This document shows, piece by piece, positions 1 to 64,000 of a stretch of DNA of 64,000 bases (positions are counted from its first letter, which is position 1; the number at the start of each line of letters is the position of its first letter). Under the pieces are notes generated by a model. It was given only the letters and a program-made list of their open reading frames with translations, made no database searches and was not told where the DNA came from. The DNA lies in contig CAWCIK010000006.1 in assembly GCA_963795645.1 (NCBI GenBank), forward strand, positions 1,097,523 to 1,161,522, written 5' to 3'. The stretch is from an uncultured Chloroflexia bacterium (GTDB lineage: Bacteria > Chloroflexota > Limnocylindria > Limnocylindrales > CSP1-4). The translations under genes and the position numbers were made by a program.

Positions 1-95
1 GTCCTGGACACGTACTCGACTCGTGGACTCGTGAAGACGTCGCGCAGCGAGCGACGCAGCTCGGCGGTTCTGACCTCCATCGTGCCCAGGCTCAT
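1..95 (-). CDS. 5' end of an unidentified CDS running off the left edge (MSLGTMEVRTAELRRSLRDVFTSPRVEYVSR...)
   Basis: Two in-frame ATGs on the minus strand (at 95 and 80) open a frame that reaches position 1. It is divergent from the MocA-like gene. Too short to assign a function. Confidence 0.25.
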   Translation of the reverse strand, partial: MSLGTMEVRTAELRRSLRDVFTSPRVEYVSR

Positions 96-192
96 GCGCG
101 CAGCACACCATGGCTGCGCGCGAGCGGCCATAACCCGATCGTCCCGCGCCGGATCGTGCGCCTGCCTACCAACTCCTGGCTACGCTTAGTAA

Positions 193-759
193 GTGCCACC
201 GACCGCGGGCCTGATCCTTGGTGCAGGACTGGCCGTCCGATTTGGCGGGCGCAAGCTGCTGGCACCAATTGACGGCCGGCCGATGCTCCAGCACGTCCTC
301 GATCTCGCCGCGGACGCGGGGCTACTGCCCGTCGTTGTTGTCCTTGGTGCCGACGCTGACGAGATCGAGTCGGCATGCGCGTGGCATTCGGAGCTCCGTG
401 TGCGCAACACTGCGCCAGAGCTGGGCGTTGCTGGTTCGGTTCGCCTGGGGTTGGAGGCTTTGTCCAGGTTCGCCGATACAGAGCGTGCGGTCGTGCTACT
501 GGGCGATCAGCCGTTCCTGACGCTCGAACAGCTCAATTTTGTGCTCGCCGCGACGGGTCAGATCATCGTCCCGCGCTTTGCGGGCGGGCCAGGCAATCCC
601 GTCGTCCTCGACCGGTCCGTATGGGGGATGGCCTTATCGCTGAACGGAGATCGCGGCTTCGCGCAGGTCTTCAGCGCTCATCGCAATCTCGTGACCTACG
701 TCAACGTCCCGGGCATCAACCCGGATGTCAACACACGCGCCGATCTACCGGACCACTAG
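193..759 (+). CDS. mocA: MobA/MocA-like NTP transferase (molybdenum cofactor cytidylyltransferase-like)
   Basis: N-terminal 'GLILGAGLAVRFGG.KLLAPIDGRPML' nucleotide-binding loop and 'LLGDQPF' motif typical of MobA-like NTP transferases. GTG start. Lies next to xanthine dehydrogenase/uricase genes. Confidence 0.7.
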   Translation: MPPTAGLILGAGLAVRFGGRKLLAPIDGRPMLQHVLDLAADAGLLPVVVVLGADADEIESACAWHSELRVRNTAPELGVAGSVRLGLEALSRFADTERAVVLLGDQPFLTLEQLNFVLAATGQIIVPRFAGGPGNPVVLDRSVWGMALSLNGDRGFAQVFSAHRNLVTYVNVPGINPDVNTRADLPDH

Positions 760-829
760 ATCCTCTGCGGATTGCCAGCGATGGCGAGTCCGGCCGCAAC
801 TTGCGCAGCGGCGAGCAGCGGCGGTCAAC

Positions 830-1759
830 TCAATCCCTGCGCAGGACGAGCCCGATGCGGCCGTAGGGCGGACGCGGATCGCAGTAGACCTTCACCCGAT
901 CGTCCGCCTCTGATGACACGGACACGTCCCAGAGCCGGTTCTGGGCCTCGAACGAGACCTCGGCCAGGTGCGGCCAGCGCTCGAGCATGGCATTGCCGAT
1001 CTCGTTGACGAGATGCTGGATCGACAGCGACACGAAGCGATGGAAGACGACCGCGACCAGGTCGGCGACCTGTTCGCCGCAGACGTATCGGGTGTGATCG
1101 GACGCAAGCGCCGAGTCGGGCGTGTCGTACTTCCAGCCGACGTCGAGATGGACGTACAGCGGACGGTCCTTGCGCTCAGGCAGCGTCGTGTACGCGTCAC
1201 GCGCGAAATCGGCAAAGGCGGAGCCGGTGACCTTCATCAACTGCAGGCCCACCCGTCCAGCGCTCAAGCCGGTGACCGCAATGTCACCGGCTTCGGTCCG
1301 CCCGAGCTCCACGGCCGCGGTCGATCGGTCGCCGTGGCGCCGCTCGAAGAGAACGTTGCTCGTTTCCCAGCCGTCGCCGTCGGCCGCCGGTACGAGGGCC
1401 GCCTCGAAGGGGATCTCAACTCCACTGACGCGCAGCCGCTCCATGTGCGGATACGTCTCCAGGAACCGGCGGCCGATGAACGCCAGCCACTCCTCAAGGG
1501 TCGCGCCACCGAACACGAGCGATTCGCGATGAATGAAGTTCTTCATCGTGTCCGTGGCGACGACCAGGCGGTTATCGCCTTCCGTATACGCAGCCATGAA
1601 CGCCGTGCCCAGGACCTGGACCTCGATCTTCGCCGCGAGCAGCGTGTTCGACCTGCCGCCGAACGCAGACTCAGGTATGCGCGTGACGCCGCTCAGCGGC
1701 GCGCCGTATGTGCGGTAAGTCGCAACGTCGGCCTTGCCGTAATAGATCTCCGCCTTCAC
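830..1759 (-). CDS. pucL: Factor-independent urate oxidase (uricase)
   Basis: 309 aa. 'YGKADV..YR', 'VATDTMKNFI' and 'SIQHL' uricase-like segments. GTG start preceded by GAGGAGGG. Its start overlaps the upstream stop (GTGA). Confidence 0.9.
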   Translation of the reverse strand: MKAEIYYGKADVATYRTYGAPLSGVTRIPESAFGGRSNTLLAAKIEVQVLGTAFMAAYTEGDNRLVVATDTMKNFIHRESLVFGGATLEEWLAFIGRRFLETYPHMERLRVSGVEIPFEAALVPAADGDGWETSNVLFERRHGDRSTAAVELGRTEAGDIAVTGLSAGRVGLQLMKVTGSAFADFARDAYTTLPERKDRPLYVHLDVGWKYDTPDSALASDHTRYVCGEQVADLVAVVFHRFVSLSIQHLVNEIGNAMLERWPHLAEVSFEAQNRLWDVSVSSEADDRVKVYCDPRPPYGRIGLVLRRD

Positions 1760-2425
1760 TGACCCTCCTCGCCGATCGGCGACTGCCGACGGTCACCATC
1801 GACCCACAACACGCGATAGTCGATCTGTGGCTTGTGCAGGTTGGCTCGTTCGCTGCGACCCGCGATGCGATAACCCCACGATTGCACCAGGACCTCGGTC
1901 GGGCGCTCGTCGAGTTGTTCGTTGAAAACACCGATGATCACTCGGTCCGCCTGGGCGAGCACATTCTCGACCAGCTGCCGCCGACGGAGCGGCGGGACGT
2001 AGTCGAGGTTGGTCCGCGCATAGTCGAAGCGGCGTCCCGACTGCCAGGTGAGGGCGTTACCAACATCCAAGTGGTCCGCGGGGCCCGGCAATCGCTGCCG
2101 CGCGCGAGCGATGAGCTCGGGCGAGATATCCAGTCCGAAGAGCTCGAGTCGTTGCCCCGTCCAGCGCGGCAGGCACTCTCCCGGGCTTGTCGATGGCGTG
2201 TGCGATGTGGCTGCGCGAGTAGTCCCAGTCCGCGGCCGTCCCAGATTTGCCCGAGCCCGCCCACGGCGTGTCAGCGCGCAGGTATGGCTCGGTCACAAGC
2301 TCGGACATCGCATCGAACCACTCCTGCTCGTCGATCTCGCCGCGAACGAGCCGCTCGTCGATGTCTGCGACCTCGCGCCATGCCCGTTCCTTGAGCGCGG
2401 CGTAGGGATCGTCGGTCGTCGTCAT
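1756..2425 (-). pseudogene. Class I SAM-dependent methyltransferase, disrupted (frameshift/internal deletion)
   Basis: Two ORFs (2425..2057 and 2091..1756) in different frames together resemble one methyltransferase. Extending the second frame upstream gives '...ECLPRWTGQRLELFGLDISPELIARARQRLPGPADHLDVGNALTW'. The first frame stops making sense after '...IAHAIDKPG'. The glycine-rich SAM motif I expected between them is absent. Confidence 0.55.
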
Positions 2426-2874
2426 GCGTCGGTCGCCCGCGAGCGCGCGATGGCAACGACATCGCGCAGGGCACGCACCGTTTCGCTCGTGCGGTCCGCG
2501 TCCATGTGGCTGGCAATCTCATCGGCAATCTCCGCGCGAGATCGGCCGTTGACTAACATGACGAAACGAAATCCGAAGCGTTGTTCGTAGTCGTCGTTGA
2601 GCCGGTCGAGCCGCTCCTGGAGCTCAGCCGTGCCGGCGTCCGTGTCGTAACCCTGCTCGCGATAGGAATGTGCGCTGACGCTCGTCGCGTCCGCGCCGAT
2701 CCGCGGGTGAGCGTCAATCAGCTCGATCTGCTCGTCCTCGGGCATCGCCAGCGCAGTCCACACCGCCTGGTCGAACAGGTCGTCCCATGAGCCCGCGTCG
2801 ATTGCCACCAGGCGGTCGACGAAGCGTGGAGCGCCCTCGAACAGAATCGTCAGAATCGAGCGCTCGGCACGCAT
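2422..2874 (-). CDS. uraD: 2-oxo-4-hydroxy-4-carboxy-5-ureidoimidazoline (OHCU) decarboxylase
   Basis: 'LIDAHPRIGA', 'S..EQG' and 'Y..RFGFRFVM.VNGRS' motifs. I chose the ATG at 2874; the longer ORF to 3075 would overlap the HIU hydrolase. ATGA overlap with the downstream gene. Confidence 0.85.
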   Translation of the reverse strand: MRAERSILTILFEGAPRFVDRLVAIDAGSWDDLFDQAVWTALAMPEDEQIELIDAHPRIGADATSVSAHSYREQGYDTDAGTAELQERLDRLNDDYEQRFGFRFVMLVNGRSRAEIADEIASHMDADRTSETVRALRDVVAIARSRATDA

Positions 2875-2884
2875 CCGTCGCTGC

Positions 2885-3205
2885 TCAGCTGCCGCGATAG
2901 CTGGCGATCGAGTAGGGCGCGATGAGCAGCGGCACGTGATAGCTGCGCGTCGGATCGACGACCTTGAAGGCGAGCGCGACCGTGCCGAAAAACGCCCCGG
3001 AAAGGCGAAACTCGATGCGATAGTCGCCGCGCTCGAGGTCGTCGCCGAGCAGCCGCACGACGCGGCCGTCGTCATCGGTCAGCTGGCGCCCGACCTCTCT
3101 GTCTCCGCCGGGCGCAATGCGGTACAGAACGACCTCGATCCCCTGAGCGGGCGCGCCGCGCTCCGTGTCGAGAACGTGGGTCGAGACGGTCGGTTTCTCG
3201 TCCAT
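2885..3205 (-). CDS. uraH: 5-hydroxyisourate hydrolase (transthyretin-like)
   Basis: 'STHVLD...G.PA.G' N-terminus and the diagnostic C-terminal 'YRGS'. Start taken at 'MDEKPTVSTHVLD'. Confidence 0.9.
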   Translation of the reverse strand: MDEKPTVSTHVLDTERGAPAQGIEVVLYRIAPGGDREVGRQLTDDDGRVVRLLGDDLERGDYRIEFRLSGAFFGTVALAFKVVDPTRSYHVPLLIAPYSIASYRGS

Positions 3206-3256
3206 CAGCCTCCTGCACAATGCGCCGGGCTTGCACGCCTCGCTACGCTGCGCGCC

Positions 3257-3697
3257 ATGACAGACCTGTCGATCCGCGTGGGCGACCTCAACTTTACCGC
3301 CCGGTGGGAGCCAGATGCGTCAGAGACGTGCGCGGCGATGCGCGACCTCCTGCCGCTACGTTCCAGGCTCATCCACTGCCGCTGGAGCGGCGAGGGCTGC
3401 TGGATCCCGTTCGGCGACGAAAAGCTGTCGGTCGGCTACGAGAACCACACTTCGCATCCCGCCCCAGGCGAGATCATTGTTTACACCGGTGACCTATCCG
3501 AAGGCGAGATCCTCATCGCCTATGGCGCAGTCACCTTTTCGTCGAAGCTCGGCCAGCTGGCCGGCAACCACTTCGCGACGATCGTGTCGGCGAGCGGCGA
3601 TGACAACCGCGACTCGATCCGCGAGATGCTGCTCGAGATGGGCCGCCGCGCACTGTGGGACGGTGCCCAGGAGATCGTCATCGAGGAGATCGGCTGA
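3257..3697 (+). CDS. DUF3830-like (cyclophilin-like fold) protein of unknown function
   Basis: 146 aa from the ATG at 3257 (MTDLSIRVGDLNFTARWEPDASETCAAMRDLLPL..). The longer track ORF runs antisense to uraH and was rejected. Family assignment is from memory. Confidence 0.55.
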   Translation: MTDLSIRVGDLNFTARWEPDASETCAAMRDLLPLRSRLIHCRWSGEGCWIPFGDEKLSVGYENHTSHPAPGEIIVYTGDLSEGEILIAYGAVTFSSKLGQLAGNHFATIVSASGDDNRDSIREMLLEMGRRALWDGAQEIVIEEIG

Positions 3698-3720
3698 GGC
3701 CTTATCCAATTGGCTGAAAT

Positions 3721-4242
3721 TTGACGACGATCCGACCGCTCACGCGAGCCGACCGAGGTCGGCTCGCGACTTTCCTGACCGCAAGCTGGGGCTCGACCCG
3801 AATGGCGACGCGTGGGCGACTCGTTGACGTAAGCGCCGCTCCCGGATTCGTGGCCGAGGAAGACGGGGTGTGGCTCGGCCATGTGGGCTACGAGGTCGAA
3901 GGCCCGCAGATGGAGATCGTCAGCGTCGGGTCGCTGAGACGCGGCAAGGGCATCGCAAGTGCGCTGATTGCGCGCTGTGTCCAGGTGGCGATCGAGGGCG
4001 ACTGTCGGCGCCTGTGGCTGATCACGACCAACGACAATCTCGACGCCGTGCGCTTCTATCAGCGGCGCGGCTTCGTGCTGGTCGCCGTCCATCGCGACGC
4101 GGTGACCGACGCGCGGCAGACGCTCAAGCCCGAGATCGGCGAGACCGGAGAGCATGGCATCCCAATCCGCGACGAGATCGAGCTCGAGCTGCCTCACGCG
4201 ATCTGGAACGACTTCGTGGAGCGCTGCTCGTGGCGCGACTGA
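3721..4242 (+). CDS. GNAT family N-acetyltransferase
   Basis: 'RRGKGIASALI' acetyl-CoA P-loop-like motif (R/Q-x-x-G-x-G/A) and 'A..FYQRRGF'. TTG start. Confidence 0.8.
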   Translation: MTTIRPLTRADRGRLATFLTASWGSTRMATRGRLVDVSAAPGFVAEEDGVWLGHVGYEVEGPQMEIVSVGSLRRGKGIASALIARCVQVAIEGDCRRLWLITTNDNLDAVRFYQRRGFVLVAVHRDAVTDARQTLKPEIGETGEHGIPIRDEIELELPHAIWNDFVERCSWRD

Positions 4243-5612
4243 TCGTTCGTGGCGGCATGGTCGTGACGGCCCAGGGGCGTGCAACGGCGGACGTGGCGAT
4301 CGAGGATGGAAGAATCACGGCCGTTGGACCGGCGCTGCCGAACGATGCCGATGCGCGCGAGATCGACGCCGCCGGCCTGCTCGTGCTGCCGGGCGTCATC
4401 GACGTTCACACGCACACTCGAGTCGCGACCGACTCCCAGCCCGATCGCTTCTTCCAGGACTCTGTCGCCGCGGCCTACGGCGGCACGACGACCTTTCTTG
4501 CGTTCAACAATCCGGGCACGGGCTCCGAGCAGACCGGTTCACTGCCCACGGATATCGCTGCCTGGCGCCGACAAACCGACTCTGATGCCGCGGTCGACTA
4601 CGGGCTCAGCCTCGTCCTCCAGCCGGTCCACCGCGACCTCGAGCGAGAGATCCCGGCCGCGATCGACGCCGGAGTGCCGACCTTCAAGGCGTTCATGGTC
4701 TACGACTTCGCTCTGCCTGCGCCGGCAATGGACGCTGCGCTGCGCGCCACGGCCGATCACAAAGGATTGCTGGAGGTACACGGCGAGGACAAAGCCGCGC
4801 TCGAGGCCAACACCGCCATGCTCCTGGCCGACGGCAAGACCGCGCCGCGCTTTCACGCTGAGTCACGGCCGCCGTACGTAGAGGCGGCCGGGGCGAGGCG
4901 GGCGATCGAGATGGCGCGTGCTGCCGGCGCCGCTGTCTATTTCGTCCACGTTTCGTCTCGGGCCGCTCTGGACGAGATCGGCCGCGCGCGCGCCGCCGGC
5001 GAGTCCGTCTTCGCCGAGACGTGCCCGCACTTCCTCGCACTCGACGACTCGCGCTACGACTCAGCGGACGCCGAGTGCGCCAAATACGTCATCTCACCGC
5101 CCTTGCGGGCGCCTGAGGACTGCGGCGCGCTGTGGGACGCGCTCCGCGATGGCGGCCTCGATCTCGTGGCCACGGATCATGTCCCTGACCGCCTGGCCGT
5201 CGAAAAGCGGCTGACCGGCCGGGCCTTTCCCGAAATCGGCAACGGGGCGCCGGGCATCGAGACATTGCTGGCGATCGTGTACAGCGAAGGCGTTCAGCGC
5301 GGGCGTGTCAGCGTTGAGCGAATGGTCGACGTGCTGTCGACCGCGCCCGCGCGCCTATTCGGGCTGAACTCGAAAGGCTCGATCGAGCCGGGCAAGGACG
5401 CGGATCTCGTCCTGTTCGACCCGCAGGAGCGGCGCACGATCACGCAAACGGAGCTGCATCACACGAGCGACTACACGCCATACGAGGGCCTTGCCGCGGC
5501 GGGAATCGTGCGCAGCGTGCTCGTGCGCGGGGAGTACGTGATCCGCGACGGCCGTTTCGTCGGCCGTCGCGGCCACGGCCGTTTCCAGGAGCGCCAGCTG
5601 ACCTGGCACTAG
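4230..5612 (+). CDS. Cyclic amidohydrolase of the dihydropyrimidinase/D-hydantoinase family (candidate allantoin-ring hydrolase in this context)
   Basis: 'DVHTH' metal motif, 'FKAFMVY' (carbamylated Lys), 'HGED', 'ISPPLR' and 'ATDHVP'. A GTG at 4230 overlaps the GNAT stop; an ATG at 4257 is the alternative start. The track ORF from 3870 is an artefactual extension. Confidence 0.85.
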   Translation: MARLIVRGGMVVTAQGRATADVAIEDGRITAVGPALPNDADAREIDAAGLLVLPGVIDVHTHTRVATDSQPDRFFQDSVAAAYGGTTTFLAFNNPGTGSEQTGSLPTDIAAWRRQTDSDAAVDYGLSLVLQPVHRDLEREIPAAIDAGVPTFKAFMVYDFALPAPAMDAALRATADHKGLLEVHGEDKAALEANTAMLLADGKTAPRFHAESRPPYVEAAGARRAIEMARAAGAAVYFVHVSSRAALDEIGRARAAGESVFAETCPHFLALDDSRYDSADAECAKYVISPPLRAPEDCGALWDALRDGGLDLVATDHVPDRLAVEKRLTGRAFPEIGNGAPGIETLLAIVYSEGVQRGRVSVERMVDVLSTAPARLFGLNSKGSIEPGKDADLVLFDPQERRTITQTELHHTSDYTPYEGLAAAGIVRSVLVRGEYVIRDGRFVGRRGHGRFQERQLTWH

Positions 5613-5618
5613 CAACGA

Positions 5619-5642
5619 AGGGCGAGCTCTCGAATTCGCCCT
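5619..5642. terminator. Hairpin between convergent genes (possible bidirectional terminator)
   Basis: AGGGCGA (5619-5625) pairs with TCGCCCT (5636-5642). No clear U-tract. Confidence 0.3.
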
Positions 5643-5667
5643 GAAGCGCTCAAGAGTCGGGCGACTC

Positions 5668-6213
5668 CTAGACCACTTGGACGCCTGGCCAGCGGCGTGC
5701 GACGTTCTTGCGGGCCAGGCGGCGCCGAGCCTCGGCCAGCGTGACGCGACTTGGATTGCGCCGCCAGATCCCGTCCAGGAGATCGTCGAGACCAAGCGGC
5801 GCGATGACATCCATGGATCCAGCATCGGTGAGTCGAACGGCCACCGAGGTTGCAAACTCTGGCCACGTCGCTACGGCCTCCTCGATCGAGGCGAGCGGAG
5901 CCACGGCTAGCCCGAAATAGCCCTCGAACCATTCGTGCACGCGCGCCTGGTTGGTGACTTCCCAGATAGGGCCAGGAAGAAGCGTTTCCAGGCGCCCCTG
6001 GAGACCGCCCTCGCCACCGCCGGTGGCATCCGCGGCGTCGAAGTACACGACATCGATGTCCTTGACGTTGGTTGCGGCGAAGCCGGCGCCGTATTGCGCG
6101 TCCCACACGACGTCACGGATGACACCCGCCCCAATCCATGCCTGCGGTGGGGCCGCCGCGCGCACTGCCTCAAGAACCGTTTGAAGCCAAACGTTTGACT
6201 CGAGCAGCGCCAC
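5668..6213 (-). CDS. Nucleotidyltransferase family protein (NTP_transf_6/DUF925-like)
   Basis: 'GAGVIRDVVWD......DIDVVYFD' and 'WEVTNQARVH' motifs. GTG start. Confidence 0.6.
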   Translation of the reverse strand: MALLESNVWLQTVLEAVRAAAPPQAWIGAGVIRDVVWDAQYGAGFAATNVKDIDVVYFDAADATGGGEGGLQGRLETLLPGPIWEVTNQARVHEWFEGYFGLAVAPLASIEEAVATWPEFATSVAVRLTDAGSMDVIAPLGLDDLLDGIWRRNPSRVTLAEARRRLARKNVARRWPGVQVV

Positions 6214-6251
6214 CAGCTCCGCGGCTCTCGGAACTGTCGCATAGCCGGTCG

Positions 6252-7787
6252 TCAGGACAGTTCCTCATAAGCAGGCAGGGTCAGGAACTCGAGGAAGTCG
6301 TCGGACAGGGCGACTCTCTCGAAGAGGGCCGCAGCCTGCGCGTCGTGAGAGCGCCATGGCTCGATGGCGGCCAGGACCTCCTCGCGCGAGAACCTGCCGG
6401 TCCTGACCCACTGCCACACCTGCGAGCGTGAGATCTCGGCGGTGGCCGCGTCCTCCATAAGGTTGTCGAGCGCAGCGGCCCCGACGCCGTCCAGCCACGA
6501 TGCGATGTAGCGAATGCCGACCGATACGTTGGTCGTCAAACCCGCATCAGTAATCACGCCGCCCGGCACTTCGAAGTTCGTCAAATCGGCCGCGGCAACG
6601 TGCACGTCTTCACGCTGCCTGTATTTCTGGTTGGGCTTGTCACCGAGCGCGCGGTCGAAGACATCAGCGACGACCGGCACGAGGTCCGGATGGGCGACCC
6701 ACGTGCCGTCGAAGCCGTCGCCTGCCTCGCGCTCCTTGTCTTCGCGCACCTTGGCCAGCGCGTTCTCGTTGACCTCCGGCTCGCGTCGGTTGGGGATGAA
6801 CGCGCTCATGCCGCCCATCGCGTGGGCTCCGCGCCGGTGGCAGGTCTTCACGAGCAGCTGCGTATACGCACGCATGAACGGCACCCCCATCGTCACCTGG
6901 GCTCGATCGGGCAGGACCGCGCGCGACGGATCGGACGAGAACGCCTTGATGATCGAGAAGATGTAGTCCCAGCGACCGGCGTTGAGGCCGGCGGCGTGAT
7001 CGCGCAGCTCGTACAGGATCTCGTCCATCTCGAACGCGGCCCAGATCGTCTCGATCAGCACCGTCGCTCGGATTGAGCCGTGCGCGATACCGGCCTCTTC
7101 CTGCGCCCAGACGAATACGTCGTTCCACAGTCGCGCCTCTCGATGCGATTGCAGCTTGGGCAGGTAGAAGTAGGGCCCCGATTCACGGCGCAGCAGCTCG
7201 GTGCCGTTGTGAAACAGGTACAGCCCGAAGTCGAACAGCGACGCGGAAACCGGCGCGCCATCGACCTCGACATGTCGCTCGACGAGATGCCATCCGCGCG
7301 GTCTGACCAATAGCGTCGCGACCTGCTCGTTGAGCCGGTACGTCTTGCCCTCGGGCGATCGGAACTCAAGGACGCGTCGCACAGCGTCCTCGAGCGCCGC
7401 TTGGCCGCCTATGACATTCGTCCAAGTCGGCGACAGTGCGTCCTCGAAGTCGGCCATGAACACCTTCGCGCCACTGTTGAGTGCGTTGATGGTCATCTTG
7501 GCCTCGGCCGGTCCGGTGATCTCGACGCGGCGGTCGTTCAGGTCGGCGGGAGTGGCGGCAACGTGCCAGTCGGCATCGCGAACGTGGGATGTCTCAGCCA
7601 GGAAACCGAGCTGCTCGCCGCCTGCGAGCCGCGCGGCGCGATCGCGCCGCGCGGCGAGGATCTCCTGACGCCGCGGCTCGAACTCGCGCGCCAGCCGCGC
7701 AACGAAGTCGAGTGCATCCGACGTGAGCACGCGCTCCATGCCCGGCACGACCGGGCCACCCACATCCGCCCGCGAGGAGGAGCTCAC
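6252..7787 (-). CDS. aceB: Malate synthase A
   Basis: 'RRVEITGP', '[26 protein letters not shown]' and '[12 protein letters not shown]' malate synthase A signatures. A GTG at 7787 overlaps the upstream stop (GTGA); the ATG at 7739 is the alternative. Confidence 0.9.
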
Positions 7788-8380
7788 TTCTGACTCATCC
7801 TGGGCATGTTCGCCATGTCTATCGGGTTGCCCGAGCCGTGCACGGCGATCAACGCGTCCAGCCGCCGGATCCTCGTCTCCTCGCGTTTTGCGGTCATGAC
7901 CCACCACTTCGCCTGCCGGCGATAACCAGGTGGCTGCCGATTCCACGAAGCCCATGCCTCCGGACTGGCCTGGAAGCGCGCCTCAAGGTCCGCTGACAGG
8001 TCGAGTTCGGGGTTCTCAGCGGAGTAGACGCCAGTTCGATCGGCGCGTCGGGCCTCGTAAGCGGCAAGCCCAGAGGGCTGCACGCGGCCCGCTGCGATGA
8101 GCTCATCCATGCGCTTGACGTTGACGTTGCTCCAGACGCTTCCCTTGCGCCGCGGCGTGAACCGGATCGCGTGCGACCTGTCATCTATGCCACCAAGCTG
8201 GCCGTCGATCCAGCCGAAGCAGAGCGCCTCCTCGACGGCATCTGGATAGCTCAGCGCTGAGATCCCAGCCGCCTTCTTGTAGAAGCCGACCCATTGGAAG
8301 CTCTTCGAAGCATGGTTCTCGGCAAGCCAAGAGTGGAACTTTTCGCGCGAGTCGAAGATGAGGACGTCCTCTGGTTTCAC
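7784..8380 (-). CDS. YdeI/OmpD-associated family protein
   Basis: 'F.S..EFH.WL..NH', '[16 protein letters not shown]' and '[11 protein letters not shown]' motifs. GTG at 8380. Confidence 0.7.
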
Positions 8381-8396
8381 TCGCTGGCGGCGCTGG

Positions 8397-9107
8397 CTAT
8401 GCCGGTGGATCGACCGGACAGGTGCAGTCCACGGCCGTGACGACATAGTCGAAGCCCGTCTGGAGCTGCGCGTTATCCACCGATTGGGGTCCCCAGCTCA
8501 GGCGCTGAAGGGAGCCGTCTGCGTCTGAGATCCAGACGTCGGCCGCCCAATCGGCAGGGGCCAGGTTCATCGGCGCGACGATGCTTTGGACGGTGCTTTC
8601 AGCGAGACGATAGTGCTTCGTGGCGACACCACCGACCGTGTCCGAACCAACGAGCGCGAACACATAGTCATTGCTCTGCGCGGACTGGGCAAGGCCATCG
8701 AGGTAGTAGGGCTGGAACTGGGACAGGGCGGCCGTGTCGCTGGCCGTCGTCTGGGTGTATGAGCCGGTGCCCGCGTCGTACCACACGTCGTTGCCGATCT
8801 GGACGTAGCGCAAGTCACCCTGACCGCTGCGACTGAAGGTTGCGCTGACGGCCGTCTGGGGCTGACTGCGCTGCGTGCCAACGATCTGTTGCGAATAGTT
8901 CGGCGTTCCGGATTCGTACGTCGTAACCGTGAACTGGAATGAGTCGTTTGCCTTGAGCGTCGCGACGGCAGCCTGGATGCCGGCGGTGTCGAGCTGATCA
9001 CCCTGTGCGCCGCCGGTCGGCGCCGCCGGTGAAGCAGCAGTGCCGCCGCACGCGAGCACGAGCAACGCTGCGACAGCCAGAGCGCTTCTTGTCATCGGAA
9101 CTCTCAT
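8397..9107 (-). CDS. Lipoprotein of unknown function
   Basis: Signal peptide with lipobox 'LLVLAC|GG'. The start lies 1 nt after the XDH FAD-subunit stop. Confidence 0.6.
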   Translation of the reverse strand: MRVPMTRSALAVAALLVLACGGTAASPAAPTGGAQGDQLDTAGIQAAVATLKANDSFQFTVTTYESGTPNYSQQIVGTQRSQPQTAVSATFSRSGQGDLRYVQIGNDVWYDAGTGSYTQTTASDTAALSQFQPYYLDGLAQSAQSNDYVFALVGSDTVGGVATKHYRLAESTVQSIVAPMNLAPADWAADVWISDADGSLQRLSWGPQSVDNAQLQTGFDYVVTAVDCTCPVDPPA

Positions 9108-9108
9108 G

Positions 9109-9968
9109 TCACCAGCCACCTGCCTCCCTCAGCATGCGATGGAGAACTCGCGCCGTGACGACTCGACGATAGTCGGCCGTTGAACGGACGTCGTCTATAG
9201 GGTGGACCTCTCCGGCAATTATCGCGGTCGCATGGTCGGCGGTCGACTCGCGCGGCGCGGCGCCCTCGAGCACACGCTCGGTGTCGAAGACCCAAATCGG
9301 CGTTGGCGCGACCGACCCGACGGCCAGCCGGACATCGCGCCACACGCCGCCATCCTCGCGCCACGCGAGCGCCATGACGACCTTCGATATCGCCTGAGCC
9401 CTGCGCGTCCCGACCTTTCGGAAGCGCACCTGTCGCCCCGCCGGCAGTGGAATGCGAATTGCCGTCACCAGCTCGTCGGGGCTGCGCGCCGTGACGCGAT
9501 ACGAAGGCCAGAACTCGGCCGCGGGAACGGCGCGCTCACGGCCGGCGCTGCGCAGCACGATCTCAGCGTCCGTCGCCAGCAGCACCGGCAGGGTGTCGCC
9601 GGCCGGAGATGCGTTGACGACATTGCCGCCGATCGTGCCCCGGTTCTGGATCTGTGCCGCACCGATGGTCGCCGCGCACTCGGCGAGCGCCGGCAAATGT
9701 GTCGCGATCAATTCGGAGGCGCGTATCTCGCTATACGTCGCGAGCGCGCCAACGCGAAGGTGGCCGTCACCGAGCGAGATGCCGCGCAGCTCGTCGAGAT
9801 GCCAGATATCCAGGACCCGCTCCGGGAGCGGTCCAAGCTCGCCTGTGATCTGCACCATCAGGTCCGTGCCGCCGGCCATCGGCCGCAGGCCGTTGCCAGC
9901 GGCCAGCAGGCCCAGGGCCTCCTCGAGCGACCGTGGCGAGAGAACCGGTGGCTCCGCAGGAGCGGGCA

Positions 9969-9969
<1 letters not shown>
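9109..9969 (-). CDS. Xanthine dehydrogenase family, FAD-binding subunit (CoxM/XdhB-like)
   Basis: 'AGGTDL', 'IQNRGTIGGN..NASPAGD' and 'D.RSTADYRR' motifs. The ATG at 9969 overlaps the 2Fe-2S subunit stop (ATGA). The track ORF to 10653 is an extension. Confidence 0.9.
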
Positions 9970-10453
<484 letters not shown>

Positions 10454-10454
<1 letters not shown>

Positions 10455-12817
10455 CAGGAGTCGCTCTTGGAGCTTCGCCCGGAGACCGTCGAGATGCCCG
10501 GCGGTGGCGGCGCCTTGATGTCGTACAGCACGGCCAGGATGCGCTCTGGGGACGCGGGCAGGTCGTGCACCCATGCCCCGGTCGCATCGTGGATGGCGGC
10601 CACGACCGCCGCCGCCGGCACATCCATTGGCAGCTCGCCGACCCCCTTCGCACCGTGTGGCGCGCCCGAGAACGGTTCCTCGACCAGGATCGAGGTGATC
10701 CGTGGCGCGTCGAGCGAGGTCGGGATCAGGTACGTTGCCAGCCTGTCGTTGAGGTAGCGGCCGTCGGCAAGCTTGATCTCCTCGATCGTCGCGTAGCCGA
10801 CGCCCTGCAGCGTGCCGCCTTCGACCTGGCCCTCTGCAAGCAGCGGATGAATCGCATGGCCGATGTCGTCGGCGGCGATCACGTCGCGCACGTCCACCTC
10901 GCCCGTGTCGAGATCGACCTCTACCTCGGCCGCGGCCGCGGCCCAGCCATAGGCCGGGTAGGCATCCCCGCGGTAGGTGGCGTCGTCAAAGGTGATGCCC
11001 GGATAGGGTTCGAAGCGTTGGTCGACGCGCAACCCGCCGTGCTCGCGAGCGTACTCGAGATACGACTCTGCAAACGTCTTGCCTGTTGATTTGACGACCG
11101 TGGAGCGAAGCTGTGCCGCGGCCTGGATCACGAGTCCACCAACGACCATCGCCGTTCTCGACGCGACAGTCGGGCCGCTGTCGGGCACGATAGAGGTGTC
11201 CTGCGGCGCCATCTCGATGATCTCGACCGGGACTCCCAGCTGCTCGGCGGCGAGCTGGGGGAAGATCGTCTTGGTGCCCTGGCCCATCTCGGTCGAACCG
11301 GTCAGGATGCGGATCTCGCCGCTGCTGGTCAGCTCGACGCTGGCGACGCTCGCCAGATGGACCTCACCGCTGCCGGTGAACCCGGCTCCGTGCCACGCCA
11401 GCGCGAGACCGATGCCCCTGGCCCGGCGCTCGCGTGTCGAGGTGAGCACGGCCGATCTTTCGCCGCCGCCCTTGCGCGATCGCTGCATTGCCGTCAAGGC
11501 TCGGACGCGTTCGAACTCGGAAGCTTCGGCGGCCCGCTCGAGGACCTCCTCGCCGGCCACGCTCTCCTTGAGCACCTGTCCGCTCGGCGTTTCGTCGCCG
11601 ATGCGATAGACCCACCTTCGGCGCAGCTCCAGCGGCGAGGACCCCAGGGCTTCCGCGATGCGGTTGACCTGCATCTCGGCCGCGAACTCCGTCTGCGGCG
11701 CGCCGAAGCCGCGGAACGCCCCATTTGGCGGGGTGTTGGTGGCCACGGCGCGTCCGCGAATGCGCACGTTGGGGCAGTTGTACGGGCCGCCGGCGTGAAG
11801 GATGCCGCGCGACAGCACGACCGGTGTCAGGGTGCAATAGGCGCCGCCGTCGAATACAACATCGATGTCCTGGGCCACCAGCCGTCCGTCGCGGGTAACG
11901 CCCGTGCGGTGGCGCACGATCGCCGGATGACGCTTGGTCGTCGCAGCGATGTCCTCGTGGCGGTCATAGATCATGCGCACCGGACGACGCAGCCGCTGGG
12001 CGAGCAGCGCGGCGTGCAGGGCGATCATCGACGGGTACTCCTCCTTGCCGCCGAAGCCGCCGCCCGTCTCAGCCTGGATGACGACGGCCTGTTGATCGGT
12101 CAGGCGGAGCGCACGTTTCATGGCCTTGTGGATGTAGTACGGGCATTGCAGGGAGCCGTGAACGGTTATGCCACCGTCCGGCCGCGGCACCGCGATCATC
12201 GCCTGGTTCTCGATGTATAGCTGCTCCTGGTGGCCGACTCGGTACTCGCCTTCGACGACCAGGTCAGCCTCGCCAAAGCCAGCGTCGACGTCGCCCTTGT
12301 CGAGCGCGAAGTGTGAAAACACCTGTGTCGACTCGAGTGGGTCAAAAACGGCTGCCAGTGGCTCCGTCCGCAACGTCACGTGCTGCCTCGCCTCGCGCAA
12401 CGTCTCGCGATCAGGTGCAGCCAGCAGCGCGACGGGCTCGGCATGGTGGCGGATCTCATCCTCGGCAAGCACCGGCTGGTCGTCGGCAATGAGCGATACG
12501 AGGTTGTCGCCCGGAATATCGCTGGCAGTGAGCAAGATCACCTTCGACCAGTCGAAATCAGGGCTCAGCTCGACACCCAGCAAGCGAGCGTGCGGCTCGG
12601 CTGAGCGGATCGTGTGCCCGTACCAGGCGCCGGGAAAGACGAGATCATCGGTGTAAAGGGCCGTGCCGGTCAGCTTGGCCGGGCCTTCCCGGCGCGTGGG
12701 GAAGGCGCGCGCCCGCCCGACGCCAACTTCGCCGGCCGCAGGCGCGCGCAGCGGCGTCGCAGCGTCGGGCACGGCGGTGGATGGCTTCGACCGCGGCGGG
12801 CGCGTCGTAACGGTCAT
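10454..12817 (-). CDS. Xanthine dehydrogenase family, molybdopterin-binding large subunit
   Basis: ~787 aa with 'GGGFGGK', 'AFRGFG.PQ' and 'GQG..T' aldehyde-oxidase/XDH motifs. Start taken at the ATG at 12817. Confidence 0.9.
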
Positions 12818-12921
12818 TGCAGTCGATGGTAACCCGCGATTTCGACACATTCGTGTTTCGCCGCAGTGCTAACTTCGAATGCGCTGTGACCGTTGCAGGG
12901 ACGGTCTCGAGGAGGGCACGT

Positions 12922-13434
12922 ATGAACTGGGCGTTTCTGATCTTCTTGGTGCTTCACGTGGGCGGCGCCATCATCGCCTTCGGACCCACGTTTGCGTTTC
13001 CGATCATCGGCGGGATGGGTGGCAGTGAGCCGATGCATTCGAACTTTGGCCTGAGGCTGACCGAGCGCATCGAGATGCGCCTCGTCCTGCCCCTGGCAGT
13101 GGTCCAGGCGATCACGGGCATCGCACTGATCTGGCTGGCGCCGATAGACGTGACAAAGGCCATCTGGCTCGACGTCGCGATCGTCTTCTACGTGATCGCG
13201 TTGGCGATAGCGTTCGGTAGTCAGGTTCCGGTCATGAAGAAGCTGATCGAGGCGACGAACAACCCGCCACCTCCGCCGCCGGCCGGATCACCTCCTCCGT
13301 CCGGGCCTCCGCCGCACATCGCCCAGCTGATCCGCCGCGTACAGGTGGGCGGCATGACCCAGACCGTCCTGCTCATCCTGATCATCATCCTGATGGTCCT
13401 GGGCACGAACGGAGCACTCGGGCCGAACCTGTAA
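12922..13434 (+). CDS. DUF2269-like integral membrane protein
   Basis: The ATG at 12922 follows GGAGGG. Four predicted TM helices and a Pro-rich loop (PPPPPPAGSPPPSGPPP). Confidence 0.55.
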   Translation: MNWAFLIFLVLHVGGAIIAFGPTFAFPIIGGMGGSEPMHSNFGLRLTERIEMRLVLPLAVVQAITGIALIWLAPIDVTKAIWLDVAIVFYVIALAIAFGSQVPVMKKLIEATNNPPPPPPAGSPPPSGPPPHIAQLIRRVQVGGMTQTVLLILIIILMVLGTNGALGPNL

Positions 13435-13440
13435 CCCGCG

Positions 13441-15033
13441 CTACCGACGCCTGACGATGCGCCCGGGCAAGGCGCCGGTGTGCGCTCCGCCATCAACAAC
13501 CATCACGCCGTTGACGATGACGTGGTCGATCCCGGTCGGGAAACGGCGCGGCTCGTCGTACGTCGCGTTCGACGCGACCGTCGCCGGATCGAAGACGACC
13601 ACATCTGCGGCGTAGCCATCCGCCAGCAGGCCGCGCTCCGAGAGGCCCAAGCGGGCCGCGGGCGCGGACGTCATCTTGCGCACCGCCTCCTCCAGGCCGA
13701 GCAGGTGCCTCTGGCGAACGAACTCGCCCAGCACGCGCGGATACGAGCCGTACGTCCGAGGCGATGGCTTGGCGCCCACGAACGTCGAGTCCGTGCCGAA
13801 CATGCCGATCGGATGGACCACGAAGTGATGAAGCGACTCGTGCCACGGCCCGCTGGTGACCTGGCTGACACCGAGATCCTCTGAGAGCAACAGATCGCAT
13901 ATGGCGTCGACTGCGTCGACGCCACGCTCGCCCATCACATCAGCCAGCGTCCGTGACTCCCAGCGCAGGTTCTCGGGCTGCGTGAAGGCCCCCAGGCGGA
14001 CGTCGGACCAGCCGGCCGGCGACGTATAAGCCGCGCCGCGCGCCCTCAGCTCCGCGCGCAGCCGCTCGCGAGCGGAACGATCCGCAAGGCGCTCCTTGAG
14101 CAGCCGAGGGCCGCCGTCCTGGATCCAGAGGGGCATCTGGATCAGCAGGCGCGTGGCGGCCCACTCATACGGATACGTGTCGAAAGTGACATCCAAGCCC
14201 CGCGCTCGCGCATCGTCGACAAGGCCGAGCAACGCTTCAGGGCCGCCGGGGTGAGTCTGGCGATGGTAGAAGTGGGTGATGTGGACTGGTCCCCCACCGC
14301 GGCGGCCGATCTCAATCGCCTCGCGAATCGGATCGAGAAACCGGTCACCAAGGGCGTACCGAACGTGGGTGTGGTAGAAGCCGCCGCGGCGCGCTGCTGT
14401 CCCGGTCAATGCCGCCAGCTCGTCGGTGGTGGCATACGCACCCGGCGGATAGTCAAGCCCGCTCGACACGCCCAGTGCGCCGGCGCTCATTGCGTCGTCG
14501 AGCAGCTGCCTCATGTCCGCGAGTGCCTTCTCGTCGGCCGCAACCTCGCTCCAGCCCAGGCGCGATATGCGCAGCGCGCTGTTGCCGACCATCAACCCCA
14601 CGTTGACCGCGACGTTGCCGTCCATCCGGGCCATGTACTCGGCGACCGTGTCCCACTCGGCCGACACCCCCTCGGGTCTGCCGTCCAGGCCGGCGTTCAT
14701 GACGATGAGCGCGTCAAGATCGGCGCGTGACGGCAGGGGCGCGTACGAAAGGCCGTCCACGCCGATGATCTCCGTCGTCACCCCCTGGCGCACCTTCGGC
14801 TCGTGACGTGGCTCGGCGAGGATCGTCAGCCCCGAGTGGGAGTGCAGATCGATGAAGCCGGGCGCAAGCACGCGATCTGTGGCGTCGATCACCCGTCGGG
14901 CCTCGAGATCATGACTGCCCCGGACGACGCGCAAGCGGCCGCCGTCGATGGCCACGTCCGCCGCGTAGCCCGCTGTGCCGCTGCCATCAACAACCGTTCC
15001 GCCGCTGATGAGCAGATCAACCTGTTGCGCCAT
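13441..15033 (-). CDS. N-acyl-D-amino-acid deacylase (D-aminoacylase) family amidohydrolase
   Basis: 'LISGGTVVDGSG', 'APGFIDLHSHS', 'GVTTEI.G.DG.S' and a C-terminal 'ADVVVFDP' amidohydrolase-3 pattern. Confidence 0.85.
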   Translation of the reverse strand: MAQQVDLLISGGTVVDGSGTAGYAADVAIDGGRLRVVRGSHDLEARRVIDATDRVLAPGFIDLHSHSGLTILAEPRHEPKVRQGVTTEIIGVDGLSYAPLPSRADLDALIVMNAGLDGRPEGVSAEWDTVAEYMARMDGNVAVNVGLMVGNSALRISRLGWSEVAADEKALADMRQLLDDAMSAGALGVSSGLDYPPGAYATTDELAALTGTAARRGGFYHTHVRYALGDRFLDPIREAIEIGRRGGGPVHITHFYHRQTHPGGPEALLGLVDDARARGLDVTFDTYPYEWAATRLLIQMPLWIQDGGPRLLKERLADRSARERLRAELRARGAAYTSPAGWSDVRLGAFTQPENLRWESRTLADVMGERGVDAVDAICDLLLSEDLGVSQVTSGPWHESLHHFVVHPIGMFGTDSTFVGAKPSPRTYGSYPRVLGEFVRQRHLLGLEEAVRKMTSAPAARLGLSERGLLADGYAADVVVFDPATVASNATYDEPRRFPTGIDHVIVNGVMVVDGGAHTGALPGRIVRRR

Positions 15034-15076
15034 TCCGGCCAAGCCTAGCGACCGCAGTTCCGCCGCAGCCTCACCA

Positions 15077-15784
15077 TCAAAGCTCGGCGACGGAGCGCAC
15101 GATTCGGTCCGGGATGACGGTTGAGCCGGCCGGCAGGCCCCTGTCGTAGCGGTCGATCCAGATGCCGAAGATGCCCACCGCCTGCGGCCCCGCTACGTCC
15201 CAAGCCAGGTTGTCGCCGATCATCCATGCGTCGCTCGCGGCTACGCCCAGTCGACCGAGCGCCTCGCTGAACACGGCAGGGTCCGGCTTGCCGCGGCCGA
15301 GCTCGCCTTCGATGAGGACGTGGTCGAAATACCGGCGAAGGTCGAAATGCTCGATCTTGGCGCGTTGCGCGGCCGCGCTGCCGTTGGTGACCAGCGCCAT
15401 CCTGGCGCCGGTGCCACGGACTCGCTCAAGCGTCGTGATCGCGCCAGGCAGGAGCTTCTGGGCGGCATCACGCTTGTCCCAAAATGGCCCCGCAATTGAC
15501 GCCGCGAGCTCCGGATCCGATCTCCCATACGTCGACCGAACGGCCTGTTCGACTATCCATTGGGTCGAGGCGCGCAGATCCTGACGCCCTTGGCGATGGC
15601 GCTCGGGATCGCTCCAGTACCAGGCCCGCACTCGATCTATCTCCGCGAGGAGCTGCTCGCCTCGATCGTGCCCGCCATCACGAGTCGCGCCGAAGGTCAC
15701 TTCGCGCCACAACCGGACGGTTTCACCGCTGTCGTCGATCAGGGTGTCATCAAGATCGAACAGGATCGCTCGCGGCTGGCTCAA
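15077..15784 (-). CDS. HAD family hydrolase (subfamily IA-like)
   Basis: 'ILFDLDDTL' motif I, 'VTNG' motif II and 'GDN...D' motif IV. TTG start. Confidence 0.85.
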   Translation of the reverse strand: MSQPRAILFDLDDTLIDDSGETVRLWREVTFGATRDGGHDRGEQLLAEIDRVRAWYWSDPERHRQGRQDLRASTQWIVEQAVRSTYGRSDPELAASIAGPFWDKRDAAQKLLPGAITTLERVRGTGARMALVTNGSAAAQRAKIEHFDLRRYFDHVLIEGELGRGKPDPAVFSEALGRLGVAASDAWMIGDNLAWDVAGPQAVGIFGIWIDRYDRGLPAGSTVIPDRIVRSVAEL

Positions 15785-15882
15785 CTCACTCGAAGATTAG
15801 CCGCGCAACCTACAATCCCGGTCCATTCGTCAGGCCGCCAGCCGGTCACCCTGCGCGAGTGCAGGTTCTTCTCGAGGTACAC

Positions 15883-16617
15883 ATGCTTTCGTTGCGCGAC
15901 GCCTCCAGATTGCTCGCGCCGCCGGCCCTGGCGTGCGCTCTCGTCGTCGGCTGTGGATCGGCAGCCGTCAGCTCGCCGTCGCCGTCAGCTTCGGTCGGTG
16001 CTACTCCCGTGGCCGGAACCCAGACACCCGAGACGACTCCGGCAGCGCCATCCGATGCTCCGCCGACGACAGGTCCGACGACCAGTGCAACCGCTCGCCC
16101 ATCCGTCGAGCCGTCGCCGAAGGCGATCCGGACGCCAATTCCGGGCAGCAGCCTTGATCCGTCGCTGAGCGAGGCCGGTGTCGCGGGACGCCTGACGATT
16201 CCTGACGACTCGCGCAACGGCTGGAGCGGTACGCACGAGATCCTCGGCCTGGCAGAGGACGGCAGCGACTGCGACTTCTCGTTCGACGGTAACGAGTTCA
16301 CAGCAGTCGCGTGGTACGACTCCGCGCCCGATGGGATGCTCCACCAGATGTCCGTGACGATCGGCACGGACTACGTCCCGGCCAACGATGGCGAGCAGCG
16401 AATGGGCATCAACGATGGCAGCATCTACGCCGATTTCGTGAGCGAGAGCGGCTTCGGGACGGCCTATGTCGGGGCAACCAGCAAAGGCGACGGAAGCAGC
16501 TCGTCCATCGACGCAACGCTGAAGGGCGACACGCTCGTGTTCAGCTTCACCGGCACGACCTGGGATGGGATCGAGTTCTCGGGCCAGATGATGTGCTCCG
16601 GAATGGGTGGCGAATAA
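15883..16617 (+). CDS. Lipoprotein of unknown function
   Basis: The ATG at 15883 gives a signal peptide with lipobox 'LVVGC|GS', followed by a Ser/Pro/Thr-rich linker. The track ORF from 15484 is an extension. Confidence 0.6.
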   Translation: MLSLRDASRLLAPPALACALVVGCGSAAVSSPSPSASVGATPVAGTQTPETTPAAPSDAPPTTGPTTSATARPSVEPSPKAIRTPIPGSSLDPSLSEAGVAGRLTIPDDSRNGWSGTHEILGLAEDGSDCDFSFDGNEFTAVAWYDSAPDGMLHQMSVTIGTDYVPANDGEQRMGINDGSIYADFVSESGFGTAYVGATSKGDGSSSSIDATLKGDTLVFSFTGTTWDGIEFSGQMMCSGMGGE

Positions 16618-16630
16618 CCCGACGAAACTC

Positions 16631-17953
16631 TCACGCGGGCAGACGGCGGCCTCTGACCCAGGCGCCACGGACCATGTTCGATCGCGTGCGATAGATCAGC
16701 CGACTCGCGATCTCGTGCGGGTCATCCATGCTGTCGCCCGCGACCGGAGTCGTTTGAGCGGCGTCGACAAGGATGAAGTCTGCCTCCTTGCCGCTCTCGA
16801 CCGAGCCGACACGGTCGTCGATGCCCAGGGCGCGCGCACCATCCAGCGAACCCATCCGCAGCCAGTCGAAGGGCATGTTCGGGGGCTCAGGGTCGCGCAG
16901 GATCGTGCGCCGGGCGCTCTGCGTGTATGAGCCCGCGCGCATCTCACCGAAGATGCTGACGTCTGGGCCTGCGGAGACGTCGCTGCCCAGACCCACGACT
17001 ATGCCCGCCGCCAAATAGCGCGCTAGTGGCATGGCGCCGCTCGACAGGAACAGGTTTGACGAAGGGCAGTGCGCGACGCGCGTGCCGCTATCGGCGAGAC
17101 GCAGCACCTCGCGTTCGCTCAGGTGCACAGCGTGAGCCAGGATCGAGCGCTCGCCCAGGGCGCCGGCGCGATCGTAGACGTCGGTGTAGTCGATTGCCTG
17201 CGGGAACAGTCGAGCGACCTCTTCGACCTCGTCACGATCCTCGGCGAGGTGCGTTTGCCAGTAGGCGCCGGTCGCTCGGGCGAGGTCTGCAGATTGGCGC
17301 AGCATCTCGGCGGAGCAGCTGACGGCGAAGCGTGGGGTAACCGCATAGCTGAGTCGGCCGTCGTCGACGCCGTGCCAGCGCTCGATCAGCCGTTGCGACT
17401 GCGCCAGGCTGTGATCGAGCACGTCGCTGTCGGCGAGCTCTTCGTCGTAGCGCAGGTCATCCATCATCACCTTGCCCAGGACGAGCCGGATGCCGTGCTT
17501 CTCCGCGGCAGCGAATGCGGCATCGGTGCTGTCCTCGAAGACTGCGCCATAGACGAGTGCGGTCGTGGTGCCCGCCGCGGCCAGCGCGCGGTAGAAGATC
17601 GGCGCCAGGCGCCGGGCATTGTCGGCACGGAACTCCCGCTCGAGCGGAAAGACGTAGCGCTGCAGCCAGCTCAGCAGATCCATGCCGGCGCCCAGGCCGG
17701 CGCTGGGCCACTGCGGCAGATGGGCGTGCAGATCGATCAGCCCGGGCATGGCGATGAGCGGCCTGACGTCGATGGCGCCGTCGGACGGCGCCGCGTCCGG
17801 CCATGGCGTCACACGGCCCAGCCGCCCGGCCGCGTCGATCTCGATCAACGCGTCGCTGAGGAAGCTCGTCTGTCCATCGTGGAGCGGCGTCAGCAGCCGG
17901 GCACGAAGCGTGAACGGGGGCGTGTCGAGCGCTGTGCTCAGCGGTTCATTCAC
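16631..17953 (-). CDS. guaD: Guanine deaminase
   Basis: 'PGLIDLHAH.PQ', 'LL.WL..Y.FP.E' and 'HLAE...E' metallo-amidohydrolase pattern typical of guanine deaminase. GTG start. Confidence 0.8.
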   Translation of the reverse strand: MNEPLSTALDTPPFTLRARLLTPLHDGQTSFLSDALIEIDAAGRLGRVTPWPDAAPSDGAIDVRPLIAMPGLIDLHAHLPQWPSAGLGAGMDLLSWLQRYVFPLEREFRADNARRLAPIFYRALAAAGTTTALVYGAVFEDSTDAAFAAAEKHGIRLVLGKVMMDDLRYDEELADSDVLDHSLAQSQRLIERWHGVDDGRLSYAVTPRFAVSCSAEMLRQSADLARATGAYWQTHLAEDRDEVEEVARLFPQAIDYTDVYDRAGALGERSILAHAVHLSEREVLRLADSGTRVAHCPSSNLFLSSGAMPLARYLAAGIVVGLGSDVSAGPDVSIFGEMRAGSYTQSARRTILRDPEPPNMPFDWLRMGSLDGARALGIDDRVGSVESGKEADFILVDAAQTTPVAGDSMDDPHEIASRLIYRTRSNMVRGAWVRGRRLPA

Positions 17954-18009
17954 GGCAGCGATGTTACGAGGGCGTCCATGGCTCGGCTCGGCGGGTATCC
18001 TCGGGAGCC

Positions 18010-18255
18010 ATGCCGGAGGTCCAGGTCACCCAGGATCCAATCGCGGTCATCGTCATCGTCGCAGTGATGGGAATGCTCGTCGTCGTGTCGATCGCGTTTT
18101 CGATCTGGGCCGCACGCGTTCCACAGGCTCCTGAGCTCAGCGAGGGGCGCGCCCAACCGGATCAACCCGTGCCGTCAGCTTCAACGGCCGGCACTGACCA
18201 GACCAGCGACCCGCCGGACATACCCAGGTCTATGCTGCTCGACGAGAGCGACTGA
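18010..18255 (+). CDS. Small single-pass membrane protein (hypothetical)
   Basis: One TM helix (IAVIVIVAVMGMLVVVSIAFSIWAA). Third-position GC is high. Overlaps the 3' end of the convergent oxidoreductase gene by 26 nt. Confidence 0.4.
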   Translation: MPEVQVTQDPIAVIVIVAVMGMLVVVSIAFSIWAARVPQAPELSEGRAQPDQPVPSASTAGTDQTSDPPDIPRSMLLDESD

Positions 18256-19348
18256 CACGCGACGCGGACAGCTCCGCGGGCGCCGATCCACGACCCAGCA
18301 TCTCGTCCACGACCAGACGACTTGAGGCTGGTCCGGTCGAGATGCCCCACGGTCCATGCCCAGAGCAGACGTACAGTCCGGCGATCTCTTCCACGGCACC
18401 GATGATTGGCAGGCCGTCGAACGATGCCGGCCGGGCGCACGCCCTCAGACCTGTCTGCGGCGCACCGGCAAGCGCGGGCACGTAGCGCGCGCCGCGCGCG
18501 AGTATCCCGGCAGCCGTCGTGTTCGGATCCGGGTGCTCGGCAAGGAACGTGGAGCCGACGCTCGTGTCGGCACCCACCGTGACCAGGCTGAAGAGCTCGT
18601 CCGCCCTGGGCCCGGGCCGGTCTATGCCGAGCTCCTCGAGAACGGCGCGTGGCGACTGTTCCAGCGCAGCCGTGACCACGACACCCCACAGCGGAGTGAT
18701 GGGCGGCGCCTCTGACCAGCCCGGAATGAGCTGCGCCGTCCAAGGTCCAGCCGCCACCAGCACCCGGTTCGCAGCGATCGGGCGACCAGATGCCAACCGG
18801 ACCCCAATCACCTTGTCCGCACCGAGCTCCAGCCTTAAATCCTCGCCGATGTGCACCGCCACACCTGCCCGCCGCGCTCGCTGAGCGAACGCCTCTGTTG
18901 CGGCGGCGGGCGCCACGGGATAGCCGGTCTCGAGCCGGCACGCGACCAGGTCTGGCGCGAGCGCGGGCTCGAGATGATGGAGCTGCTCGCGGTCGAGAAC
19001 CTCGGGCCGCAGCTCCGGAGAATGGGCGGCGATCAACACGGCCGCGTCCGCGACTGCGTCCGTGTCGGAGCTGAGCAGGAGCAGGCCGCGCGGCTCCGCC
19101 TGGAGCTGGAACTCACCGTCTTGCGCCAGCTCGCGATAGATGGCGATCGTCTCGTGGTGCAGCGCGGCCAAGTGGGCGTCGAACGGATGCTGGATGGCGC
19201 CCGAGTTGCGGCCTGACGCTGCGGCGGCGATGTGGTCGCGCTCGAACAGGGCGACGCTCAGGCCTCGTTCGGCCAGGAAAGCGGCCGCCGAGACACCGAC
19301 GATGCCGCCCCCGATGACGGCCACGTCGAAAGTGTCGGGCACCATCAC
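18230..19348 (-). CDS. FAD-dependent oxidoreductase (DAO/glycine oxidase-like)
   Basis: N-terminal 'DVAVIGGGIVGVSAA..LAERG' Rossmann motif plus 'SGRNSG'. Confidence 0.85.
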   Translation of the reverse strand: MMVPDTFDVAVIGGGIVGVSAAAFLAERGLSVALFERDHIAAAASGRNSGAIQHPFDAHLAALHHETIAIYRELAQDGEFQLQAEPRGLLLLSSDTDAVADAAVLIAAHSPELRPEVLDREQLHHLEPALAPDLVACRLETGYPVAPAAATEAFAQRARRAGVAVHIGEDLRLELGADKVIGVRLASGRPIAANRVLVAAGPWTAQLIPGWSEAPPITPLWGVVVTAALEQSPRAVLEELGIDRPGPRADELFSLVTVGADTSVGSTFLAEHPDPNTTAAGILARGARYVPALAGAPQTGLRACARPASFDGLPIIGAVEEIAGLYVCSGHGPWGISTGPASSRLVVDEMLGRGSAPAELSASRVSRSRRAA

Positions 19349-19410
19349 ACCTCGCAGATCGTGCAGGTAGACTCGCCGCCTGCTGCGGACGGGGGAGAAG
19401 GAGTCATCGT

Positions 19411-20082
19411 ATGGACGTCCTCGACAGGCTCGATCAGATGATCGACGATCGGCACCTGCTCAAGCACCCGTTCTACACCATGTGGGCCGAAGGATCGCTG
19501 CCTTTCGAGGCGCTCCAGGAGTACGCGCGCCAGTACTACGTCTTCGAGTCGGCCATGCCGCGCTATCTGTCTGCGTTGCACTCGCGAACAGCTGATCGCG
19601 CAGTGCGTCAGCAGATTCTCGACAACCTTTGGGACGAAGAGCACGGCAAGGACAACCACGCTGAGCTGTGGCTGCGCTTCGCCGAGGGAATCGGCGTGTC
19701 ACGAGAAGACGTCCAGACCGCTACGCCGAATGAAGCCACACAGGCGCTCGCAGACACGTACGCGGAAATCACACGCGAGACCCCGGTCGCGGCCGGGGTC
19801 GCCGCGCTCTACGCGTACGAGCGGCAGGTGCCGCAGGTCGCGGAATCGAAGATCGATGGCCTGGAGCGCCACTACGGGATAAGCGACGCCCGAACGCTGA
19901 CATTCTTCAAGGTCCACGGTGCGCTCGACATCGAGCATTCCGGCGCGGAGCGCGAGATGCTCGCCACGCTCGCTGAGACCACTCCCGACGGGCCGATCGA
20001 AGAGGCGGCGCGGCGTGCTCTCGACGCCTGGTGGAATTTCCTGAGTGCAGTGGACCAGCCGGCACAGGTCGCCACCGCCTGA
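19411..20082 (+). CDS. CADD/PqqC-like haem-oxygenase-fold (di-iron) protein
   Basis: 'HPFY..W..G.L', 'YARQYY' and 'ILDNLWDEEHG..NHAELW.RFAEG.G' motifs. Confidence 0.8.
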   Translation: MDVLDRLDQMIDDRHLLKHPFYTMWAEGSLPFEALQEYARQYYVFESAMPRYLSALHSRTADRAVRQQILDNLWDEEHGKDNHAELWLRFAEGIGVSREDVQTATPNEATQALADTYAEITRETPVAAGVAALYAYERQVPQVAESKIDGLERHYGISDARTLTFFKVHGALDIEHSGAEREMLATLAETTPDGPIEEAARRALDAWWNFLSAVDQPAQVATA

Positions 20083-20285
20083 TCTTTCGCCATCTGGCGC
20101 CTAGCCCCAATGGAAAACCTGCCCGGGCGGCAGGGTTAGGTGGTGGACGACGGGCGGACGGGTCTTCTGAGCCATTGCTGACTCCGGCTGGGGCGCTGCC
20201 AAGGCCCGCCGTCCACTGCACGGAATGATCGCCCATGAGTCAAGCCCCGACCGTGGAACGGGTGCGCCACCGGCCCTAAGTGACC

Positions 20286-20948
20286 TTATGTTCCCTGGCG
20301 ATACCGTTGGGCGGCCTCGGCGCGGTTGCGGACCCCGAGCTTGTGCAGAATGTTGCTGACGTGCGTCTCGACCGTGCGCGGGGAGATGGTCAAGGCGTTG
20401 GCGATCTCGCGATCCGTGAGGCCGTCTGCAAGCATCGCCAGGACGTCGTTCTCGCGCGGCGAGAGGCCCATCAGCTCGCCCTCTGCCCCTGAAACGGTCC
20501 GCCCGCGCCGGGCCGCGTCCGCGAAGTAACGCAGTGCGCGGGCGGCAAATCGGCGCGACATGGCCAGCTCGCCGCGCTGCGTGCCGCGGAGCGAACGCAG
20601 CAGCGCCTCCGGGCTCAGGTCCTTGGTCAGATAGCCGGCCGCACCGCGAGCGACTGCTTCGAGCAGGTCGCGCTCCGATCCGGAAACAGTCAGCATCACG
20701 ATCTTCGTGTTCGGCAGCCGCGGGCCAAGCTCCTGGACCAGCTGGAGCCCGTTCATCCCGGGCAGGTCGATGTCGAGCAGCAGCACATCCGGCCTCAGCA
20801 CGGGGGCGAGCGCCATGGCTTCCTGGGCGTTGGCGGCCTCGCCGACGAGCTCCACGTCGGGTGCCTGGATCGCTTGACGCACAGCCGATCTGACCAACGC
20901 ATGATCATCGACCAACATCACCCGCAGCTTGCCGTCAAGTTCGCTCAT
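20286..20948 (-). CDS. NarL/FixJ-family response regulator (REC + LuxR HTH)
   Basis: 'RVMLVDDH', phospho-acceptor 'LLLDIDLPGMNG', and a C-terminal 'LSPRE..VL.....G.T..EIA..L.IS..TV..H..NI..KLG'. Confidence 0.92.
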   Translation of the reverse strand: MSELDGKLRVMLVDDHALVRSAVRQAIQAPDVELVGEAANAQEAMALAPVLRPDVLLLDIDLPGMNGLQLVQELGPRLPNTKIVMLTVSGSERDLLEAVARGAAGYLTKDLSPEALLRSLRGTQRGELAMSRRFAARALRYFADAARRGRTVSGAEGELMGLSPRENDVLAMLADGLTDREIANALTISPRTVETHVSNILHKLGVRNRAEAAQRYRQGT

Positions 20949-22576
20949 GTCACGCCAACGTTATCGCGCACAGGGACAGTCAGAACCACCTCCGTGCCGC
21001 CGCTCGGCTCGCTTGTCACGCGCAGCTCTCCTCCCAGCAGTCGCGCACGCTCCTTCATGCCCTGTAGCCCAAGGCCGTCGCCGGGCGTCTCAGCGGGTCG
21101 GAATCCACGTCCGTTATCGACGATCGCGAGATGCAGAGTGTTGTTCTGGAGCTCAGTGCTGACCCGTACCACGGTAGCGTCAGCGTGCTTCCGCACGTTG
21201 GTCAGCGCTTCCTGCAGGACCCGCAACACCTCGACCTGCATTCTTGGCGGCAGGCCCTCAGGCAGATCAGCCGCAGCAAAATCGGCGCGCACGCCCGATC
21301 GCGCGGCAAACTCGTCGATCGTGCGCGACATCTGCTCCTCGAGGGGTAGATCACGATCGTCGCCCGCGCGCATCGTCACGACCGCCTGTTTTGCCTCCGC
21401 GATGGCCGAGTCGAGTGCCTGCGTGACCTCCTGGGCAAGCTCCTTCTGATCGTCGGGCACGTGAGGCACCAGACGCTCGTGCTTGAGCTTGGCAAACCAC
21501 AGGTCCTGGGCCAATCCGTCATGCAGCTCGCGGGCAAGACGCGTCCGTTCTTCGAGCGTTGCCCGCTCGGCCTCGGAGGTGCGCAGCCTGTCGAGGGCTG
21601 CATATGCGCTGCGCAGGGCGCGCAGGTCGGAGCGTGACTCGGCGTTGATGCCCGCGAAGAGGACCACGAAGAACATCAGGCGCAGCGCCTCGCTGGTCGT
21701 GACGAGCCCGCCATACACGCCCGGATAGAAGAAGAAATGGATCTCTGCGAAAGCGCCGATGAGCATCGCGACAGAGAGGTAACCGTCGGCGACCGGGCCG
21801 TCGCGCAGATACGAACGGCGATAGAGCAGCACGCCCACGAGGTACAAGCCAACGCTTATCGCCTGGATGATCAGCGCGATGCCGCTGACATCTGGCATCG
21901 CCCCGGCAAAGCGCGGCTCGGTGATCATGGCCTTGATTCCAGCCGGGCCGACGAACGGCGGCAGTAGGGTATCGAAGGTCGCGATCTGCTCGCGGATGAG
22001 GAACAGGACGACGATCACGACTGTCACGACCACGGTCGGCACGAGCAGCACACGACGGGTGCGCGGCTGACCCTGGAGCATGGCCAGGGCAGCGGCGCCG
22101 CCCACGACGAGCAGCGCCCCCGCGATGAGCCGGGTGATCGACGATATGTACAGCGGCATCTGCTCCGGCGCGCCAAGCGACAGGCCGAACTCACCCTCAA
22201 CCTTGAGCACGACGACCACGACGTTGAGCAGCGACACCCAGCCGATGAGCAGGAAGGCGCTGGCCTGGTAGAGGCCGGCGAGGCGCCCCGCCTCGCGATA
22301 GCGGGCGAGAGCCAGTGCCGCGAGGCTGCCCGCGGCGAGGACTGTCAGTGCATTGATCGCGAAATCGGCCGAACGATCGAGCAGCGCGAAGCTGAGCGAG
22401 CTGTCAACGAGAAACGCGGCGGTCGCAAGGAGGAGCGCCAACGCGGTGACGCCCAGGACAAGGTCAAGCCTGCGAACGGCGAGCCGATCACGCCGCTCGC
22501 GCAGCCGATCCATCTGCCGATGATAGGTCTGCAAACGAGCCGCGCTGCTCAAATCGCCGTCAATGCCACTGCTCAT
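20945..22576 (-). CDS. Sensor histidine kinase (polytopic N-terminus, HisKA_3 + HATPase_c)
   Basis: 'RLARELHDGLAQ' H-box and 'QEALTN..KHA', 'DNGRGF', 'GLGL.GM.ERA' N/G boxes. 4-nt overlap with the response regulator gene. Confidence 0.9.
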   Translation of the reverse strand: MSSGIDGDLSSAARLQTYHRQMDRLRERRDRLAVRRLDLVLGVTALALLLATAAFLVDSSLSFALLDRSADFAINALTVLAAGSLAALALARYREAGRLAGLYQASAFLLIGWVSLLNVVVVVLKVEGEFGLSLGAPEQMPLYISSITRLIAGALLVVGGAAALAMLQGQPRTRRVLLVPTVVVTVVIVVLFLIREQIATFDTLLPPFVGPAGIKAMITEPRFAGAMPDVSGIALIIQAISVGLYLVGVLLYRRSYLRDGPVADGYLSVAMLIGAFAEIHFFFYPGVYGGLVTTSEALRLMFFVVLFAGINAESRSDLRALRSAYAALDRLRTSEAERATLEERTRLARELHDGLAQDLWFAKLKHERLVPHVPDDQKELAQEVTQALDSAIAEAKQAVVTMRAGDDRDLPLEEQMSRTIDEFAARSGVRADFAAADLPEGLPPRMQVEVLRVLQEALTNVRKHADATVVRVSTELQNNTLHLAIVDNGRGFRPAETPGDGLGLQGMKERARLLGGELRVTSEPSGGTEVVLTVPVRDNVGVT

Positions 22577-22873
22577 ATGAGTCGGACAAGACTAGAGCCG
22601 GACCGCGCCCCAGCGCCGATCCGGCTCCCGTCAACGCTCGTCTGCTCACCCCGCCGTGTAAGGGTGGCGCCGAACTGAGATGTTCTGGTTCATCGCGGCC
22701 AGCCAGTGGCTGCGACAACGCATACGATGGGCCATACCGAGCGGCGCGAACATCCGAAGGTGTACGGAATTGAGTACGTAGCCGTCACTCCGTACTCCGG
22801 CCTTGTGTACTTCGGTACGCATCCGCGCCTTTACAAACCACCCACAACTGTCCCTACCCAACAAGGACTGGCA

Positions 22874-23869
22874 ATGAACTCTGCCGGCGTGACTCGGCGT
22901 GCACCGGAATGGCAGGTATGGACAGCTCTTTTGATCGTCTATGTCGTCTGGGGATCGACATACCTGGCGATCAGCGTCGTCGTCGAAACGATGCCCTCGT
23001 TGCTGACCGCCGGAGTCCGGCACCTGATTGCGGGGGCGATCCTTTTCATTCTGCTTCTGATTACCCGCGGCGCACGGTCATTGCGCCTGACGCGTAGCGA
23101 GTGGCTTGGCGCCGGCTTCGTGGGCCTGGCCTTGTTACTCGGCGGAAACGGGCTGGTGGTCGTCGCCGAGCGCGATGTGCCAAGCGGGCTGACAGCGCTG
23201 ATCATCGCCAGCGTCCCGCTCTTCGTCGTCATTCTCAGACGCATCTTCGGCGAGCGAGTGGCGCTGGGGACATACGCCGGTGTTGCAGTCGGCTTCGCCG
23301 GCGTCGCGGTCTTGATCATCCCGCGGGGAATCTCTGGCAGTGTCTCGATGGTCGGCATGCTCCTTCTGATCGGTGCTTCGTTGAGCTGGGCGATCGGCTC
23401 CTACTTCTCGCGTCGCGTCACTCTGCCCCGCGACCCGCTTGCGTCGACTGGAACGCAGATGCTGGTTGGCGGTACAGGCCTTCTGGTCGCGGGGACGCTG
23501 ACCGGTGAGCCCGCGCTCGTTCACGTCGAGTCGTTCAGCACCGCATCGGTCGTAGCCCTGCTGTATCTGATCGTTTTCGGCAGTGTCATCGCATACACGG
23601 CCTATACGTGGCTTCTCCAGAACGCGAGCGTTTCGCGCGTATCGACGTACGCATATGTCAATCCCCTCGTGGCGATCGTGCTGGGCTCGGCCCTGCTCAA
23701 CGAACCGGTCGATGCCCTGATCGTCGTGGGCGCCGCAATGATCGTCGTCGCGGTCAGCGTGGTCGTGCGCACAGAGTCGAGTCGGGCGCCGACGGACACG
23801 CCAACGGGCGCCGCCGGGGCATCGCCGGCGGCCTCACAGGAGCTCCAGGAGAAGGCCGCCGCCGGCTGA
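22874..23869 (+). CDS. EamA/DMT family transporter
   Basis: Ten hydrophobic helices and 'VVWGSTYLAI' plus duplicated EamA-type repeats. The ATG at 22874 was preferred over the upstream track start. Confidence 0.85.
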   Translation: MNSAGVTRRAPEWQVWTALLIVYVVWGSTYLAISVVVETMPSLLTAGVRHLIAGAILFILLLITRGARSLRLTRSEWLGAGFVGLALLLGGNGLVVVAERDVPSGLTALIIASVPLFVVILRRIFGERVALGTYAGVAVGFAGVAVLIIPRGISGSVSMVGMLLLIGASLSWAIGSYFSRRVTLPRDPLASTGTQMLVGGTGLLVAGTLTGEPALVHVESFSTASVVALLYLIVFGSVIAYTAYTWLLQNASVSRVSTYAYVNPLVAIVLGSALLNEPVDALIVVGAAMIVVAVSVVVRTESSRAPTDTPTGAAGASPAASQELQEKAAAG

Positions 23870-23906
23870 CCGGCCGGGTGAGGCGGGGGCGAGCGTGTCC
23901 GGCTGA

Positions 23907-24932
23907 TCAGTCCAGCTTCAGGTCGGCCAGGAGCGCGGCCAGCTCGCGCGCGTTGGTCGAGCCGTAATTCGCGTAGCAGTTGTTCATAAGCACGTGCAGG
24001 TCACGCGTTTGCTTGCCGGCCTCCGCCAGCCTTGGCGCCCAGCCGGCCAGCTCCTCGCGGTCGTACAGGTAGCGGAAGCGCTCGGCTGGGGTGATGCCCT
24101 TCTTCTCCCAGTTGTCCATGTTGCGTCCGTGGAAGCGCATCAGCGCAAGGTCGGGCGAGGTAACCGCGACCATGGCGGGCACGCTCGACTTGAAGCCCTG
24201 CGGCTCATCGACCATCACGAAGGGCAGCTTGTTGTCGGTCAGGTAGCGCATCGTCCGGTCGAGGTTCTTGGCGTTGAACCACGAGCCGTTGCGCAGCTCA
24301 ACGGCGAATGCATTGCCGGCCAGGCGTTCGCGCGCGGCCAGGATCTCGTCGCGGCTTTCCGAGATGGGAAAGAACCACCTGGGGTACTGGAGCAACACCG
24401 AACCGAGCTGGCCGGCCGCGCGCAGGGGCTCGAGACCTTCCAGAAACATCCGCCATACCTCGCCAAGCAGCTCGGGCGGCAGATCGCGGGCGTAGATGCG
24501 GGGCTTAGCGGCCAGATCCGCCGACAGCTCGTCGCGAATGGCCTTGGGCAGCCGCTTCGTCTCTGTCGGCTGGCCGGTCATCAGCGCGTGGGCCTTGACG
24601 TCGAAGACGAAGTCAGGCGGCGTACGCTCTCGCCACAGCTCGGATACGCGCGTCGTGGGCAACGCGTAGTACGTGGCGTCGATCTCCACGAGCGGAAACT
24701 GCGTCGCGTAGTAGTTGAGCCGCTCCTCGGCGCTATCGGCGCCCCTCGGGTAGAAGACCGTGCCGGCGGTCATGGTCGGATCCGTCCACGACGCGGTGCC
24801 GATCCGTACGGTGGCGCCACCACCGGGTAGCTCGATCGGCTCAGCCGCCGCGTTCAGAACCTGCGCAGCTCGAGCGCCTGCGACATCCGGTCCCGGATCG
24901 TGCGAATTCGAAGGATGTTCGGTCGAGGGCAC
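23907..24932 (-). CDS. DUF72 (YecE-like) domain protein
   Basis: 'VRIGTASWTD' and 'Y...FP.VEID.TYYA.P' motifs. The GTG at 24932 follows GGAGG at 9-nt spacing. Confidence 0.8.
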   Translation of the reverse strand: MPSTEHPSNSHDPGPDVAGARAAQVLNAAAEPIELPGGGATVRIGTASWTDPTMTAGTVFYPRGADSAEERLNYYATQFPLVEIDATYYALPTTRVSELWRERTPPDFVFDVKAHALMTGQPTETKRLPKAIRDELSADLAAKPRIYARDLPPELLGEVWRMFLEGLEPLRAAGQLGSVLLQYPRWFFPISESRDEILAARERLAGNAFAVELRNGSWFNAKNLDRTMRYLTDNKLPFVMVDEPQGFKSSVPAMVAVTSPDLALMRFHGRNMDNWEKKGITPAERFRYLYDREELAGWAPRLAEAGKQTRDLHVLMNNCYANYGSTNARELAALLADLKLD

Positions 24933-25160
24933 TTGAGCGTACCTCCGTGCAGACAGGCGGGCCACCCGATTGTCGCAGCGTCGCTCGTGGCGCTCCGACG
25001 CTGACGACTGGGACGATCGTGCCGGTCCTATGAGAAGGACCGGCGGTACCGCCACGCGCCGACGCCGTCGACGATGGGCTGGCAATCATCCCGCGGCGTC
25101 GGCCCATGAGGTTGGCGAGACCCCGCATCGTTCGTAGGTCGTGAGAGGGAATCGGTCCGA

Positions 25161-26699
25161 ATGTTCAATCCTGTTATTGCGCGCCTGCGTCACGAGCCCG
25201 CCAAAGTCGCCATCGGCGCCGTCCTCCTGGTGGCGCTTGTGGTCCCGGCGGTCGCGTCGGCCACGGGCATGCCGTCGCTGAGCCCGAACTTTCACGGTGC
25301 CGGCGCCGTCGGTGGCGCGTGGCTGGTGCAGTATCGGCCCGACGTAAGCGACGTCGACGCGACAAGGGCCGTCGATTCGACCGGAGCGACCGAGATCGGC
25401 GATCTGGGCGACATCAACACCCACGTGCTCAACATCCCTGTCGGTCGCGAGCAGCAGATCCTGACCGAGCTGGCCAGGGATCCGCGTGTGGTGTCGGTCG
25501 AGAAGGACGGCACGATGCACACGAGCCTTGTACCGGCTGATCCGCATTGGGCGCAGGCATGGGGCCCCAAGCTCGTCAATGCGCCCCAGGCGTGGAACAT
25601 GACGACCGGCGCGAAGTCAACGATCATCGCGGTCGTTGATACGGGTGTTGATCCCAGGCAGCCCGACCTGCGCGGCCGCGTCCTGCGCGGCTGGGACTTC
25701 CAGAACAACGATGCCAATCCCAAGGACGACAACGGTCACGGCACGGCCGTCGCCGGGGTAGCGGCAGCGGCCGCCAACGACAACGTCGGCATCGCCGGCA
25801 TGTGCTGGAAGTGCCAGATCCTGCCGGTCAAGGTCCTCAACGCGAACGGCAGCGGCAACCACTCGAACATCGCCGCGGGCATCGTCTGGGCGACGAAGCA
25901 CGGCGCCGACGTCATCAACCTCAGCCTTGCCGGCCCGAGCGACGCGAACGTCATCGCCAATGCCATCCAGTTCGCACGCAACCATGGAGTCGTCGTCGTA
26001 GCGGCGGCCGGCAACGAGGGCACCAGCCGGCGCTTCTATCCGGCCGCGTACCCGGGCGTCATCAGCGTTGGCGCGACGAGCAGCTCTGACGTCCTGTACA
26101 GCTGGTCGAACCGTGGGTCGTGGGTCAAGCTGTCGGCTCCCGGCTGCGCATACACCGGGTCCACCGGCCCAATCCGCTGGTCGTGGTGGTGCGGGACGTC
26201 ATTCGCAACGCCGGTCGTCGCCGGCACGGCGGCACTGATGAAGAGCCTCAAGCCGGGCCTCTCACGAGCTCAGATCGAGCGAGCCCTGCTCAATTCCACA
26301 GTTCGCGTGCGAGGCATATCGGTCGGCAGGATCGACGCCGCCAAGGCGCTTCGCGTCGCATCCAGCCTGGGTGCCACGTCGCCGCCGACGCAGACCCCCA
26401 GCCCCACCCCGACTGCCACTCCAAGGACGCTGGCGTGGCGCGCCGACCTCGACAGTGGCACGCGGTCGCGCACCCGTACCTTTCAGCTCTCCGGCGCGGT
26501 ACATCTCAGACTGCAGTGGGCGAGCGGCACCCAGGTCTACCTCCGGGTCACCAACTCATCGGGCGACGTGCTCGTGAACTGGCACGACAGCGACGGTGAG
26601 ATCGACTGGAATCGGACGGTGCACGACGGAGATTTCAAGGTGCAGGTGGGTGAGTGGTCGGGTGCCTCGACCTCGTTCAAGGTGACGATACAGAACTGA
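25161..26699 (+). CDS. Secreted S8 (subtilisin) family serine peptidase with C-terminal beta-rich domain
   Basis: Signal peptide. Catalytic 'VVDTGVD', 'HGTAVAG' and 'GTSFATPVVAG'. Confidence 0.92.
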   Translation: MFNPVIARLRHEPAKVAIGAVLLVALVVPAVASATGMPSLSPNFHGAGAVGGAWLVQYRPDVSDVDATRAVDSTGATEIGDLGDINTHVLNIPVGREQQILTELARDPRVVSVEKDGTMHTSLVPADPHWAQAWGPKLVNAPQAWNMTTGAKSTIIAVVDTGVDPRQPDLRGRVLRGWDFQNNDANPKDDNGHGTAVAGVAAAAANDNVGIAGMCWKCQILPVKVLNANGSGNHSNIAAGIVWATKHGADVINLSLAGPSDANVIANAIQFARNHGVVVVAAAGNEGTSRRFYPAAYPGVISVGATSSSDVLYSWSNRGSWVKLSAPGCAYTGSTGPIRWSWWCGTSFATPVVAGTAALMKSLKPGLSRAQIERALLNSTVRVRGISVGRIDAAKALRVASSLGATSPPTQTPSPTPTATPRTLAWRADLDSGTRSRTRTFQLSGAVHLRLQWASGTQVYLRVTNSSGDVLVNWHDSDGEIDWNRTVHDGDFKVQVGEWSGASTSFKVTIQN

Positions 26700-26719
26700 C
26701 TGGTCCAGCGAGCCGGGAT

Positions 26720-28000
26720 CTATCGATGAACGCCTCGCGCCCATCCCAGGCGCCCGCTCTCGAGCTCGGGAACCTGTCCTGACTCGGGTGCTCCGGACGA
26801 CAGGGTCCTGGTAAACCGACCGTAGGCCCTGGCCAGCGGTCCGGCGCTCAGCCCGTGCAGGATGACTGACAGAAGAACTGTCCACGAGACTGCGGAGACG
26901 ACGGGCGCGGCGTCAATGCCGCCGGCGCCAAGGCCTTCAAGGCCGATGACCAGGAAAACGATCGAAGCCAATCCGCGCGGGCCGAACCATCCGATGAAGA
27001 GCATGGTTGGCGGCCTGAAACCTATGCCAAGCAGGGCAAGGGCGACCGGAATCAGGCGCATGACGGTCAGGCTGAGGACGGCAAACAGGATGGCGTTCAC
27101 GTTCCAGAACGTCGGGGCCAGCTCGCCCGCAATGACCAGCCCGAAAGCGGCCCAAACACCTATCGCGAGCAAGGTTCCCTGGGTCTCCGTGAATCGAACC
27201 GCTCGTTCGTCATGGTGCCTGGAGCCAGAGCCGAAGGCGAGCCCGGCAACGAAGGCAGCAATGAAGCCGTTGCCGCCCATTGCCGCAGCGGTGAGATAGC
27301 TGCCGGCGGCGAGGGCGAGAACGAAGAGCTGACTCGATGCTCCCGAGGCCCAGCCGCGCGCCAGCGAGCCGTCCAGCAGCTTGCCCCCGACAAAGCCGAG
27401 AACAACACCCACGACGGCGCCGACGGCCGATGCGACCACGGCGTCGGTCAGCCACGCGTCATGACCGGTCGCTTCGGTCGCGGCGAGGCCGAGACCAAGA
27501 AAGACAAATGGCGTGGCGATCCCATCGTTCAGGCCACTCTCCACGCTGAGCAGCCGGCGCACGCGTGATGGAACAACCGGGTTGCTGACCACGGGCTGGC
27601 CGAGCGCGGCGTCGGTCGGCGCAAGCGCGGAGCCGATCAGCAGCGCGACGCCGAACGAGATGCCTGGAAAGAGCAGGGCCGCACTGACGGTGCCCAGGGC
27701 GATCGTCAGCGGCAGGCCGATAGCCAGCAGACGCACGATCGGGCCGATGTCGCGTTCCAGTGCACGACTTCTGATGCCCGACGCATCACTGAACAGAAGC
27801 AACGTGAGGGCCCCCTCTGCCAGGAGCCTGACCACCTCGGCCTCGGGCAGGTACGAGACGAGGCCGAGGGCTTTGTCAGAGACGACCAGGCCGATGGCCA
27901 CGAAGGCCATTGCGGGTCCGATCGAGTAGCGATCCAGACGCGCCGCGACGAGCGCGTATCCGGCGAGCAGCAGGGCGAGTACCGCCAGATCAGCGGGCAA
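26720..28000 (-). CDS. Cation:proton antiporter (Na+/H+ exchanger family)
   Basis: ~12 TM helices with 'ALAPTDA', 'ESGLNDG' and 'GPRG' CPA1-type motifs. TTG start. Confidence 0.85.
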   Translation of the reverse strand: MPADLAVLALLLAGYALVAARLDRYSIGPAMAFVAIGLVVSDKALGLVSYLPEAEVVRLLAEGALTLLLFSDASGIRSRALERDIGPIVRLLAIGLPLTIALGTVSAALLFPGISFGVALLIGSALAPTDAALGQPVVSNPVVPSRVRRLLSVESGLNDGIATPFVFLGLGLAATEATGHDAWLTDAVVASAVGAVVGVVLGFVGGKLLDGSLARGWASGASSQLFVLALAAGSYLTAAAMGGNGFIAAFVAGLAFGSGSRHHDERAVRFTETQGTLLAIGVWAAFGLVIAGELAPTFWNVNAILFAVLSLTVMRLIPVALALLGIGFRPPTMLFIGWFGPRGLASIVFLVIGLEGLGAGGIDAAPVVSAVSWTVLLSVILHGLSAGPLARAYGRFTRTLSSGAPESGQVPELESGRLGWARGVHR

Positions 28001-28071
28001 GGCTTGTTCCCGGCCCAGGCGGAGGCTGCTCGGTTCGGCCGCCGGTCGGAATCATCCTGATCGGGCCGCCT

Positions 28072-28785
28072 CTAGCGCGAAGGCAGTAGCGCTTGCACGG
28101 CAAGCACCAGGCCCTGCCCGAAGAGCGCCAGAATTGAGCACCACAGCAGGAACCCGGACAGGGCCGATCCGAAGAAGATGGGGTAGCGCATACCGCTCGC
28201 AGCGGCTGTGCTGGTGGTCAACGTCGTCAGGGGCGTCGGCAAGGCCGTGACCGCGAACACAGTCACTATGCCGTGCTTCTGGACCTGGCGCGAGACGCCC
28301 TCCTTGGCCGCGGCCCACGTGCGAGCACGGCGGCTCGTGGCCTCCGTCGGCATGGGCTCAGCGGGCGCTCCGGACGACCCATCGCCTGCCTGTTCCGCGT
28401 CGCGGGGCGCAGTGGTCGCCAGGCGGTGGCCCGCGGCGCGCGCGGCGAAAAAGTACGACGACTGGCCGATGACCATGGCCGCGGCCGCGACCGCCGCCAC
28501 GACGAGGGGATCGAGCACTGCGCCCTGCTGCACCACCATCACCCAGCTCAACGCGCGCACGCCCGGAACCGGGACCAGCGCGCCGCCCGCGCCTATCCAG
28601 CATGCGGCGAACAGGCTGGCGTAGGCCAGCACATCAAGCTGCGAGAAAACGAGATGCAGCAGCCGCGAAGAAACGATGATCGTGGCGATCCCGAAGGCCA
28701 CCAGCGCCACCAGCGCTGCCACGCGGCGCCGGCGCGTCGTGCGCCAGTACGCGGTCAGCGACGCCCGCCTGTTCGGCGAGCTCAC
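28072..28785 (-). CDS. Membrane protein, possibly VTT/DedA-YqaA-like
   Basis: 4-5 TM helices with a charged central loop. 4-nt overlap with the upstream GlcD-like gene. Family call is tentative. Confidence 0.45.
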   Translation of the reverse strand: MSSPNRRASLTAYWRTTRRRRVAALVALVAFGIATIIVSSRLLHLVFSQLDVLAYASLFAACWIGAGGALVPVPGVRALSWVMVVQQGAVLDPLVVAAVAAAAMVIGQSSYFFAARAAGHRLATTAPRDAEQAGDGSSGAPAEPMPTEATSRRARTWAAAKEGVSRQVQKHGIVTVFAVTALPTPLTTLTTSTAAASGMRYPIFFGSALSGFLLWCSILALFGQGLVLAVQALLPSR

Positions 28786-30239
28786 GGCTGATCGGCCGCA
28801 CGGTTCGGGGTCAACGTGCGGCCTTCGCTGCCCGAGGTCTGGGCGCGCGGTTCACGATCAGGCGATTGGTTGAAGACTTTGCCCGGGTTGAGCAGGTTGT
28901 TCGGGTCCAGGGCGTGCTTGATCGAGCGCATCACTTCCACGCCGCGCTCGCCGCGCTGGAGCTCAAGCCAACGCTTCTTGGCCAGCCCGGTGCCGTGTTC
29001 GCCGGTGACCGTGCCACCCAGCTCCAGCGCGGCCCGGTAGATCTCGTCGCGCGCGGCGTCGATCTTGCGCTCCGCGTCGGGGTCGTCTCGATCGAGCACA
29101 TACGTCGGGTGAAGATTGCCGTCGCCGGCGTGGCCGAAGATGCCGACGGGCAGCTTGTGTCGAGCGGCGATCTCGGTGATGCGATCGATCATCTCGGGGA
29201 TGCTGCTGCGCGGCACGCCGACGTCGTCCATGCGCGCGGCGCCTGCTCGCTCGAGTGAGCCGTGCGCGCCGCGCCGTGCCTGTCGCAGCCAGTCGGCTTC
29301 CTGGGTGTCAGCGGAGATGAGCACCGACGTAGCGCCTGCGCCCAGGCAGGCCTGTTCGGCCGTCTTGAGCTCCTCGAGGGCCGCGTCGCCGCCCATGTCG
29401 GACTCGACCATCAGCATCGCCGCGGCATCGCGATCGAGGCCAAGATTGAACGCGTCATCGACGGCCGCGATCGTGAACGCGTCCATCAGCTCGAGCGTGA
29501 CCGGTGTGATGCCCGCGGACGTGATGTTCGCGACGCCCTGGCCGGCGGCGTGAATCGACCCGAAGAAGGCGAGCAGCGTCAGGTTCGCCGGTGGCCTGGG
29601 CAGCAGCCGAAGCGTGGCCTGGGTGATCAGGCCGAGCGTGCCCTCGGAGCCGACGAAGAGTCCGGTCAGGTCGTAGCCCGCGACGTCCTTGACTGTCTTT
29701 CCGCCGGTCCGGATGATGCTCCCGTCGGCCAGCACGACCTCCAGCCCGAGCACCCAGTCGCGTGTGACGCCGTACTTGACGCAGCGCAGCCCGCCTGAGT
29801 TCTCGGCCAGGTTGCCGCCGATCGTGCATGTCTCGAAGCTCGCTGGGTCGGGCGGATAGAGCAGCCCGTGTTCGGCAGCGGCGCGATTGAGGTCGGCGTT
29901 GATCACGCCGGGCTGGACCGTGGCCGTCAGGTTCAGCGCGTCGATCTCGAGAATCTGGTTCATCTGGGTGAAGACAACGGTCATGCACCCGTCCACGGCC
30001 ACGGCACCGCCGGACAAGCCGGTTCCCGCGCCGCGCGGCACGATCGGCACACCGGCCGCCGCGGCTATCCCGACGATCACGACGACATCCTGGGTCGAAC
30101 GCGGGAAGGAGACGAGCGCCGGGTGGCCGGCGTGCATGAACGCCGTTTCGTCGAAGCGAAAAGCCTCGAGATCAGCCGGGTCGCTGACGATGCGCAGGTC
30201 GGGCAGCGCGGCGTGCAGCTTCGCGGTCAGGTCGGCCAT
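28782..30239 (-). CDS. FAD-linked oxidase (GlcD/D-lactate dehydrogenase family)
   Basis: 'PRGAGTGLSGGAV' FAD_binding_4 motif and C-terminal 'GTV.GEHG.G..K' with 'DP...LNPGK'. Confidence 0.9.
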   Translation of the reverse strand: MADLTAKLHAALPDLRIVSDPADLEAFRFDETAFMHAGHPALVSFPRSTQDVVVIVGIAAAAGVPIVPRGAGTGLSGGAVAVDGCMTVVFTQMNQILEIDALNLTATVQPGVINADLNRAAAEHGLLYPPDPASFETCTIGGNLAENSGGLRCVKYGVTRDWVLGLEVVLADGSIIRTGGKTVKDVAGYDLTGLFVGSEGTLGLITQATLRLLPRPPANLTLLAFFGSIHAAGQGVANITSAGITPVTLELMDAFTIAAVDDAFNLGLDRDAAAMLMVESDMGGDAALEELKTAEQACLGAGATSVLISADTQEADWLRQARRGAHGSLERAGAARMDDVGVPRSSIPEMIDRITEIAARHKLPVGIFGHAGDGNLHPTYVLDRDDPDAERKIDAARDEIYRAALELGGTVTGEHGTGLAKKRWLELQRGERGVEVMRSIKHALDPNNLLNPGKVFNQSPDREPRAQTSGSEGRTLTPNRAADQP

Positions 30240-30362
30240 CGCGGTCAGGCTATCTCCATGCCGGATGTAATTTGGTCTTCGGGCGTAACGGCGGACTGAC
30301 GTCCGCGGCGCGGGCCACTATTCTTGGCCTACTTTCTCGACGATCTGTGCCCAGGGGTCCCA

Positions 30363-31520
30363 ATGAAGATAGGTGTGGTGAAAGAGCGCGCGCCGAATGA
30401 GCGGCGCGTGGCGCTCGTGCCTGACGCGCTCAAGGCGCTCATGGCAGCAGGTGCCGAAGTCCTGGTCGAACAGGGCGCCGGCGACGGCGCGGCGATCCCG
30501 GATCGCCTGTATGAAGATGCCGGCGCCCGCGTCGTGTCTCGCGACCAGCTTTATGCGGACGCCGATGTCGTCGCCCGCGTCCAGAAGCCCGAAGGGGCCG
30601 ATGTCGACTCGTTGCGTGCCGGCCAGGTAGTGGTCGGCATCCTGCAACCGCTGATCGATCCGCAGCTGATGAGCAGGCTGGCCGGCAAGAAGGTCACGGC
30701 CATCTCGCTCGACGCCATCCCGCGCACGCTGTCACGCGCGCAATCGATGGACGTACTCTCGTCGCAGGCCAACGTGGGCGGCTACCGCGCGGTGCTGATG
30801 GGCGCCCAGGAATACGGCCGCTACTTCCCGCTGCTGACGACGTCGGCAGGCACGGCCAAGCCGGCGAACGTGCTCATCCTGGGCATCGGCGTGGCAGGGC
30901 TGCAGGCCATCGCAACTGCGCGCCGGCTCGGCGCGCTGGTCAAGGCATATGACGTTCGCTCCGAGACCAAGGAGCAGGCAGAGTCGCTCGGCGCGCAGTT
31001 CCTGGTCCTGAAGTCCGTTGCCGACGCGTCCGGCAGTGGCGGTTACGCACGCCAGCTCACGCCAGAGGAGCAGGCGGCTCAGCAGGAGGAGCTGAACGGC
31101 TTCATCGCCGGCATGGACGTGGTCATCACCACTGCCCAGGTGCCCGGCCGCCGTCCGCCGCTGCTTGTCACTACCAAGGCCATCGAGGGCATGAAGCCCG
31201 GCTCGGTGATCGTCGACATGGCCGCGTCCGCGCTGGGCGGCAACGTCGAGCTGTCAAAGCCCGATGAGACCGTTGTGACGCCGAACGGCGTGACGATCCT
31301 GGCACCGACGAACTTGCCGGCGACCATGCCGGCCGGCGCGAGTCAGTTCTATGCGCGCAACATGTCGACCTTCCTGCTCCACTTCATGAAGGACGGAGCG
31401 ATGGCCTACGACCCCGCCGAGGAGATCCAGGCGGCCACGGTCATCACCCGCGACGGCGAAGTCGTGCAGGAGGCGACAAAGAAGCTCGTCTCGCCAGCCG
31501 CCCCGGAGGCAACAAAGTGA
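30363..31520 (+). CDS. pntAA: NAD(P) transhydrogenase subunit alpha part 1 (dI)
   Basis: 'KE....ERRVAL.P', 'SQAN.GGY.AV' and 'GVAGLQAIATA.RLGA' motifs. Confidence 0.92.
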   Translation: MKIGVVKERAPNERRVALVPDALKALMAAGAEVLVEQGAGDGAAIPDRLYEDAGARVVSRDQLYADADVVARVQKPEGADVDSLRAGQVVVGILQPLIDPQLMSRLAGKKVTAISLDAIPRTLSRAQSMDVLSSQANVGGYRAVLMGAQEYGRYFPLLTTSAGTAKPANVLILGIGVAGLQAIATARRLGALVKAYDVRSETKEQAESLGAQFLVLKSVADASGSGGYARQLTPEEQAAQQEELNGFIAGMDVVITTAQVPGRRPPLLVTTKAIEGMKPGSVIVDMAASALGGNVELSKPDETVVTPNGVTILAPTNLPATMPAGASQFYARNMSTFLLHFMKDGAMAYDPAEEIQAATVITRDGEVVQEATKKLVSPAAPEATK

Positions 31521-31852
31521 GCCCAGAGCTACTCAACGCGCTGGCGATCTTCTTGCTGGCGATCCTCGTCGGCTTCGAGGTCATCAGCAAGGTCCCCGCG
31601 ACACTGCATACGCCGCTGATGTCGGGCGCGAACTCGATCCATGGCATAGTCATCGTCGGCGCGATGCTCATCGCCGCAGCGGCCGACAACCCGTTCAGCT
31701 ATCTCCTCGCATTCATCGCGATGGTCTTCGGAGCGGCAAACGTCGTGGGCGGCTACGTCGTCACCGACCGCATGCTCCAGATGTTCCGCCGGCGCGAGCC
31801 GGCGAAGGCGCCAGCCGAGACGGCGAGCGCCCCTGCGGCCGAGGGGAAGTAG
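31517..31852 (+). CDS. pntAB: NAD(P) transhydrogenase subunit alpha part 2 (membrane)
   Basis: 'GFEVISKVP..LHTPLMSG.N.I.GI' motif. The GTG start overlaps the pntAA stop. Confidence 0.9.
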   Translation: MSPELLNALAIFLLAILVGFEVISKVPATLHTPLMSGANSIHGIVIVGAMLIAAAADNPFSYLLAFIAMVFGAANVVGGYVVTDRMLQMFRRREPAKAPAETASAPAAEGK

Positions 31853-31856
31853 CCCA

Positions 31857-33323
31857 ATGTCTGACCAGTGGATCTACACCCTCGTCTTCTTCTCCTGGCT
31901 GGCGGCGGCCTCGTCGTTCGTCCTCGGCCTGCACCAGATGAACAGCCCGGCCACGGCGCGCCGCGGGAACCAGCTCAGCGCGGCGGGCATGACGCTCGCA
32001 ATCGTTGTCACGTTCCTGTGGCTGCTCACGCCGGGCAACCCGATCAAGCCGGGCGGCATGGACATCACCGCCATCGCGATCATCTTCGTTGGCTTCGCGA
32101 TCGGCGGCGGCATCGGCCTGTGGCTGGCGCGTTCGGTGGCAATGACCGCGATGCCTCAGCTCGTGTCGCTCTTCAACGCTGTAGGTGGCGGCGCGGCCGC
32201 CCTGGTGGCGATCGATGACTACGTGCACATCGTCGGCTCACCGGAGCTGACAGTGTCCACGGCGGTCTTCGTCGTCCTCGGCGCGGTCATCGGCAGCGTC
32301 ACCTTCTCGGGATCCCTGATCGCCGGCGGCAAGCTCCAGGGTCTGGTGCCCGGCAAGCCCATCACCTTCCCCGGCTCGCGCATGGTCACGGCCCTCACCG
32401 CGGTGATCGCCGCCGTTGGGCTGGTGGTCCTCGTACTCGCTGCTGCGGGCACTCTGGCCATTAGCGCCGATACCCAGCTCGCTGTCCTCGGACTCGTCGT
32501 CCTCGCCGCGCTCACGTTCGGCATCACGCTGGTCCTGCCGATCGGTGGCGCGGACATGCCCGTCGTCATCTCGCTCCTGAACTCATTCACGGGCACGGCG
32601 GCGGCGATGGCCGGCTTCGTCATCGGCAACCCTGTGCTGATCATCGCCGGCGCGCTCGTGGGCGCTTCGGGCGGCATCCTGACCAAGCTCATGGCCGATG
32701 CGATGAACAGGTCGATCACCAACATCATGGTCGGCGGCTTCGGCACGGGCGATGCAGGCGCCGGCGCCGGACCCGGAGGTGCCGACGGTGGCTCGGTGCG
32801 CGAGGTCAGCCTCGACGATGCGGCCATTCAGCTTGCCTACGCCCAGAAAGTGATCATCGTGCCCGGCTACGGCCTGGCCGTGGCTCAGGCCCAGCACGCA
32901 GTGCGCGAGCTCGGCGACCTGCTCGAGCAGCGTGGCGTTGACGTCTCCTACGCCATCCATCCGGTCGCCGGACGGATGCCGGGCCACATGAACGTGCTGC
33001 TGGCCGAGGCCAACGTGCCTTATCCGCAGCTCAAGGAGATGGAGGAGATCAACCCGGAGTTCGAGCGCACCGACGTGGCGCTCGTGGTCGGCGCCAACGA
33101 CGTGACCAACCCCGCCGCCCGATCGAATCCGGCGAGCCCGATCTACGGGATGCCGATCCTGGATGTCGACCACGCCCGGTCGATCATCGTCATCAAGCGC
33201 TCGATGCGGCCCGGTTACGCGGGCATCGACAACGAGCTGTACGCCGACCCCAAGACGGGGATGCTCTTCGCCGACGCGCGCGAGGGTCTGACCCAGCTGG
33301 TCGCTGCCGTCAAGCAGCTCTAG
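31857..33323 (+). CDS. pntB: NAD(P) transhydrogenase subunit beta
   Basis: 'GGADMPVVISLLNS..G', 'YAIHPVAGRMPGHMNVLLAEA' and 'GANDV.NPAA'. Confidence 0.95.
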   Translation: MSDQWIYTLVFFSWLAAASSFVLGLHQMNSPATARRGNQLSAAGMTLAIVVTFLWLLTPGNPIKPGGMDITAIAIIFVGFAIGGGIGLWLARSVAMTAMPQLVSLFNAVGGGAAALVAIDDYVHIVGSPELTVSTAVFVVLGAVIGSVTFSGSLIAGGKLQGLVPGKPITFPGSRMVTALTAVIAAVGLVVLVLAAAGTLAISADTQLAVLGLVVLAALTFGITLVLPIGGADMPVVISLLNSFTGTAAAMAGFVIGNPVLIIAGALVGASGGILTKLMADAMNRSITNIMVGGFGTGDAGAGAGPGGADGGSVREVSLDDAAIQLAYAQKVIIVPGYGLAVAQAQHAVRELGDLLEQRGVDVSYAIHPVAGRMPGHMNVLLAEANVPYPQLKEMEEINPEFERTDVALVVGANDVTNPAARSNPASPIYGMPILDVDHARSIIVIKRSMRPGYAGIDNELYADPKTGMLFADAREGLTQLVAAVKQL

Positions 33324-33369
33324 CCTCGTCTGTACGGCGCGAAGTCGCGCGAAACGCGACTTCGCGCTT

Positions 33370-35448
33370 ATGCTCTCGGCGATGCGAGGTCGTTCGCGCG
33401 GGATCCGCTCGCTCGTCGTGGGCGTGCTGATGGTGTCCTCGTTGCTCGTGGGTCAGGCACTGCTGTTCGCGGGCGTGGCTGCTGCCGCAGACATCACCTC
33501 TCCCGGGCCGCTCACGCATGTCATCGTCACCCCGGATCTGAACTGCCAGGTGGGCCACATCGAGGACGAGCTGTACGAGTTCTTCTCGCCCGGAGATCCC
33601 ACCGGGTCGTGCGGCACGTTCCTCTATGTCGGCGGCACTCTCTTCGGGCCGCAGACGATGCCATCGGGCGGCTTTCCGATCGAGGTCACGCCGTGGACGC
33701 CGGTCGGGCAGTCGGCCGTGACAGGATCGGGCACCAGCAGCGACCCATTCCGCGTCGTGACCACGGTCGATGGGACCGGCACGGGTTTGCGCATCGAGCA
33801 GACGGACAGCTACGTGCTCGGAACACAGCTGTACCGGACGGACATCGTCATCTCGAACAACGGCCAGGTCGCCGAGACCGGCGTCCTCTATCGCGTGGGC
33901 GACTGTTACCTGCAGCAATCGGACATCGGCTACGGCCGCGTCGACGACGGTGGCCCGGCGTGTGTGGCGTCGGCGGCATCTGACGCACGAATCGAGCAGT
34001 GGACGCCGCTGACGCCGGGCAGCCACTACATGGAGGACTACTACGGCTACGTCTACGGCGCCGTGAATGGCCAGCAGCTGCCGGACACCTGCGCGTGCAC
34101 GTACGGTCCGTCCGACGCGGTCGACAACGGCGCAGGCATCTCGTGGGAAATCTCGGTTGCGCCTGGTCAAGCGGTGACGCTCTCGCACGACACGTACTTC
34201 TCGCCGCGTGGCCGGGCACCCTCGACAACCTCCTTCACGCAGTCGGTGCCCGATCCGACCCAGATCACGCTCGATCCGGTCGTCGTGGTCCAGAGTGTCG
34301 CGGTGACCGCCGGCGTGGTCCTGCTCGTGCCCTTCCCGTCGGCACTGTTCAACAGCACGCTCGAGGACAACTACGACGAGGTGATGAGCGGCGTCAATCG
34401 GATCGCCCGCCGCATCCGTGGATGGTGGCAGATGCTCGTCGCGCGGCTTCGATCCGAGCTCGCCCGCCGCCGCCAGGGCGGCACGCCGCCATCGGCTGAG
34501 ATCGCCGACTCGCCCGACCTGGGCACGCATCCACTTGGTGGACCGCTGCCCGGCGTACCCACGCCGGCGCCGGGGCCAGAGCTCACGGCCCGCGCCAGCG
34601 CCATGGCCGCGCCGTCCGTGCCTGGCGCGGCCATGCCCACCACCCCATTGCCTCCCGAGCTCGCGCCGCCTGATGTCTGGCGCACGCCGCTGGGGATCCT
34701 CGCCTTCATCGTTCTGAGCGCGGTCCTGTATGCCTTCCTTGACCCGACCCTCGGCTTCAACCTGACGTCGCTTGCAACCGTGCTCGGTCTCGCGCTGGGG
34801 CTGCTGGTGATCCTCGTTGCCTACGGCGCTCCTCTGGTCCTGTTCGCGCGCAGTCTTCGCATCGGCATCACCGTAAGGGCGCTGCCCGCGACCCTCGCGA
34901 TCGCCGTCATCTGCGTGATCGTGAGTCGGCTGTCCGACTTCCAGCCCGGCTACCTGTACGGCCTGATCATCGGTTTCTTCTTCGTCCACGAGGTCACTGA
35001 GGACGTGGAAGGTCGGGCCGAGGCGTGGGCCGCCGGCTCGTCGTTGGTGGCCGCCGTGGTCGCGTGGATCTTCCTGGCGTTCCTGCGTGGAGGCGCGACG
35101 GACGACGCGTTCACCAACGCACTGCTTCAATCAGCGGCCGTGACCGTTGTCGTTGCCGGGCTCGAGAACGCGGTCTTTGCCATGCTGCCGCTGCGCTTCA
35201 TGCCCGGTGGCGCCGTCCTCGCCTGGAATCGCATCGTCTGGGCCGCACTGCTCGGGTTTGGGATCTTTGGCTTTGCGCATGTGCTGCTCAACCCGAGCGC
35301 GGGGGCGGGCTACATGGCCGACTCGACGCGGACGTCGTTCATCACGATGGTCGTGTTGCTCGCCGTCTTCAGTCTCGCTTCGGTCGCGTTCTGGGCCTGG
35401 TTCAGGTTCAGGCCCGATCCACACCGCGCGGAGGGGCCGGGGCTGTGA
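33370..35448 (+). CDS. Large exported-domain + polytopic membrane protein, unknown function
   Basis: Signal peptide (..LLFAGVAAAADI), a ~300-aa Cys-containing extracytoplasmic domain, a Pro-rich linker, and then at least 6 TM helices containing 'FQPGYLYG' and 'MLPLRFMPGG..L.WNR..W' motifs. Confidence 0.7.
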   Translation: MLSAMRGRSRGIRSLVVGVLMVSSLLVGQALLFAGVAAAADITSPGPLTHVIVTPDLNCQVGHIEDELYEFFSPGDPTGSCGTFLYVGGTLFGPQTMPSGGFPIEVTPWTPVGQSAVTGSGTSSDPFRVVTTVDGTGTGLRIEQTDSYVLGTQLYRTDIVISNNGQVAETGVLYRVGDCYLQQSDIGYGRVDDGGPACVASAASDARIEQWTPLTPGSHYMEDYYGYVYGAVNGQQLPDTCACTYGPSDAVDNGAGISWEISVAPGQAVTLSHDTYFSPRGRAPSTTSFTQSVPDPTQITLDPVVVVQSVAVTAGVVLLVPFPSALFNSTLEDNYDEVMSGVNRIARRIRGWWQMLVARLRSELARRRQGGTPPSAEIADSPDLGTHPLGGPLPGVPTPAPGPELTARASAMAAPSVPGAAMPTTPLPPELAPPDVWRTPLGILAFIVLSAVLYAFLDPTLGFNLTSLATVLGLALGLLVILVAYGAPLVLFARSLRIGITVRALPATLAIAVICVIVSRLSDFQPGYLYGLIIGFFFVHEVTEDVEGRAEAWAAGSSLVAAVVAWIFLAFLRGGATDDAFTNALLQSAAVTVVVAGLENAVFAMLPLRFMPGGAVLAWNRIVWAALLGFGIFGFAHVLLNPSAGAGYMADSTRTSFITMVVLLAVFSLASVAFWAWFRFRPDPHRAEGPGL

Positions 35449-35873
35449 ACGACAGAGTCGAGCTGCAGACAGAGGTCGACGCGCCGCGAGACCTCGTCTT
35501 CCCCCTCGTGGCCACGGCCGACGGCCTGCGTCGCTGGCTGGACGATGCCGAGCTGGACGCCCGGGTCGGTGGTGAGCTGCGCGCAACCTTGATGGATGCG
35601 CACGCGGTCGGCCGCGTCGTCGCCCTGGACCCGCCCCAGCACATCAGCTTTGCGTGGGACTGGGTTGCGCGGCCACTCGGGGCAGCGAGCGTCGTGGCAT
35701 TCGATGTCATCGATCATGGTGCGCGGACGTGGATCACGTTGCGCCACGTGGGCCTGCCCAACGAGGCGCAGGTCGCCTTGCACGACCAGATGTGGCGCTA
35801 CTGGCTCTCGCGTTTCGACGAAGCCTGCGGCGCATTGTCCAAGCGCGTCGTCCGGCCCATTCAGGCCTCGTAG
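35445..35873 (+). CDS. SRPBCC (AHSA1/START-like) domain protein
   Basis: 'F...T..DGLRRW' and 'GG.....D....G.V..LDPP..I.F.W' pattern. The GTG start overlaps the upstream stop (GTGA). Confidence 0.7.
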   Translation: MNDRVELQTEVDAPRDLVFPLVATADGLRRWLDDAELDARVGGELRATLMDAHAVGRVVALDPPQHISFAWDWVARPLGAASVVAFDVIDHGARTWITLRHVGLPNEAQVALHDQMWRYWLSRFDEACGALSKRVVRPIQAS

Positions 35874-36856
35874 AGGGTCGCGGCGCGGGCCAGCTCCGAG
35901 GCGATGTTGGCGCGCAGCTCGGCGGGCTCCAGGACCTCGGCATCGGCGCCCCAGCCCATGATCCAGATTCGAATCTCACGCATGCCGGCGACAGTCGCTC
36001 GCCAGATCATCGAACCGTCAGGCTCGTCCTCCGTCTCCTGGGTCGGATGCCAGCGCGTCTCGGCAGCACGCTTGGCGACTGCCGGCGAGAAACGGATGAC
36101 GACGTCGATCAGCTCGTCGTCGGCGATTACGTCCCACGCCCGGGCGAGCTCGTCGGCGGCCGAGTATCCGTCCACCGGCTCGAAGGTGGCCGGCGTCAGG
36201 GCCGCATCCAGGATGCGCTCGACCTTGAACGTCCGGCGCGCCTTGCGGCCCTCGTCCCACGCGAGCAGGTACAGCGCGTGGGTCAGGGCCGAGGGTTCGA
36301 TGGCCAGCGGCTGGACCTTCGCCCTGCGCGCCGGCTTGGACGCGTCGTAGACGCCGGCGTCGTACTCGATCTGGACCACGCGCCGCTGCGCCCAACCCTC
36401 TGCCAGGACGCGGAACACCTTCGTGAAGCGCGGGTTGGGCGGCGTCCGGCTGAACACGTCCACCGTTGCCTCGATGTGCGCCGCAAGGACCGGTGGCAGT
36501 ACCTGGGCCAGCTTGACGAACGCGCCGATGAGCTCGGTGTCGTGCTCGTCACTCACCTTGGCCAACAGCCGTGCAGCGAGAAAGAGGGTCGTCGCCTCGT
36601 GGAGCGTCAGGGCCAGCGGTGGCAGGAACGCTCCGCGCTCGAGGCCGAACCTGCCGCCGTCCTGCCAGATGGGCAGCCCCGCGTCGGAATCCATTGAGAG
36701 AAGGTCGCGGTAGACGGTGCGCTTCGAGACGCCGATGCGATCGGCCAGGTCCTGTGCGGACAGGCCGTCGGAATGGTCGTTGAGCAGCATCGCGATGCGC
36801 AGGTAGCGCGCTGCCTTGTCCCACTTGGCTCCGCCGCGGTCGGCAATCGTGTTCAC
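35861..36856 (-). CDS. WYL domain transcriptional regulator (HTH-WYL-WCX architecture)
   Basis: N-terminal 'LSAQDLADRIGVSKRTVYRDL' HTH and a WYL core 'YLLAWDEGRKARRTFKVERI'. The C-terminal 'EVLEP..LR' resembles a WCX domain. GTG start. Confidence 0.85.
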   Translation of the reverse strand: MNTIADRGGAKWDKAARYLRIAMLLNDHSDGLSAQDLADRIGVSKRTVYRDLLSMDSDAGLPIWQDGGRFGLERGAFLPPLALTLHEATTLFLAARLLAKVSDEHDTELIGAFVKLAQVLPPVLAAHIEATVDVFSRTPPNPRFTKVFRVLAEGWAQRRVVQIEYDAGVYDASKPARRAKVQPLAIEPSALTHALYLLAWDEGRKARRTFKVERILDAALTPATFEPVDGYSAADELARAWDVIADDELIDVVIRFSPAVAKRAAETRWHPTQETEDEPDGSMIWRATVAGMREIRIWIMGWGADAEVLEPAELRANIASELARAATLYEA

Positions 36857-36915
36857 GCGCTCAAGGTAGCGCGTTGCGGCTTACGCGGGACTTCGCCGTA
36901 CCATCGCCAGCACAG

Positions 36916-37827
36916 ATGAGCCGACGCATGACCTGGGTAGTGACCACGCCCGCCGCGGCACGCATACCGCGCACCGACCAGCGGCCATTCGTCAGCATGC
37001 TCACGGACTGGGGCGCGCGCGACCCATCTGCAGCCATCTGCCATGGCGTGGTTCTGTCGATCGTGCCCGAGGCGCTCATCGTCGACATCACCCACGAGAT
37101 CGCCAAGTACAACATCCGCCACGGAGCGCTGATGCTCTGGTGCGCCCTGCCTTACCTACCGATCGGTGCGCACATGGCGGTGATCGACCCTGGGGTCGGC
37201 ACGAGCCGCCGACCGATCGCGATCGAGACGGCGCGCGGCGACCTGCTCATCGGCCCGGACAACGGGCTGCTCGTCCCTGGCGCGGATCGCCTGGGCGGGA
37301 TCATGCGCGTCCATGTCATCGACAACGTGCAGTACCGCTTGCCCGTGCTGACGCCCACGTTCCATGGCCGCGATCTGTTCGCGCCGGCTGCGGCACACCT
37401 GGCGCTGGGCGTGCCGCTCGAGTCGATGGGGCCCGAGATCGATCCCGGCGAGCTGGTCAGCATCGACTGGCCGCCTGTCGTGGTTCGTGATGGGGAGATC
37501 GAATCGACGGTCATCTACCGCGACTCCTTCGGCAACCTCAAGCTCGCCGGGGTGACCGCCGACCTGCTCGACGCCATTGACGGCCTGCAACACGGCGATG
37601 TGTTGGAGGTGCACTTTCCGGGCCTGACGTCCCCGCCGCTCAGGATGCCCTGGGCGCCGACGTTCGGCGACGTCGCCGAACGTGCTCTCCTTGTCTACGA
37701 AGATTCCTACGGACGGCTGTGCATCGGCCAGAACCGGGGCAACGCGGCCAAGGCGCTGTCAGTTCCCGAGGGCAGCGTGGTCAGGATGCGCCGTGCCGGC
37801 CCGGACGGGGATCAGACGACCGAATAA
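36916..37827 (+). CDS. SAM hydrolase/SAM-dependent halogenase family protein (DUF62, S-adenosyl-L-methionine hydroxide adenosyltransferase-like)
   Basis: 'LTDWG..D.....C.GV', 'IVDITHEI', 'VIDPGVGTSRR', 'GPDNG' and 'TFHGRDLFAP.AAHL' motifs. The start (ATG at 36916 or 36928) is uncertain. Confidence 0.85.
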   Translation: MSRRMTWVVTTPAAARIPRTDQRPFVSMLTDWGARDPSAAICHGVVLSIVPEALIVDITHEIAKYNIRHGALMLWCALPYLPIGAHMAVIDPGVGTSRRPIAIETARGDLLIGPDNGLLVPGADRLGGIMRVHVIDNVQYRLPVLTPTFHGRDLFAPAAAHLALGVPLESMGPEIDPGELVSIDWPPVVVRDGEIESTVIYRDSFGNLKLAGVTADLLDAIDGLQHGDVLEVHFPGLTSPPLRMPWAPTFGDVAERALLVYEDSYGRLCIGQNRGNAAKALSVPEGSVVRMRRAGPDGDQTTE

Positions 37828-40118
37828 GGCCGCTTGGCGTCGGCGCCGGTTGGCTCAGTCGGCCTGAACTCCGTGGCCAGGGCGAGGCCGTCGGCGGCCG
37901 TGGCGATCTGGTCGCGCCCGGCGCGCTTGGCCGCGTAGCAGGCGCGGTCGGCGGCGATGATCACGCTCGTTCCATCGTGGCCGTCCTTGGGGTAAACGGC
38001 AATGCCGACCGAGCAGGTGACACCGACCGGTGACCCTTGCTCGTCGCTCATCGCCGAAACGGCGCTGTGGATCTTCTCGGCCACGGTCCGCCCGCCTGCC
38101 AGACCCGTCGACGGCAGCAGGACGGCGAACTCGTCACCGCCGAAACGGAACACGAGGTCTGACTCGCGGCATGAGTCGCGCAACACCTGGGCCACGAGCT
38201 GGAGCATCGCATTGCCGGCCTGATGGCCCAGCTGGTCGTTGTAGCGCTTGAAGAAGTCCAGGTCGACCATCAGCATCGCGAAGCGCGCGCGCTGCTCGAC
38301 GAGCCGGCCTATGTGCTCGGTCAACGCACCGTGGTTCCACAGTCCGGTCAGTGGGTCGGTCTCGGCGCGCAGCTCAACGGCACGGTGCGCAGCGGCGTTG
38401 CGCAGCGCGATCGAGACATGCGCGGCGAAGAGCTTGACGAGATCGAACTCATCGGTTGTGAAGTTAGCGCCGTCGCCCAGGCGCTCGATCATGAGCTCAC
38501 CCTGGATGCCCTCGCCGCTGCGCAGTGGTGCGACGATCAGCGCACCGGCGTGCGGTCCGAGATTCCCGAATTGGAGGACGCGCGGATCCGCCAGCTCGTC
38601 CTGGACCAGCTGCGCCTCGCCTGTGCGCAGCGCGTCGCTGCTGACGCCCGTGTCGTCGGGCAGCTCGATGGCGAGGAACTCCGCGGCATACAGCCCACGC
38701 GCAAAGATGGTGCGCAGTCGGTGCGTGCCGCTGTCGTGCACGGAGACGGCGATGTTGTCGACGTGGATCAGCGCCTGGAGGCGAGTGGCGATCTCCTCGA
38801 GCAGCGTCTGGGTATCAAGCGTCGTCAGGATCGACTCGGTCACGCGCAGCAGCTCGCGCTGGTTGTTGAGCTGCCGCGCCAAGGCCTCGGACTGGGCACG
38901 CAGGCGCTCGGTGGCATCCGCGTTGGCTACCGCCTGGGCAGCGATCGACGCGTAGATCTCGAGCACGCGCAGGTCGTCGGGGCCGAACTGGTTTAGGCCC
39001 AGCTTGGCCAGAACGATGACGCCAATAACTTCGTCCTCGAAGAGCATCGGTGCGAGCAGAAGTGATTCGTCGAGGTCGTCTTCGGTGCCCGGGATCGTCT
39101 TTGCGCGCCGGTCTGCAGCCGCGTCGCCCAGGTTCTGGGCCAGCCCATGGCGGGCCACCCAGCCGGTGATTCCCTCTCCTACCTGGAGGCGGAGCTGCTC
39201 CCCGTCTTCGCCCTCGTACTCGCCGACCTCGCCACGCCACGCGACCGGGACGCACTCGTCGCCATCGACGAGATAGACGCGGATGTTGTGGCAGTCGACG
39301 AGCTGGTTGAGTTCTGTGCAGATCGTCTGGCCGATCTCGTCCACGCGGCGCAGGCGGGTAAGTCGCGTGCCCAGCTGCTGGATCGAATGGAGCTGTGCCG
39401 CCCAGGTCGCCATGCGGTTGTAGTTCTCGGCGTTGCGCACAATCGTCATGCCCTGCTCGGCGATTCGGCCGAGGAGCCACTTGTCCTTGTCCGACCACTC
39501 CCGATGCTTGCGGAAATAGAGGGTCAGCGCGCCCACCGGCTCGTTCTCGGACATGAGCGGCGCAATCGTGATCGTGTTGATGCCCTCGCGCAGGAACGCG
39601 CGACGCAGCTCGGAGGCGCGGGCATCGTCGGCGACGTCCGAGATGGACACCACGCGCCGTTCGGCGAAGGCGATCTCTGCTATCGGCCTGGAGGTGGCGT
39701 GCTCGAGCGCCTGGCAGTAGTCGTCGGACAGGTTCAGGTTCGCCACCGGCCGGTAGGTCCCTGACGGAGTGCGCGTGAACACTGCGCCGCTGTCGGCCTT
39801 GAAGAGCTCAGCGGTCCGCTCGACGAGCTGTTGGAGAACCAGGTTCGGATCCTGCTCCTGGCCCAGCTCGGTGGCGATCGCGAGCATCAGCTCGGCACGT
39901 CGACTGCGCTCGTTGGCGTCAGCGAGCACGGCCGTGGAGTCGTTGCGCCTGGAACGGGTAGGGCCGACCGACGCGTTCTTCATGAAGCGAACAAGATCAT
40001 CGCGCCGGTAGCGCCGATCGCCGCGGCCGTTGATGCGCAGGCACGGCAGAATGCCCTGCGCCGTCCAGCTACGGACGGTGTTGGGATGCACTCCAAGCGT
40101 GCGAGCCGCCTGACTCAC
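37812..40118 (-). CDS. Diguanylate cyclase with N-terminal MerR/excisionase-type HTH and three GAF-like domains
   Basis: 'AARTLGVHPNTVRSWTAQG.LP..R...G.RRY...DL..F' HTH. Three ~150-aa GAF-like repeats. C-terminal 'RESDLVFRFGGDEFAVLL' holds the GGDEF active site and an RxxD I-site. GTG is the only plausible start. Confidence 0.9.
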   Translation of the reverse strand: MSQAARTLGVHPNTVRSWTAQGILPCLRINGRGDRRYRRDDLVRFMKNASVGPTRSRRNDSTAVLADANERSRRAELMLAIATELGQEQDPNLVLQQLVERTAELFKADSGAVFTRTPSGTYRPVANLNLSDDYCQALEHATSRPIAEIAFAERRVVSISDVADDARASELRRAFLREGINTITIAPLMSENEPVGALTLYFRKHREWSDKDKWLLGRIAEQGMTIVRNAENYNRMATWAAQLHSIQQLGTRLTRLRRVDEIGQTICTELNQLVDCHNIRVYLVDGDECVPVAWRGEVGEYEGEDGEQLRLQVGEGITGWVARHGLAQNLGDAAADRRAKTIPGTEDDLDESLLLAPMLFEDEVIGVIVLAKLGLNQFGPDDLRVLEIYASIAAQAVANADATERLRAQSEALARQLNNQRELLRVTESILTTLDTQTLLEEIATRLQALIHVDNIAVSVHDSGTHRLRTIFARGLYAAEFLAIELPDDTGVSSDALRTGEAQLVQDELADPRVLQFGNLGPHAGALIVAPLRSGEGIQGELMIERLGDGANFTTDEFDLVKLFAAHVSIALRNAAAHRAVELRAETDPLTGLWNHGALTEHIGRLVEQRARFAMLMVDLDFFKRYNDQLGHQAGNAMLQLVAQVLRDSCRESDLVFRFGGDEFAVLLPSTGLAGGRTVAEKIHSAVSAMSDEQGSPVGVTCSVGIAVYPKDGHDGTSVIIAADRACYAAKRAGRDQIATAADGLALATEFRPTEPTGADAKRPYSVV

Positions 40119-40263
40119 GGTCAGGAACTCGCTGTGACGTGCGGCGTTCGTGGTGCTCTCCGACGTTAAGAATTGTCAGGTGCGATGGAGCGATAAGGAC
40201 AGCTGGAGGCTATCCGGAGCGCACACCTTCACCAGTGGGCCAAAGGTCCCACGGGCTTCCGAC

Positions 40264-41166
40264 CTACGGCGCTCGAGAGGGATCTGACGCGACGAGCGAC
40301 GGATACGGATTGAACGCGTCCACGAGGCGGTTCTCGCCTAGGGCCGACCAGTCGATCAGGAACGGAGCGCGCAACTCGAAGTGGAGCTGCGGACGAACGT
40401 TCTCGGCGTTGCCGGTCTTGCCCAGGTCGCCGATTACCTGGCCGCGCGTGACGTGCTGGCCGACGTCGACCCAGACACGATCCAGATGGACCAGCACAGC
40501 CGTGTAGCCCGGACTGGTCGGCTCGTCGCTCTCCACCACAACGGTCAGGCCATAGCGGTCGGGTTCCCAAGGCGACCACCTGGTCGCCGGATCGATGACG
40601 ACGCCATCGAATGGCGAGAGGACGGGCTCGGCCTCAGGCGCATAGATGTCGATGCCGTCGTGTAGGCGGACGAGGTCGCCCTTCGTTCCGACCCTGGCGT
40701 GGTTGTAGTCATCCGGCGGCCCCGGGCGACGGTCAAGCCAGTTGTCGCGGTAGTGAGAGGTCGTGTCCGAGCGCAACGGGAAGCCGATGTCGATGACCTG
40801 TGCGTGCAGGTCGAATCCGGTGGCAGACGTCGGCGCCGCGCCCGCCGCCGGGGCAGGCGTCGGTGTCGGATCGGCGCTCGGCGCGACGGACGGCTCAGGC
40901 GTCGCAGTCGGCACGGCAGACTGGTGTGGGCTCGCGCTTGGCGCCGGCGATGCGGTGGTGGAGGCGCTCGGTATGAGGCTTGCGTCCGCCACGAGCGAAG
41001 GTGCCGTGGCCGGCGGCGTCGTAGGTGTGCCCGAGCCAGCGGGGGCGCCGAGAATGACCATCACTCCGAGGCCGCCGAGAACCACCACTCCAACGACTGC
41101 CGCGAGGAGCACAGGCCATCCGCGACGCGGCGCGTCCACGCGACGCGCCATTTGCCGCCGCGTCAC
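40264..41166 (-). CDS. M23 family metallopeptidase, membrane-anchored
   Basis: N-terminal TM helix and Pro/Thr/Ala-rich linker. 'HDGIDI' and 'G.TGN......LHFE' LytM-type motifs. Confidence 0.9.
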   Translation of the reverse strand: MTRRQMARRVDAPRRGWPVLLAAVVGVVVLGGLGVMVILGAPAGSGTPTTPPATAPSLVADASLIPSASTTASPAPSASPHQSAVPTATPEPSVAPSADPTPTPAPAAGAAPTSATGFDLHAQVIDIGFPLRSDTTSHYRDNWLDRRPGPPDDYNHARVGTKGDLVRLHDGIDIYAPEAEPVLSPFDGVVIDPATRWSPWEPDRYGLTVVVESDEPTSPGYTAVLVHLDRVWVDVGQHVTRGQVIGDLGKTGNAENVRPQLHFELRAPFLIDWSALGENRLVDAFNPYPSLVASDPSRAP

Positions 41167-41423
41167 GTCCTGCGCGTCACCCGTACGAAGGCGAACGTCA
41201 CCAGGGCAGCGGTCATGCCGATGCCGACGACTATGACCACGGCGAAGAACGGAGCGCCGACCTTGCTGGCGCCCTCGCCCGCGCGCGGGTCGAGCGGGTC
41301 CACGAGGACCGGCGTCGCGGCGGGAGTGGCCGCTGGGGTGGGATCAGCCGCGAAGACCGGCGCGAGAGCGCACACGGTCAGAGCGAACGCCACGAGGACG
41401 GCGAGTAGAAGGCCACGGAACAC
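41163..41423 (-). CDS. Small exported protein with C-terminal TM anchor (hypothetical)
   Basis: An 86-aa frame from a GTG. It has a signal-like N-terminus, a Pro/Thr/Ala spacer, and a C-terminal helix with an RVTRRT tail. Its stop overlaps the M23 gene start (GTGA). Confidence 0.4.
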   Translation of the reverse strand: MFRGLLLAVLVAFALTVCALAPVFAADPTPAATPAATPVLVDPLDPRAGEGASKVGAPFFAVVIVVGIGMTAALVTFAFVRVTRRT

Positions 41424-41446
41424 CTTCCCGAGCCTACACCGAACGC

Positions 41447-42166
41447 TCAGAGGCCGATTACGAGCGCAACTACTGCGGCCCCGAGAAGGACGAGCGCCAT
41501 CGCCAGGAGCGAAGCGGCGGCCAGCACACGGGGCCGCTGTCCGGCCGCGAGCAGGCGCATTGCCTCGGACGTGGCCAGGGTGGTGACGACCAGCGGTCTG
41601 TTGGTGCCTGAAGTCATGGTCGGCCGGCCGTTGCGCAACACGGGCGTGCCGCACACCGTGGCGTGCTCCACGGCCGATAGCTGTTCGATGACCAGGCGCG
41701 CGGGCGTGCGGGGGTCGGGCAGGTTCTCGACTCCCTCGAGCAGGTCGGGCGGCAGGTCGCTCAACTGCCCATCGGCTTCGCGCGGGATAGCCACGAGCCC
41801 GGGTCCGATGGCCTCCTCGTCGAGGGCGATGAAGGCATCACGGGTCTCGACGCCGAACGGCACGGCCTCGCGCTCCTCGGCGATCGTTCGCCACCTTCGG
41901 GGACCGTCGCCGATGTCGATCCTCTTGCGCCGATAGACGAGAGGGCGATCGGTCTCGTCGGGAAACTCCTCGTCGCTCGACACGCGGCCCGAGACTCGGA
42001 CGTAGGTCGGCTTGCCTGCCGCCATTGCCCGCGCACTGTCGATGTCGACCGCTGGCGTGGCAGCCAGCAGGCGGCCCACCCGATAGCGGTCACCGAGGGA
42101 GCGAAGAAGGAGAAAGGCGCCGAGAAGACACGCCAGCGCGACAAGCACCAGAACGGCAACGCTCAC
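41447..42166 (-). CDS. Two-TM membrane protein, GIDE-domain-like (tentative)
   Basis: TM helices at both termini flank a ~190-aa soluble domain ('YVRVSGRVSS...PLVYRRKRI'). Family call is from memory only. Confidence 0.55.
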   Translation of the reverse strand: MSVAVLVLVALACLLGAFLLLRSLGDRYRVGRLLAATPAVDIDSARAMAAGKPTYVRVSGRVSSDEEFPDETDRPLVYRRKRIDIGDGPRRWRTIAEEREAVPFGVETRDAFIALDEEAIGPGLVAIPREADGQLSDLPPDLLEGVENLPDPRTPARLVIEQLSAVEHATVCGTPVLRNGRPTMTSGTNRPLVVTTLATSEAMRLLAAGQRPRVLAAASLLAMALVLLGAAVVALVIGL

Positions 42167-42372
42167 GGCGCGACCGGCGTGGACAAGCGAAGACCCGAAG
42201 GAACCTTCACGAGGCGTGGACCTTGATGTGATCGCAGTCGCTAGCTTCGCTTCTGGCCCCTCCGGGCTGATGCGAACGGTAGTGCTGGTTCCGGTTCGTG
42301 GTCAATGTCAGTTGTCCACCAAAGCGGCCCGGCGTCGGAAAGCTGTCCACCTTTCGTCCACAGCCGCGTGGC

Positions 42373-42942
42373 TCAGGCGGCCTCGCCTGAGACCGCGTCC
42401 AGATAGACGTGCGCTCCGGAGTAGGTCGTCAGGTCCAGGCGCCCGGCCACGAGCTGCGCGCCTGTGACCACGTCTGAGTGAGCGGCTCTCCACGCGACCG
42501 TGCCGTCAGTTCGGAGCGCGAAAGTCTCCAGCTCCGTCTGCAAGAGGATGTGCTCGAACCTGGTCGAGGCCAGGATGGCGACCGTCGGCGTGCCGCTGGG
42601 CAGCGTCCAGACCAGATCGCCGGTGCGTGCCGCCAGGGCATAGACGCGAAAGCCGTAGCGCACCACCAGTAGCCCGGCAGTGTCGACCAGGACGGCTTCG
42701 GGCTCATCGAAGATGGGCGAGGCAAAACGCGCCGTCCAGCGCGATGTGGGACCTTCGATGCGCAGCTCCGCGCGGCATTGGCTGTCCGGGTTCGGGTCGA
42801 CGAGCGTCCCGAAGTCCGTCATCGTGCCTGCGGCCTCCGAGATGCCGAACACTTCATCGGCCCGGCCGCTGCCTGCCCAGCGATAGCGAGCGGCGAAACC
42901 GCCTGGGTACTGGACCGAGAGGCGCTGGACGTCCTGCGTCAC
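42373..42942 (-). CDS. Hypothetical protein (possible PQQ/beta-propeller-like repeats)
   Basis: 189 aa with repeated 'G.LVW'/'G.VAW' strands. 4-nt overlap with the upstream YbaK-like gene. Confidence 0.55.
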   Translation of the reverse strand: MTQDVQRLSVQYPGGFAARYRWAGSGRADEVFGISEAAGTMTDFGTLVDPNPDSQCRAELRIEGPTSRWTARFASPIFDEPEAVLVDTAGLLVVRYGFRVYALAARTGDLVWTLPSGTPTVAILASTRFEHILLQTELETFALRTDGTVAWRAAHSDVVTGAQLVAGRLDLTTYSGAHVYLDAVSGEAA

Positions 42943-43493
42943 GCCCCGCTTGTTGCGCCGGCTGTCTGCTCGCCAGCGGGGCGCTGGTCCGAAGGGGAGT
43001 TGGGCGCGTTGGCGATAGGTGCGACCACGGCGTTGGCCAGCATGCGCAGCGTGGCCGGAGTGGCCTGGAAGACCGTGTTCGGGGTTCCGGCCGCGGCCCA
43101 GATCGTGGCGAAGCGACCCAGATCCGGATCCATGACCGTCCGGATGGGCCGTGTATGGCCGAAGGGAGGAATGCCGCCGATCGAGAAGCCCGTGAAGTCG
43201 CGTGCCTCATCGGCCGTGGCCCGGCGCATGCGCAGCTCGGTCAGCACGCCGGCCAGCAAAGCGACATCGACCGTGTTCGCGCCACTGACGAGGACGAGGC
43301 ACGGTTCGAGGCCCTCGTCGCGGTCGGCCACGAACACCAGGCTCTTGACGATCTGACCCACTTCTGCCCCCACCGCACGCGCGGCTTCCTCTGCCGTGTG
43401 AGTCGATTCGTCGAACGTGACAATCTCGAGGGTCACGCCCTTGCGGGCAGCAGCGTCAAGCACACGTTGACTTGAAGGCGGGATCTCGGGCAC
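42939..43493 (-). CDS. YbaK/EbsC/ProX-type aminoacyl-tRNA editing domain protein
   Basis: 'H.T.AEEAA.A.G......VKSLVF' and 'GF..GG..PFGH' motifs. GTG start. Confidence 0.8.
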   Translation of the reverse strand: MPEIPPSSQRVLDAAARKGVTLEIVTFDESTHTAEEAARAVGAEVGQIVKSLVFVADRDEGLEPCLVLVSGANTVDVALLAGVLTELRMRRATADEARDFTGFSIGGIPPFGHTRPIRTVMDPDLGRFATIWAAAGTPNTVFQATPATLRMLANAVVAPIANAPNSPSDQRPAGEQTAGATSGA

Positions 43494-43577
43494 GGCCGGA
43501 GTCTAGCGCAGCCCACGTTCGGCGCGGGCGGATTGTTCTCTCGAAACCCGTGCGGACGTAGAATGGGTTCAGTTTGA

Positions 43578-43672
43578 ATATGGGACAGGGGAGCGCCACC
43601 GGGCGCTGAGAGTGCGGAAAGCCGCAGACCCTAGGAACCTGATCTGGTTCGTACCAGCGAAGGGAGTCCAGA
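43578..43672 (+). promoter_or_regulatory. TPP (THI-box) riboswitch aptamer
   Basis: 'GGGGAGCG...CGCTGAGAG...ACCCTAGGAACCTGATCTGGTTCGTACCAGCGAAGGGA' matches the conserved THI-box core. A P1-like GGAC/GTCC pairing closes the aptamer. Confidence 0.9.
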
Positions 43673-43676
43673 CGAC

Positions 43677-43705
43677 GCACCTCCGTCCCAGGATCACGGA
43701 GGCGC
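43677..43705 (+). promoter_or_regulatory. Shine-Dalgarno-sequestering hairpin (riboswitch expression platform)
   Basis: CCTCCGT (43680-43686) pairs with ACGGAGG (43696-43702). The GGAGG within it is the RBS, 8 nt upstream of the TTG start at 43711. Confidence 0.55.
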
Positions 43706-43710
43706 ATCTT

Positions 43711-44367
43711 TTGAAGGCCCTGATCGTCGCAGACGGCGACATCCCGTCGCGCGCAGCAGTCGACCGCCTGCTCGGACCCGACGGCGCCGACGTCGTCGTC
43801 GGTGCCGATGGTGGTGCAGCGAAGGCCGTGTTGCTGGGATTCACACCCGACGTCGCGGTCGGTGACCACGATTCCCTCTCACCCCGGGCCGTCGATCAGC
43901 TTCGCGCCGATGGCGTCGAGGTAATCGCGCACCCGCAGGCCAAGGACGAGAGCGACACAGAGCTGGCGCTGCGCGAGGCGATCAATCGTGGGGCGACTTC
44001 GCTCCTCGTGATCGGTGCCTTCGGCGGCCCGCGCCTGGAGCACACGATCGCCAACCTGCTGCTGCTGTCCAGCCCCGAGCTTGCCGGCCTCGACGTGTCC
44101 CTCGCCGATGGCGCGAGCGAGGTTCGCCTGCTCGACGACGGCGGGACGCTGACGCTGAACGGGCGTCGGGGCGACTACGTATCGCTCTTCCCGCTCGCGC
44201 CGGTCGTCCATGGCGTCACGACCCAAGGTCTGGCCTTCGCGCTCGTCGACGAGCCACTCAGCCAGGGACCCGCACGCGGCCTGTCCAATGAGATGACCGG
44301 CGAACGCGCTGCGGTCAGCACGCGCAACGGACGACTGCTCGTCGTCCATACGAGGCGAGACCCATGA
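43711..44367 (+). CDS. thiN: Thiamine pyrophosphokinase
   Basis: 'ALIVADGD', 'GADGGA', 'GDHDS' (GDFDS-like), 'KDESDTELAL' and 'GAFGGPRLEH' motifs. TTG start after GGAGG. Confidence 0.85.
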   Translation: MKALIVADGDIPSRAAVDRLLGPDGADVVVGADGGAAKAVLLGFTPDVAVGDHDSLSPRAVDQLRADGVEVIAHPQAKDESDTELALREAINRGATSLLVIGAFGGPRLEHTIANLLLLSSPELAGLDVSLADGASEVRLLDDGGTLTLNGRRGDYVSLFPLAPVVHGVTTQGLAFALVDEPLSQGPARGLSNEMTGERAAVSTRNGRLLVVHTRRDP

Positions 44368-45455
44368 ACCGACTCTTCCCCATCGCCACTCTGGCGCTCC
44401 TCCTTGTCGCCTGCGCCCATTCCCCGGCGATCCCGGCGGCGACCCCGGCGCCGACCGACGCTTCGCTGCCGACGGCCAGCGCCGTTGGCGAGGTGACGCT
44501 CGTGACCCACGACGCGTTCGCGGCCAGCGACCAGGTCGTAGCCGATTTCGAGACTCAATCGGGCGCGACGCTCAAGGTCCTCAAGGGCGGCGACGCCGGC
44601 ACGATGGTCAATCAGGCGATCCTGACCAGGAACCAACCGCTCGGCGATGTGCTCTACGGCGTCGACAACACATTCCTATCGCGCGCCCTCGACGCGGGCA
44701 TCTTCGCTCCCTACGCCTCGCCGGCGGCGGCGTCGATTCCGGCCGAGTTCAAGCTCGATGCGCAGGATCGAGTGACGCCGATCGACTATGGCGACGTGTG
44801 CGTCAACTACGACAAGGAGGCGTTCACCGGCTCGCTCGCCGCGCCCCAGACGATCATGGACCTGACCGATTCCGCGTATCGGGACGAGCTCGTGGTCGAG
44901 AACCCGGCGACCTCGTCACCGGGGCTTGCCTTCCTGCTGTCGACGGTCATCCGCTTCGGTGAGGCGGGCGCCTACACGTGGCTCGACTACTGGGCCGATC
45001 TGCGCGCGAATGGCGTCATGGTCGTGAACGACTGGAACGACGCCTACTACAACGAATTTTCGGGCGGCGCGGGCGCGGGCGGGCGGCCGCTGGTTGTCTC
45101 GTACGCGACCAGCCCGGCGGCCGAGGTTTACTTCGCCGACCCGCAGCCGAACGAGTCGCCGACGGGCAACGTCGACGATGGCTGCTTCCGCCAGATCGAG
45201 TTTGCCGCCGTGCTGGCAGGAGCAAAGAATTCGACCGGCGCGCAGGCGTGGGTCGACTACATGGCATCGACCGAGTTCCAGTCGGACATGCCGCTCAACA
45301 TGTTCGTCTTCCCGACGAACCCCGCTGCGGAGGTGACCGACCTGTTCACCAGGTTCCCGGCCAAGGCGACCAATCCGCTGACGATGGACCCGGCCACGAT
45401 CGCTGCCAATCGTGACCGCTGGATCCAGGAGTGGACGGACACGGTGCTCCACTGA
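44364..45455 (+). CDS. thiB: Thiamine ABC transporter substrate-binding lipoprotein
   Basis: Lipobox 'LLLVAC|A'. A family-1 SBP pattern resembling TbpA/ThiB. Lies downstream of the TPP riboswitch. ATGA overlap with thiN. Confidence 0.75.
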   Translation: MNRLFPIATLALLLVACAHSPAIPAATPAPTDASLPTASAVGEVTLVTHDAFAASDQVVADFETQSGATLKVLKGGDAGTMVNQAILTRNQPLGDVLYGVDNTFLSRALDAGIFAPYASPAAASIPAEFKLDAQDRVTPIDYGDVCVNYDKEAFTGSLAAPQTIMDLTDSAYRDELVVENPATSSPGLAFLLSTVIRFGEAGAYTWLDYWADLRANGVMVVNDWNDAYYNEFSGGAGAGGRPLVVSYATSPAAEVYFADPQPNESPTGNVDDGCFRQIEFAAVLAGAKNSTGAQAWVDYMASTEFQSDMPLNMFVFPTNPAAEVTDLFTRFPAKATNPLTMDPATIAANRDRWIQEWTDTVLH

Positions 45456-45474
45456 GCGATTGGCGTTGCCGCCG

Positions 45475-47109
45475 ATGAGGCCCGGGCGACTGGTCACGCC
45501 GCTGATGGCAGCTTTGCCGCTCGCCTTCCTGGGCGTGTTCTTCGTCTACCCGGTCGTCTCGATCCTTGCGCTGGGGTTGGCGCCCGGAGGCGACCTGGAC
45601 ATTGCTTCTGCCCTGGCCGTGCTCGGCCAGCCGTTCGTGCTCCAGGTCGCGTGGTTCACTTTGTGGCAGGCGGCCCTGTCGACCCTGCTGACCGTGCTCA
45701 TCGCGCTGCCCGGTGCGTACGTTTTCGCGCGCTACGACTTTCCCGGCCGGCGGCTGATCAGCGCGCTGGCCATCATCCCTTTCGTCTTGCCGACGGTCGT
45801 CGTCGCGGCCGCCTTCCTGGCGCTGTTCGGTTCGCGCAGCCCGTTCGGCATCCGCCTCGATCACACGATCGTGGCCATCCTTGCCGCGAACGTCTTCTAC
45901 AACTACGCGGTAGTGCTGCGCGTGGTGGGTGGAGTCTGGCGCCAGATGGATCCGCGCCTGGAGGACGCCGCACGAGTGCTGGGTGCGTCGCGCTGGCAGG
46001 CTTTCAGGCGCGTGACGCTGCCGCTCCTCGCGCCGGTCATCGCGTCTGCCGCGTCGGTCGTCTTCCTGTTCACGTTCACCAGCTTCGGCGTGATCCTGCT
46101 CCTGGGCGGTGCGCAGTTCTCCACTCTCGAGGTTGAGATCTACCGCCAGACCGCCGAGCTGCTCGACCTGCGCACCGCCGCCGTGCTCTCCCTGGTCCAG
46201 ATGGCCGGCCTGGCGCTGTTGCTGTTCGTCTATTCGCGCTATCAGCAGCGGAGCGCGGTCCAGCAGCGGCTGCTTACGCACGGCGACAGCGCGCGTCGTC
46301 CGCGAACGAGACGCGAACGCTCGCTCGTGGCGGCAAACCTCGGGGTCATGGCGATCCTGCTCGGGCTGCCGCTGCTCGTCCTGGTCGAGCGCTCGCTGGC
46401 CGGCCCTGGCGGATACGGGGTGCAGAACTTTCAGGCGCTGTTTGCCTCGAGCCAGCGCTCGGCCCTGTTCGTGCCGCCGATCGAGGCAGTCCGGAACTCG
46501 CTCGCCTTTGCCCTGATCGCGACGCTGATCTGTGCGCCACTCGGCCTGATGGCCGCGTTGGTCATCGCGCGTGGCACGGGACGAATGTCAAGCGGCTTCG
46601 ACGCGCTGCTGATGCTGCCGCTGGGCACATCCGCGGTGATCATCGGCTTCGGCTTTCTCGTCGCCCTGGGCAATCTGCCGGTCGACCTCCGGACGTCGGT
46701 CATCCTGATCCCGATCGCGCACGCGATCGTCGCCCTGCCCCTGCTGGTTCGTGCGACCGTGCCTGTCCTGCGTTCAGTGGACGAGAGGCTGCGCGACGCC
46801 GCGCGCGTGCTCGGTGCCTCGCCCGCGCGCGTGTGGCGCGAGATCGACCTGCCCATCGTCAGGCGCGCGGCGCTGGTCGGCGCCGGTTTCGTCTTCGCCG
46901 TCTCGCTCGGCGAGTTCGGGGCAACCCTGTTCATCGTTCGTCCCGACGCCCCGACGATGCCCGTCGCGATCTACCGCCTGCTCAGCCAGCCGGGCGTGCT
47001 TGCCTTCGGCCAGGCGATGGCCATGGCCGTGCTGCTGATGGCCGTCACCGGGGCCAGCGTGCTGGCATTCGATGGCCTGCAGGGCGGGCAGGTCAGGTCG
47101 GACGCCTGA
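45475..47109 (+). CDS. thiP: ABC transporter permease, duplicated (ThiP/FbpB-like)
   Basis: Two tandem permease modules, each with an EAA-like loop ('EDAARVLGAS.WQ.F..V.LP' and 'RDAARVLGASP...W..I.LP'). Confidence 0.8.
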   Translation: MRPGRLVTPLMAALPLAFLGVFFVYPVVSILALGLAPGGDLDIASALAVLGQPFVLQVAWFTLWQAALSTLLTVLIALPGAYVFARYDFPGRRLISALAIIPFVLPTVVVAAAFLALFGSRSPFGIRLDHTIVAILAANVFYNYAVVLRVVGGVWRQMDPRLEDAARVLGASRWQAFRRVTLPLLAPVIASAASVVFLFTFTSFGVILLLGGAQFSTLEVEIYRQTAELLDLRTAAVLSLVQMAGLALLLFVYSRYQQRSAVQQRLLTHGDSARRPRTRRERSLVAANLGVMAILLGLPLLVLVERSLAGPGGYGVQNFQALFASSQRSALFVPPIEAVRNSLAFALIATLICAPLGLMAALVIARGTGRMSSGFDALLMLPLGTSAVIIGFGFLVALGNLPVDLRTSVILIPIAHAIVALPLLVRATVPVLRSVDERLRDAARVLGASPARVWREIDLPIVRRAALVGAGFVFAVSLGEFGATLFIVRPDAPTMPVAIYRLLSQPGVLAFGQAMAMAVLLMAVTGASVLAFDGLQGGQVRSDA

Positions 47110-48128
47110 TGCTCGAGCTCGATGACGTCCGTGTCGCCTATGGCGAGACAGTGGCCGTCGACGGCGTCTCCCTGACCGTCGATGAGAACGACAGAGTCGC
47201 GCTCCTTGGTCCAAGCGGCTCGGGCAAGTCGACGCTGCTGCGCGCCATCGCCGGTCTCGAGCCGCTCGCCGCCGGCACGATCAGCCTGGACGGCCGCGAC
47301 CTCGGCGCGGTCGCGGTCCACGAGCGCAACTTCGGCCTGATGTTCCAGGACTACGTCCTCTTTCCGCAGCGCGATGTGCGCGGCAACGTTGCCTTCGGCC
47401 TGGAGATGCGCGGCGTCGCGGGCGCGGCCCTTGACCAGCGCATCGACGAGGTCCTGGAGCTCGTCGGCCTGCTTGGATATGGGACGCGACGGACCACCGA
47501 GCTGTCGGGTGGTGAGCAGCAGCGCGTTGCCCTCGCGCGCGCCCTGGCGCCACGACCGCGTCTGCTGATGCTCGACGAGCCACTCGGCGCGCTCGATCGG
47601 GTGCTGCGCGCGCGCCTGCTTGACGAGCTCGCGACCGTGTTCGGCGAGCTCCGGGTCCCGATCGTGTACGTGACCCATGATCAGGAGGAGGCCTTCACGG
47701 TCGCCGAGCGCGTGGTCATCATGCGCGACGGCCGGTCGGCCGCTGCCGGCAGCCCGGTCGGGCTCTGGTCACGGCCTCCGGATGCATGGACGGCGAGCTT
47801 CCTCGGGTTCCATAACGTGGGCGACGCCGACATCCTGGCCGGCGTCGCGCGCAGCCCGTGGGGGCAAGTGCCACTGCCTGCCGAGGCCGATGGTGCGGTC
47901 ACGCTCGTGCTGCGGCCAGAGTCGCTCAGCCTGATCGGCCAGGGCGGCGCGATCGACGGCCGGGTTACCGCGCTCAGGTTTCACGGTGACCACGTGCGCG
48001 TCGCGATTGCCGCGGACGGAGGCTCGTCGCTCGAGCTCGAGGTGCGCGAGGGACCTCTGCCGGAGATCGGTCAGCGTGTCTCGGTCGCGGTCGATGCCCG
48101 GCGCGTCAACGTCCTGCGCCGCGGATAG
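47109..48128 (+). CDS. ABC transporter ATP-binding protein with C-terminal TOBE-like domain
   Basis: Walker A 'GPSGSGKST', signature 'LSGGEQQRVALARAL' and Walker B 'LLMLDEP'. Its start overlaps the permease stop by 1 nt. Confidence 0.88.
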   Translation: MLELDDVRVAYGETVAVDGVSLTVDENDRVALLGPSGSGKSTLLRAIAGLEPLAAGTISLDGRDLGAVAVHERNFGLMFQDYVLFPQRDVRGNVAFGLEMRGVAGAALDQRIDEVLELVGLLGYGTRRTTELSGGEQQRVALARALAPRPRLLMLDEPLGALDRVLRARLLDELATVFGELRVPIVYVTHDQEEAFTVAERVVIMRDGRSAAAGSPVGLWSRPPDAWTASFLGFHNVGDADILAGVARSPWGQVPLPAEADGAVTLVLRPESLSLIGQGGAIDGRVTALRFHGDHVRVAIAADGGSSLELEVREGPLPEIGQRVSVAVDARRVNVLRRG

Positions 48129-48133
48129 GTGGC

Positions 48134-49156
48134 TCAGCGCCACCCGAGATCGGGTGCCACGTACTTGAGAATGCTCTCGATCGCGTGGGCGTTGTACTCG
48201 ACGCCGAGCTGATTGGGGACGGTCAGGAGGAGCGTGTCGGCCGCCGCGATGGCCTCGTCGTCGGCCAGCTCCCTGACCAGCACGTCGGGTTCTGCGGCGT
48301 AGCTCCGGCCGAACACTGCGCGCGTGTTCTCGTCGAGCCAGCCGATCTTGTCGCTGTCGTCGTGCTCGTGGCCGAAGTAGGCGCGGTCGCGATCGTCGAC
48401 CAGCGCAAAGACGCTCCGGCTGACCGACACGCGCGGCTCGCGCTCGTGACCGGCCTCCTTCCACGCCGCCCGATATGCCTCGATCTGCTTGCGCTGCTGG
48501 ATGTGCAGCGGCTCGCCCGTCTCGTCGAACTTGAGCGTGGAGCTCTGCAGGTTCATGCCCAGCTGGGCGGCCCAGATCGCGGTCGAATCGGTCGCCGCGC
48601 CCCACCAGATCCGATCGCGCAAGCCGGCCGAGAACGGCTCGACTCGGAGCAGGCCGGGCGGGTTGGCGAACATGGGCCGTGGGTTTGGCTTGGCGAAACC
48701 CTCGCCCTCGATCACCTCGAGGAATGCCTGGGCGTGGCGGCGTGCCATGTCCGCATCGGTCTCACCTTCAGCCGGCACGTAGCCGAAATAGCGGAAGCCG
48801 TCGATGACCTGCTCGGGCGAGCCGCGGCTGATGCCGAGCTGGAGCCGCCCGCCCGCGATCAGATCCGCTGCACCGGCGTCCTCGGCCATGTACAGCGGGT
48901 TCTCGTAACGCATGTCGATGACGGCCGTGCCGATCTCGATGCGACTCGTGCGCGCGCCAACAGCCGCCAGCAGCGGAAACGGCGACCCAAGCTGGCGCGC
49001 AAAGTGATGGACGCGGAAGTACGCGCCGTCGGCGCCGAGCTCTTCCGCGGCGACCGCGAGCTCGATCGACTGGAGCAGCGCGTCGGAGCCGCTGCGCACC
49101 TGGGAATAGGACGACGCCGCCCAATGGCCGAACGACAGGAACCCGATGTGCTTCAC
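48134..49156 (-). CDS. LLM-class flavin-dependent oxidoreductase
   Basis: Luciferase-like pattern: 'ELGADGAYFR.HHF', 'IGTAV' and 'GGRL.LG.SRG'. Confidence 0.85.
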   Translation of the reverse strand: MKHIGFLSFGHWAASSYSQVRSGSDALLQSIELAVAAEELGADGAYFRVHHFARQLGSPFPLLAAVGARTSRIEIGTAVIDMRYENPLYMAEDAGAADLIAGGRLQLGISRGSPEQVIDGFRYFGYVPAEGETDADMARRHAQAFLEVIEGEGFAKPNPRPMFANPPGLLRVEPFSAGLRDRIWWGAATDSTAIWAAQLGMNLQSSTLKFDETGEPLHIQQRKQIEAYRAAWKEAGHEREPRVSVSRSVFALVDDRDRAYFGHEHDDSDKIGWLDENTRAVFGRSYAAEPDVLVRELADDEAIAAADTLLLTVPNQLGVEYNAHAIESILKYVAPDLGWR

Positions 49157-49182
49157 CCGGCAATGGTAGTTAGGCTTTAACG

Positions 49183-49692
<510 letters not shown>

Positions 49693-49722
49693 CGAGGCAT
49701 CGCCCGTGGGGGGAGACGAGCG

Positions 49723-50547
49723 ATGCCTCGCGGCGAAGGATACACAGTCGCCACGCTCGCGCAACCGCCAGGAGAGCCCCTTGAGACACGCTCAATGACC
49801 GACTTTGAGAAGGCCCAAAACGAGCCCGTCAGCGCCCACGAAGAGCGGCCCGAAAGGGTGCTTGTGATCGTCGCTCACCCGGATGACGCGGACTTTGGCG
49901 TGGCTGGAACGCTGGCCAAGTGGATTCGCGCGGGCACCGTCGCGCGGATGGTGTGCTGCACCAGCGGCGATGCCGGTGCCGACGACGCCCGTATCGACCC
50001 GCTCGAGCTGGCCACGACGCGTGAGGCCGAGCAGCGTGCGGCGGCCGCCGTCGTGGGTTACGAGACGGTCGATTTCCTGCACCGTCCAGACGGCGCGCTG
50101 GAGAACGATCTGGCACTGCGCGAGCAGCTCGTGCGCATCATCCGCGAGTTCAAGCCCGACGCCGTCGTGTGCATGGATCCGACCGTCGTCGTCCACGAAG
50201 ACGGGTACATCCAGCACGTCGATCACCGCACCGCCGCGATTGCCGCGATCGATGCGGTCTACCCGGCGTCGCGTAACGCGATGGCCTTTCCGCATCTCGT
50301 CCTGAACGAGGGCCTGGAGCCACACAGCGTCGACATCGTGTACCTCTTCTTCACCGACAAGTCGACCGTGTGGGTCGACACGTCGGACACGATCGACGTC
50401 AAGATCGCGGCGCTGCGCGAGCACACCAGCCAGCTGCGCGAGCCCGAACAGCTCGAGGAGATGCTGCGCCGCTGGGCGGCGGAGGGCGGTCAGAAGATCG
50501 GGACAGCGGCAGCCGAGTCGTTCCGCCTGATCAAGATGGGCCGCTAG
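49723..50547 (+). CDS. PIG-L/LmbE family deacetylase
   Basis: 'VIVAHPDDADFG' and 'HVDHR' zinc-ligand motifs. The ATG at 49795 is an alternative start. Confidence 0.85.
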   Translation: MPRGEGYTVATLAQPPGEPLETRSMTDFEKAQNEPVSAHEERPERVLVIVAHPDDADFGVAGTLAKWIRAGTVARMVCCTSGDAGADDARIDPLELATTREAEQRAAAAVVGYETVDFLHRPDGALENDLALREQLVRIIREFKPDAVVCMDPTVVVHEDGYIQHVDHRTAAIAAIDAVYPASRNAMAFPHLVLNEGLEPHSVDIVYLFFTDKSTVWVDTSDTIDVKIAALREHTSQLREPEQLEEMLRRWAAEGGQKIGTAAAESFRLIKMGR

Positions 50548-51676
50548 GCGCCGTCAGCAGCAGCGGGCGCAGGCGCCCCCACATATCCCACACCTCGGCG
50601 AGACGACTCGAACGGTTTCCCAGGCAGGCTATTACCCGGTCCAGGTCGAGATCCGGCGCGCTCGTCGCGAGGTACTCCTCGACGAGGACTGTCGTTCCCT
50701 GCCACAAGGCGTCGATCCCCAGCTGATCCGAGGGCCGATGCAGCGCGCGTGGGTCAAGACCCATGTGCGACAGACTGATGACAAGCTCGCGGATTGTCGG
50801 CGAGCGGCTGTCCATCCATCCGGAGCGCCCGTCGAAGCGGTAGCCCATGGACGCGAGGCTCGCGGCGACCCGCCCTGCGTCGTCGGCCGCGAATTGGCCC
50901 CAGAACGGGTGCCCGTCGGGGAAGCGAAACGCCATCTGCTCGAGGGCTCGGGCCGCGACCTGCTCGCGCAGCTCGAGCAGCAGTAGCTGCAGCCTGCCGG
51001 CTTCCACGCCCGTCTCTTCGGCCAGGCGCAGGGCCAGCGCGAGCAAAGTCTGTCGGTCGCCGCGCAGGAGGAGCGATATCGGAAGTACGACGGGTTGCCC
51101 GTTCGATGGCGGCGCGCCGGGGACGGGCGATGTGGTGGGCGGGACCCGGCCCTGAATCTGGCGCTGGGCCTCTTCCTCGCATGCGGCAAGGTCGCGCCGC
51201 GCGTTCATGCACGTTGCGTGTGCCGCCTCGGCCGCGATGCGCGCGGCGTCGGCGGCCAGCTCCATGCCCGGCAGCGCGTTCTCGAGCTCCGCGGCGCGGC
51301 GCGCAACATGCTCGGCCCTGCGATCGGCCATCATTACCTGCCTGTTGAGCCTATCCATGTCACGCAGCCAGACTCGCGCCGCCTCGTGGATGTTGCCGCG
51401 GTCGGTGGCTTTGATTACCGCCTGTCGATACGTCGAACGTGCTTCGTCCTTCGCCGCGCTGAGCAGCCGGCGGTCGCGTACGCGGGCATCGGCATCGCGC
51501 AGCGCACCGACCTCCATCAGCTCCTGTCTCACGTCGCGCAGCCTGCGCTCATGCGCCACCCTCGCCTGCGCGAGCCGTTCGGCCTCGGAGCAGGTCGCAT
51601 CGACGTCGGTCCGCGCTCCAGCGCACGGTCCCGACGGTGGCGCTACCGTCTGCGATGTGGCGATCGACATTTGCAC
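50531..51676 (-). CDS. Hypothetical coiled-coil protein
   Basis: The N-terminal ~170 aa are Arg/Ala/Glu-rich heptad-like sequence. A Pro-rich linker follows, then a ~190-aa globular C-terminus. I recognise no family. Confidence 0.55.
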   Translation of the reverse strand: MQMSIATSQTVAPPSGPCAGARTDVDATCSEAERLAQARVAHERRLRDVRQELMEVGALRDADARVRDRRLLSAAKDEARSTYRQAVIKATDRGNIHEAARVWLRDMDRLNRQVMMADRRAEHVARRAAELENALPGMELAADAARIAAEAAHATCMNARRDLAACEEEAQRQIQGRVPPTTSPVPGAPPSNGQPVVLPISLLLRGDRQTLLALALRLAEETGVEAGRLQLLLLELREQVAARALEQMAFRFPDGHPFWGQFAADDAGRVAASLASMGYRFDGRSGWMDSRSPTIRELVISLSHMGLDPRALHRPSDQLGIDALWQGTTVLVEEYLATSAPDLDLDRVIACLGNRSSRLAEVWDMWGRLRPLLLTAPSGPS

Positions 51677-51774
51677 GAGTGTGGCCGTGCCCGGTGCTGT
51701 CGTCTACGGAACGATCGGGTTAGGAATGCCGAGCCAGGCGGCGACAATTCGCTGCGTGTCAGAGTCGGCTGCCG

Positions 51775-53685
51775 ATGCTACGATCGTCTCGGTGGCGTCC
51801 GAGCACAGCCTGCCCCACGAGGTCTGACCTTTTGGCCATCGATCCCAACCAGGAATTTCTGGTTCAGCCTGTCGACGCCTCCTGGCTCCAGTGCAATATC
51901 GAGTGTCAGGAAGCGTGTCCCGTCGGCACCAACTGCCGCGGCTATCTGAACCTGGCCGCTGAAGGCCGCTTCGAGGAGGGTTACATCCTCGCGCGCGAGC
52001 CGAACCCGGTGGCGGCGATGTGCGCCTATGTCTGCTCCGCGCCGTGCGAACGAGCCTGCCGACGCGGTGATATCGACCGGCCCTTGTCGATCCGGGCCAT
52101 GAAGCGCTTCCTGACCGAGTGGCACCAGGCATCGGGCATTCCCGACGACATGCCCCAGATCACGCCGCGCGACACCAAGGTTGCGGTCGTTGGGGCCGGA
52201 CCTGCCGGAATCTCCGTCGCGCGCGAGCTGGCCGTGGCCGGCCACCAGGTGACCGTCTTCGACGAGCTGCCCTATGGCGGCGGCACGATGCTCATTGGCG
52301 TCCCTGCCTTCCGCCTCCCGCGCGAAGCAATCGACATGGACCTCAAGCTCGTCGAGCGCCTGGGCGTCCGCTTCCGGTTCGGTGTGCGCATCGGCCGCGA
52401 CATCACTTTTGAAGAGCTCATGGAGCAGTACGACTCGGTCGCGATCTGTGCCGGGGCCATGAACGCTGTTCCGCTAGACGTCCCCGGCGGTGACCTGGAA
52501 GGCATCCAGTACGGCGTCGACTACATGAAGAAGGCCAACCTGGGCGAGCCGCTCGAGGTCGGCAACAACGTCGTCATCGTCGGCGGTGGCTACACCGCGA
52601 TGGACTGCTCGCGAACGTCGTTGCGCTACGGCGCTGAGAACGTGACCATCGCCTATCGCCGTACCCGCTCCGAGCTCGTCGTCGACGAGGAAGAGCTGGG
52701 CGAGACCGAGCGCGAAGGCGTGAGCATGGAGTTCCTGGTCAGCCCGGTCGAGGTTCTTGGCGACGACAAGGGACGCGTGCGCGCGGTCAGGTTCATCCGC
52801 AATCGACTCGGTGAGCCTGATGCGACCGGCCGCCGCGCACCGGTGCCGATAGACGGCAGCGAGTTCGAGATCGCGGCCGACACGGTCATCCCCGCCGTCA
52901 GCCAGGCCGCGGACAACACGTTCCTGCCGGTCGAGTCGAGCTTCGAGGTCAATCGAGGCCGTGTCCGAGTGGATCCGGGCACGTACGCGACCAACGTCCG
53001 CGGTGTCTTCGCGTGCGGCGACTTCGTAACCGGGCCGACGACGCTCATCGAAGCGGCCGGGCACGGCAAGAAGTGCGCCTACGCGATCGACCGCTACCTG
53101 TCCGGGCGACGCGAGGTCGACGTCGATGCCAACGTGCGCATCGTCAGCTCGACGCGTCACGAGATGCCCGACTTCTACGACGTCCTGCCGCGCGTCCACG
53201 TCCCCATGGCAGCCGTCGCCGCGCGCTTCCCATCGACCGAGCCGAAGGTCAACTTCACCACACCGGTCGAGATGGGTTACAGCGCGCAGCAGGCGATCAC
53301 CGAAGGCACGCGCTGCCTCATGTGCAACTACAACATCTGGTTCGACCCGTTCCGCTGCGTGCTGTGCGGCGCTTGCGCGGATGTCTGCCCAGAAGGCGTC
53401 ATCCACATGATCGACATCAACCAGATGAAATCGGAGGGCCCGCTGCCCGAGCTGGTCGACGCCTACGGCTGGTCCGACGGGGCCGCGATGGTGCTCGACG
53501 AGGAGCGTTGCATCCGCTGCGCGTTGTGTGTCAAACGGTGCCCGTACGACGCTATTACCATGGACCGGTTCGAGCTCCAGGAGATCAGCAGCGACGGCCG
53601 GCTCTACAAGGAGAGCTACCGGGATACCCAGTTGGGGCTTGCTGGTGTCGGTAACCAAGCCGATGCGGGAGGTTGGATTCGTTGA
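51775..53685 (+). CDS. GltD/NfnB-like NAD(P)H-dependent flavo-iron-sulfur oxidoreductase with C-terminal 2x[4Fe-4S] ferredoxin domain
   Basis: N-terminal Cys clusters ('[15 protein letters not shown]', '[13 protein letters not shown]'). Two dinucleotide folds ('[10 protein letters not shown]', '[13 protein letters not shown]'). 'ACGD' motif. C-terminal '[12 protein letters not shown]' and '[12 protein letters not shown]'. A TTG at 51832 is an alternative start. Confidence 0.85.
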
Positions 53686-54410
53686 GCTTTCTTGAGCGTG
53701 TAGACGTGGCCGTGAGACGCAGCGCCGTCTTCCGGTCGCTCTTCCGCCAGCCGTATCCGACGGACGAGCGGTCGCGTGCCTACGCGGTCATGAACAACGT
53801 GTTCCTGCACCTCCACCCGGTGCGCGTCAGGCAGCACGCTGTCAAGTTCGCGTACACCTTCTGCCTCGGTGGCCTGTCGTTCTTCTTCTTCCTCGTGCTG
53901 ACCGTGACCGGCGTCTTCCTGATGTTCTTCTACGTGCCGTCCTCGACGTCCGCGTACGACGACATCCTGCGCATCCAGGCGGAAGTGCCGTTCGGGCTGC
54001 TGACGAGGAACATCCATCGCTGGGCCGCGCACCTGATGGTCTTCTTCGTCTTCCTGCACATGATGCGGGTCTTCTACCACGGGGCCTACAAGCCGCCGCG
54101 CGAGTTCAACTGGGTTGTCGGCGTGCTGCTGCTGTTCTTCACCGTGGCCCTGTCGTTCACGGGCTACCTGCTGCCCTGGGATCAGATCGCGTTCTGGGCG
54201 GTCACGATCGGCAACAACATCGCCTCGTACGTGCCTCTCCTGTCGAAGCCCTCACAGCTGCTCATCTTCGGCGGCATCGAAGTCAGCCAGAACACGCTCT
54301 TACGCTTCTATGTCCTGCACGTGATCCTCTTACCGCTCACTGCGGCTATCTTCCTCGCCGTTCACTTCTGGAGGATCCGGAAGGACGGCGGCATCAGTGG
54401 ACCGCTCTAG
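53673..54410 (+). CDS. Cytochrome b6-type (N-terminal four-helix half of cytochrome b)
   Basis: '[22 protein letters not shown]' and '[34 protein letters not shown]' haem-ligand helices (14-residue His spacing in helix D), plus 'FCLGG'. Overlaps the upstream gene by 13 nt. Confidence 0.92.
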
Positions 54411-55055
54411 ATGACACAAGACAAGTCCCGACTTCCGGCTCCCACTGCACCAGCGGAGCCCGCCGCTCCCAAGCGCACCGCGCTGCCCGCCGCCCCGCCC
54501 GAGCGACGGACGACGGAGATCGACAAGCAGCGCGTGCCCATGGCTGCCAAGCCATATCGGCTGCTGGCGCTCGTCAAGCAGGATGCTGTTGTCCGCGTCC
54601 AGAAGGAGCCTGACGACACGGTCATGACCTGGCCGCACCTGCTCTCGATCGAGTTCTTCGCGGCGGCAATGATGAGCATCTTCCTGCTCCTGATGGGCGT
54701 GTTCATCAACGCGCCGCTGGAAGAGCTGGCCAATCCGAACACGACGCCCGTTGTGGCCAAGGCGCCGTGGTACCTCGTTGGCATCCAGGAGCTCCTCGCC
54801 TACTTCCACCCCGTGGTGGCGGGCGTGCTGTCCATCGCGTACATAATCGTCGGCCTGATAGTCATCCCGTATATCGACCGCGGACCGCAGGGCGATGGCG
54901 GGTCGCCGCGACCGAGCAACCGCAAGCTGGGCATCATCCTGTTCACGATGTTTGCCGCATCCGGCCTGGTGATCACGTTCATGGGCGCCTTCTTCCGCGG
55001 TCCCGGGTACAACTACATCCTGCCGTGGCAGGACGGACTCTTCTTCGCTCTTTAA
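54411..55055 (+). CDS. Cytochrome b subunit IV-type (C-terminal half of cytochrome b)
   Basis: Three TM helices and a Qo-loop 'KAPWYLVGIQELL' that corresponds to the PEWY region. The ATG directly follows the upstream TAG. Confidence 0.85.
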   Translation: MTQDKSRLPAPTAPAEPAAPKRTALPAAPPERRTTEIDKQRVPMAAKPYRLLALVKQDAVVRVQKEPDDTVMTWPHLLSIEFFAAAMMSIFLLLMGVFINAPLEELANPNTTPVVAKAPWYLVGIQELLAYFHPVVAGVLSIAYIIVGLIVIPYIDRGPQGDGGSPRPSNRKLGIILFTMFAASGLVITFMGAFFRGPGYNYILPWQDGLFFAL

Positions 55056-55070
55056 TGGGGGCTGCGTGAC

Positions 55071-55739
55071 ATGGGCAATTGGAAATTGGCCCGCTGGCAA
55101 GAACCACAGACACTCACTCGTGACGTGCTGCGCGAGATGCGCAAGGGCCGGCCGGCCGGGATGTCCCGACGGACGCTCATCCGCCGCTCGATCGGCGCTG
55201 GTGTGGCTCTATGGCTTCTGGAAGTGACCGGCGGCATGCTCGGATTCCTGTGGCCGAACCTGTCGAAGGGTTTCGGTGGCCAGATCGAGCTCGGCGACGA
55301 GGCGACCGTCGCGGGCAACCCGGCGGTTCAGGGCGTGACCCTGTCCGACGGCGCACCGGCGTACTACTCCCAGGCGCGCACCTACGTCCAGCTGATCGAC
55401 TACGAGCGAGGCTTCAGCGACGGCGTCAGCGTCGACGGCAGCGGTGCCGACACCAATGTGCGCACGATCTACCAGCGCTGCCCGCACCTGGGCTGCAAGC
55501 CCAACTTCTGTACCAGCAACTACTGGTTCGAGTGCCCCTGTCACGGCTCGCGCTATGACCGCCTGGGCACCAAGATCAAGGAGCTCGGACCCGCGCCGCG
55601 GAGCATGGATCGCTTCGCGCACAAGGTGGCCTCAGGAGTGCTGACCGTCGACACGTCCAAGATCACTCTCGGCCCGCTGCCCGTCGCCCTGGGACAGCCC
55701 GGCCTGATTCCGGCCCGCTCCCCGCAAGGCTGCATATGA
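55071..55739 (+). CDS. Rieske [2Fe-2S] protein
   Basis: Twin-arginine N-terminus 'SRRTLIRRSIGAG' and the cluster boxes 'CPHLGC' and 'CPCHGS'. Confidence 0.92.
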   Translation: MGNWKLARWQEPQTLTRDVLREMRKGRPAGMSRRTLIRRSIGAGVALWLLEVTGGMLGFLWPNLSKGFGGQIELGDEATVAGNPAVQGVTLSDGAPAYYSQARTYVQLIDYERGFSDGVSVDGSGADTNVRTIYQRCPHLGCKPNFCTSNYWFECPCHGSRYDRLGTKIKELGPAPRSMDRFAHKVASGVLTVDTSKITLGPLPVALGQPGLIPARSPQGCI

Positions 55740-57028
55740 CGGACGAGCGCACCGGCCGCGAGCTGACGCCCCGCTCCGAGGAGCCGGATTCCGCGGTAAC
55801 GCCGCGCGAACCGGCTGTTCCGGCGCCCGGCTCGCAGGCGGTCGAGCGCTTCTCTGGCGGCACCCGAGCCCACACCGTCGGGCTTACGGAAGAGCGCGCC
55901 ACGAAGATCGTCAAGCAGAGCGGCAACGCGCGCATGATCGCGTTCCTGGGCGCGCTCTTCCTCGTCCTGTTCATTCCCATCTACTGGCTGTACGACATCG
56001 GGCTGCCGGTCGTCGGCGTCGAGGGGCGCCTGGCCAACGAGGCTCAGCAACAGCAGGTGACGGACATCTCGCGCGGCTATGCGCTCTTCCTGGCCAACTG
56101 CGCGCGCTGCCACGGCGCCAACGGCGAGGGTCTTGTCGGCCCGGCACTCAACGATCAGGCCAAGCTGTACAACACGATCACCGCGGCCGGCGCCGCGGGA
56201 CCCGGTCATCTCAACCCCAACTATCTGCAGACGGTCCTCCAGGTTGGCGGCCGCTACGTATGCGGCGATCCGAACAGCGTTATGCCCATCTGGGAGCAAC
56301 CGAACGGGCCGCTCAACTATCGCCAGATCCAGGAGATAATCGACTGGATCACGGCCAGCAGCGACATCTCGTTCACCTACCAGCCGGCCGTCGCCGAGGG
56401 CAATGCCGGCGCCACGGCACCACCGGCGGTCACGATCCATGGCTGGCGTGACCCGACCTACACGCCGGCGCCCGGCGCCACACCTGTGCCGGCCTGCTGG
56501 CGCGGCGACAACACCGGCTCCGGGTCGGCTCAGGCAACGCTCGCGCCGGTCACGAGTCCGGGTACGGCCGAACATCCGCGCGAGATCGACGTCGAGGGCA
56601 CCGACCAGCTCAAGTGGGTCGACCCGGCTACCGGCCAGCAGATCACCCAGCTCGCGGTCGTGGCCGGCGAGGTGATCGAATTCAAGGTCGACGTAAACAG
56701 CTCCACAGCGCACAACTTCCACCTCGGGCCGGCCGGCAATCTGGCCACGGCACCCGAGCACAACGATCTGCCCGGCCTGGACACGTTCGCCAACTCGACC
56801 GAGACCTTCCTGTACACGGTGCCGCCGGCCCTGACATCCGATGCGCAGTTTGCGTGCACGGTGCCCGGCCACTACCAGTCGGGCATGCACGTCGACCTGA
56901 TCGCGCAGGACTCGTCTACCGAGCCTGGATCGCCGGCGCCTTCGGCAGCTCCGGATGCATCGGCTGCCCCGGCGGAGTCGGCCGCGTCGTCCGCGGCACC
57001 ATCACCGTCAGCGGCGCCTTCGCAGTAG
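55736..57028 (+). CDS. Membrane-anchored monohaem cytochrome c fused to a type-1 copper (auracyanin/plastocyanin-like) cupredoxin domain
   Basis: TM helix 'MIAFLGALFLVLFIPIYWLY'. One 'CARCH' haem site with a distal 'VMPIW' Met. C-terminal 'AHNFH' and 'CTVPGHYQSGM' copper ligands. ATGA overlap with the Rieske gene. Confidence 0.85.
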   Translation: MTDERTGRELTPRSEEPDSAVTPREPAVPAPGSQAVERFSGGTRAHTVGLTEERATKIVKQSGNARMIAFLGALFLVLFIPIYWLYDIGLPVVGVEGRLANEAQQQQVTDISRGYALFLANCARCHGANGEGLVGPALNDQAKLYNTITAAGAAGPGHLNPNYLQTVLQVGGRYVCGDPNSVMPIWEQPNGPLNYRQIQEIIDWITASSDISFTYQPAVAEGNAGATAPPAVTIHGWRDPTYTPAPGATPVPACWRGDNTGSGSAQATLAPVTSPGTAEHPREIDVEGTDQLKWVDPATGQQITQLAVVAGEVIEFKVDVNSSTAHNFHLGPAGNLATAPEHNDLPGLDTFANSTETFLYTVPPALTSDAQFACTVPGHYQSGMHVDLIAQDSSTEPGSPAPSAAPDASAAPAESAASSAAPSPSAAPSQ

Positions 57029-58516
57029 ATGGCTGAGTACGCACTTCCGCCCGGAGCCGTCCGCCGCCGCGCAGTCTTCGGGCTGCTCGACGCCGATGGT
57101 TGGACATGGGCGACGATCAAGGCCACGTTCTGGTTCGTGTTCATCATCTTCGTGCTCGGCTACGTGCCGGACCGCGCCTACTACTTCACCGTTCTGCCGA
57201 CGCTCGACCTGGGCTTCAACGCCATCTCGCCGGTCAACATGTGCTCGGCCGACAACAAGACGCTGCCGTGTCCCGCCCCGGCTGGCGCCGTCATCCCGTG
57301 GGAGTCCAGCCCCACAGAGCTCGACCTTCCCCAGGGCCGCACGGGGGCAGGTTCGTTCATTTCGGGCACGAACGTCTACCTGATCGGCGGCTCGACCGGA
57401 GGCGCAGCCACAGCCAGCGTCCTGGCCACGACCTCCGACAACGGCACGATCAATCCATGGCAGGACGGCCCTGCGCTCCCTGACCCCAGGTCGGGCGCTG
57501 TGACTCTCACGCTGGCGGGCACGCCCTATGTGATCGGAGGCAGCGACGCGTCCGGCAACCCGACCTCGACCGTGTTCGTGGGCACGGTGGACCAGGGCGC
57601 GCTGACCGGCTGGGCGGACGCAGGCATCACGCTGCCGATCCCCCTCACCGACGCCACCGGCGTCGCGACTGCGACCGGCGTCTATGTCTTCGGCGGCCAG
57701 ACCACGGGCGACACGCTCTCCGCCGCTACGTACAACGCCGTGATCCCCGAAGGACAGACCAAGCTCGGCGCGTTCACGGACATGACTGAGATCCCGCTGC
57801 CGGAGGCACGCGCCGGAGCGGCCGCGGTCTCGGCCGGCATCTCGGTCTTCGTCATGGGCGGCCAGGGCCCCGACGGCGTGTCCAACTCCGTCTTCTATCT
57901 GAAGCTCGACTCGCACGGCAATCCGGCGGTCAACACCGACTCGGGCAGGCCGTTCGGCTGGGGCGTGTCGGTCAACGAGTCCGCGTCGGCGGCGCTGCCA
58001 GAACCACGTCAGCATCAGACGAGCTTCGGCAACGGCGGCGCGCTCTACGTCATTGGCGGCCAGGACGCGAACGGGGTGGCCGTGAGCACCAACTACTGGA
58101 CCGTCCCGAACCCCTCCAACGGCCTGATCAGTGGCTGGCAGAGTCTCGACGTCACCGACCTGCCCGATCCACAAGCCGGATCCGCATCGGCCATCAGTGG
58201 CACGACCGTCTTCCTCATCGGTGGCACTGGCGCCGACGGCACGGATCTGACGTCCGTGCTGCGCGCGGATCTCGCCCCGCGACTGCCGTTCTTCCGGCTG
58301 GGCCTTTTCGGCGTGACCGTTCCCGCACTCTCGATCCAGGGCGAGATCGGCCAGCAGCTGGGCTACATCGTGGCCGGCAGTGCCGGCGCCGGCGGGCTCA
58401 TCTTCCTGATCCTGATCGGCTGGGCCTTCTCACACCGCCGCCAGACGTTCCACTTCTTCCAGTGGATGAGCCGCGGCCGCTTCCGGGCACCTCCAGACGA
58501 CGAGTACGGCGTCTAA
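57029..58516 (+). CDS. Kelch-repeat (six-bladed beta-propeller) protein with N- and C-terminal TM helices
   Basis: Six 'hyd-hyd-GG' blade signatures (VYLIGGS, PYVIGGS, VYVFGGQ, VFVMGGQ, LYVIGGQ, VFLIGGT). TM segments near both ends. The ATG directly follows the upstream TAG. Confidence 0.8.
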   Translation: MAEYALPPGAVRRRAVFGLLDADGWTWATIKATFWFVFIIFVLGYVPDRAYYFTVLPTLDLGFNAISPVNMCSADNKTLPCPAPAGAVIPWESSPTELDLPQGRTGAGSFISGTNVYLIGGSTGGAATASVLATTSDNGTINPWQDGPALPDPRSGAVTLTLAGTPYVIGGSDASGNPTSTVFVGTVDQGALTGWADAGITLPIPLTDATGVATATGVYVFGGQTTGDTLSAATYNAVIPEGQTKLGAFTDMTEIPLPEARAGAAAVSAGISVFVMGGQGPDGVSNSVFYLKLDSHGNPAVNTDSGRPFGWGVSVNESASAALPEPRQHQTSFGNGGALYVIGGQDANGVAVSTNYWTVPNPSNGLISGWQSLDVTDLPDPQAGSASAISGTTVFLIGGTGADGTDLTSVLRADLAPRLPFFRLGLFGVTVPALSIQGEIGQQLGYIVAGSAGAGGLIFLILIGWAFSHRRQTFHFFQWMSRGRFRAPPDDEYGV

Positions 58517-58678
58517 CCGCCGCTGATCGGCCCTTAGCGGACGCCGATGTCGCCCGCACCGACTAATGGCCTCTGGCCGCGCCTAAGCCTCGATCCATCG
58601 CGGGCGTCCACGCTGCAAATTGGTGCCGCGTGCGGGATCTCGGAGCCTTTGGGGGCCCTTAAGCCTCTATTGCCCGGG

Positions 58679-58710
58679 GAATGTCGGTCACACCGACATT
58701 CGTCCGTTTT
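58679..58710 (+). terminator. Rho-independent terminator-like hairpin
   Basis: A perfect 10-bp stem, GAATGTCGGT/ACCGACATTC, with a CAC loop, followed by CGTCCGTTTTGGGGG. Confidence 0.55.
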
Positions 58711-58725
58711 GGGGGCGGGCGCGGC

Positions 58726-58926
58726 TCAGTAGTAGTCCGAGCAGGACAGGAAGTAGCCGCAGGAGCAAACGAGCTTGCACTTGCGCTCGATCATCCGCGC
58801 GCCGCAGTTGGCGCAGGTGAGCATCACCAGCGCGCGGTCGTAGTCGGAGGCTGGATCCTGTGGCGCGGCGCCGGGTGGCGGCTCGTCGTCTACGACCGCG
58901 ATCCTCGGGACTTCCATCGGCTGCAC
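58726..58926 (-). CDS. Small Cys-rich (zinc-ribbon-like) protein
   Basis: 66 aa with 'CANCG...(8)...CKLVCSCGYFLSC' near the C-terminus. Lies 28 nt downstream of the DUF2203 gene. Confidence 0.5.
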   Translation of the reverse strand: MQPMEVPRIAVVDDEPPPGAAPQDPASDYDRALVMLTCANCGARMIERKCKLVCSCGYFLSCSDYY

Positions 58927-58954
58927 GCCCGGAAGGCTAGCGAGTCGGAAGTGG

Positions 58955-59353
58955 CTAGGTGAGGTCGGTCAGCGGCCTCCGGCTGTCGAAGCCGGTGGTG
59001 ACCTCGTGCCACCAGGCGATGTCGTCCTCGCCCAGGCGCCAGCACAGCCAGATTGGACGGCCGCTGGCGAGGGCAGGGAAGTCGATCAGGCCGGTCGGAA
59101 TGTCGCGCAACGTGACGCCCCATGCGTCGATCTTGCCGACCGTCTCCTGCATCCGGCGCACCACTTCGCGGACCTCGTCCTCCATTTCCGCGAGCTGCTC
59201 GGCGTGCTCGGCGCTGCCGTTCGTTTGACGGCCGCGCTCAAGGTCGCGCTGCAGCTCGGCGACCCGGTCCCGATCGGCGCTCAGCCGCTCGAGCATCGGC
59301 CGCAGCTCCTGGAGCCTGTCGTTGGCTTCGTGGATCCCGTAGTAGCGCGCCAC
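58955..59353 (-). CDS. DUF2203 domain protein
   Basis: Coiled N-terminal half. Then 'GV.LRD...GL.DFP......P..LCW..GE..I.WWH' as in the DUF2203 family. Confidence 0.7.
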   Translation of the reverse strand: MARYYGIHEANDRLQELRPMLERLSADRDRVAELQRDLERGRQTNGSAEHAEQLAEMEDEVREVVRRMQETVGKIDAWGVTLRDIPTGLIDFPALASGRPIWLCWRLGEDDIAWWHEVTTGFDSRRPLTDLT

Positions 59354-59367
59354 GTCGCGATTCTGCC

Positions 59368-61005
59368 TCAGGGCCGCGGCTCGTAGTTGGTGAAGATGTC
59401 CGACTCACCGATGCCGGTCTGGCCGATCGCGCTGTTGCGCGCGTCTGTCCATACCGGATAGATGGCGGCGCTCGATGCGGCGAGGCCGTTGTAGTCGCCG
59501 ATGAAGCCGCCACTGCTGAAGAACGAGTCGTTTGGATCCCAGCTCTGTGAGCTGATGCGCACGTTCGGCCAGCTCAGGCCGTCGTCGGCCGACATGGCCT
59601 GGAAGGTATCTATGTTGTGGTTGTGCGGATCGCGCCGGCAGTCGAACCAGATGATCCAGAAGTTGCCCGCCGGATCGGCGGCGATCCACGGGAAGAACTG
59701 GTCGTTGCGAGCGGGTGATACCCCGTTGTTGCCGGTTGAAACAGTGTGCGTGTCGGACCAGGTCAGGCCGCCGTCATGCGACAGGCTCACCGCAACGTCG
59801 GCGCCGGTGGTCGACTTGGTGACGTAGTTCGTATAGGCGTATGCGAGCGTTCCAGTCGTCGGGCTGTAGGCCAGCGAAATGGTGTTCGCGGCGCCGAACG
59901 GCTTGTTCTTCATCGCGTCGTTGACGTTCTTGTTGTCCTTCCACTGACCCTTCTTGTCCACGCGTACCGGATGAGCAAGGAAGCTTGCGCCGCCGTCTAC
60001 TGACTTCTGGAAGAGCAGCTTGCGATCACGGCTGTCGTTGCAGTCTTCCTCGATGTAAGGGATGTCAAGCGCGCCGTTCGCCTCGACTACGGGGACCGAG
60101 AACTGGTCTGCGGAAAGTCCTCGCCCTCCGCTGTTCGGGGCATCGGGGACCACGGCGGTGTGCTCGAAGACCGTCTGTGATGGATCGGCAGTCGGCACCT
60201 CGTCCGTGTAGGCAAGCTGGATCGTGCAGTAATCGCTGAACCCACTGGGCTTCATGTGGAACTTCGTCCACGTTACGTACAGACGGCCGTAGTACGGGCT
60301 CGCCGGGTTGTTGTCGACGCCGATGTAGTCCTTGTCCACGAAGATGGAATCATCGACCGTGTCCGTGTTCGGGTCGTAGTTGGAGGCGGCAATGGCGCCG
60401 TTGTAGCTGGGCGTCCACGTCTTGCCGTTGTCGACTGATTTGAAGACCAGTGTTGAGGAGTTGGGAAGCTGCTCGAAGAAGCACAGCTGGCCCACGTAGA
60501 ACGCGTCGTCGCGCTTGCTGTATGCCACGGCTGGATCCCCGCCCACGCACGCATCGCCGCTGAACGCATCGCCTGGGCTGATGCGTGACGAGTGCCACGT
60601 CTTGCCTCCGTCCGACGTGCGCATGATGACGACGCCGGAGCCCACGTAGTCATTTGCTGCGGCCACGGCGATGAGCGGGTGCTTCGTGCTGTAGGCAACC
60701 GATGTCTCGTTCTGGGGCATCGGCGGATACGAGTCGTCGTTCATCTGAACGTTGCCGTCGGCGTCGACCGGAGCGCCCGTGGTCGAAACATGAGACGGAG
60801 TCGGTCGGGCTGCGGAAGCCGCGATGAGGGACGCTCGAACGCCGCGCGAGATGCCGCCAGGATAGTTCTGGACGTGCTTGACCCAGCGTGGTGTCGTAGC
60901 CGCAGTCGGGTTGTTCGGGCCGGATGCGGATGCGAGGCCGGGCACGAACAGGGAGAGCGTCAACGCGATGCTCGCCGCGGACCAGACAAGACCCTTAACG
61001 CGCAT
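59368..61005 (-). CDS. Secreted BNR/Asp-box repeat protein (sialidase-fold glycosidase-like)
   Basis: Signal peptide after the ATG at 61005 (GGAGG RBS). Five Asp-box-like motifs (TSDGGKTW, SVDNGKTW, SVDGGASF, SHDGGLTW, SADDGLSW). Confidence 0.85.
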   Translation of the reverse strand: MRVKGLVWSAASIALTLSLFVPGLASASGPNNPTAATTPRWVKHVQNYPGGISRGVRASLIAASAARPTPSHVSTTGAPVDADGNVQMNDDSYPPMPQNETSVAYSTKHPLIAVAAANDYVGSGVVIMRTSDGGKTWHSSRISPGDAFSGDACVGGDPAVAYSKRDDAFYVGQLCFFEQLPNSSTLVFKSVDNGKTWTPSYNGAIAASNYDPNTDTVDDSIFVDKDYIGVDNNPASPYYGRLYVTWTKFHMKPSGFSDYCTIQLAYTDEVPTADPSQTVFEHTAVVPDAPNSGGRGLSADQFSVPVVEANGALDIPYIEEDCNDSRDRKLLFQKSVDGGASFLAHPVRVDKKGQWKDNKNVNDAMKNKPFGAANTISLAYSPTTGTLAYAYTNYVTKSTTGADVAVSLSHDGGLTWSDTHTVSTGNNGVSPARNDQFFPWIAADPAGNFWIIWFDCRRDPHNHNIDTFQAMSADDGLSWPNVRISSQSWDPNDSFFSSGGFIGDYNGLAASSAAIYPVWTDARNSAIGQTGIGESDIFTNYEPRP

Positions 61006-61179
61006 GGCGCTGCCTCCAATTGTGACCTGCCGAACTCGGCTCGCTGATTGTAGAAACCCGCGCCAACCGAACCGGGCCAGACCTTCGTCGTCGCTGGCCG
61101 ACGGCAGGCAGGAGATCATTCAAAGCTGGCAATTCGGGACCGACTACCAGCCCTAGCGGGCGGAACACCTGCTGGTACG

Positions 61180-62370
61180 ATGCCGGTCATGAAGCTTGCA
61201 CAGCGCATGGTCGGTATCGGTACCGAGACGGCTTTCGAGGCTGCCGCCCGAGCCCGCGCGCTCGAGGCGCAGGGGAAGCACATCGTCCACCTGGAGATCG
61301 GCGAGCCCGACTTCGACACGCCGGTCAACATTCGCGACGCGGCCAAGCGCGCCCTCGACGAGGGCTGGACGCACTACGGCCCGCCGCTCGGCCAGCCCAA
61401 GCTGCGCCAGGCCATCGCCGACGAGTCGAAGCGCTTCCGCGGCATCGACGTGGACCCGGCCAACGTTGTGGTCACGCCCGGCGCCAAGCCGATCATGTAC
61501 TACGCGATCCTGGCCCTGATCGAGGAGGGCGACGAGGTCATCTACCCGGACCCGGGCTTCCCGATCTACGAGTCGATGACCCGCTTCACCGGGGGCACGC
61601 CGGTGCCCTACGCGCTGCGCGAGGAGAACGACTTCCGCTTTGACGTCGATGAGCTCCGATCCCTTGTCACGCCACGGACCAAGCTGATCATCTTCAACTC
61701 GCCCCACAACCCAACGGGCGGCGTGCTCACGCGCGAAGACATCACCGCGATCGCGGACATCGCGCGCGAGCGCGACATCACGGTCATGGCCGACGAGATC
61801 TACGGCCGCGGCATCTTCGAGGGCGAGCACGTCTCGATCGCGACGATGCCCGGGATGATGGAGCGCACGATCGTGCTCGACGGCTTCAGCAAGGCATGGG
61901 CGATGACCGGCTGGCGCCTCGGCTTCGCGATCCTGCCGCCCGCGCTGGTGGACCCGTTCAGCAAGCTGATCATCAACAGCGTCTCGTGCACGAGCAGCTT
62001 CGAGCAGATGGCCGCGGTCGAGGCACTCACCGGGCCGCAGGACGCGGTCAGGGCTATGGTCGAGGAGTTCCGGGTGCGGAGACAGCTGATCGTCGATGGG
62101 CTGAATGCGATCCCCGGCTTCCGCTGCCGGATGCCGCACGGGGCCTTCTACGTCTTCCCGAACGTGTCCGGCACGGGCATGAACGGCAGCGAGATGGCCG
62201 ACAAGCTGCTCTACGACGGCGGCGTGTGCACCCTTTCTGGCACGGCCTTCGGCAAGGTGGGCGCCGACCACATCCGCATCAGCTACGCCAACTCGCAGGA
62301 CAACCTGAAGCTGGCGCTCGAGCGCATCGCCGACGTAGTCGCGAAGGTACCGACTGCCGCCACTGCGTAA
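61180..62370 (+). CDS. Class I/II pyridoxal-phosphate-dependent aminotransferase (aspartate aminotransferase-like)
   Basis: 'NSPHNPTG', 'DEIY', 'SFSKAWAMTGWR.G' (PLP lysine) and 'R.SYA' motifs. Confidence 0.9.
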   Translation: MPVMKLAQRMVGIGTETAFEAAARARALEAQGKHIVHLEIGEPDFDTPVNIRDAAKRALDEGWTHYGPPLGQPKLRQAIADESKRFRGIDVDPANVVVTPGAKPIMYYAILALIEEGDEVIYPDPGFPIYESMTRFTGGTPVPYALREENDFRFDVDELRSLVTPRTKLIIFNSPHNPTGGVLTREDITAIADIARERDITVMADEIYGRGIFEGEHVSIATMPGMMERTIVLDGFSKAWAMTGWRLGFAILPPALVDPFSKLIINSVSCTSSFEQMAAVEALTGPQDAVRAMVEEFRVRRQLIVDGLNAIPGFRCRMPHGAFYVFPNVSGTGMNGSEMADKLLYDGGVCTLSGTAFGKVGADHIRISYANSQDNLKLALERIADVVAKVPTAATA

Positions 62371-62397
62371 CTCAAACCGCGGGCGGGCCTGCGGAGA

Positions 62398-63222
62398 ATG
62401 ACGCTCGCGACACTCGCCATCGTTCTGACGGCGGCGTTCATCCACGCCCTGTGGAACCTGATCGTCGTCGCCTCGCGCGACCGAACCGCGACAACGACGG
62501 TCGTGATCATCTTCGGCGCGCTTCTCTTCGTGCCCCTTGCGGTCGTGCGCTGGAACGTTCAGGCAGAGGCGTGGCCGTACATCGCACTCTCGTCAGCGCT
62601 GGAGCTCGTCTATTTCGCGCTGCTCGTGTCTGCATATCACCGCGCGGATCTGAGCACGGTCTACCCCATCGCCCGCGGCTCGGCGCCGGTGCTCGTCCTG
62701 GCACTGGCCGTGGCCTTTACCGGCGCGCCAACGTCCGCTGCGCAGATCGCAGGCGTCGCCCTTGTCGGTGCCGGAGTCTTCGTCGTGCGCGGCATCCGCG
62801 GCGGCACGCACTGGCGCCACGTGGCATTGGCGCTGGGCGTCGCGCTGGCGATAGCGGCTTACGTCGTGGTCGACAGCCAGGGCGTCAAATATGCCGACCC
62901 GATCACCTACGGCGTGCTCATCCTGGGCATCCCCGGCATCGTCGCGAGTGCCTTCGTCATCGTCCGTGGCGGCGCCGGCCGCCTCGCCGCGGCCTTCAAC
63001 TGGCGCAGCGCGCTGGGCGGCTTCTTCTCGATGGGCGCCTATGCCCTCGTCCTGATCGCCCTGACGACCACGCCGGCCGCGGCCGTCGACGCGGTTCGAG
63101 AGTCGAGCGTCGTCTTCGCCGCCTTCCTTGGCGCAGTCGTACTCAAGGAAAAGTCGGGGCCTGAGCGGGTGGTCGGCTCCATAATCGTGCTCCTTGGTGT
63201 CGTCCTCGTAGTCTTGGGCTGA
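62398..63222 (+). CDS. EamA/DMT-like membrane transporter
   Basis: ~9-10 TM helices and 'YPIARGSAPV' and 'RESSVVFAA..G' patterns. Confidence 0.7.
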   Translation: MTLATLAIVLTAAFIHALWNLIVVASRDRTATTTVVIIFGALLFVPLAVVRWNVQAEAWPYIALSSALELVYFALLVSAYHRADLSTVYPIARGSAPVLVLALAVAFTGAPTSAAQIAGVALVGAGVFVVRGIRGGTHWRHVALALGVALAIAAYVVVDSQGVKYADPITYGVLILGIPGIVASAFVIVRGGAGRLAAAFNWRSALGGFFSMGAYALVLIALTTTPAAAVDAVRESSVVFAAFLGAVVLKEKSGPERVVGSIIVLLGVVLVVLG

Positions 63223-63235
63223 TGGAGGGCAACGC

Positions 63236-64000
63236 GTGAAGTTCGGCGGCGTGTTCTGGATGCAGGGTGCGCAGTGGCCTGCCCTGCGCGAGGCATGGCT
63301 AGCGGCCGGCAGGGCGGGTTTCGACTCCCTCTGGACCGAGGACCACCTGCTGGCCGACGCCGGTGACTGGCGCCAGCCAAAGTTCGAAGGCTGGGCCGCG
63401 TTGGCTGCGCTCGCGCCACTGACGGAGACGTCGCGCGTGGGCGTGCTGGTCACGGCCGTGGCGTTCCGCAATCCGGGACATGTTGCCAAGCTCGCCACGA
63501 CGCTCGACCACATCACGGACGGCCGGCTGGTGCTGGGCATGGGCGGCGGCCACTTCCAGCGCGAGCACGAGGCGTTCGGCTTCGACTTCGGCGTGACGCC
63601 TGGGGCGCGCCTGGATCGGCTGGATGAATCGCTCGGGTTGATCCGGCGGCTGCTCGACGGCGAACTCGTCACACACCATGGCCGCTACTACGACTTCGTG
63701 GATGCGCTTTGCGAGCCGCGCCCAATCCAGGCGCACGTGCCTTTCATGATCGGTGGCTCCGGGCCAAAGAAGACGATGGGTATCGTGGCGCGCCACGCCG
63801 ACGAGTGGAACAAGTCGGGTGGCTCACCGGAGGTCGTAGCCGAGTCGCTCGCCAACCTGCGCACGCGTTGCGACGAGCTCGGCCGCGACTACGCCTCGAT
63901 CAAGAAGACGGCGATGGTCTGGCTCCATCTGCGCGACAGTCGGGAAGAGGCGATGGCAGCGCATAACGCGATCCGCGTCGCGGCGGGTATGCCGCTTGCA
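63236..64000 (+). CDS. LLM-class (probably F420-dependent) oxidoreductase, 3'-truncated by the window edge
   Basis: The GTG at 63236 follows GGAGGG. 'FDSLWTEDHL', 'FRNPGHVAKLATTLDHI..GRL.LGMG.G' and 'GGSGPKKT..IVARHADEWN' motifs. The open frame runs to the window end. Confidence 0.8.
   Translation, partial: MKFGGVFWMQGAQWPALREAWLAAGRAGFDSLWTEDHLLADAGDWRQPKFEGWAALAALAPLTETSRVGVLVTAVAFRNPGHVAKLATTLDHITDGRLVLGMGGGHFQREHEAFGFDFGVTPGARLDRLDESLGLIRRLLDGELVTHHGRYYDFVDALCEPRPIQAHVPFMIGGSGPKKTMGIVARHADEWNKSGGSPEVVAESLANLRTRCDELGRDYASIKKTAMVWLHLRDSREEAMAAHNAIRVAAGMPLA

Follow-up and report, generated by a model that had tools for sequence, protein, structure and literature searches.

A Rieske/cytochrome b6 operon of a Chloroflexota bacterium with a gene for a putative NADP(H) flavoprotein

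Rieske/cytochrome b complexes that include an NAD(P) oxidoreductase subunit have been described for the anammox bacterium Kuenenia stuttgartiensis, which encodes two of them, Kuste4569-4574 and Kustd1480-1485 (Kartal 2013; de Almeida 2016; Hauser et al. 2025, PMC12954380). Cytochromes b of a similar kind have been classified as ‘subfamily G’ (Dibrova et al. 2013/2017, PMC5600118) and as the ‘APWY clade’ (Kao & Hunte 2014, PMC4122944), a group with a wide, patchy taxonomy including Chloroflexi, Planctomycetes and Nitrospinae, and one documented to occur together with large, Cys-rich oxidoreductases that bind NAD(P) (PMC5600118; PMC4122944). The original prediction for the present locus, according to which such clusters had been discussed only for anammox bacteria and some nitrite oxidisers, was thus wrong (Dibrova et al., PMC5600118) and overstated the novelty of a kind already published (Kartal 2013; Dibrova 2013/2017; Hauser 2025). 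It also stated that the proposed function had never been shown biochemically, which holds for activity, as it has been shown for no member; however, PMC12954380 (citing de Almeida 2016) and PMC5600118 report that all complex subunits co-migrate in Kuenenia. Neither Limnocylindria nor the cytochrome c-cupredoxin/Kelch module described below appears in the subfamily G and APWY papers (PMC5600118; PMC4122944). Here we describe a soil-type Chloroflexota (Limnocylindria) with a respiratory Rieske/cytochrome b6 complex and a cytoplasmic, putatively NADP-binding iron-sulfur flavoprotein, encoded in an operon of the same unusual, still uncharacterised design as the anammox complexes. Its distinct part is the periplasmic module, in which electrons are predicted to leave through a haem and a blue copper centre, where the anammox complexes use multihaem cytochromes.

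Operon organization

Six co-directional genes at 51832-58516 of the 64-kb window (the whole stretch of DNA analysed) encode, in order, the flavoprotein, cytochrome b6, subunit IV (SUIV), a Rieske protein, a cytochrome c-copper protein and a Kelch protein (Table 1). An ORF check recovered all six, and Pfam and NCBIfam searches, together with the ligand and structural matches of the cupredoxin, bear out the packed plus-strand arrangement and domain content originally proposed. Two start codons were revised. The longest flavoprotein ORF begins at 51775, as first given, but TTG 51832 is the most likely start because a GAGG Shine-Dalgarno motif lies 9 nt upstream, homologs are 616-617 aa long and the ortholog in locus L001 was called at 617 aa; the stop at 53685 stands. 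Similarly, the longest b6 ORF begins at 53673 and TTG 53682, with GGGAGG 9 nt upstream, is its most likely start. The flavoprotein stop and b6 start then overlap by 4 nt (TTGA), not by the 13 nt first reported, an overlap that indicates translational coupling of the flavoprotein to b6. The remaining four junctions (0, 15, -4 and 0 nt) are as predicted.

Table 1. Features of the Rieske/cytochrome b6 locus (positions within the window)
Feature	Position	Strand	Evidence
Divergent intergenic region 5' of operon	51677..51831	.	GAGG ribosome-binding site at 51819-51822
NADP(H)-FAD iron-sulfur flavoprotein, cytoplasmic, 617 aa	51832..53685	+	Pfam, NCBIfam, PDB matches, hydropathy
Cytochrome b6, 242 aa	53682..54410	+	Pfam Cytochrome_B, E 6e-48
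Subunit IV, 214 aa	54411..55055	+	Pfam Cytochrom_B_C
Rieske [2Fe-2S] protein, 222 aa	55071..55739	+	Pfam, motifs
Monohaem cytochrome c + type-1 copper domain, membrane-anchored	55736..57028	+	Pfam, profile search, ligand conservation
Kelch beta-propeller protein, 495 aa	57029..58516	+	Pfam Kelch, E 1e-18; PDB Kelch matches
Terminator-like hairpin	58679..58701	+	10-bp stem then T-rich tail, ~160 nt past Kelch stop codon

Scanning the cluster revealed no sigma-70-like promoter and no convincing terminator, including between the flavoprotein and b6 genes, where either would have spoken against the original prediction. The sole strong hairpin with a T-run on the plus strand lies 3' of the Kelch gene and is the probable end of the transcription unit. 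The presumed promoter region is the divergent intergenic region bordered by a minus-strand gene (50531-51676), in which we found no match to the sigma-70 consensus, itself uninformative for Chloroflexota. A peroxiredoxin gene is located 2 kb upstream of the operon, both here and in L001. The 4-nt start/stop overlaps or 0-15 nt gaps, the lack of an internal terminator and the hairpin after the last gene show that the genes make up a single operon. Its products would assemble into a b6c-type Rieske/cytochrome b complex belonging to the ‘subfamily G / APWY’ lineage, a reading that, taken jointly with the mechanism proposed below, we hold with slightly less than even confidence.

The flavoprotein

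The flavoprotein comprises Fer4_20 and Pyr_redox_2 domains and two Fer4 motifs (Pfam), with no transmembrane (TM) helix or signal peptide detected by hydropathy. Its NfnB/GltD-type core has eight N-terminal Cys (two [4Fe-4S]) and an RCLMC motif, and is followed by a C-terminal dicluster domain (2x CxxCxxCxxxCP) matching FwdF (5t5i) in the PDB. The closest solved relatives of the core are NfnB/NfnABC/StnC proteins (4ylf, 5jca, 9bov/9bp5, 9n5u and 8oh5; 286-374 bits), with NfnABC (9bov/9bp5) scoring 374 bits, NfnB (4ylf) 286 and GltD (2vdc) 218. Common to the flavoprotein and Nfn-type modules are the eight-Cys Fe-S domain and the dinucleotide-site stretch GGGxTAMDxxRTxxRxGAxxVTxxYRRT, which we take to be an NADPH site as in NfnB; an RCLxC motif past the flavin domain is shared with NfnABC/StnC. 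Unlike those enzymes, the operon encodes no NfnA-type [2Fe-2S]/FAD partner and the flavoprotein has no formate-dehydrogenase-like domain. GltD (glutamate synthase small subunit) belongs to the same fold family and has the same linear wire of NADPH to FAD to two [4Fe-4S] clusters, but the flavoprotein has ~130 extra C-terminal residues with two more clusters and lies beside bc-complex genes. With scores of 279 and 215 against GltD NCBIfam cut-offs of 483 and 448, respectively, and with the extra dicluster domain, it is not a bona fide GltD. It is nearer to Nfn-type modules, in agreement with the GltD-like but distinct protein originally envisaged. A rough ORF map of the window yielded no GltB-sized ORF (largest 798 aa) and no gltB, nfnA or 2-oxoacid:ferredoxin oxidoreductase (OFOR) gene. 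Flavin-based bifurcation, as first proposed, is not expected because no NfnA-like second arm is encoded and the linear Fe-S wire is the only electron path; the flavoprotein would instead work as a linear GltD-style wire, with classical bifurcation at Qo sufficing. Nothing in the data speaks for the supercomplex also suggested.

Comparison with the anammox complexes

Along its entire length the flavoprotein shares 37% identity (E 7e-125) with that of the anammox-type locus L082, compared with 49% for cytochrome b and 41% for SUIV, and the best solved matches of the Rieske protein are 9rk3 (Kustd1480) and 9rk4 (Kuste4569), in line with the predicted anammox likeness and showing direct homology to the Kuste4569-4574-type set. 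Cytochrome b6 keeps the four His haem-b ligands and, in an FCLGG motif, the Cys to which haem cn/ci would be covalently attached. The b6 proteins of spinach and Chlamydomonas align with it over their whole length, Cys35 included; its N-terminus, bearing an FRSLFR...NVFLHLHP motif, is 26 residues longer than in photosynthetic b6. SUIV has three TM helices (hydropathy), the Qo motif AKAPWY and a Pro/Ala-rich N-terminal extension of ~75 aa, and both extended N-termini are predicted to be cytoplasmic. The Rieske protein carries one TM helix and a twin-arginine signal (SRRTLI). Its boxes read CPHLGC...CPCHGSRY, and the occurrence of both Ser and Tyr in them points to a high potential; measured values for Kustd1480 and Kuste4569 are +335 mV and +303 mV, respectively (PMC12954380). 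Anammox complexes and the present operon have in common the split b6 and SUIV with a CxGG haem cn Cys and AKAPWY motif, a Rieske protein that is exported via TAT and contains CPCHGS with Ser/Tyr, and an in-operon cytoplasmic flavoprotein of ~600 aa with an NfnABC-like core and FwdF-like dicluster tail. The short b6, separate SUIV, APWY motif and a Rieske protein of predicted mid-to-high potential are also features of subfamily G and the APWY clade, and shared motifs and homology to members cited there suggest that b6 belongs to subfamily G.

Several features set the locus apart. Its first gene encodes the flavoprotein, whereas the Rieske gene leads in anammox bacteria, and it belongs to a Chloroflexota bacterium that has high GC and is probably aerobic. 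All eight N-terminal Cys are present whereas the L082/Kuenenia type lacks two, one cluster of the Kuenenia-type flavoprotein having been modelled as [3Fe-4S] (PMC12954380). The Arg of the anammox-type CGRC motif (as in L082), which in the AF3 model for Kuenenia touches the additional haem (PMC12954380), is replaced by Ala (CGAC).

A further difference concerns the periplasmic module, which in anammox bacteria consists of hexa/octahaem cytochromes and an HAO-like protein. Here, the cytochrome c-copper protein has a TM helix at 67-85 (hydropathy), a single CxxCH haem site (CARCH at residue 122) and candidate copper ligands His 326 by counting (HN motif, AHNFH), Cys364, His369 and Met374, spaced Cys364-x4-His369-x4-Met374. 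Pfam support for a cupredoxin is weak (SoxE, E 0.007), but the ligand set His...Cys-x2-4-His-x3-4-Met is kept in the L001, L006 and L039 orthologs and the domain profile matches auracyanin A (2aan, E 7e-9), with an identical copper loop (CTVPGHY...M), confirming at the sequence level an auracyanin-like cupredoxin. Auracyanin serves Alternative Complex III (ACIII) in Chloroflexus and sulfocyanin (SoxE) the SoxM Rieske/cytochrome b supercomplex in Sulfolobus. In both, a complex that oxidises quinol passes electrons to type-1 copper as its high-potential acceptor, a role we propose here too; the present copper domain differs in being fused to a monohaem cytochrome c in a Rieske/cytochrome b operon, whereas auracyanin goes with ACIII. 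The Kelch propeller is predicted to be periplasmic based on TM helices at both its N- and C-terminal ends (hydropathy). Orthologs follow the cytochrome c gene in L001, L006 and L039 and are missing from the other lineages examined, confining the Kelch protein to the window's own Limnocylindria lineage among those compared.

Conservation of the gene linkage

The cluster is kept in all eight Limnocylindria loci examined, and the flavoprotein-cytochrome b6-Rieske linkage recurs with differing gene orders in Acidobacteriota, Eisenbacteria, Zixibacteria and Nitrospinota, as well as in L082 and four metagenome loci, upholding the neighbourhood conservation anticipated by the original prediction. The flavoprotein adjoins b6/SUIV/Rieske in 24 of 80 sampled flavoprotein loci, a count covering the eight Limnocylindria and the four phyla just named, in three different gene orders. 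The linkage has thus been retained through rearrangements in six phyla, and its conservation throughout the Limnocylindria loci and recurrence in five other phyla place the arrangement far beyond chance. When the scan was reversed to start from b6, 18 loci had flanks of 4 kb or more to either side, and just one of these carried a flavoprotein (4/80 overall), making the linked form a minority in its b6 subfamily. The APWY motif and N-terminal His occur in linked and unlinked b6 loci alike and are subfamily traits, not linkage markers; the reverse scan found no b6 feature separating the two. Linked flavoproteins formed one clade in 0/200 neighbour-joining bootstraps, with deep nodes poorly supported, leaving a single ancient flavoprotein-b6 partnership unproven.

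Proposed electron flow

We tentatively propose that the complex oxidises quinol at Qo and delivers one electron to the Rieske, cytochrome c and copper centres and the other to the flavoprotein for NADP+ reduction. The flavoprotein would be attached as an extra cytoplasmic subunit binding FAD, four [4Fe-4S] clusters and NADP(H), with NADP probably preferred over NAD. Menaquinol, the likely substrate, would give its first electron, uphill in potential, to the high-potential Rieske cluster, from which it would pass via the membrane-anchored cytochrome c/auracyanin-like copper protein to a terminal oxidase. The second, strongly reducing electron would cross the membrane via haems bp and bn (and cn), and some or all such electrons would skip quinone re-reduction at Qi and exit to FAD along the wire of four clusters, a pair of them then converting NADP+ into NADPH. 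This would be ordinary quinone-based bifurcation at Qo, for which menaquinol (~ -70 mV) and a high-potential Rieske cluster provide sufficient driving force to bring the second electron to -320 mV (PMC12954380). In proteobacteria, copies of the ~600-aa module adjoin OFOR and may pass low-potential electrons to NAD(P)+, which counts for the same direction. PntAB is encoded in the window, suggesting that NADPH is in demand, not surplus; against NADP+ reduction, with PntAB and, presumably, ordinary dehydrogenases, reverse electron flow is not obviously needed. Uricase, purine catabolism and malate synthase genes in the window make the organism look like an aerobic heterotroph, an observation that, with the minority linkage, the lack of a linked b6 signature or linked-flavoprotein clade, and the CGAC Ala, counts against the proposed explanation.

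Flow in the opposite direction, from NADPH via FAD and the four clusters to haem bn/cn and quinone at Qi, and perhaps onward via a Q cycle, is somewhat less likely. Its activity would in that case be that of an NAD(P)H:quinone (or NAD(P)H:cytochrome c/copper) oxidoreductase, and the complex would be comparable to FNR on chloroplast b6f in cyclic flow. The structural evidence fits equally, the wire being reversible in principle; transfer from NADPH (-320 mV) to menaquinone (-70 mV) is downhill, b6 retains the haem cn Cys, haem cn looks quinone-accessible in the Kuenenia models (PMC12954380), and NADPH input suits an apparently aerobic heterotroph. However, it would waste ~250 mV that complex I conserves (PMC12954380), gives no reason why organisms that probably use menaquinone should uniformly have a Rieske signature of high potential, runs against the direction suggested for the OFOR-linked homolog, and would be odd where PntAB spends proton-motive force on making NADPH.

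Less probable still is a bidirectional redox valve with no dedicated metabolic role, in which the flavoprotein would keep the NADP pool in redox equilibrium with the low-potential chain, draining bn/cn when the quinone pool is over-reduced, thereby limiting semiquinone lifetime and ROS in an aerobe whose Qo driving force is very strong, and feeding electrons in when it is oxidised. A high-potential Rieske cluster combined with a low-potential quinone would make the semiquinone highly reducing in an organism exposed to O2, patchy linkage is expected of an optional accessory and the nearby peroxiredoxin gene is a weak pointer, but strictly anaerobic anammox bacteria share the design (L082; PMC12954380), and the valve, which has no direct evidence, is hard to tell from directional models without kinetics. 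Finally, it is improbable that the flavoprotein is a soluble NADPH:ferredoxin/acceptor oxidoreductase or GltD-like partner merely co-transcribed with the complex, for although its module family has other partners (OFOR, and formate-dehydrogenase-like or hydrogenase-like fusions), most b6 genes of the subfamily lack a nearby flavoprotein and no flavoprotein-cytochrome b fusion was found, the sub-cut-off GltD scores, the absence of gltB, nfnA and OFOR from the window's rough ORF map, the 4-nt overlap with b6, a linkage surviving three gene orders in six phyla and the Kuenenia co-migration reported in PMC12954380 and PMC5600118 all argue for a subunit of the complex.

Operon structure and gene content

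GC content is uniform across the window (65-69%), and the six plus-strand ORFs of the original prediction (51775-58516) stood together with their junctions, except that two start codons had to be shifted. The flavoprotein start was moved to a TTG at 51832 because of the length of its homologs (616-617 aa), the ortholog in L001, a locus of the same Limnocylindria lineage on a 1-Mb contig (called at 617 aa), and a GAGG motif 9 nt upstream. The cytochrome b6 start was moved to a TTG at 53682, which has GGGAGG 9 nt upstream and a 4-nt overlap (TTGA) with the flavoprotein stop. The gene upstream of the operon is divergent. No sigma-70-like promoter or convincing terminator was found inside the six-gene cluster. 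A 5-bp hairpin inside b6 was rejected as a terminator, such hairpins being at chance level (6 found versus 3.5 ± 1.7 expected).

Features of the operon, of the rest of the window and of one proteobacterial locus
Feature	Coordinates	Strand	Evidence or remark
Uricase	830-1759
Malate synthase	6252-7955
Xanthine-dehydrogenase-type molybdopterin subunit	10454-12850
Amidohydrolase	13441-15042
Amidohydrolase	16631-17953
PntA, 111-aa ORF, PntB	30324-33323	+	Proton-translocating NAD(P) transhydrogenase; PntA with AlaDh_PNT N and C domains; PntB 593 bits
TPP riboswitch	43577-43682	+	Rfam RF00059, 72 bits vs cut-off 54
Flavoprotein		+	Fer4_20 (E 3e-17), Pyr_redox_2 (2e-30), two Fer4 motifs
Cytochrome b6	53682-54410	+	Cytochrome b/b6 family match, 6e-48
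Subunit IV (SUIV)		+	Cytochrom_B_C match (Pfam)
Rieske protein		+	Family match
Cytochrome c		+	One CxxCH; weak sulfocyanin/CopI match
Kelch-repeat protein	57029-58516	+	Pfam match 1e-18
Hairpin	58679-58701		10-bp stem and T-rich tail, 3' of last gene
L071 (Bradyrhizobium betae chromosome)	9986-14654		Flavoprotein homolog, then POR/KOR-type OFOR (2-oxoacid:ferredoxin oxidoreductase) subunits

Identity of the flavoprotein

The closest solved relatives of the flavoprotein are the large subunits of NfnABC/StnABC (9bov/9bp5, 374 bits; 9n5u, 367; 8oh5, 314), followed by NfnB (4ylf, 286 bits; 5jca, 283) and then GltD (2vdc, 218), with the window sequence matching the relevant PDB entries at E 1e-110 and its tail matching the polyferredoxin FwdF (5t5i). 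Residue-level alignment with Nfn-type modules indicates that all eight N-terminal cysteines (8/8) are conserved, as is the dinucleotide-site stretch GGGxTAMDxxRTxxRxGAxxVTxxYRRT, which from knowledge of NfnB we take to be the NADPH site. As in NfnABC, an RCLxC motif lies C-terminal to the flavin domain. Hydropathy analysis revealed no transmembrane helix and no signal peptide.

Identity as a bona fide GltD, which would have undercut the original prediction, was rejected. The protein falls below both NCBIfam cut-offs (TIGR01318, 279 versus 483; TIGR01317, 215 versus 448), it has 617 aa and a dicluster tail whereas GltD has ~450-490 aa and no extra domains, and a rough ORF map of the 64-kb window contains no GltB-sized ORF (largest 798 aa), though a gltB could lie elsewhere in the genome. 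An NfnAB/NfnABC transhydrogenase was also rejected: similarity in the core is high, but the cluster and its flanks hold no NfnA-like ([2Fe-2S] plus FAD) gene, and no NfnA- or OFOR-like ORF was found among the 36 window ORFs scanned with Pfam. The annotations ‘glutamate synthase small subunit’ and ‘formate dehydrogenase beta subunit’ are wrong labels for such flavoproteins.

Cytochrome b6 and subunit IV

The window encodes a split b6 and SUIV with four His haem-b ligands at b6-type spacing. The b6 protein can be aligned over its whole length with the spinach and Chlamydomonas proteins, the His columns being invariant; the alignment takes in Cys35 of the CxGG haem-cn motif as well as RK(D/Q)GISGPL at the C-terminus. 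Its N-terminus is ~26 residues longer than that of chloroplast b6, and hydropathy places a ~75-residue cytoplasmic extension at the N-terminus of SUIV. The haem-cn Cys is kept in Limnocylindria, Nitrospinota and L082 (an anammox-type locus), and is replaced by Tyr (YLG[FST]) in Acidobacteriota and Eisenbacteria and by Gly in Zixibacteria, indicating that haem cn is not needed for linkage to the flavoprotein; b6 and SUIV form one fused ORF in four loci (haem-cn and fusion loci: b6-SUIV region of L004, L008, L010 and L038; L009, L011, L021-L023, L027, L028 and L034). In the Kuenenia stuttgartiensis anammox complexes, His43 of Kuste4571 and His62 of Kustd1481 are AF3-predicted ligands of an extra inter-monomer haem b (PMC12954380). 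His43 is present in the window protein, and its distance from the C-terminal RK motif agrees with that of the Kuenenia His once a 14-aa deletion is allowed for; the same His also occurs in b6 genes without a nearby flavoprotein, and is therefore no marker of linkage.

The b6 protein scores just above the cut-off of the ExtP equivalog NF040969 (NCBIfam, selenite/tellurite reduction operon b-type cytochrome; 296 versus 290). Identity as ExtP/ExtQ was rejected, as the Ext partners (multihaem ExtM/N/S, porin ExtI and rhodanese ExtH) are absent; the Geobacter extHIJKLMNOPQS cluster lacks a flavoprotein, and its partners are of quite other kinds (PMC5877670). We read the match as a generic likeness within the b6 subfamily. 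Automated annotation would probably mislabel this b6 and many of its relatives as ExtP, a name that the protein should not be given.

Rieske protein and periplasmic module

The Rieske protein carries a twin-arginine signal together with a single helix by hydropathy, and its best two solved matches are 9rk3 (Kustd1480) and 9rk4 (Kuste4569), for which potentials of +335 mV and +303 mV, respectively, have been reported (PMC12954380). Rieske box II reads CPCHGSRY, with the potential-raising Ser and Tyr both present; this motif and the best PDB matches predict a high-potential Rieske protein.

The cytochrome c has one CxxCH and, by hydropathy, a single anchor helix. Its copper-domain ligand set HN...C-x4-H-x4-M is kept in orthologs, and a profile search with this domain gave auracyanin A of Chloroflexus as the best match (E 7e-9), with azurin, rusticyanin and plastocyanin also matched. 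The CTVPGHY...M loop of auracyanin A is identical in the window domain, which is thus predicted to be a type-1 cupredoxin of the auracyanin/azurin type. Elsewhere the periplasmic partner is a 4-8-haem cytochrome (Acidobacteriota, Eisenbacteria, Zixibacteria, Nitrospinota and anammox; multihaem partners present in L082, L002, L004, L009, L028 and L038) or, in a second Limnocylindria lineage, a dihaem c; among the lineages compared, the combination of monohaem c, copper domain and Kelch protein occurs only in that of the window. Because the periplasmic partner is the least conserved bc subunit, absence of a multihaem cytochrome was treated as a variant rather than an exclusion. The Kelch beta-propeller has a transmembrane helix at each end and 0-nt spacing from the bc genes, with an ortholog in L001 (15212-16699) and equivalents in the same-lineage loci L006 and L039, and may serve either as an assembly factor or as an additional subunit in the periplasm.

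A separate cupredoxin gene lies upstream of the acidobacterial cluster L009. Two conserved genes precede the clusters of Acidobacteriota and Eisenbacteria (L004, 8168-9466; L009, 7519-9918; L011, 7726-9929; L028, 8030-9978). The first encodes 430-575 aa with one CxxCH, an N-terminal ‘IPAF(A/S)R(K/R)YG/Q...C..CH’ and no Pfam match, and the second ~195 aa, the L009 copy matching plastocyanin/azurin-type copper-binding and CarboxypepD_reg; both are possible further periplasmic partners.

Conservation of the linkage

Named homologs at 82-91% identity belong to Chloroflexota / Candidatus Limnocylindrales MAGs, and the whole six-gene cluster recurs in L001 at 89% identity. A genome scan whose seed was a diverse alignment, to avoid saturation with Limnocylindria, yielded 80 loci among the matches listed, and a reverse metagenome scan seeded with b6 likewise 80. 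The flavoprotein adjoins b6 and SUIV in 24/80 of the former by tblastn (with a Rieske match in 21/24) and lies near b6 in 4/80 of the latter, or 1/18 of those flanked by at least 4 kb on each side, frequencies (24/80, 4/80 and 1/18) that describe seed-biased samples among the matches listed rather than censuses. Gene order is flavoprotein-b6-SUIV-Rieske-cytochrome c in Limnocylindria at 78-80% and at 52% identity, flavoprotein-Rieske-b6-SUIV in Acidobacteriota, Eisenbacteria and Zixibacteria, and Rieske-b6-SUIV-pentahaem c-flavoprotein in Nitrospinota. L082, recovered with a 67-aa stretch of Kuste4569 taken from a PDB alignment, has the order Rieske, flavoprotein, cytochrome b, SUIV, multihaem c and HAO-like protein. 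The adjacency on which the original prediction depended is thus conserved, and a linkage kept through three gene orders and six phyla constitutes strong comparative evidence for a functional partnership between the flavoprotein and the b6 complex. The long-read MAG locus L039 (~11257-13153) has a flavoprotein match that ends early and a b6 that runs into SUIV via an apparent frameshift, irregularities that are probably assembly indel errors rather than biology.

All linked clusters have AKAPWY, CPCHGS and, at the N-terminus of b6, a motif whose His is invariant. Both AKAPWY and the His of the b6 ‘W(K/R)S(I/L)FR...NVFLHLHP’ motif were rejected as linkage markers, as both occur in loci where 7-8 kb of flanking sequence holds no flavoprotein gene; unlinked loci carry the same b6 N-terminal motif and (A/S)KAPWY, and these are subfamily traits. 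A single origin of the linked flavoproteins found no support (0/200 neighbor-joining bootstraps), the family being star-like with deep nodes unresolved; Limnocylindria were recovered in 200/200 bootstraps, and Acidobacteriota, Eisenbacteria and Zixibacteria together in 153/200.

In proteobacteria, the ~600-aa module adjoins 2-oxoacid:ferredoxin oxidoreductase genes (one locus annotated, L071). The L071 homolog is 32% identical to the window flavoprotein (tblastn) and 35% to the scan seed P0131, and its arrangement suggests a 2-oxoacid:NAD(P)+ oxidoreductase built on the same adaptor module. On this basis the module is best seen as a portable Fe-S-to-NAD(P) adaptor, attached in some lineages of the b6 subfamily. 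Further proteobacterial loci are related to L071 (L046, L052 and L057-L080).

Comparison with anammox-type complexes

The L082 proteins are 37% (flavoprotein, full length, E 7e-125), 49% (cytochrome b) and 41% (SUIV) identical to those of the window, and in the Kuste4569-4574 type, as in the window, an NfnB/GltD-like NAD(P)-FAD protein with extra ferredoxin-type clusters sits within the Rieske/cytochrome b cluster. The two differ in the periplasmic module, where the anammox type has a hexa-/octahaem cytochrome c and an HAO-like protein and the window instead has one CxxCH and a type-1 copper domain. The anammox-type flavoprotein also lacks two N-terminal cysteines, one cluster being modelled as [3Fe-4S] (PMC12954380), whereas the window protein keeps all eight.

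The anammox genomes raised the question of whether Rieske/cytochrome b complexes can divert the low-potential Q-cycle electron to NAD(P)+; this would give quinone-based bifurcation a third outcome, next to proton pumping and reverse flow. Anammox bacteria are difficult to cultivate, and their complexes contain numerous additional haems. The Limnocylindria have the same core design with a far simpler periplasmic module (one haem, one copper), and the design extends to Acidobacteriota, Nitrospinota, Zixibacteria and Eisenbacteria, widening its ecological relevance to soil lineages that rank among the most abundant and offering simpler systems for biochemistry.

An NAD(P)H-generating function was reportedly proposed by Kartal et al. 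in 2013. Expression and co-migration are attributed to de Almeida (2016), as cited in PMC12954380, and subfamily-G cytochromes b were noted to co-occur with such oxidoreductases ‘in many other cases’ (Dibrova et al., 2013/2017; PMC5600118). An uncharacterised APWY clade that includes Chloroflexi was defined by Kao and Hunte (2014; PMC4122944), and Rieske potentials and AF3 models were added by Hauser et al. (2025; PMC12954380). The observation behind the original prediction is real, and its novelty was overstated, the kind having been described in this literature; the window operon is a further member of a known, biochemically unproven kind. No description of the Limnocylindria version or of its cytochrome c-auracyanin/Kelch module turned up in our literature search.

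Proposed function

In GltD both NADPH electrons travel along a linear Fe-S wire, bifurcation by NfnB depends on the second arm that NfnA provides, and at the Qo site quinol electrons are split between the Rieske cluster and haem bp. As no second arm is encoded, a linear wire is expected, and the flavoprotein would serve as such an Fe-S wire to a complex whose quinone we assume, from knowledge of the Chloroflexota, to be menaquinone. With the Rieske cluster at ~+300 mV and menaquinol at ~-70 mV, the second electron is reducing enough for NADP+ at -320 mV (arithmetic of PMC12954380). Of the quinol:NAD(P)+ bifurcation or reverse electron transport originally proposed, quinol-driven NADP+ reduction is the direction that we favour, at somewhat short of an even chance, because of these energetics, the inferred direction of the OFOR homologs and the presence of PntAB. 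The main rival is the reverse reaction, in which NADPH electrons would run into the quinone pool; it has the merit of being downhill, and we consider it less likely. PntAB is a second membrane-linked NADPH route nearby and bears on the physiological role of the flavoprotein-bc complex; a bidirectional valve, which would accommodate both, seems improbable. Least probable is that the flavoprotein is not a subunit of the complex at all. In favour of that reading, ten extended relatives, some with N-terminal transmembrane helices, contain no cytochrome b or Rieske domain as a Rosetta-stone fusion; the gene linkage speaks against it.

Extending quinol-driven NADP+ reduction to physiology, we suggest tentatively, and with less confidence than in the direction itself, that in abundant aerobes of soil and freshwater (Limnocylindria, Terriglobia and others) the complex may be a respiratory NADPH generator, in which Qo bifurcation would send one electron via cytochrome c/auracyanin to O2 as sink and the second menaquinol electron to NADP+. 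Cells that depend on quinone-level donors (trace H2/CO, starvation substrates) could then obtain reductant for biosynthesis and antioxidant defence with no need for reverse electron flow through complex I. This would generalise a mechanism put forward until now for anammox bacteria alone, and would provide carriers in which to prove it, from lineages that include cultivated species.

Host and other genes of the window

The genes between 830 and 17953 form a probable purine-catabolism and glyoxylate neighbourhood. Uricase needs O2, thus supporting an aerobic lifestyle, and the window gene set, which also includes a peroxiredoxin gene, fits an aerobic heterotroph. No Pfam match was obtained for four ORFs with coding-like GC3 (33370-35448, plus strand; 41447-42166, 50531-51676 and 62593-63672, minus strand). 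Among them are a 692-aa ORF directly 3' of pntB and the divergent neighbour of the operon (381 aa), whose L001 counterpart (436 aa) likewise has no Pfam match. The TPP riboswitch lies directly 5' of an ABC transporter set with solute-binding protein and permease (~43612-47109), and in the syntenic region of L001 a thiamine pyrophosphokinase gene is followed by solute-binding protein, permease and ATPase genes, suggesting that this is probably a thiamine uptake operon.

Follow-up and report, generated by a model that had tools for sequence, protein, structure and literature searches.

Does a Rieske/cytochrome b complex of uncultured Chloroflexota carry its own haem c and type-1 copper in a single chain? 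The question is raised by an open reading frame (ORF) at positions 55736-57028 (+) of the 64-kb stretch of DNA analysed here (64,000 nucleotides, the window). An earlier note had read it as a protein with an N-terminal transmembrane (TM) anchor, one CARCH haem-binding site with a downstream Met-Pro, a long Pro/Thr/Ala linker and a type-1 copper ligand set in an auracyanin-type loop, and had proposed that the complex uses this subunit instead of cytochrome c1 or f, which would be unusual. Rieske/b complexes differ most in their high-potential subunit, which ranges over c1, f, dihaem, tetrahaem and multihaem forms, none at all, and the separate copper proteins of archaea.

Reading frame and domain architecture

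The ORF encodes a 430-aa protein and has a GC3 of 0.85; an antisense ORF at 55553-56890 (445 aa) was rejected as a GC-rich shadow (GC1 0.82). A sequence search gave more than 1900 homologue clusters equal to the protein in length, and the homologue alignment showed that its N-terminus is kept from Met1 onward. A gene-fusion artefact was rejected because the length and both domains are kept in more than 100 full-length homologues. At the level of sequence, the product is confirmed as a membrane-anchored monohaem cytochrome c joined to an auracyanin-like blue-copper domain. Automated pipelines already annotate it as cytochrome c plus cupredoxin. The predicted features of the locus, with their evidence in brackets, are the following.

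51775..53685, +, NfnB/GltD-like NAD(P)-binding FAD flavoprotein, gene 1 of 6 in the operon (Pfam, NCBIfam, PDB relatives)
53673..54410, +, cytochrome b6, four-helix split type (Pfam, NCBIfam, 6rqf alignment)
54411..55055, +, subunit IV-like protein, the C-terminal cytochrome b part (Pfam, TM prediction, Qo motif)
55071..55739, +, Rieske [2Fe-2S] protein (Pfam, NCBIfam, conserved boxes)
55736..57028, +, cytochrome c-cupredoxin fusion protein (ORF, Pfam, homologue alignment, AF2, Foldseek, motif counts)
55736..55933, +, cytoplasmic N-terminal segment of the fusion, residues 1-66 (conserved columns; precedes the sole TM segment)
55934..56014, +, single transmembrane anchor, residues 67-93 (hydropathy; AF2 helix)
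56048..56365, +, class-I monohaem cytochrome c domain, residues ~105-210 (Pfam PF00034 and PF13442; SoxX and 1w2l alignments; motif counts)
56366..56503, +, conserved connector, residues 211-256 (invariant columns in both families)
56504..56575, +, variable Gly/Ser/Thr/Ala/Pro linker, residues 257-280 (gapped, poorly conserved columns; low pLDDT)
56576..56905, +, cupredoxin (type-1 copper) domain, residues 281-390 (AF2, Foldseek, auracyanin matches, ligand conservation)
56906..57025, +, low-complexity Ala/Pro/Ser C-terminal tail, residues 391-430 (alignment; AF2)
57029..58516, +, Kelch beta-propeller protein with two TM segments (Pfam Kelch families, TM prediction, locus conservation)

Cytoplasmic head, membrane anchor, cytochrome c domain and connector

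Residues 1-66 were strongly conserved in the alignment of the fusion family, including the motif 'ERF..G...H.VGLTEERA..IV.QS.NAR', and a second alignment showed the head to be conserved as well in a sister family, which has the same cytochrome c part and operon with a plastocyanin-like cupredoxin instead. Neither the conserved cytoplasmic head nor the Ala/Pro/Ser tail (residues 391-430), whose length differs among aligned homologues, appears in the earlier note. The anchor stood as proposed: hydropathy and AF2 gave one TM segment, at residues 67-93, whose hydropathy peaks at 2.44 over residues 67-85, with a K/R flank on the residue-66 side and a continuous AF2 helix over residues 52-88. An N-in topology is predicted, with the head cytoplasmic and the cytochrome c domain outside the membrane, because covalent haem attachment in cytochrome c maturation needs the domain there.

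The haem site was likewise borne out. The single CxxCH motif, C122ARCH126 (56099-56113), occurs in 120/120 homologues, and a Met-Pro lies downstream of it in 119 of the 120 (here M183-P184, 56282-56287); motif counts gave both features in the sister family too. Met183 is the presumed sixth haem ligand, in a His126/Met183 coordination. The Pfam search of the fusion protein matched PF00034 Cytochrom_C (29.5 vs cut-off 21.3) and, marginally, PF13442 Cytochrome_CBB3 (27.4 vs cut-off 27), and the domain aligned with SoxX over residues 120-206 and with the caa3 cytochrome c domain 1w2l over residues 121-206. When this domain alone was modelled by AF2 with a mixed alignment and no haem, the mean pLDDT was 59, and the best Foldseek match of the low-confidence model, cytochrome c6A, was not significant (E 0.57).

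Strong conservation continues into the connector over residues ~207-256 (motif GWRDP.YTP.PGATPVPACW), where G236, W237, D239, P244, P252, C254 and W255 are invariant in both families and 'P.CW' is found in 120/120 and 119/120 of their sequences. AF2 predicted short strands at 212-215 and 232-235 and gave pLDDT <50 over residues 244-268. The invariant C176 inside the cytochrome c domain (56261-56263) and the invariant C254 (56495-56497) possibly form a disulfide. The 'long Pro/Thr/Ala linker' described earlier must therefore be shortened: by alignment, only residues ~257-280 are truly variable, and the conserved stretch before them, with its invariant W237, C254 and W255, is not part of it.

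The cupredoxin domain

AF2 modelled residues 271-390 with pLDDT 81-94 as an all-beta fold of eight strands. All of the top 50 Foldseek PDB matches of this model were cupredoxin domains, the top matches being auracyanins, plastocyanins and the T1 domains of NiR and laccase, with TM-scores relative to the target of 0.55-0.66 against single-domain cupredoxins. The structure prediction thus agreed with the cupredoxin fold expected for the C-terminal domain.

The putative type-1 ligands are His326 in 'AHNFH' (56711-56713), followed by N327, and Cys374, His379 and Met384 in the loop 'CTVPGHYQSGM' (C374-T-V-P-G-H379-Y-Q-S-G-M384, 56855-56887). In the model, H326-N327 opens strand 326-332, C374 closes strand 370-374, and H379 and M384 precede strand 385-390. 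The four residues were invariant or nearly so in the homologue alignment and the H-N pair at the first copper ligand was kept as well; ligands and pair together were present in 119/120 sequences of this family and 120/120 of the sister family, the one homologue out of 120 that lacks the Cys-His-Met loop being an incomplete sequence.

By profile search, the ligand positions align with the corresponding positions of auracyanin A. The PDB sequence relatives of the domain were auracyanins only: auracyanin A (2aan) was matched at E 1.4e-5 by profile and 0.0016 by single sequence, and the single-sequence search returned 2aan and the Roseiflexus auracyanin 6kol alone. Both the ligand set and the auracyanin type of its loop, as first read, were upheld. 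The profile searches proposed earlier gave a divided answer, since Cytochrom_C matched, whereas PF00127 Copper-bind and PF13473 Cupredoxin_1 found no match in the window protein in the Pfam search; SoxE matched the ligand loop below threshold (16.3 vs cut-off 21). PF00127 is found in some close homologues of the fusion and PF13473 in the sister family. Sequence and model comparisons confirmed the C-terminal domain as a predicted auracyanin-like cupredoxin with a type-1 ligand set, and the subunit would be occupied by both copper and haem.

The operon and its other genes

The fusion gene is the fifth in a six-gene order of NfnB-like flavoprotein, cytochrome b6, subunit IV (SUIV), Rieske protein, fusion and Kelch protein, in which stops and starts overlap or abut. 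The flavoprotein ORF end overlaps the cytochrome b6 ORF, the fusion start overlaps the Rieske stop (ATGA) and is translationally coupled to it, and the Kelch start abuts the fusion stop (TAGATG).

The flavoprotein matched Pyr_redox_2 (1.7e-30), Fer4_20 (2.7e-17) and Fer4/Fer4_7 in Pfam and GltA/GltD-type families in NCBIfam, with the Fer4_20 domain at its N-terminus and a 2x[4Fe-4S] ferredoxin domain at its C-terminus. Its best PDB relatives were NfnABC 9bov/9bp5 (1.2e-110) and NfnA 9n5u, and no TM segment was predicted; it would be an NAD(P)/FAD/4x[4Fe-4S] subunit. Cytochrome b6 matched Pfam Cytochrome_B (6e-48), NCBIfam ExtP (296 bits vs cut-off 290) and chloroplast b6 6rqf (3e-50). Its 'FCLGG', present in 47/53 related loci and aligned with YCLGG of 6rqf, contains the haem c_n-binding Cys. 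SUIV matched Cytochrom_B_C (5.9e-7), has three TM segments and a long, Pro/Ala-rich, cytoplasmic N-terminus, and has the Qo motif APWY ('KAPWYLVG' in the window, 'KAPWY' in 49/53 related loci) in place of PEWY or PDWY, which by motif would assign it to the APWY clade. The Rieske protein matched Pfam Rieske (8.3e-8) and b6f iron-sulfur subunit families in NCBIfam, and combines a twin-arginine-like N-terminus with the boxes CPHLGC and CPCHGSRY, kept in 45-48/53 loci.

The Kelch protein has TM segments at residues 28-46 and 447-465, and its propeller is predicted to face outside. Conservation across loci showed its invariant residues to be mostly structural, plus C72 and C81, and no conserved metal or cofactor site was found among them. 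The gene was present in every related locus with enough flank.

The split b6 and SUIV, the c_n Cys and the Rieske boxes mark the operon as that of a putative b6-type Rieske/cytochrome b complex, of which the fusion protein would be a stoichiometric subunit. Pfam and NCBIfam found no gene for c1, f or another c-type cytochrome in the operon besides the fusion, which itself gave no c1 or f profile match; this gene content, like the overlap of the fusion start with the Rieske stop, recurs in every related locus with enough flank. The proposal that the complex has a haem c and copper subunit of its own is therefore in keeping with the gene content, whereas the complex is not an ordinary bc or b6f analogue, given its flavoprotein, APWY motif and Kelch protein; the earlier note mentions none of these three. 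No terminal oxidase, Alternative Complex III (ACIII) or other carrier was found within the 64-kb window. The window also encodes malate synthase, a molybdenum hydroxylase and PntAB transhydrogenase. From its genes, the host looks like an aerobic heterotroph.

Distribution and variants

The survey of its spread placed the fusion in thousands of metagenomic sequences of Limnocylindria, here uncultured Chloroflexota of soil and freshwater, as judged by homology. The operon was kept in every one of about 50 Limnocylindria species-level genomes with a long enough contig, conservation being counted only where contig or flank length sufficed. 'Unusual', the word used earlier, suits the searchable literature, where we found neither a description of the fusion or operon in Limnocylindria/Ellin6529 nor the combination of one haem c and one type-1 copper in a conserved single chain; it does not suit the metagenomic record.

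Besides the sister family, another variant carries two cupredoxins in tandem in the same operon. The copper modules comprise the auracyanin-like type (C-x4-H-x3/4-M), the Cupredoxin_1 type (C-x2-H-x2/3-M) and the tandem pair; the cytochrome c module is constant across families while the cupredoxin module varies. No cultured carrier was found in searches with the window protein, the sister-family protein P0138 and the copy L047 from a 'Thermomicrobiales' MAG, all of which returned metagenomic or MAG sequences only. L047 belongs to the sister family, so its label is no evidence for cultured Thermomicrobia. An Actinomycetes locus (L054) combines related b6, SUIV and Rieske genes with a trihaem cytochrome c, without cupredoxin or flavoprotein; hence the c-Cu subunit is not general among related complexes.

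Proposed electron transfer

The fusion is probably the outer-face high-potential subunit of the b6-type Rieske/b complex, passing electrons from the Rieske centre to haem c and on to copper. Its N-in single-span anchor would hold the haem c domain at the membrane surface beside the Rieske head, the conserved half of the connector would pack against the cytochrome domain, and a short flexible stretch would lead on to the blue-copper domain (His326, Cys374, His379, Met384). Quinol would be oxidised at the APWY Qo site, with one electron moving from the Rieske [2Fe-2S] cluster to haem c and then to the type-1 copper. The tethered copper domain would hand this electron to a membrane partner, most plausibly the CuA of a haem-copper oxidase; with no terminal oxidase in the window, the acceptor is a guess. 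The second electron would travel via haems bP, bN and c_n and then either reduce a quinone on the negative side, at Qi, or reach NAD(P)+ through the NfnB-like subunit with its four [4Fe-4S] clusters and FAD, the latter a route proposed for anammox complexes (PMC12954380). The c-Cu pair would then take the role of the dihaem QcrC in actinobacterial bcc-aa3 supercomplexes or, alternatively, that of the membrane-bound copper proteins in archaeal quinol-oxidase supercomplexes.

Such a built-in haem-to-copper wire is plausible; we infer its order, which way electrons flow and what accepts them. In the alignment and the AF2 models, the cytochrome c domain directly follows the anchor and the copper domain lies behind the variable linker, and a constant cytochrome c with an exchangeable cupredoxin fits copper as the distal, partner-facing end. 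The APWY clade of cytochrome b is uncharacterised, and the reverse operation suggested for it counts against a fixed forward direction here (Kao & Hunte 2014, PMC4122944).

A fuller form of the forward scheme would make the complex a self-contained, bifurcating quinol oxidoreductase of apparently aerobic Chloroflexota that abound in soil and freshwater, with one branch from haem c through copper to an oxygen reductase and the other through bP, bN, c_n, the four Fe-S clusters and FAD to NAD(P)H. We offer it tentatively, as possible and somewhat doubtful. In it, the Kelch propeller would help to hold the haem c to blue-copper wire in place and the c-Cu subunit would help to dock the flavoprotein through its conserved cytoplasmic head. 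If true, a mechanism so far proposed only for anammox would operate in an oxygen-respiring lineage with a copper branch.

Alternatively, the complex may run in reverse, which we consider unlikely: a high-potential donor on the outside would reduce copper, then haem c and the Rieske centre, a further electron would come from NAD(P)H, and quinone would be reduced at Qo. The low-potential branch would lead from NAD(P)H through FAD, 4x[4Fe-4S] and c_n/bN to bP, amounting to confurcation (a reversed Q cycle). The APWY motif in 49/53 loci and the ever-present NAD(P)-linked flavoprotein are consistent with this, and the conserved outer-face Kelch protein could bind or be the donor. However, the Kelch protein has no conserved metal or cofactor site, and it is not obvious why an aerobic-heterotroph-like host would need to drive electrons uphill. 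Reverse operation is itself only a proposal, none of the APWY complexes being characterised (PMC4122944), and forward bifurcation was favoured in the published analysis of the anammox relatives (PMC12954380).

The internal order might also be the opposite one, from Rieske to type-1 copper to haem c to acceptor, with the copper domain swinging back to the Rieske head, a movement suggested for copper proteins of the sulfocyanin or halocyanin type in archaeal Rieske/b supercomplexes. A membrane-bound copper protein does mediate between Rieske/b module and oxidase in archaea (PMC4122944), the weak Pfam match of the copper loop is to the sulfocyanin SoxE, and the flexible linker would permit the swing. 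Yet it is the cytochrome c that adjoins the anchor and shows strong conservation in both families, while the copper domain is exchangeable and can be duplicated, which is easier if copper is distal. To our knowledge, moreover, every characterised bacterial Rieske/b complex gives electrons to haem c first, and we hold the copper-first order to be quite improbable. It is very improbable that the cupredoxin is a CopI-like domain for copper handling or resistance, or a degenerate structural domain, rather than an electron-transfer centre: a short NCBIfam CopI match (residues 367-388, E 2.1e-5) and the failure of any Pfam cupredoxin model to pass point that way, but the match spans the ligand loop only (24 bits vs cut-off 280), all four ligands and the His-Asn pair are kept in both families, the domain is always fused to cytochrome c within a Rieske/b operon, and its closest solved relatives, auracyanin A and the Roseiflexus auracyanin, are electron carriers.

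Comparison with known systems

Auracyanins themselves stand alone, each with its own anchor, and serve ACIII rather than Rieske/b complexes. The fusion shares with auracyanins A and B of Chloroflexus and the Roseiflexus auracyanin the phylum, the cupredoxin fold, the ligand order and the loop C-T-V-P-G-H-Y-x-x-(x)-M, which aligns residue for residue with CTVPGHYPLM (auracyanin A) and CTYPAHYAGGM (Roseiflexus auracyanin). The ligand spacing of auracyanin A, C-x4-H-x3-M, is found in most of the family; that of the window protein, C-x4-H-x4-M, is the one seen in auracyanin B and Roseiflexus. The similarity is weak (~20-26% identity by Foldseek, E 1.4e-5 by profile), and, unlike auracyanins, the copper domain forms the C-terminal end of a cytochrome c chain encoded in a Rieske/b6 operon. 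We would therefore call it auracyanin-like and not an auracyanin. The auracyanin lineage of Chloroflexota would thereby be tied to a Rieske/b complex rather than to ACIII.

The host complex may matter more. Its NfnB-like subunit and APWY motif place it beside the anammox NAD(P)-reductase Rieske/b complexes and in the APWY clade, and it appears to be the closest relative of the former. Common to both are a split b6 and SUIV with the haem c_n Cys, a Rieske protein whose Ser/Tyr pair is of the kind linked to high potential, and an operon-encoded, NfnB-like subunit for FAD and NAD(P) that contains four Fe-S clusters; the anammox protein Kuste4570 was modelled on 9bov/9bp5, the same entry that is the best PDB relative of our flavoprotein (PMC12954380). 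They differ on the positive side, where the anammox complexes combine an HAO-like protein (a hydroxylamine-oxidoreductase-type octahaem cytochrome) with cytochromes c of six or eight haems, whereas the operon here provides for one haem c, one (sometimes two) type-1 copper and a Kelch membrane protein. SUIV has three predicted TM segments here versus five in the anammox models, and the host resembles an aerobic heterotroph, not an anammox bacterium. Because the positive side is far simpler (two centres versus 6-14 haems) and the soil clade very abundant, this nearest relative outside anammox bacteria could be more tractable for testing the proposed bifurcating NAD(P)H production.

Like the fusion, QcrC of actinobacterial bcc-aa3 is an anchored, two-centre high-potential subunit that replaces c1 and the soluble carrier in a monoderm, and the same likeness extends to Firmicutes fusions of cytochrome c with subunit IV or cytochrome b. 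Weak local matches near the haem motif were found to NCBIfam bc1_QcrC_actin (26 bits vs cut-off 200) and to PDB 7q21_C and 6hwh_M. In contrast to QcrC, the second centre here would be type-1 copper, not haem, and a supercomplex with an oxidase would be hypothetical. The archaeal SoxM-type supercomplexes with sulfocyanin or halocyanin also place membrane-bound blue copper in the high-potential branch (PMC4122944). They have no cytochrome c at all, however, and use a separate copper polypeptide in unrelated lineages.

Single chains that combine a cupredoxin with a class-I cytochrome c, as the fusion does, include caa3 subunit II (CuA cupredoxin plus cytochrome c) and the three-domain Cu nitrite reductases, to which a cytochrome c or a cupredoxin is fused. 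Weak PDB matches included the caa3 cytochrome c domain 1w2l and NiR cytochrome c domains, and the HdNiR cupredoxin was among the Foldseek matches. Domain order and context differ, however. CuA is binuclear with two Cys ligands and the fused NiR domains feed a catalytic T2 copper, whereas the fusion would hold two carriers only, with no catalytic centre.

Identification of the fusion gene and its homologues

The plus-strand ORF at 55736-57028 encodes a 430-residue protein. Because the G+C content of the window is 67%, long spurious ORFs are common in it, and an antisense ORF of 445 amino acids overlaps the fusion ORF. Codon-position G+C revealed the expected codon signature in the plus frame (GC3 = 0.85), and the antisense ORF, which carries a shadow signature, was ruled out as a rival gene. 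A search of 5.8 billion proteins (E ≤ 1e-3) returned at least 1949 clusters of homologues; the best 120 of these were 56-78% identical to the fusion, mostly over the full length, and the names, where given, were Chloroflexota or Candidatus Limnocylindrales. Since the N-terminus is conserved from Met1 onward, the start codon is correct. Annotation pipelines label the homologues 'mono/diheme cytochrome c family protein / cupredoxin-like copper-binding protein' or '/plastocyanin'.

Operon organization and conservation

Six genes lie close together on the plus strand, and the fusion is encoded by the fifth.

Genes of the Rieske/b6 operon and the evidence for each assignment
51775-53685, plus strand: NfnB/GltD-like NAD(P)/FAD protein with N-terminal Fer4_20 and C-terminal 2x[4Fe-4S] (PDB NfnABC 9bov/9bp5, 1e-110)
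53673-54410, plus strand: cytochrome b6 (chloroplast b6, 3e-50; haem c_n Cys in FCLGG; NCBIfam ExtP cut-off passed)
54411-55055, plus strand: subunit IV (Qo motif APWY, in 'KAPWYLVG')
55071-55739, plus strand: Rieske protein (boxes CPHLGC and CPCHGSRY)
55736-57028, plus strand: cytochrome c-cupredoxin fusion (Pfam Cytochrom_C, AlphaFold/Foldseek, motifs)
57029-58516, plus strand: Kelch propeller protein with a transmembrane (TM) segment at either end (Pfam Kelch families)

The flavoprotein gene, which opens the operon and encodes four predicted [4Fe-4S] sites, overlaps the b6 gene at its end; the Rieske stop overlaps the fusion start (ATGA), and the fusion stop abuts the Kelch start (TAGATG). 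No gene for cytochrome c1, cytochrome f or any other c-type cytochrome besides the fusion was found in the six-gene operon, a content that fits the built-in acceptor in place of c1/f proposed in the earlier note. Missing from that note were the NAD(P) flavoprotein, the APWY motif, the Kelch protein and, in the fusion itself, the conservation of the connector and the N-terminus.

When one genome per species (GTDB) was scanned, the fusion was located at about 51 loci, and all six genes occurred in the same order at every locus with a long enough contig. Among the subunits, the fusion varies most across loci (45-75% identity, versus 79-98% for b6). The APWY, FCLGG and CPCHGSRY motifs are kept across related loci, with APWY standing in place of PEWY/PDWY at the quinol-oxidation (Qo) site in 49 of 53. 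All of the loci with the fusion were in Chloroflexota MAGs.

Other genes observed in the window
6252-7955, minus strand: malate synthase, near the molybdenum hydroxylase, as are several amidohydrolases
9109-12850, minus strand: xanthine dehydrogenase/CO dehydrogenase-family molybdenum hydroxylase, FAD and large subunits
30324-33323, plus strand: PntA/PntB proton-translocating NAD(P) transhydrogenase, about 20 kb upstream of the operon
50531-51676, minus strand: divergent 381-residue ORF without a Pfam match, upstream of the operon

Cytochrome c and cupredoxin domains

The fusion contains one CxxCH motif (C122ARCH126), present as a single copy in all of the best 120 homologues, and the downstream Met183-Pro184 is kept in 119 of them. 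The Pfam cut-offs of Cytochrom_C (29.5 bits against 21.3) and Cytochrome_CBB3 (27.4 against 27) were passed, and SoxX and the caa3 cytochrome c domain 1w2l gave weaker alignments over residues ~120-206, Met included. An AlphaFold run on this domain alone produced a model without confidence, for which Foldseek returned no significant match; the predicted cytochrome c fold is supported by sequence. The subunit is neither c1 nor f, nor is it QcrC, whose NCBIfam model scored 26 bits where the cut-off is 200.

In the C-terminal domain, His326 lies in AHNFH and Cys374-x4-His379-x4-Met384 in CTVPGHYQSGM, and the Cys-His-Met loop is kept in 119 of the best 120 homologues, the single exception being a truncated sequence. 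The full-length AlphaFold model was confident precisely at residues 271-390 (pLDDT 81-94, eight strands), and all 50 of its best Foldseek matches in the PDB were cupredoxin domains, including the auracyanins 6kol, 1qhq and 2aan, plastocyanins, and the type-1 domains of nitrite reductase and laccases. Structure prediction thereby agreed with the earlier note on the nature of this region. The family profile found auracyanin A (2aan) as the best PDB match for the cupredoxin region (E 1.4e-5), aligning CTVPGHYxxM with CTVPGHYPLM and the first-ligand 'HN' with 'QHNW', and the window domain as lone query matched auracyanin A and the auracyanin of Roseiflexus and nothing else. His-Asn opens a strand, Cys closes the penultimate strand, and the predicted His and Met ligands are located in the loop preceding the last strand; these modeled positions match the needs of a predicted type-1 site. 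The auracyanin A spacing, C-x4-H-x3-M, occurs in 109 of the best 120 homologues, and the longer x4 spacing of the window fusion is shared by 10.

Every feature listed in the earlier note (single TM segment, CxxCH, Met-Pro, the His in AHNFH and the Cys-His-Met loop) was recovered in the sequence, and its term 'auracyanin-like' is accurate in view of the Foldseek, profile and single-domain matches. Profile searches upheld the cytochrome c assignment, but no Pfam cupredoxin model was reached (SoxE, 16.3 against 21). The copper domain is a distant relative of auracyanin and is predicted to function like it. The fused domain is not itself an auracyanin, if that name means an independent carrier that serves Alternative Complex III.

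Anchor, connector and termini

A single hydrophobic span (residues 67-85/93) follows a cytoplasmic N-terminus (residues 1-66; 55736-55933, plus strand) that is as conserved as the redox domains, both in this family and in a sister family with a different copper domain. The conserved pattern is ERF..G...H.VGLTEERA..IV.QS.NAR, with an invariant His46. Such strong conservation over 66 residues is unusual for a simple anchor. It points to an interaction on the negative side of the membrane, for which the flavoprotein may be the partner. Long cytoplasmic N-terminal extensions are also present on subunit IV and b6.

The Pro/Thr/Ala region, previously described as a linker, is variable at residues ~257-280 but conserved in both families at ~207-256 (GWRDP.YTP.P.ATPVPACW), with short predicted strands and invariant W237, C254 and W255. 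Outside the haem motif and the copper loop, two cysteines are invariant in both families: C176 (56261-56263) in the cytochrome c domain and C254 (56495-56497) in 'PACW' of the connector. A C176-C254 disulfide may pin the connector to the cytochrome domain.

Variants of the copper module

A profile search against 1.84 billion cluster representatives, with follow-up searches, revealed the sister family (at least 2468 clusters), whose N-terminus, cytochrome c and connector match those of the fusion, and in which the copper domain is Cupredoxin_1 (PF13473) with a short plastocyanin/amicyanin-like loop, C-x2-H-x2/3-M. Its members (loci L072, L073 and L047; representative P0138) have the same six-gene operon and wider neighbourhood, as does P0122, a variant with two tandem auracyanin-like domains. 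The neighbourhood common to both comprises AhpC/Bcp, PIG-L, DUF2203 and an aminotransferase, and at L072, L073 and the P0122 contig a Pfam-less gene of similar size occupies the position of ORF 50531-51676. No cultured host was found in the protein searches, including those from the sister family and the L047 copy.

An Actinomycetes MAG locus (L054, 2660-5933) combines b6, subunit IV and Rieske with a trihaem cytochrome c, and has neither copper domain nor flavoprotein; this cytochrome (423 amino acids, C-terminal TM segment) stands in place of the c-Cu protein. The cytochrome c module thus does not vary, and the copper module can be swapped or doubled. In both families and in the two-cupredoxin variant, the c-Cu gene is invariably followed by the gene for the Kelch beta-propeller, a protein of about six blades; apart from the pair Cys72/Cys81 close to its first TM segment, the conserved residues of this protein are structural.

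Proposed electron transfer and direction

Domains and gene context show the fusion to be an N-in membrane-anchored protein of the haem c plus type-1-copper type, encoded within a b6-type Rieske/b operon. On the proposed reading, the Rieske cluster would hand its electron to this subunit on the positive side, and the electron would pass from haem c to Cu and then to a partner in the membrane, for which CuA of a haem-copper oxidase is the most plausible candidate. Cu is read as the far end of the chain, facing that partner, because the copper module is exchangeable and duplicable while the cytochrome c is constant. In a monoderm phylum such as Chloroflexota, it is reasonable for the carrier to be tethered and not soluble. 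For the second electron, the path would lead from haem bP to bN and c_n, and from there to quinone or, by way of FAD and the four Fe-S clusters, to NAD(P)+; the PntA/PntB genes are relevant to models that give the complex a part in producing or consuming NAD(P)H. The interpretation in the earlier note is supported in part: a built-in acceptor fits the gene content, but the order, direction and acceptor of electron transfer are inferred.

Alternatively, the complex possibly runs in reverse, with the c-Cu protein as the entry point for high-potential electrons. Owing to the APWY motif of subunit IV, the complex was placed in the APWY clade of Kao & Hunte (2014), who described it as uncharacterised and possibly reverse-running (PMC4122944).

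Comparison with known complexes

As a forward-acting acceptor, the fusion would be a functional analogue of the dihaem QcrC of actinobacterial supercomplexes and of the copper proteins that archaea hold at the membrane in their Rieske/b-oxidase supercomplexes (PMC4122944). The full-text literature searched yielded no account of the fusion or the operon in Limnocylindria/Ellin6529; the fusion is common in nature and undescribed in that literature, with domain labels already given by automated annotation. By itself it is a modest curiosity, and its value is that it marks a relative, simple and widespread, of the anammox Rieske/b complexes, which are themselves enigmatic.

Transfer of the second electron to NAD(P)+ would correspond to the bifurcation put forward for two complexes of Kuenenia, Kuste4569-4574 and Kustd1480-1485. 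The flavoprotein of these was modeled on PDB entry 9bp5 (PMC12954380), also the best relative of the window flavoprotein. The window Rieske protein shares the Ser/Tyr pair of Kuste4569 reported to be associated with high potential (PMC12954380). The flavoprotein-first Rieske/b architecture, so far discussed for anammox, is seen here in an aerobic-looking Chloroflexota genome. The gene content that defines the anammox NAD(P)-reductase Rieske/b complexes is present except for the multihaem cytochrome, the position of which is taken in the window operon by the c-Cu protein.
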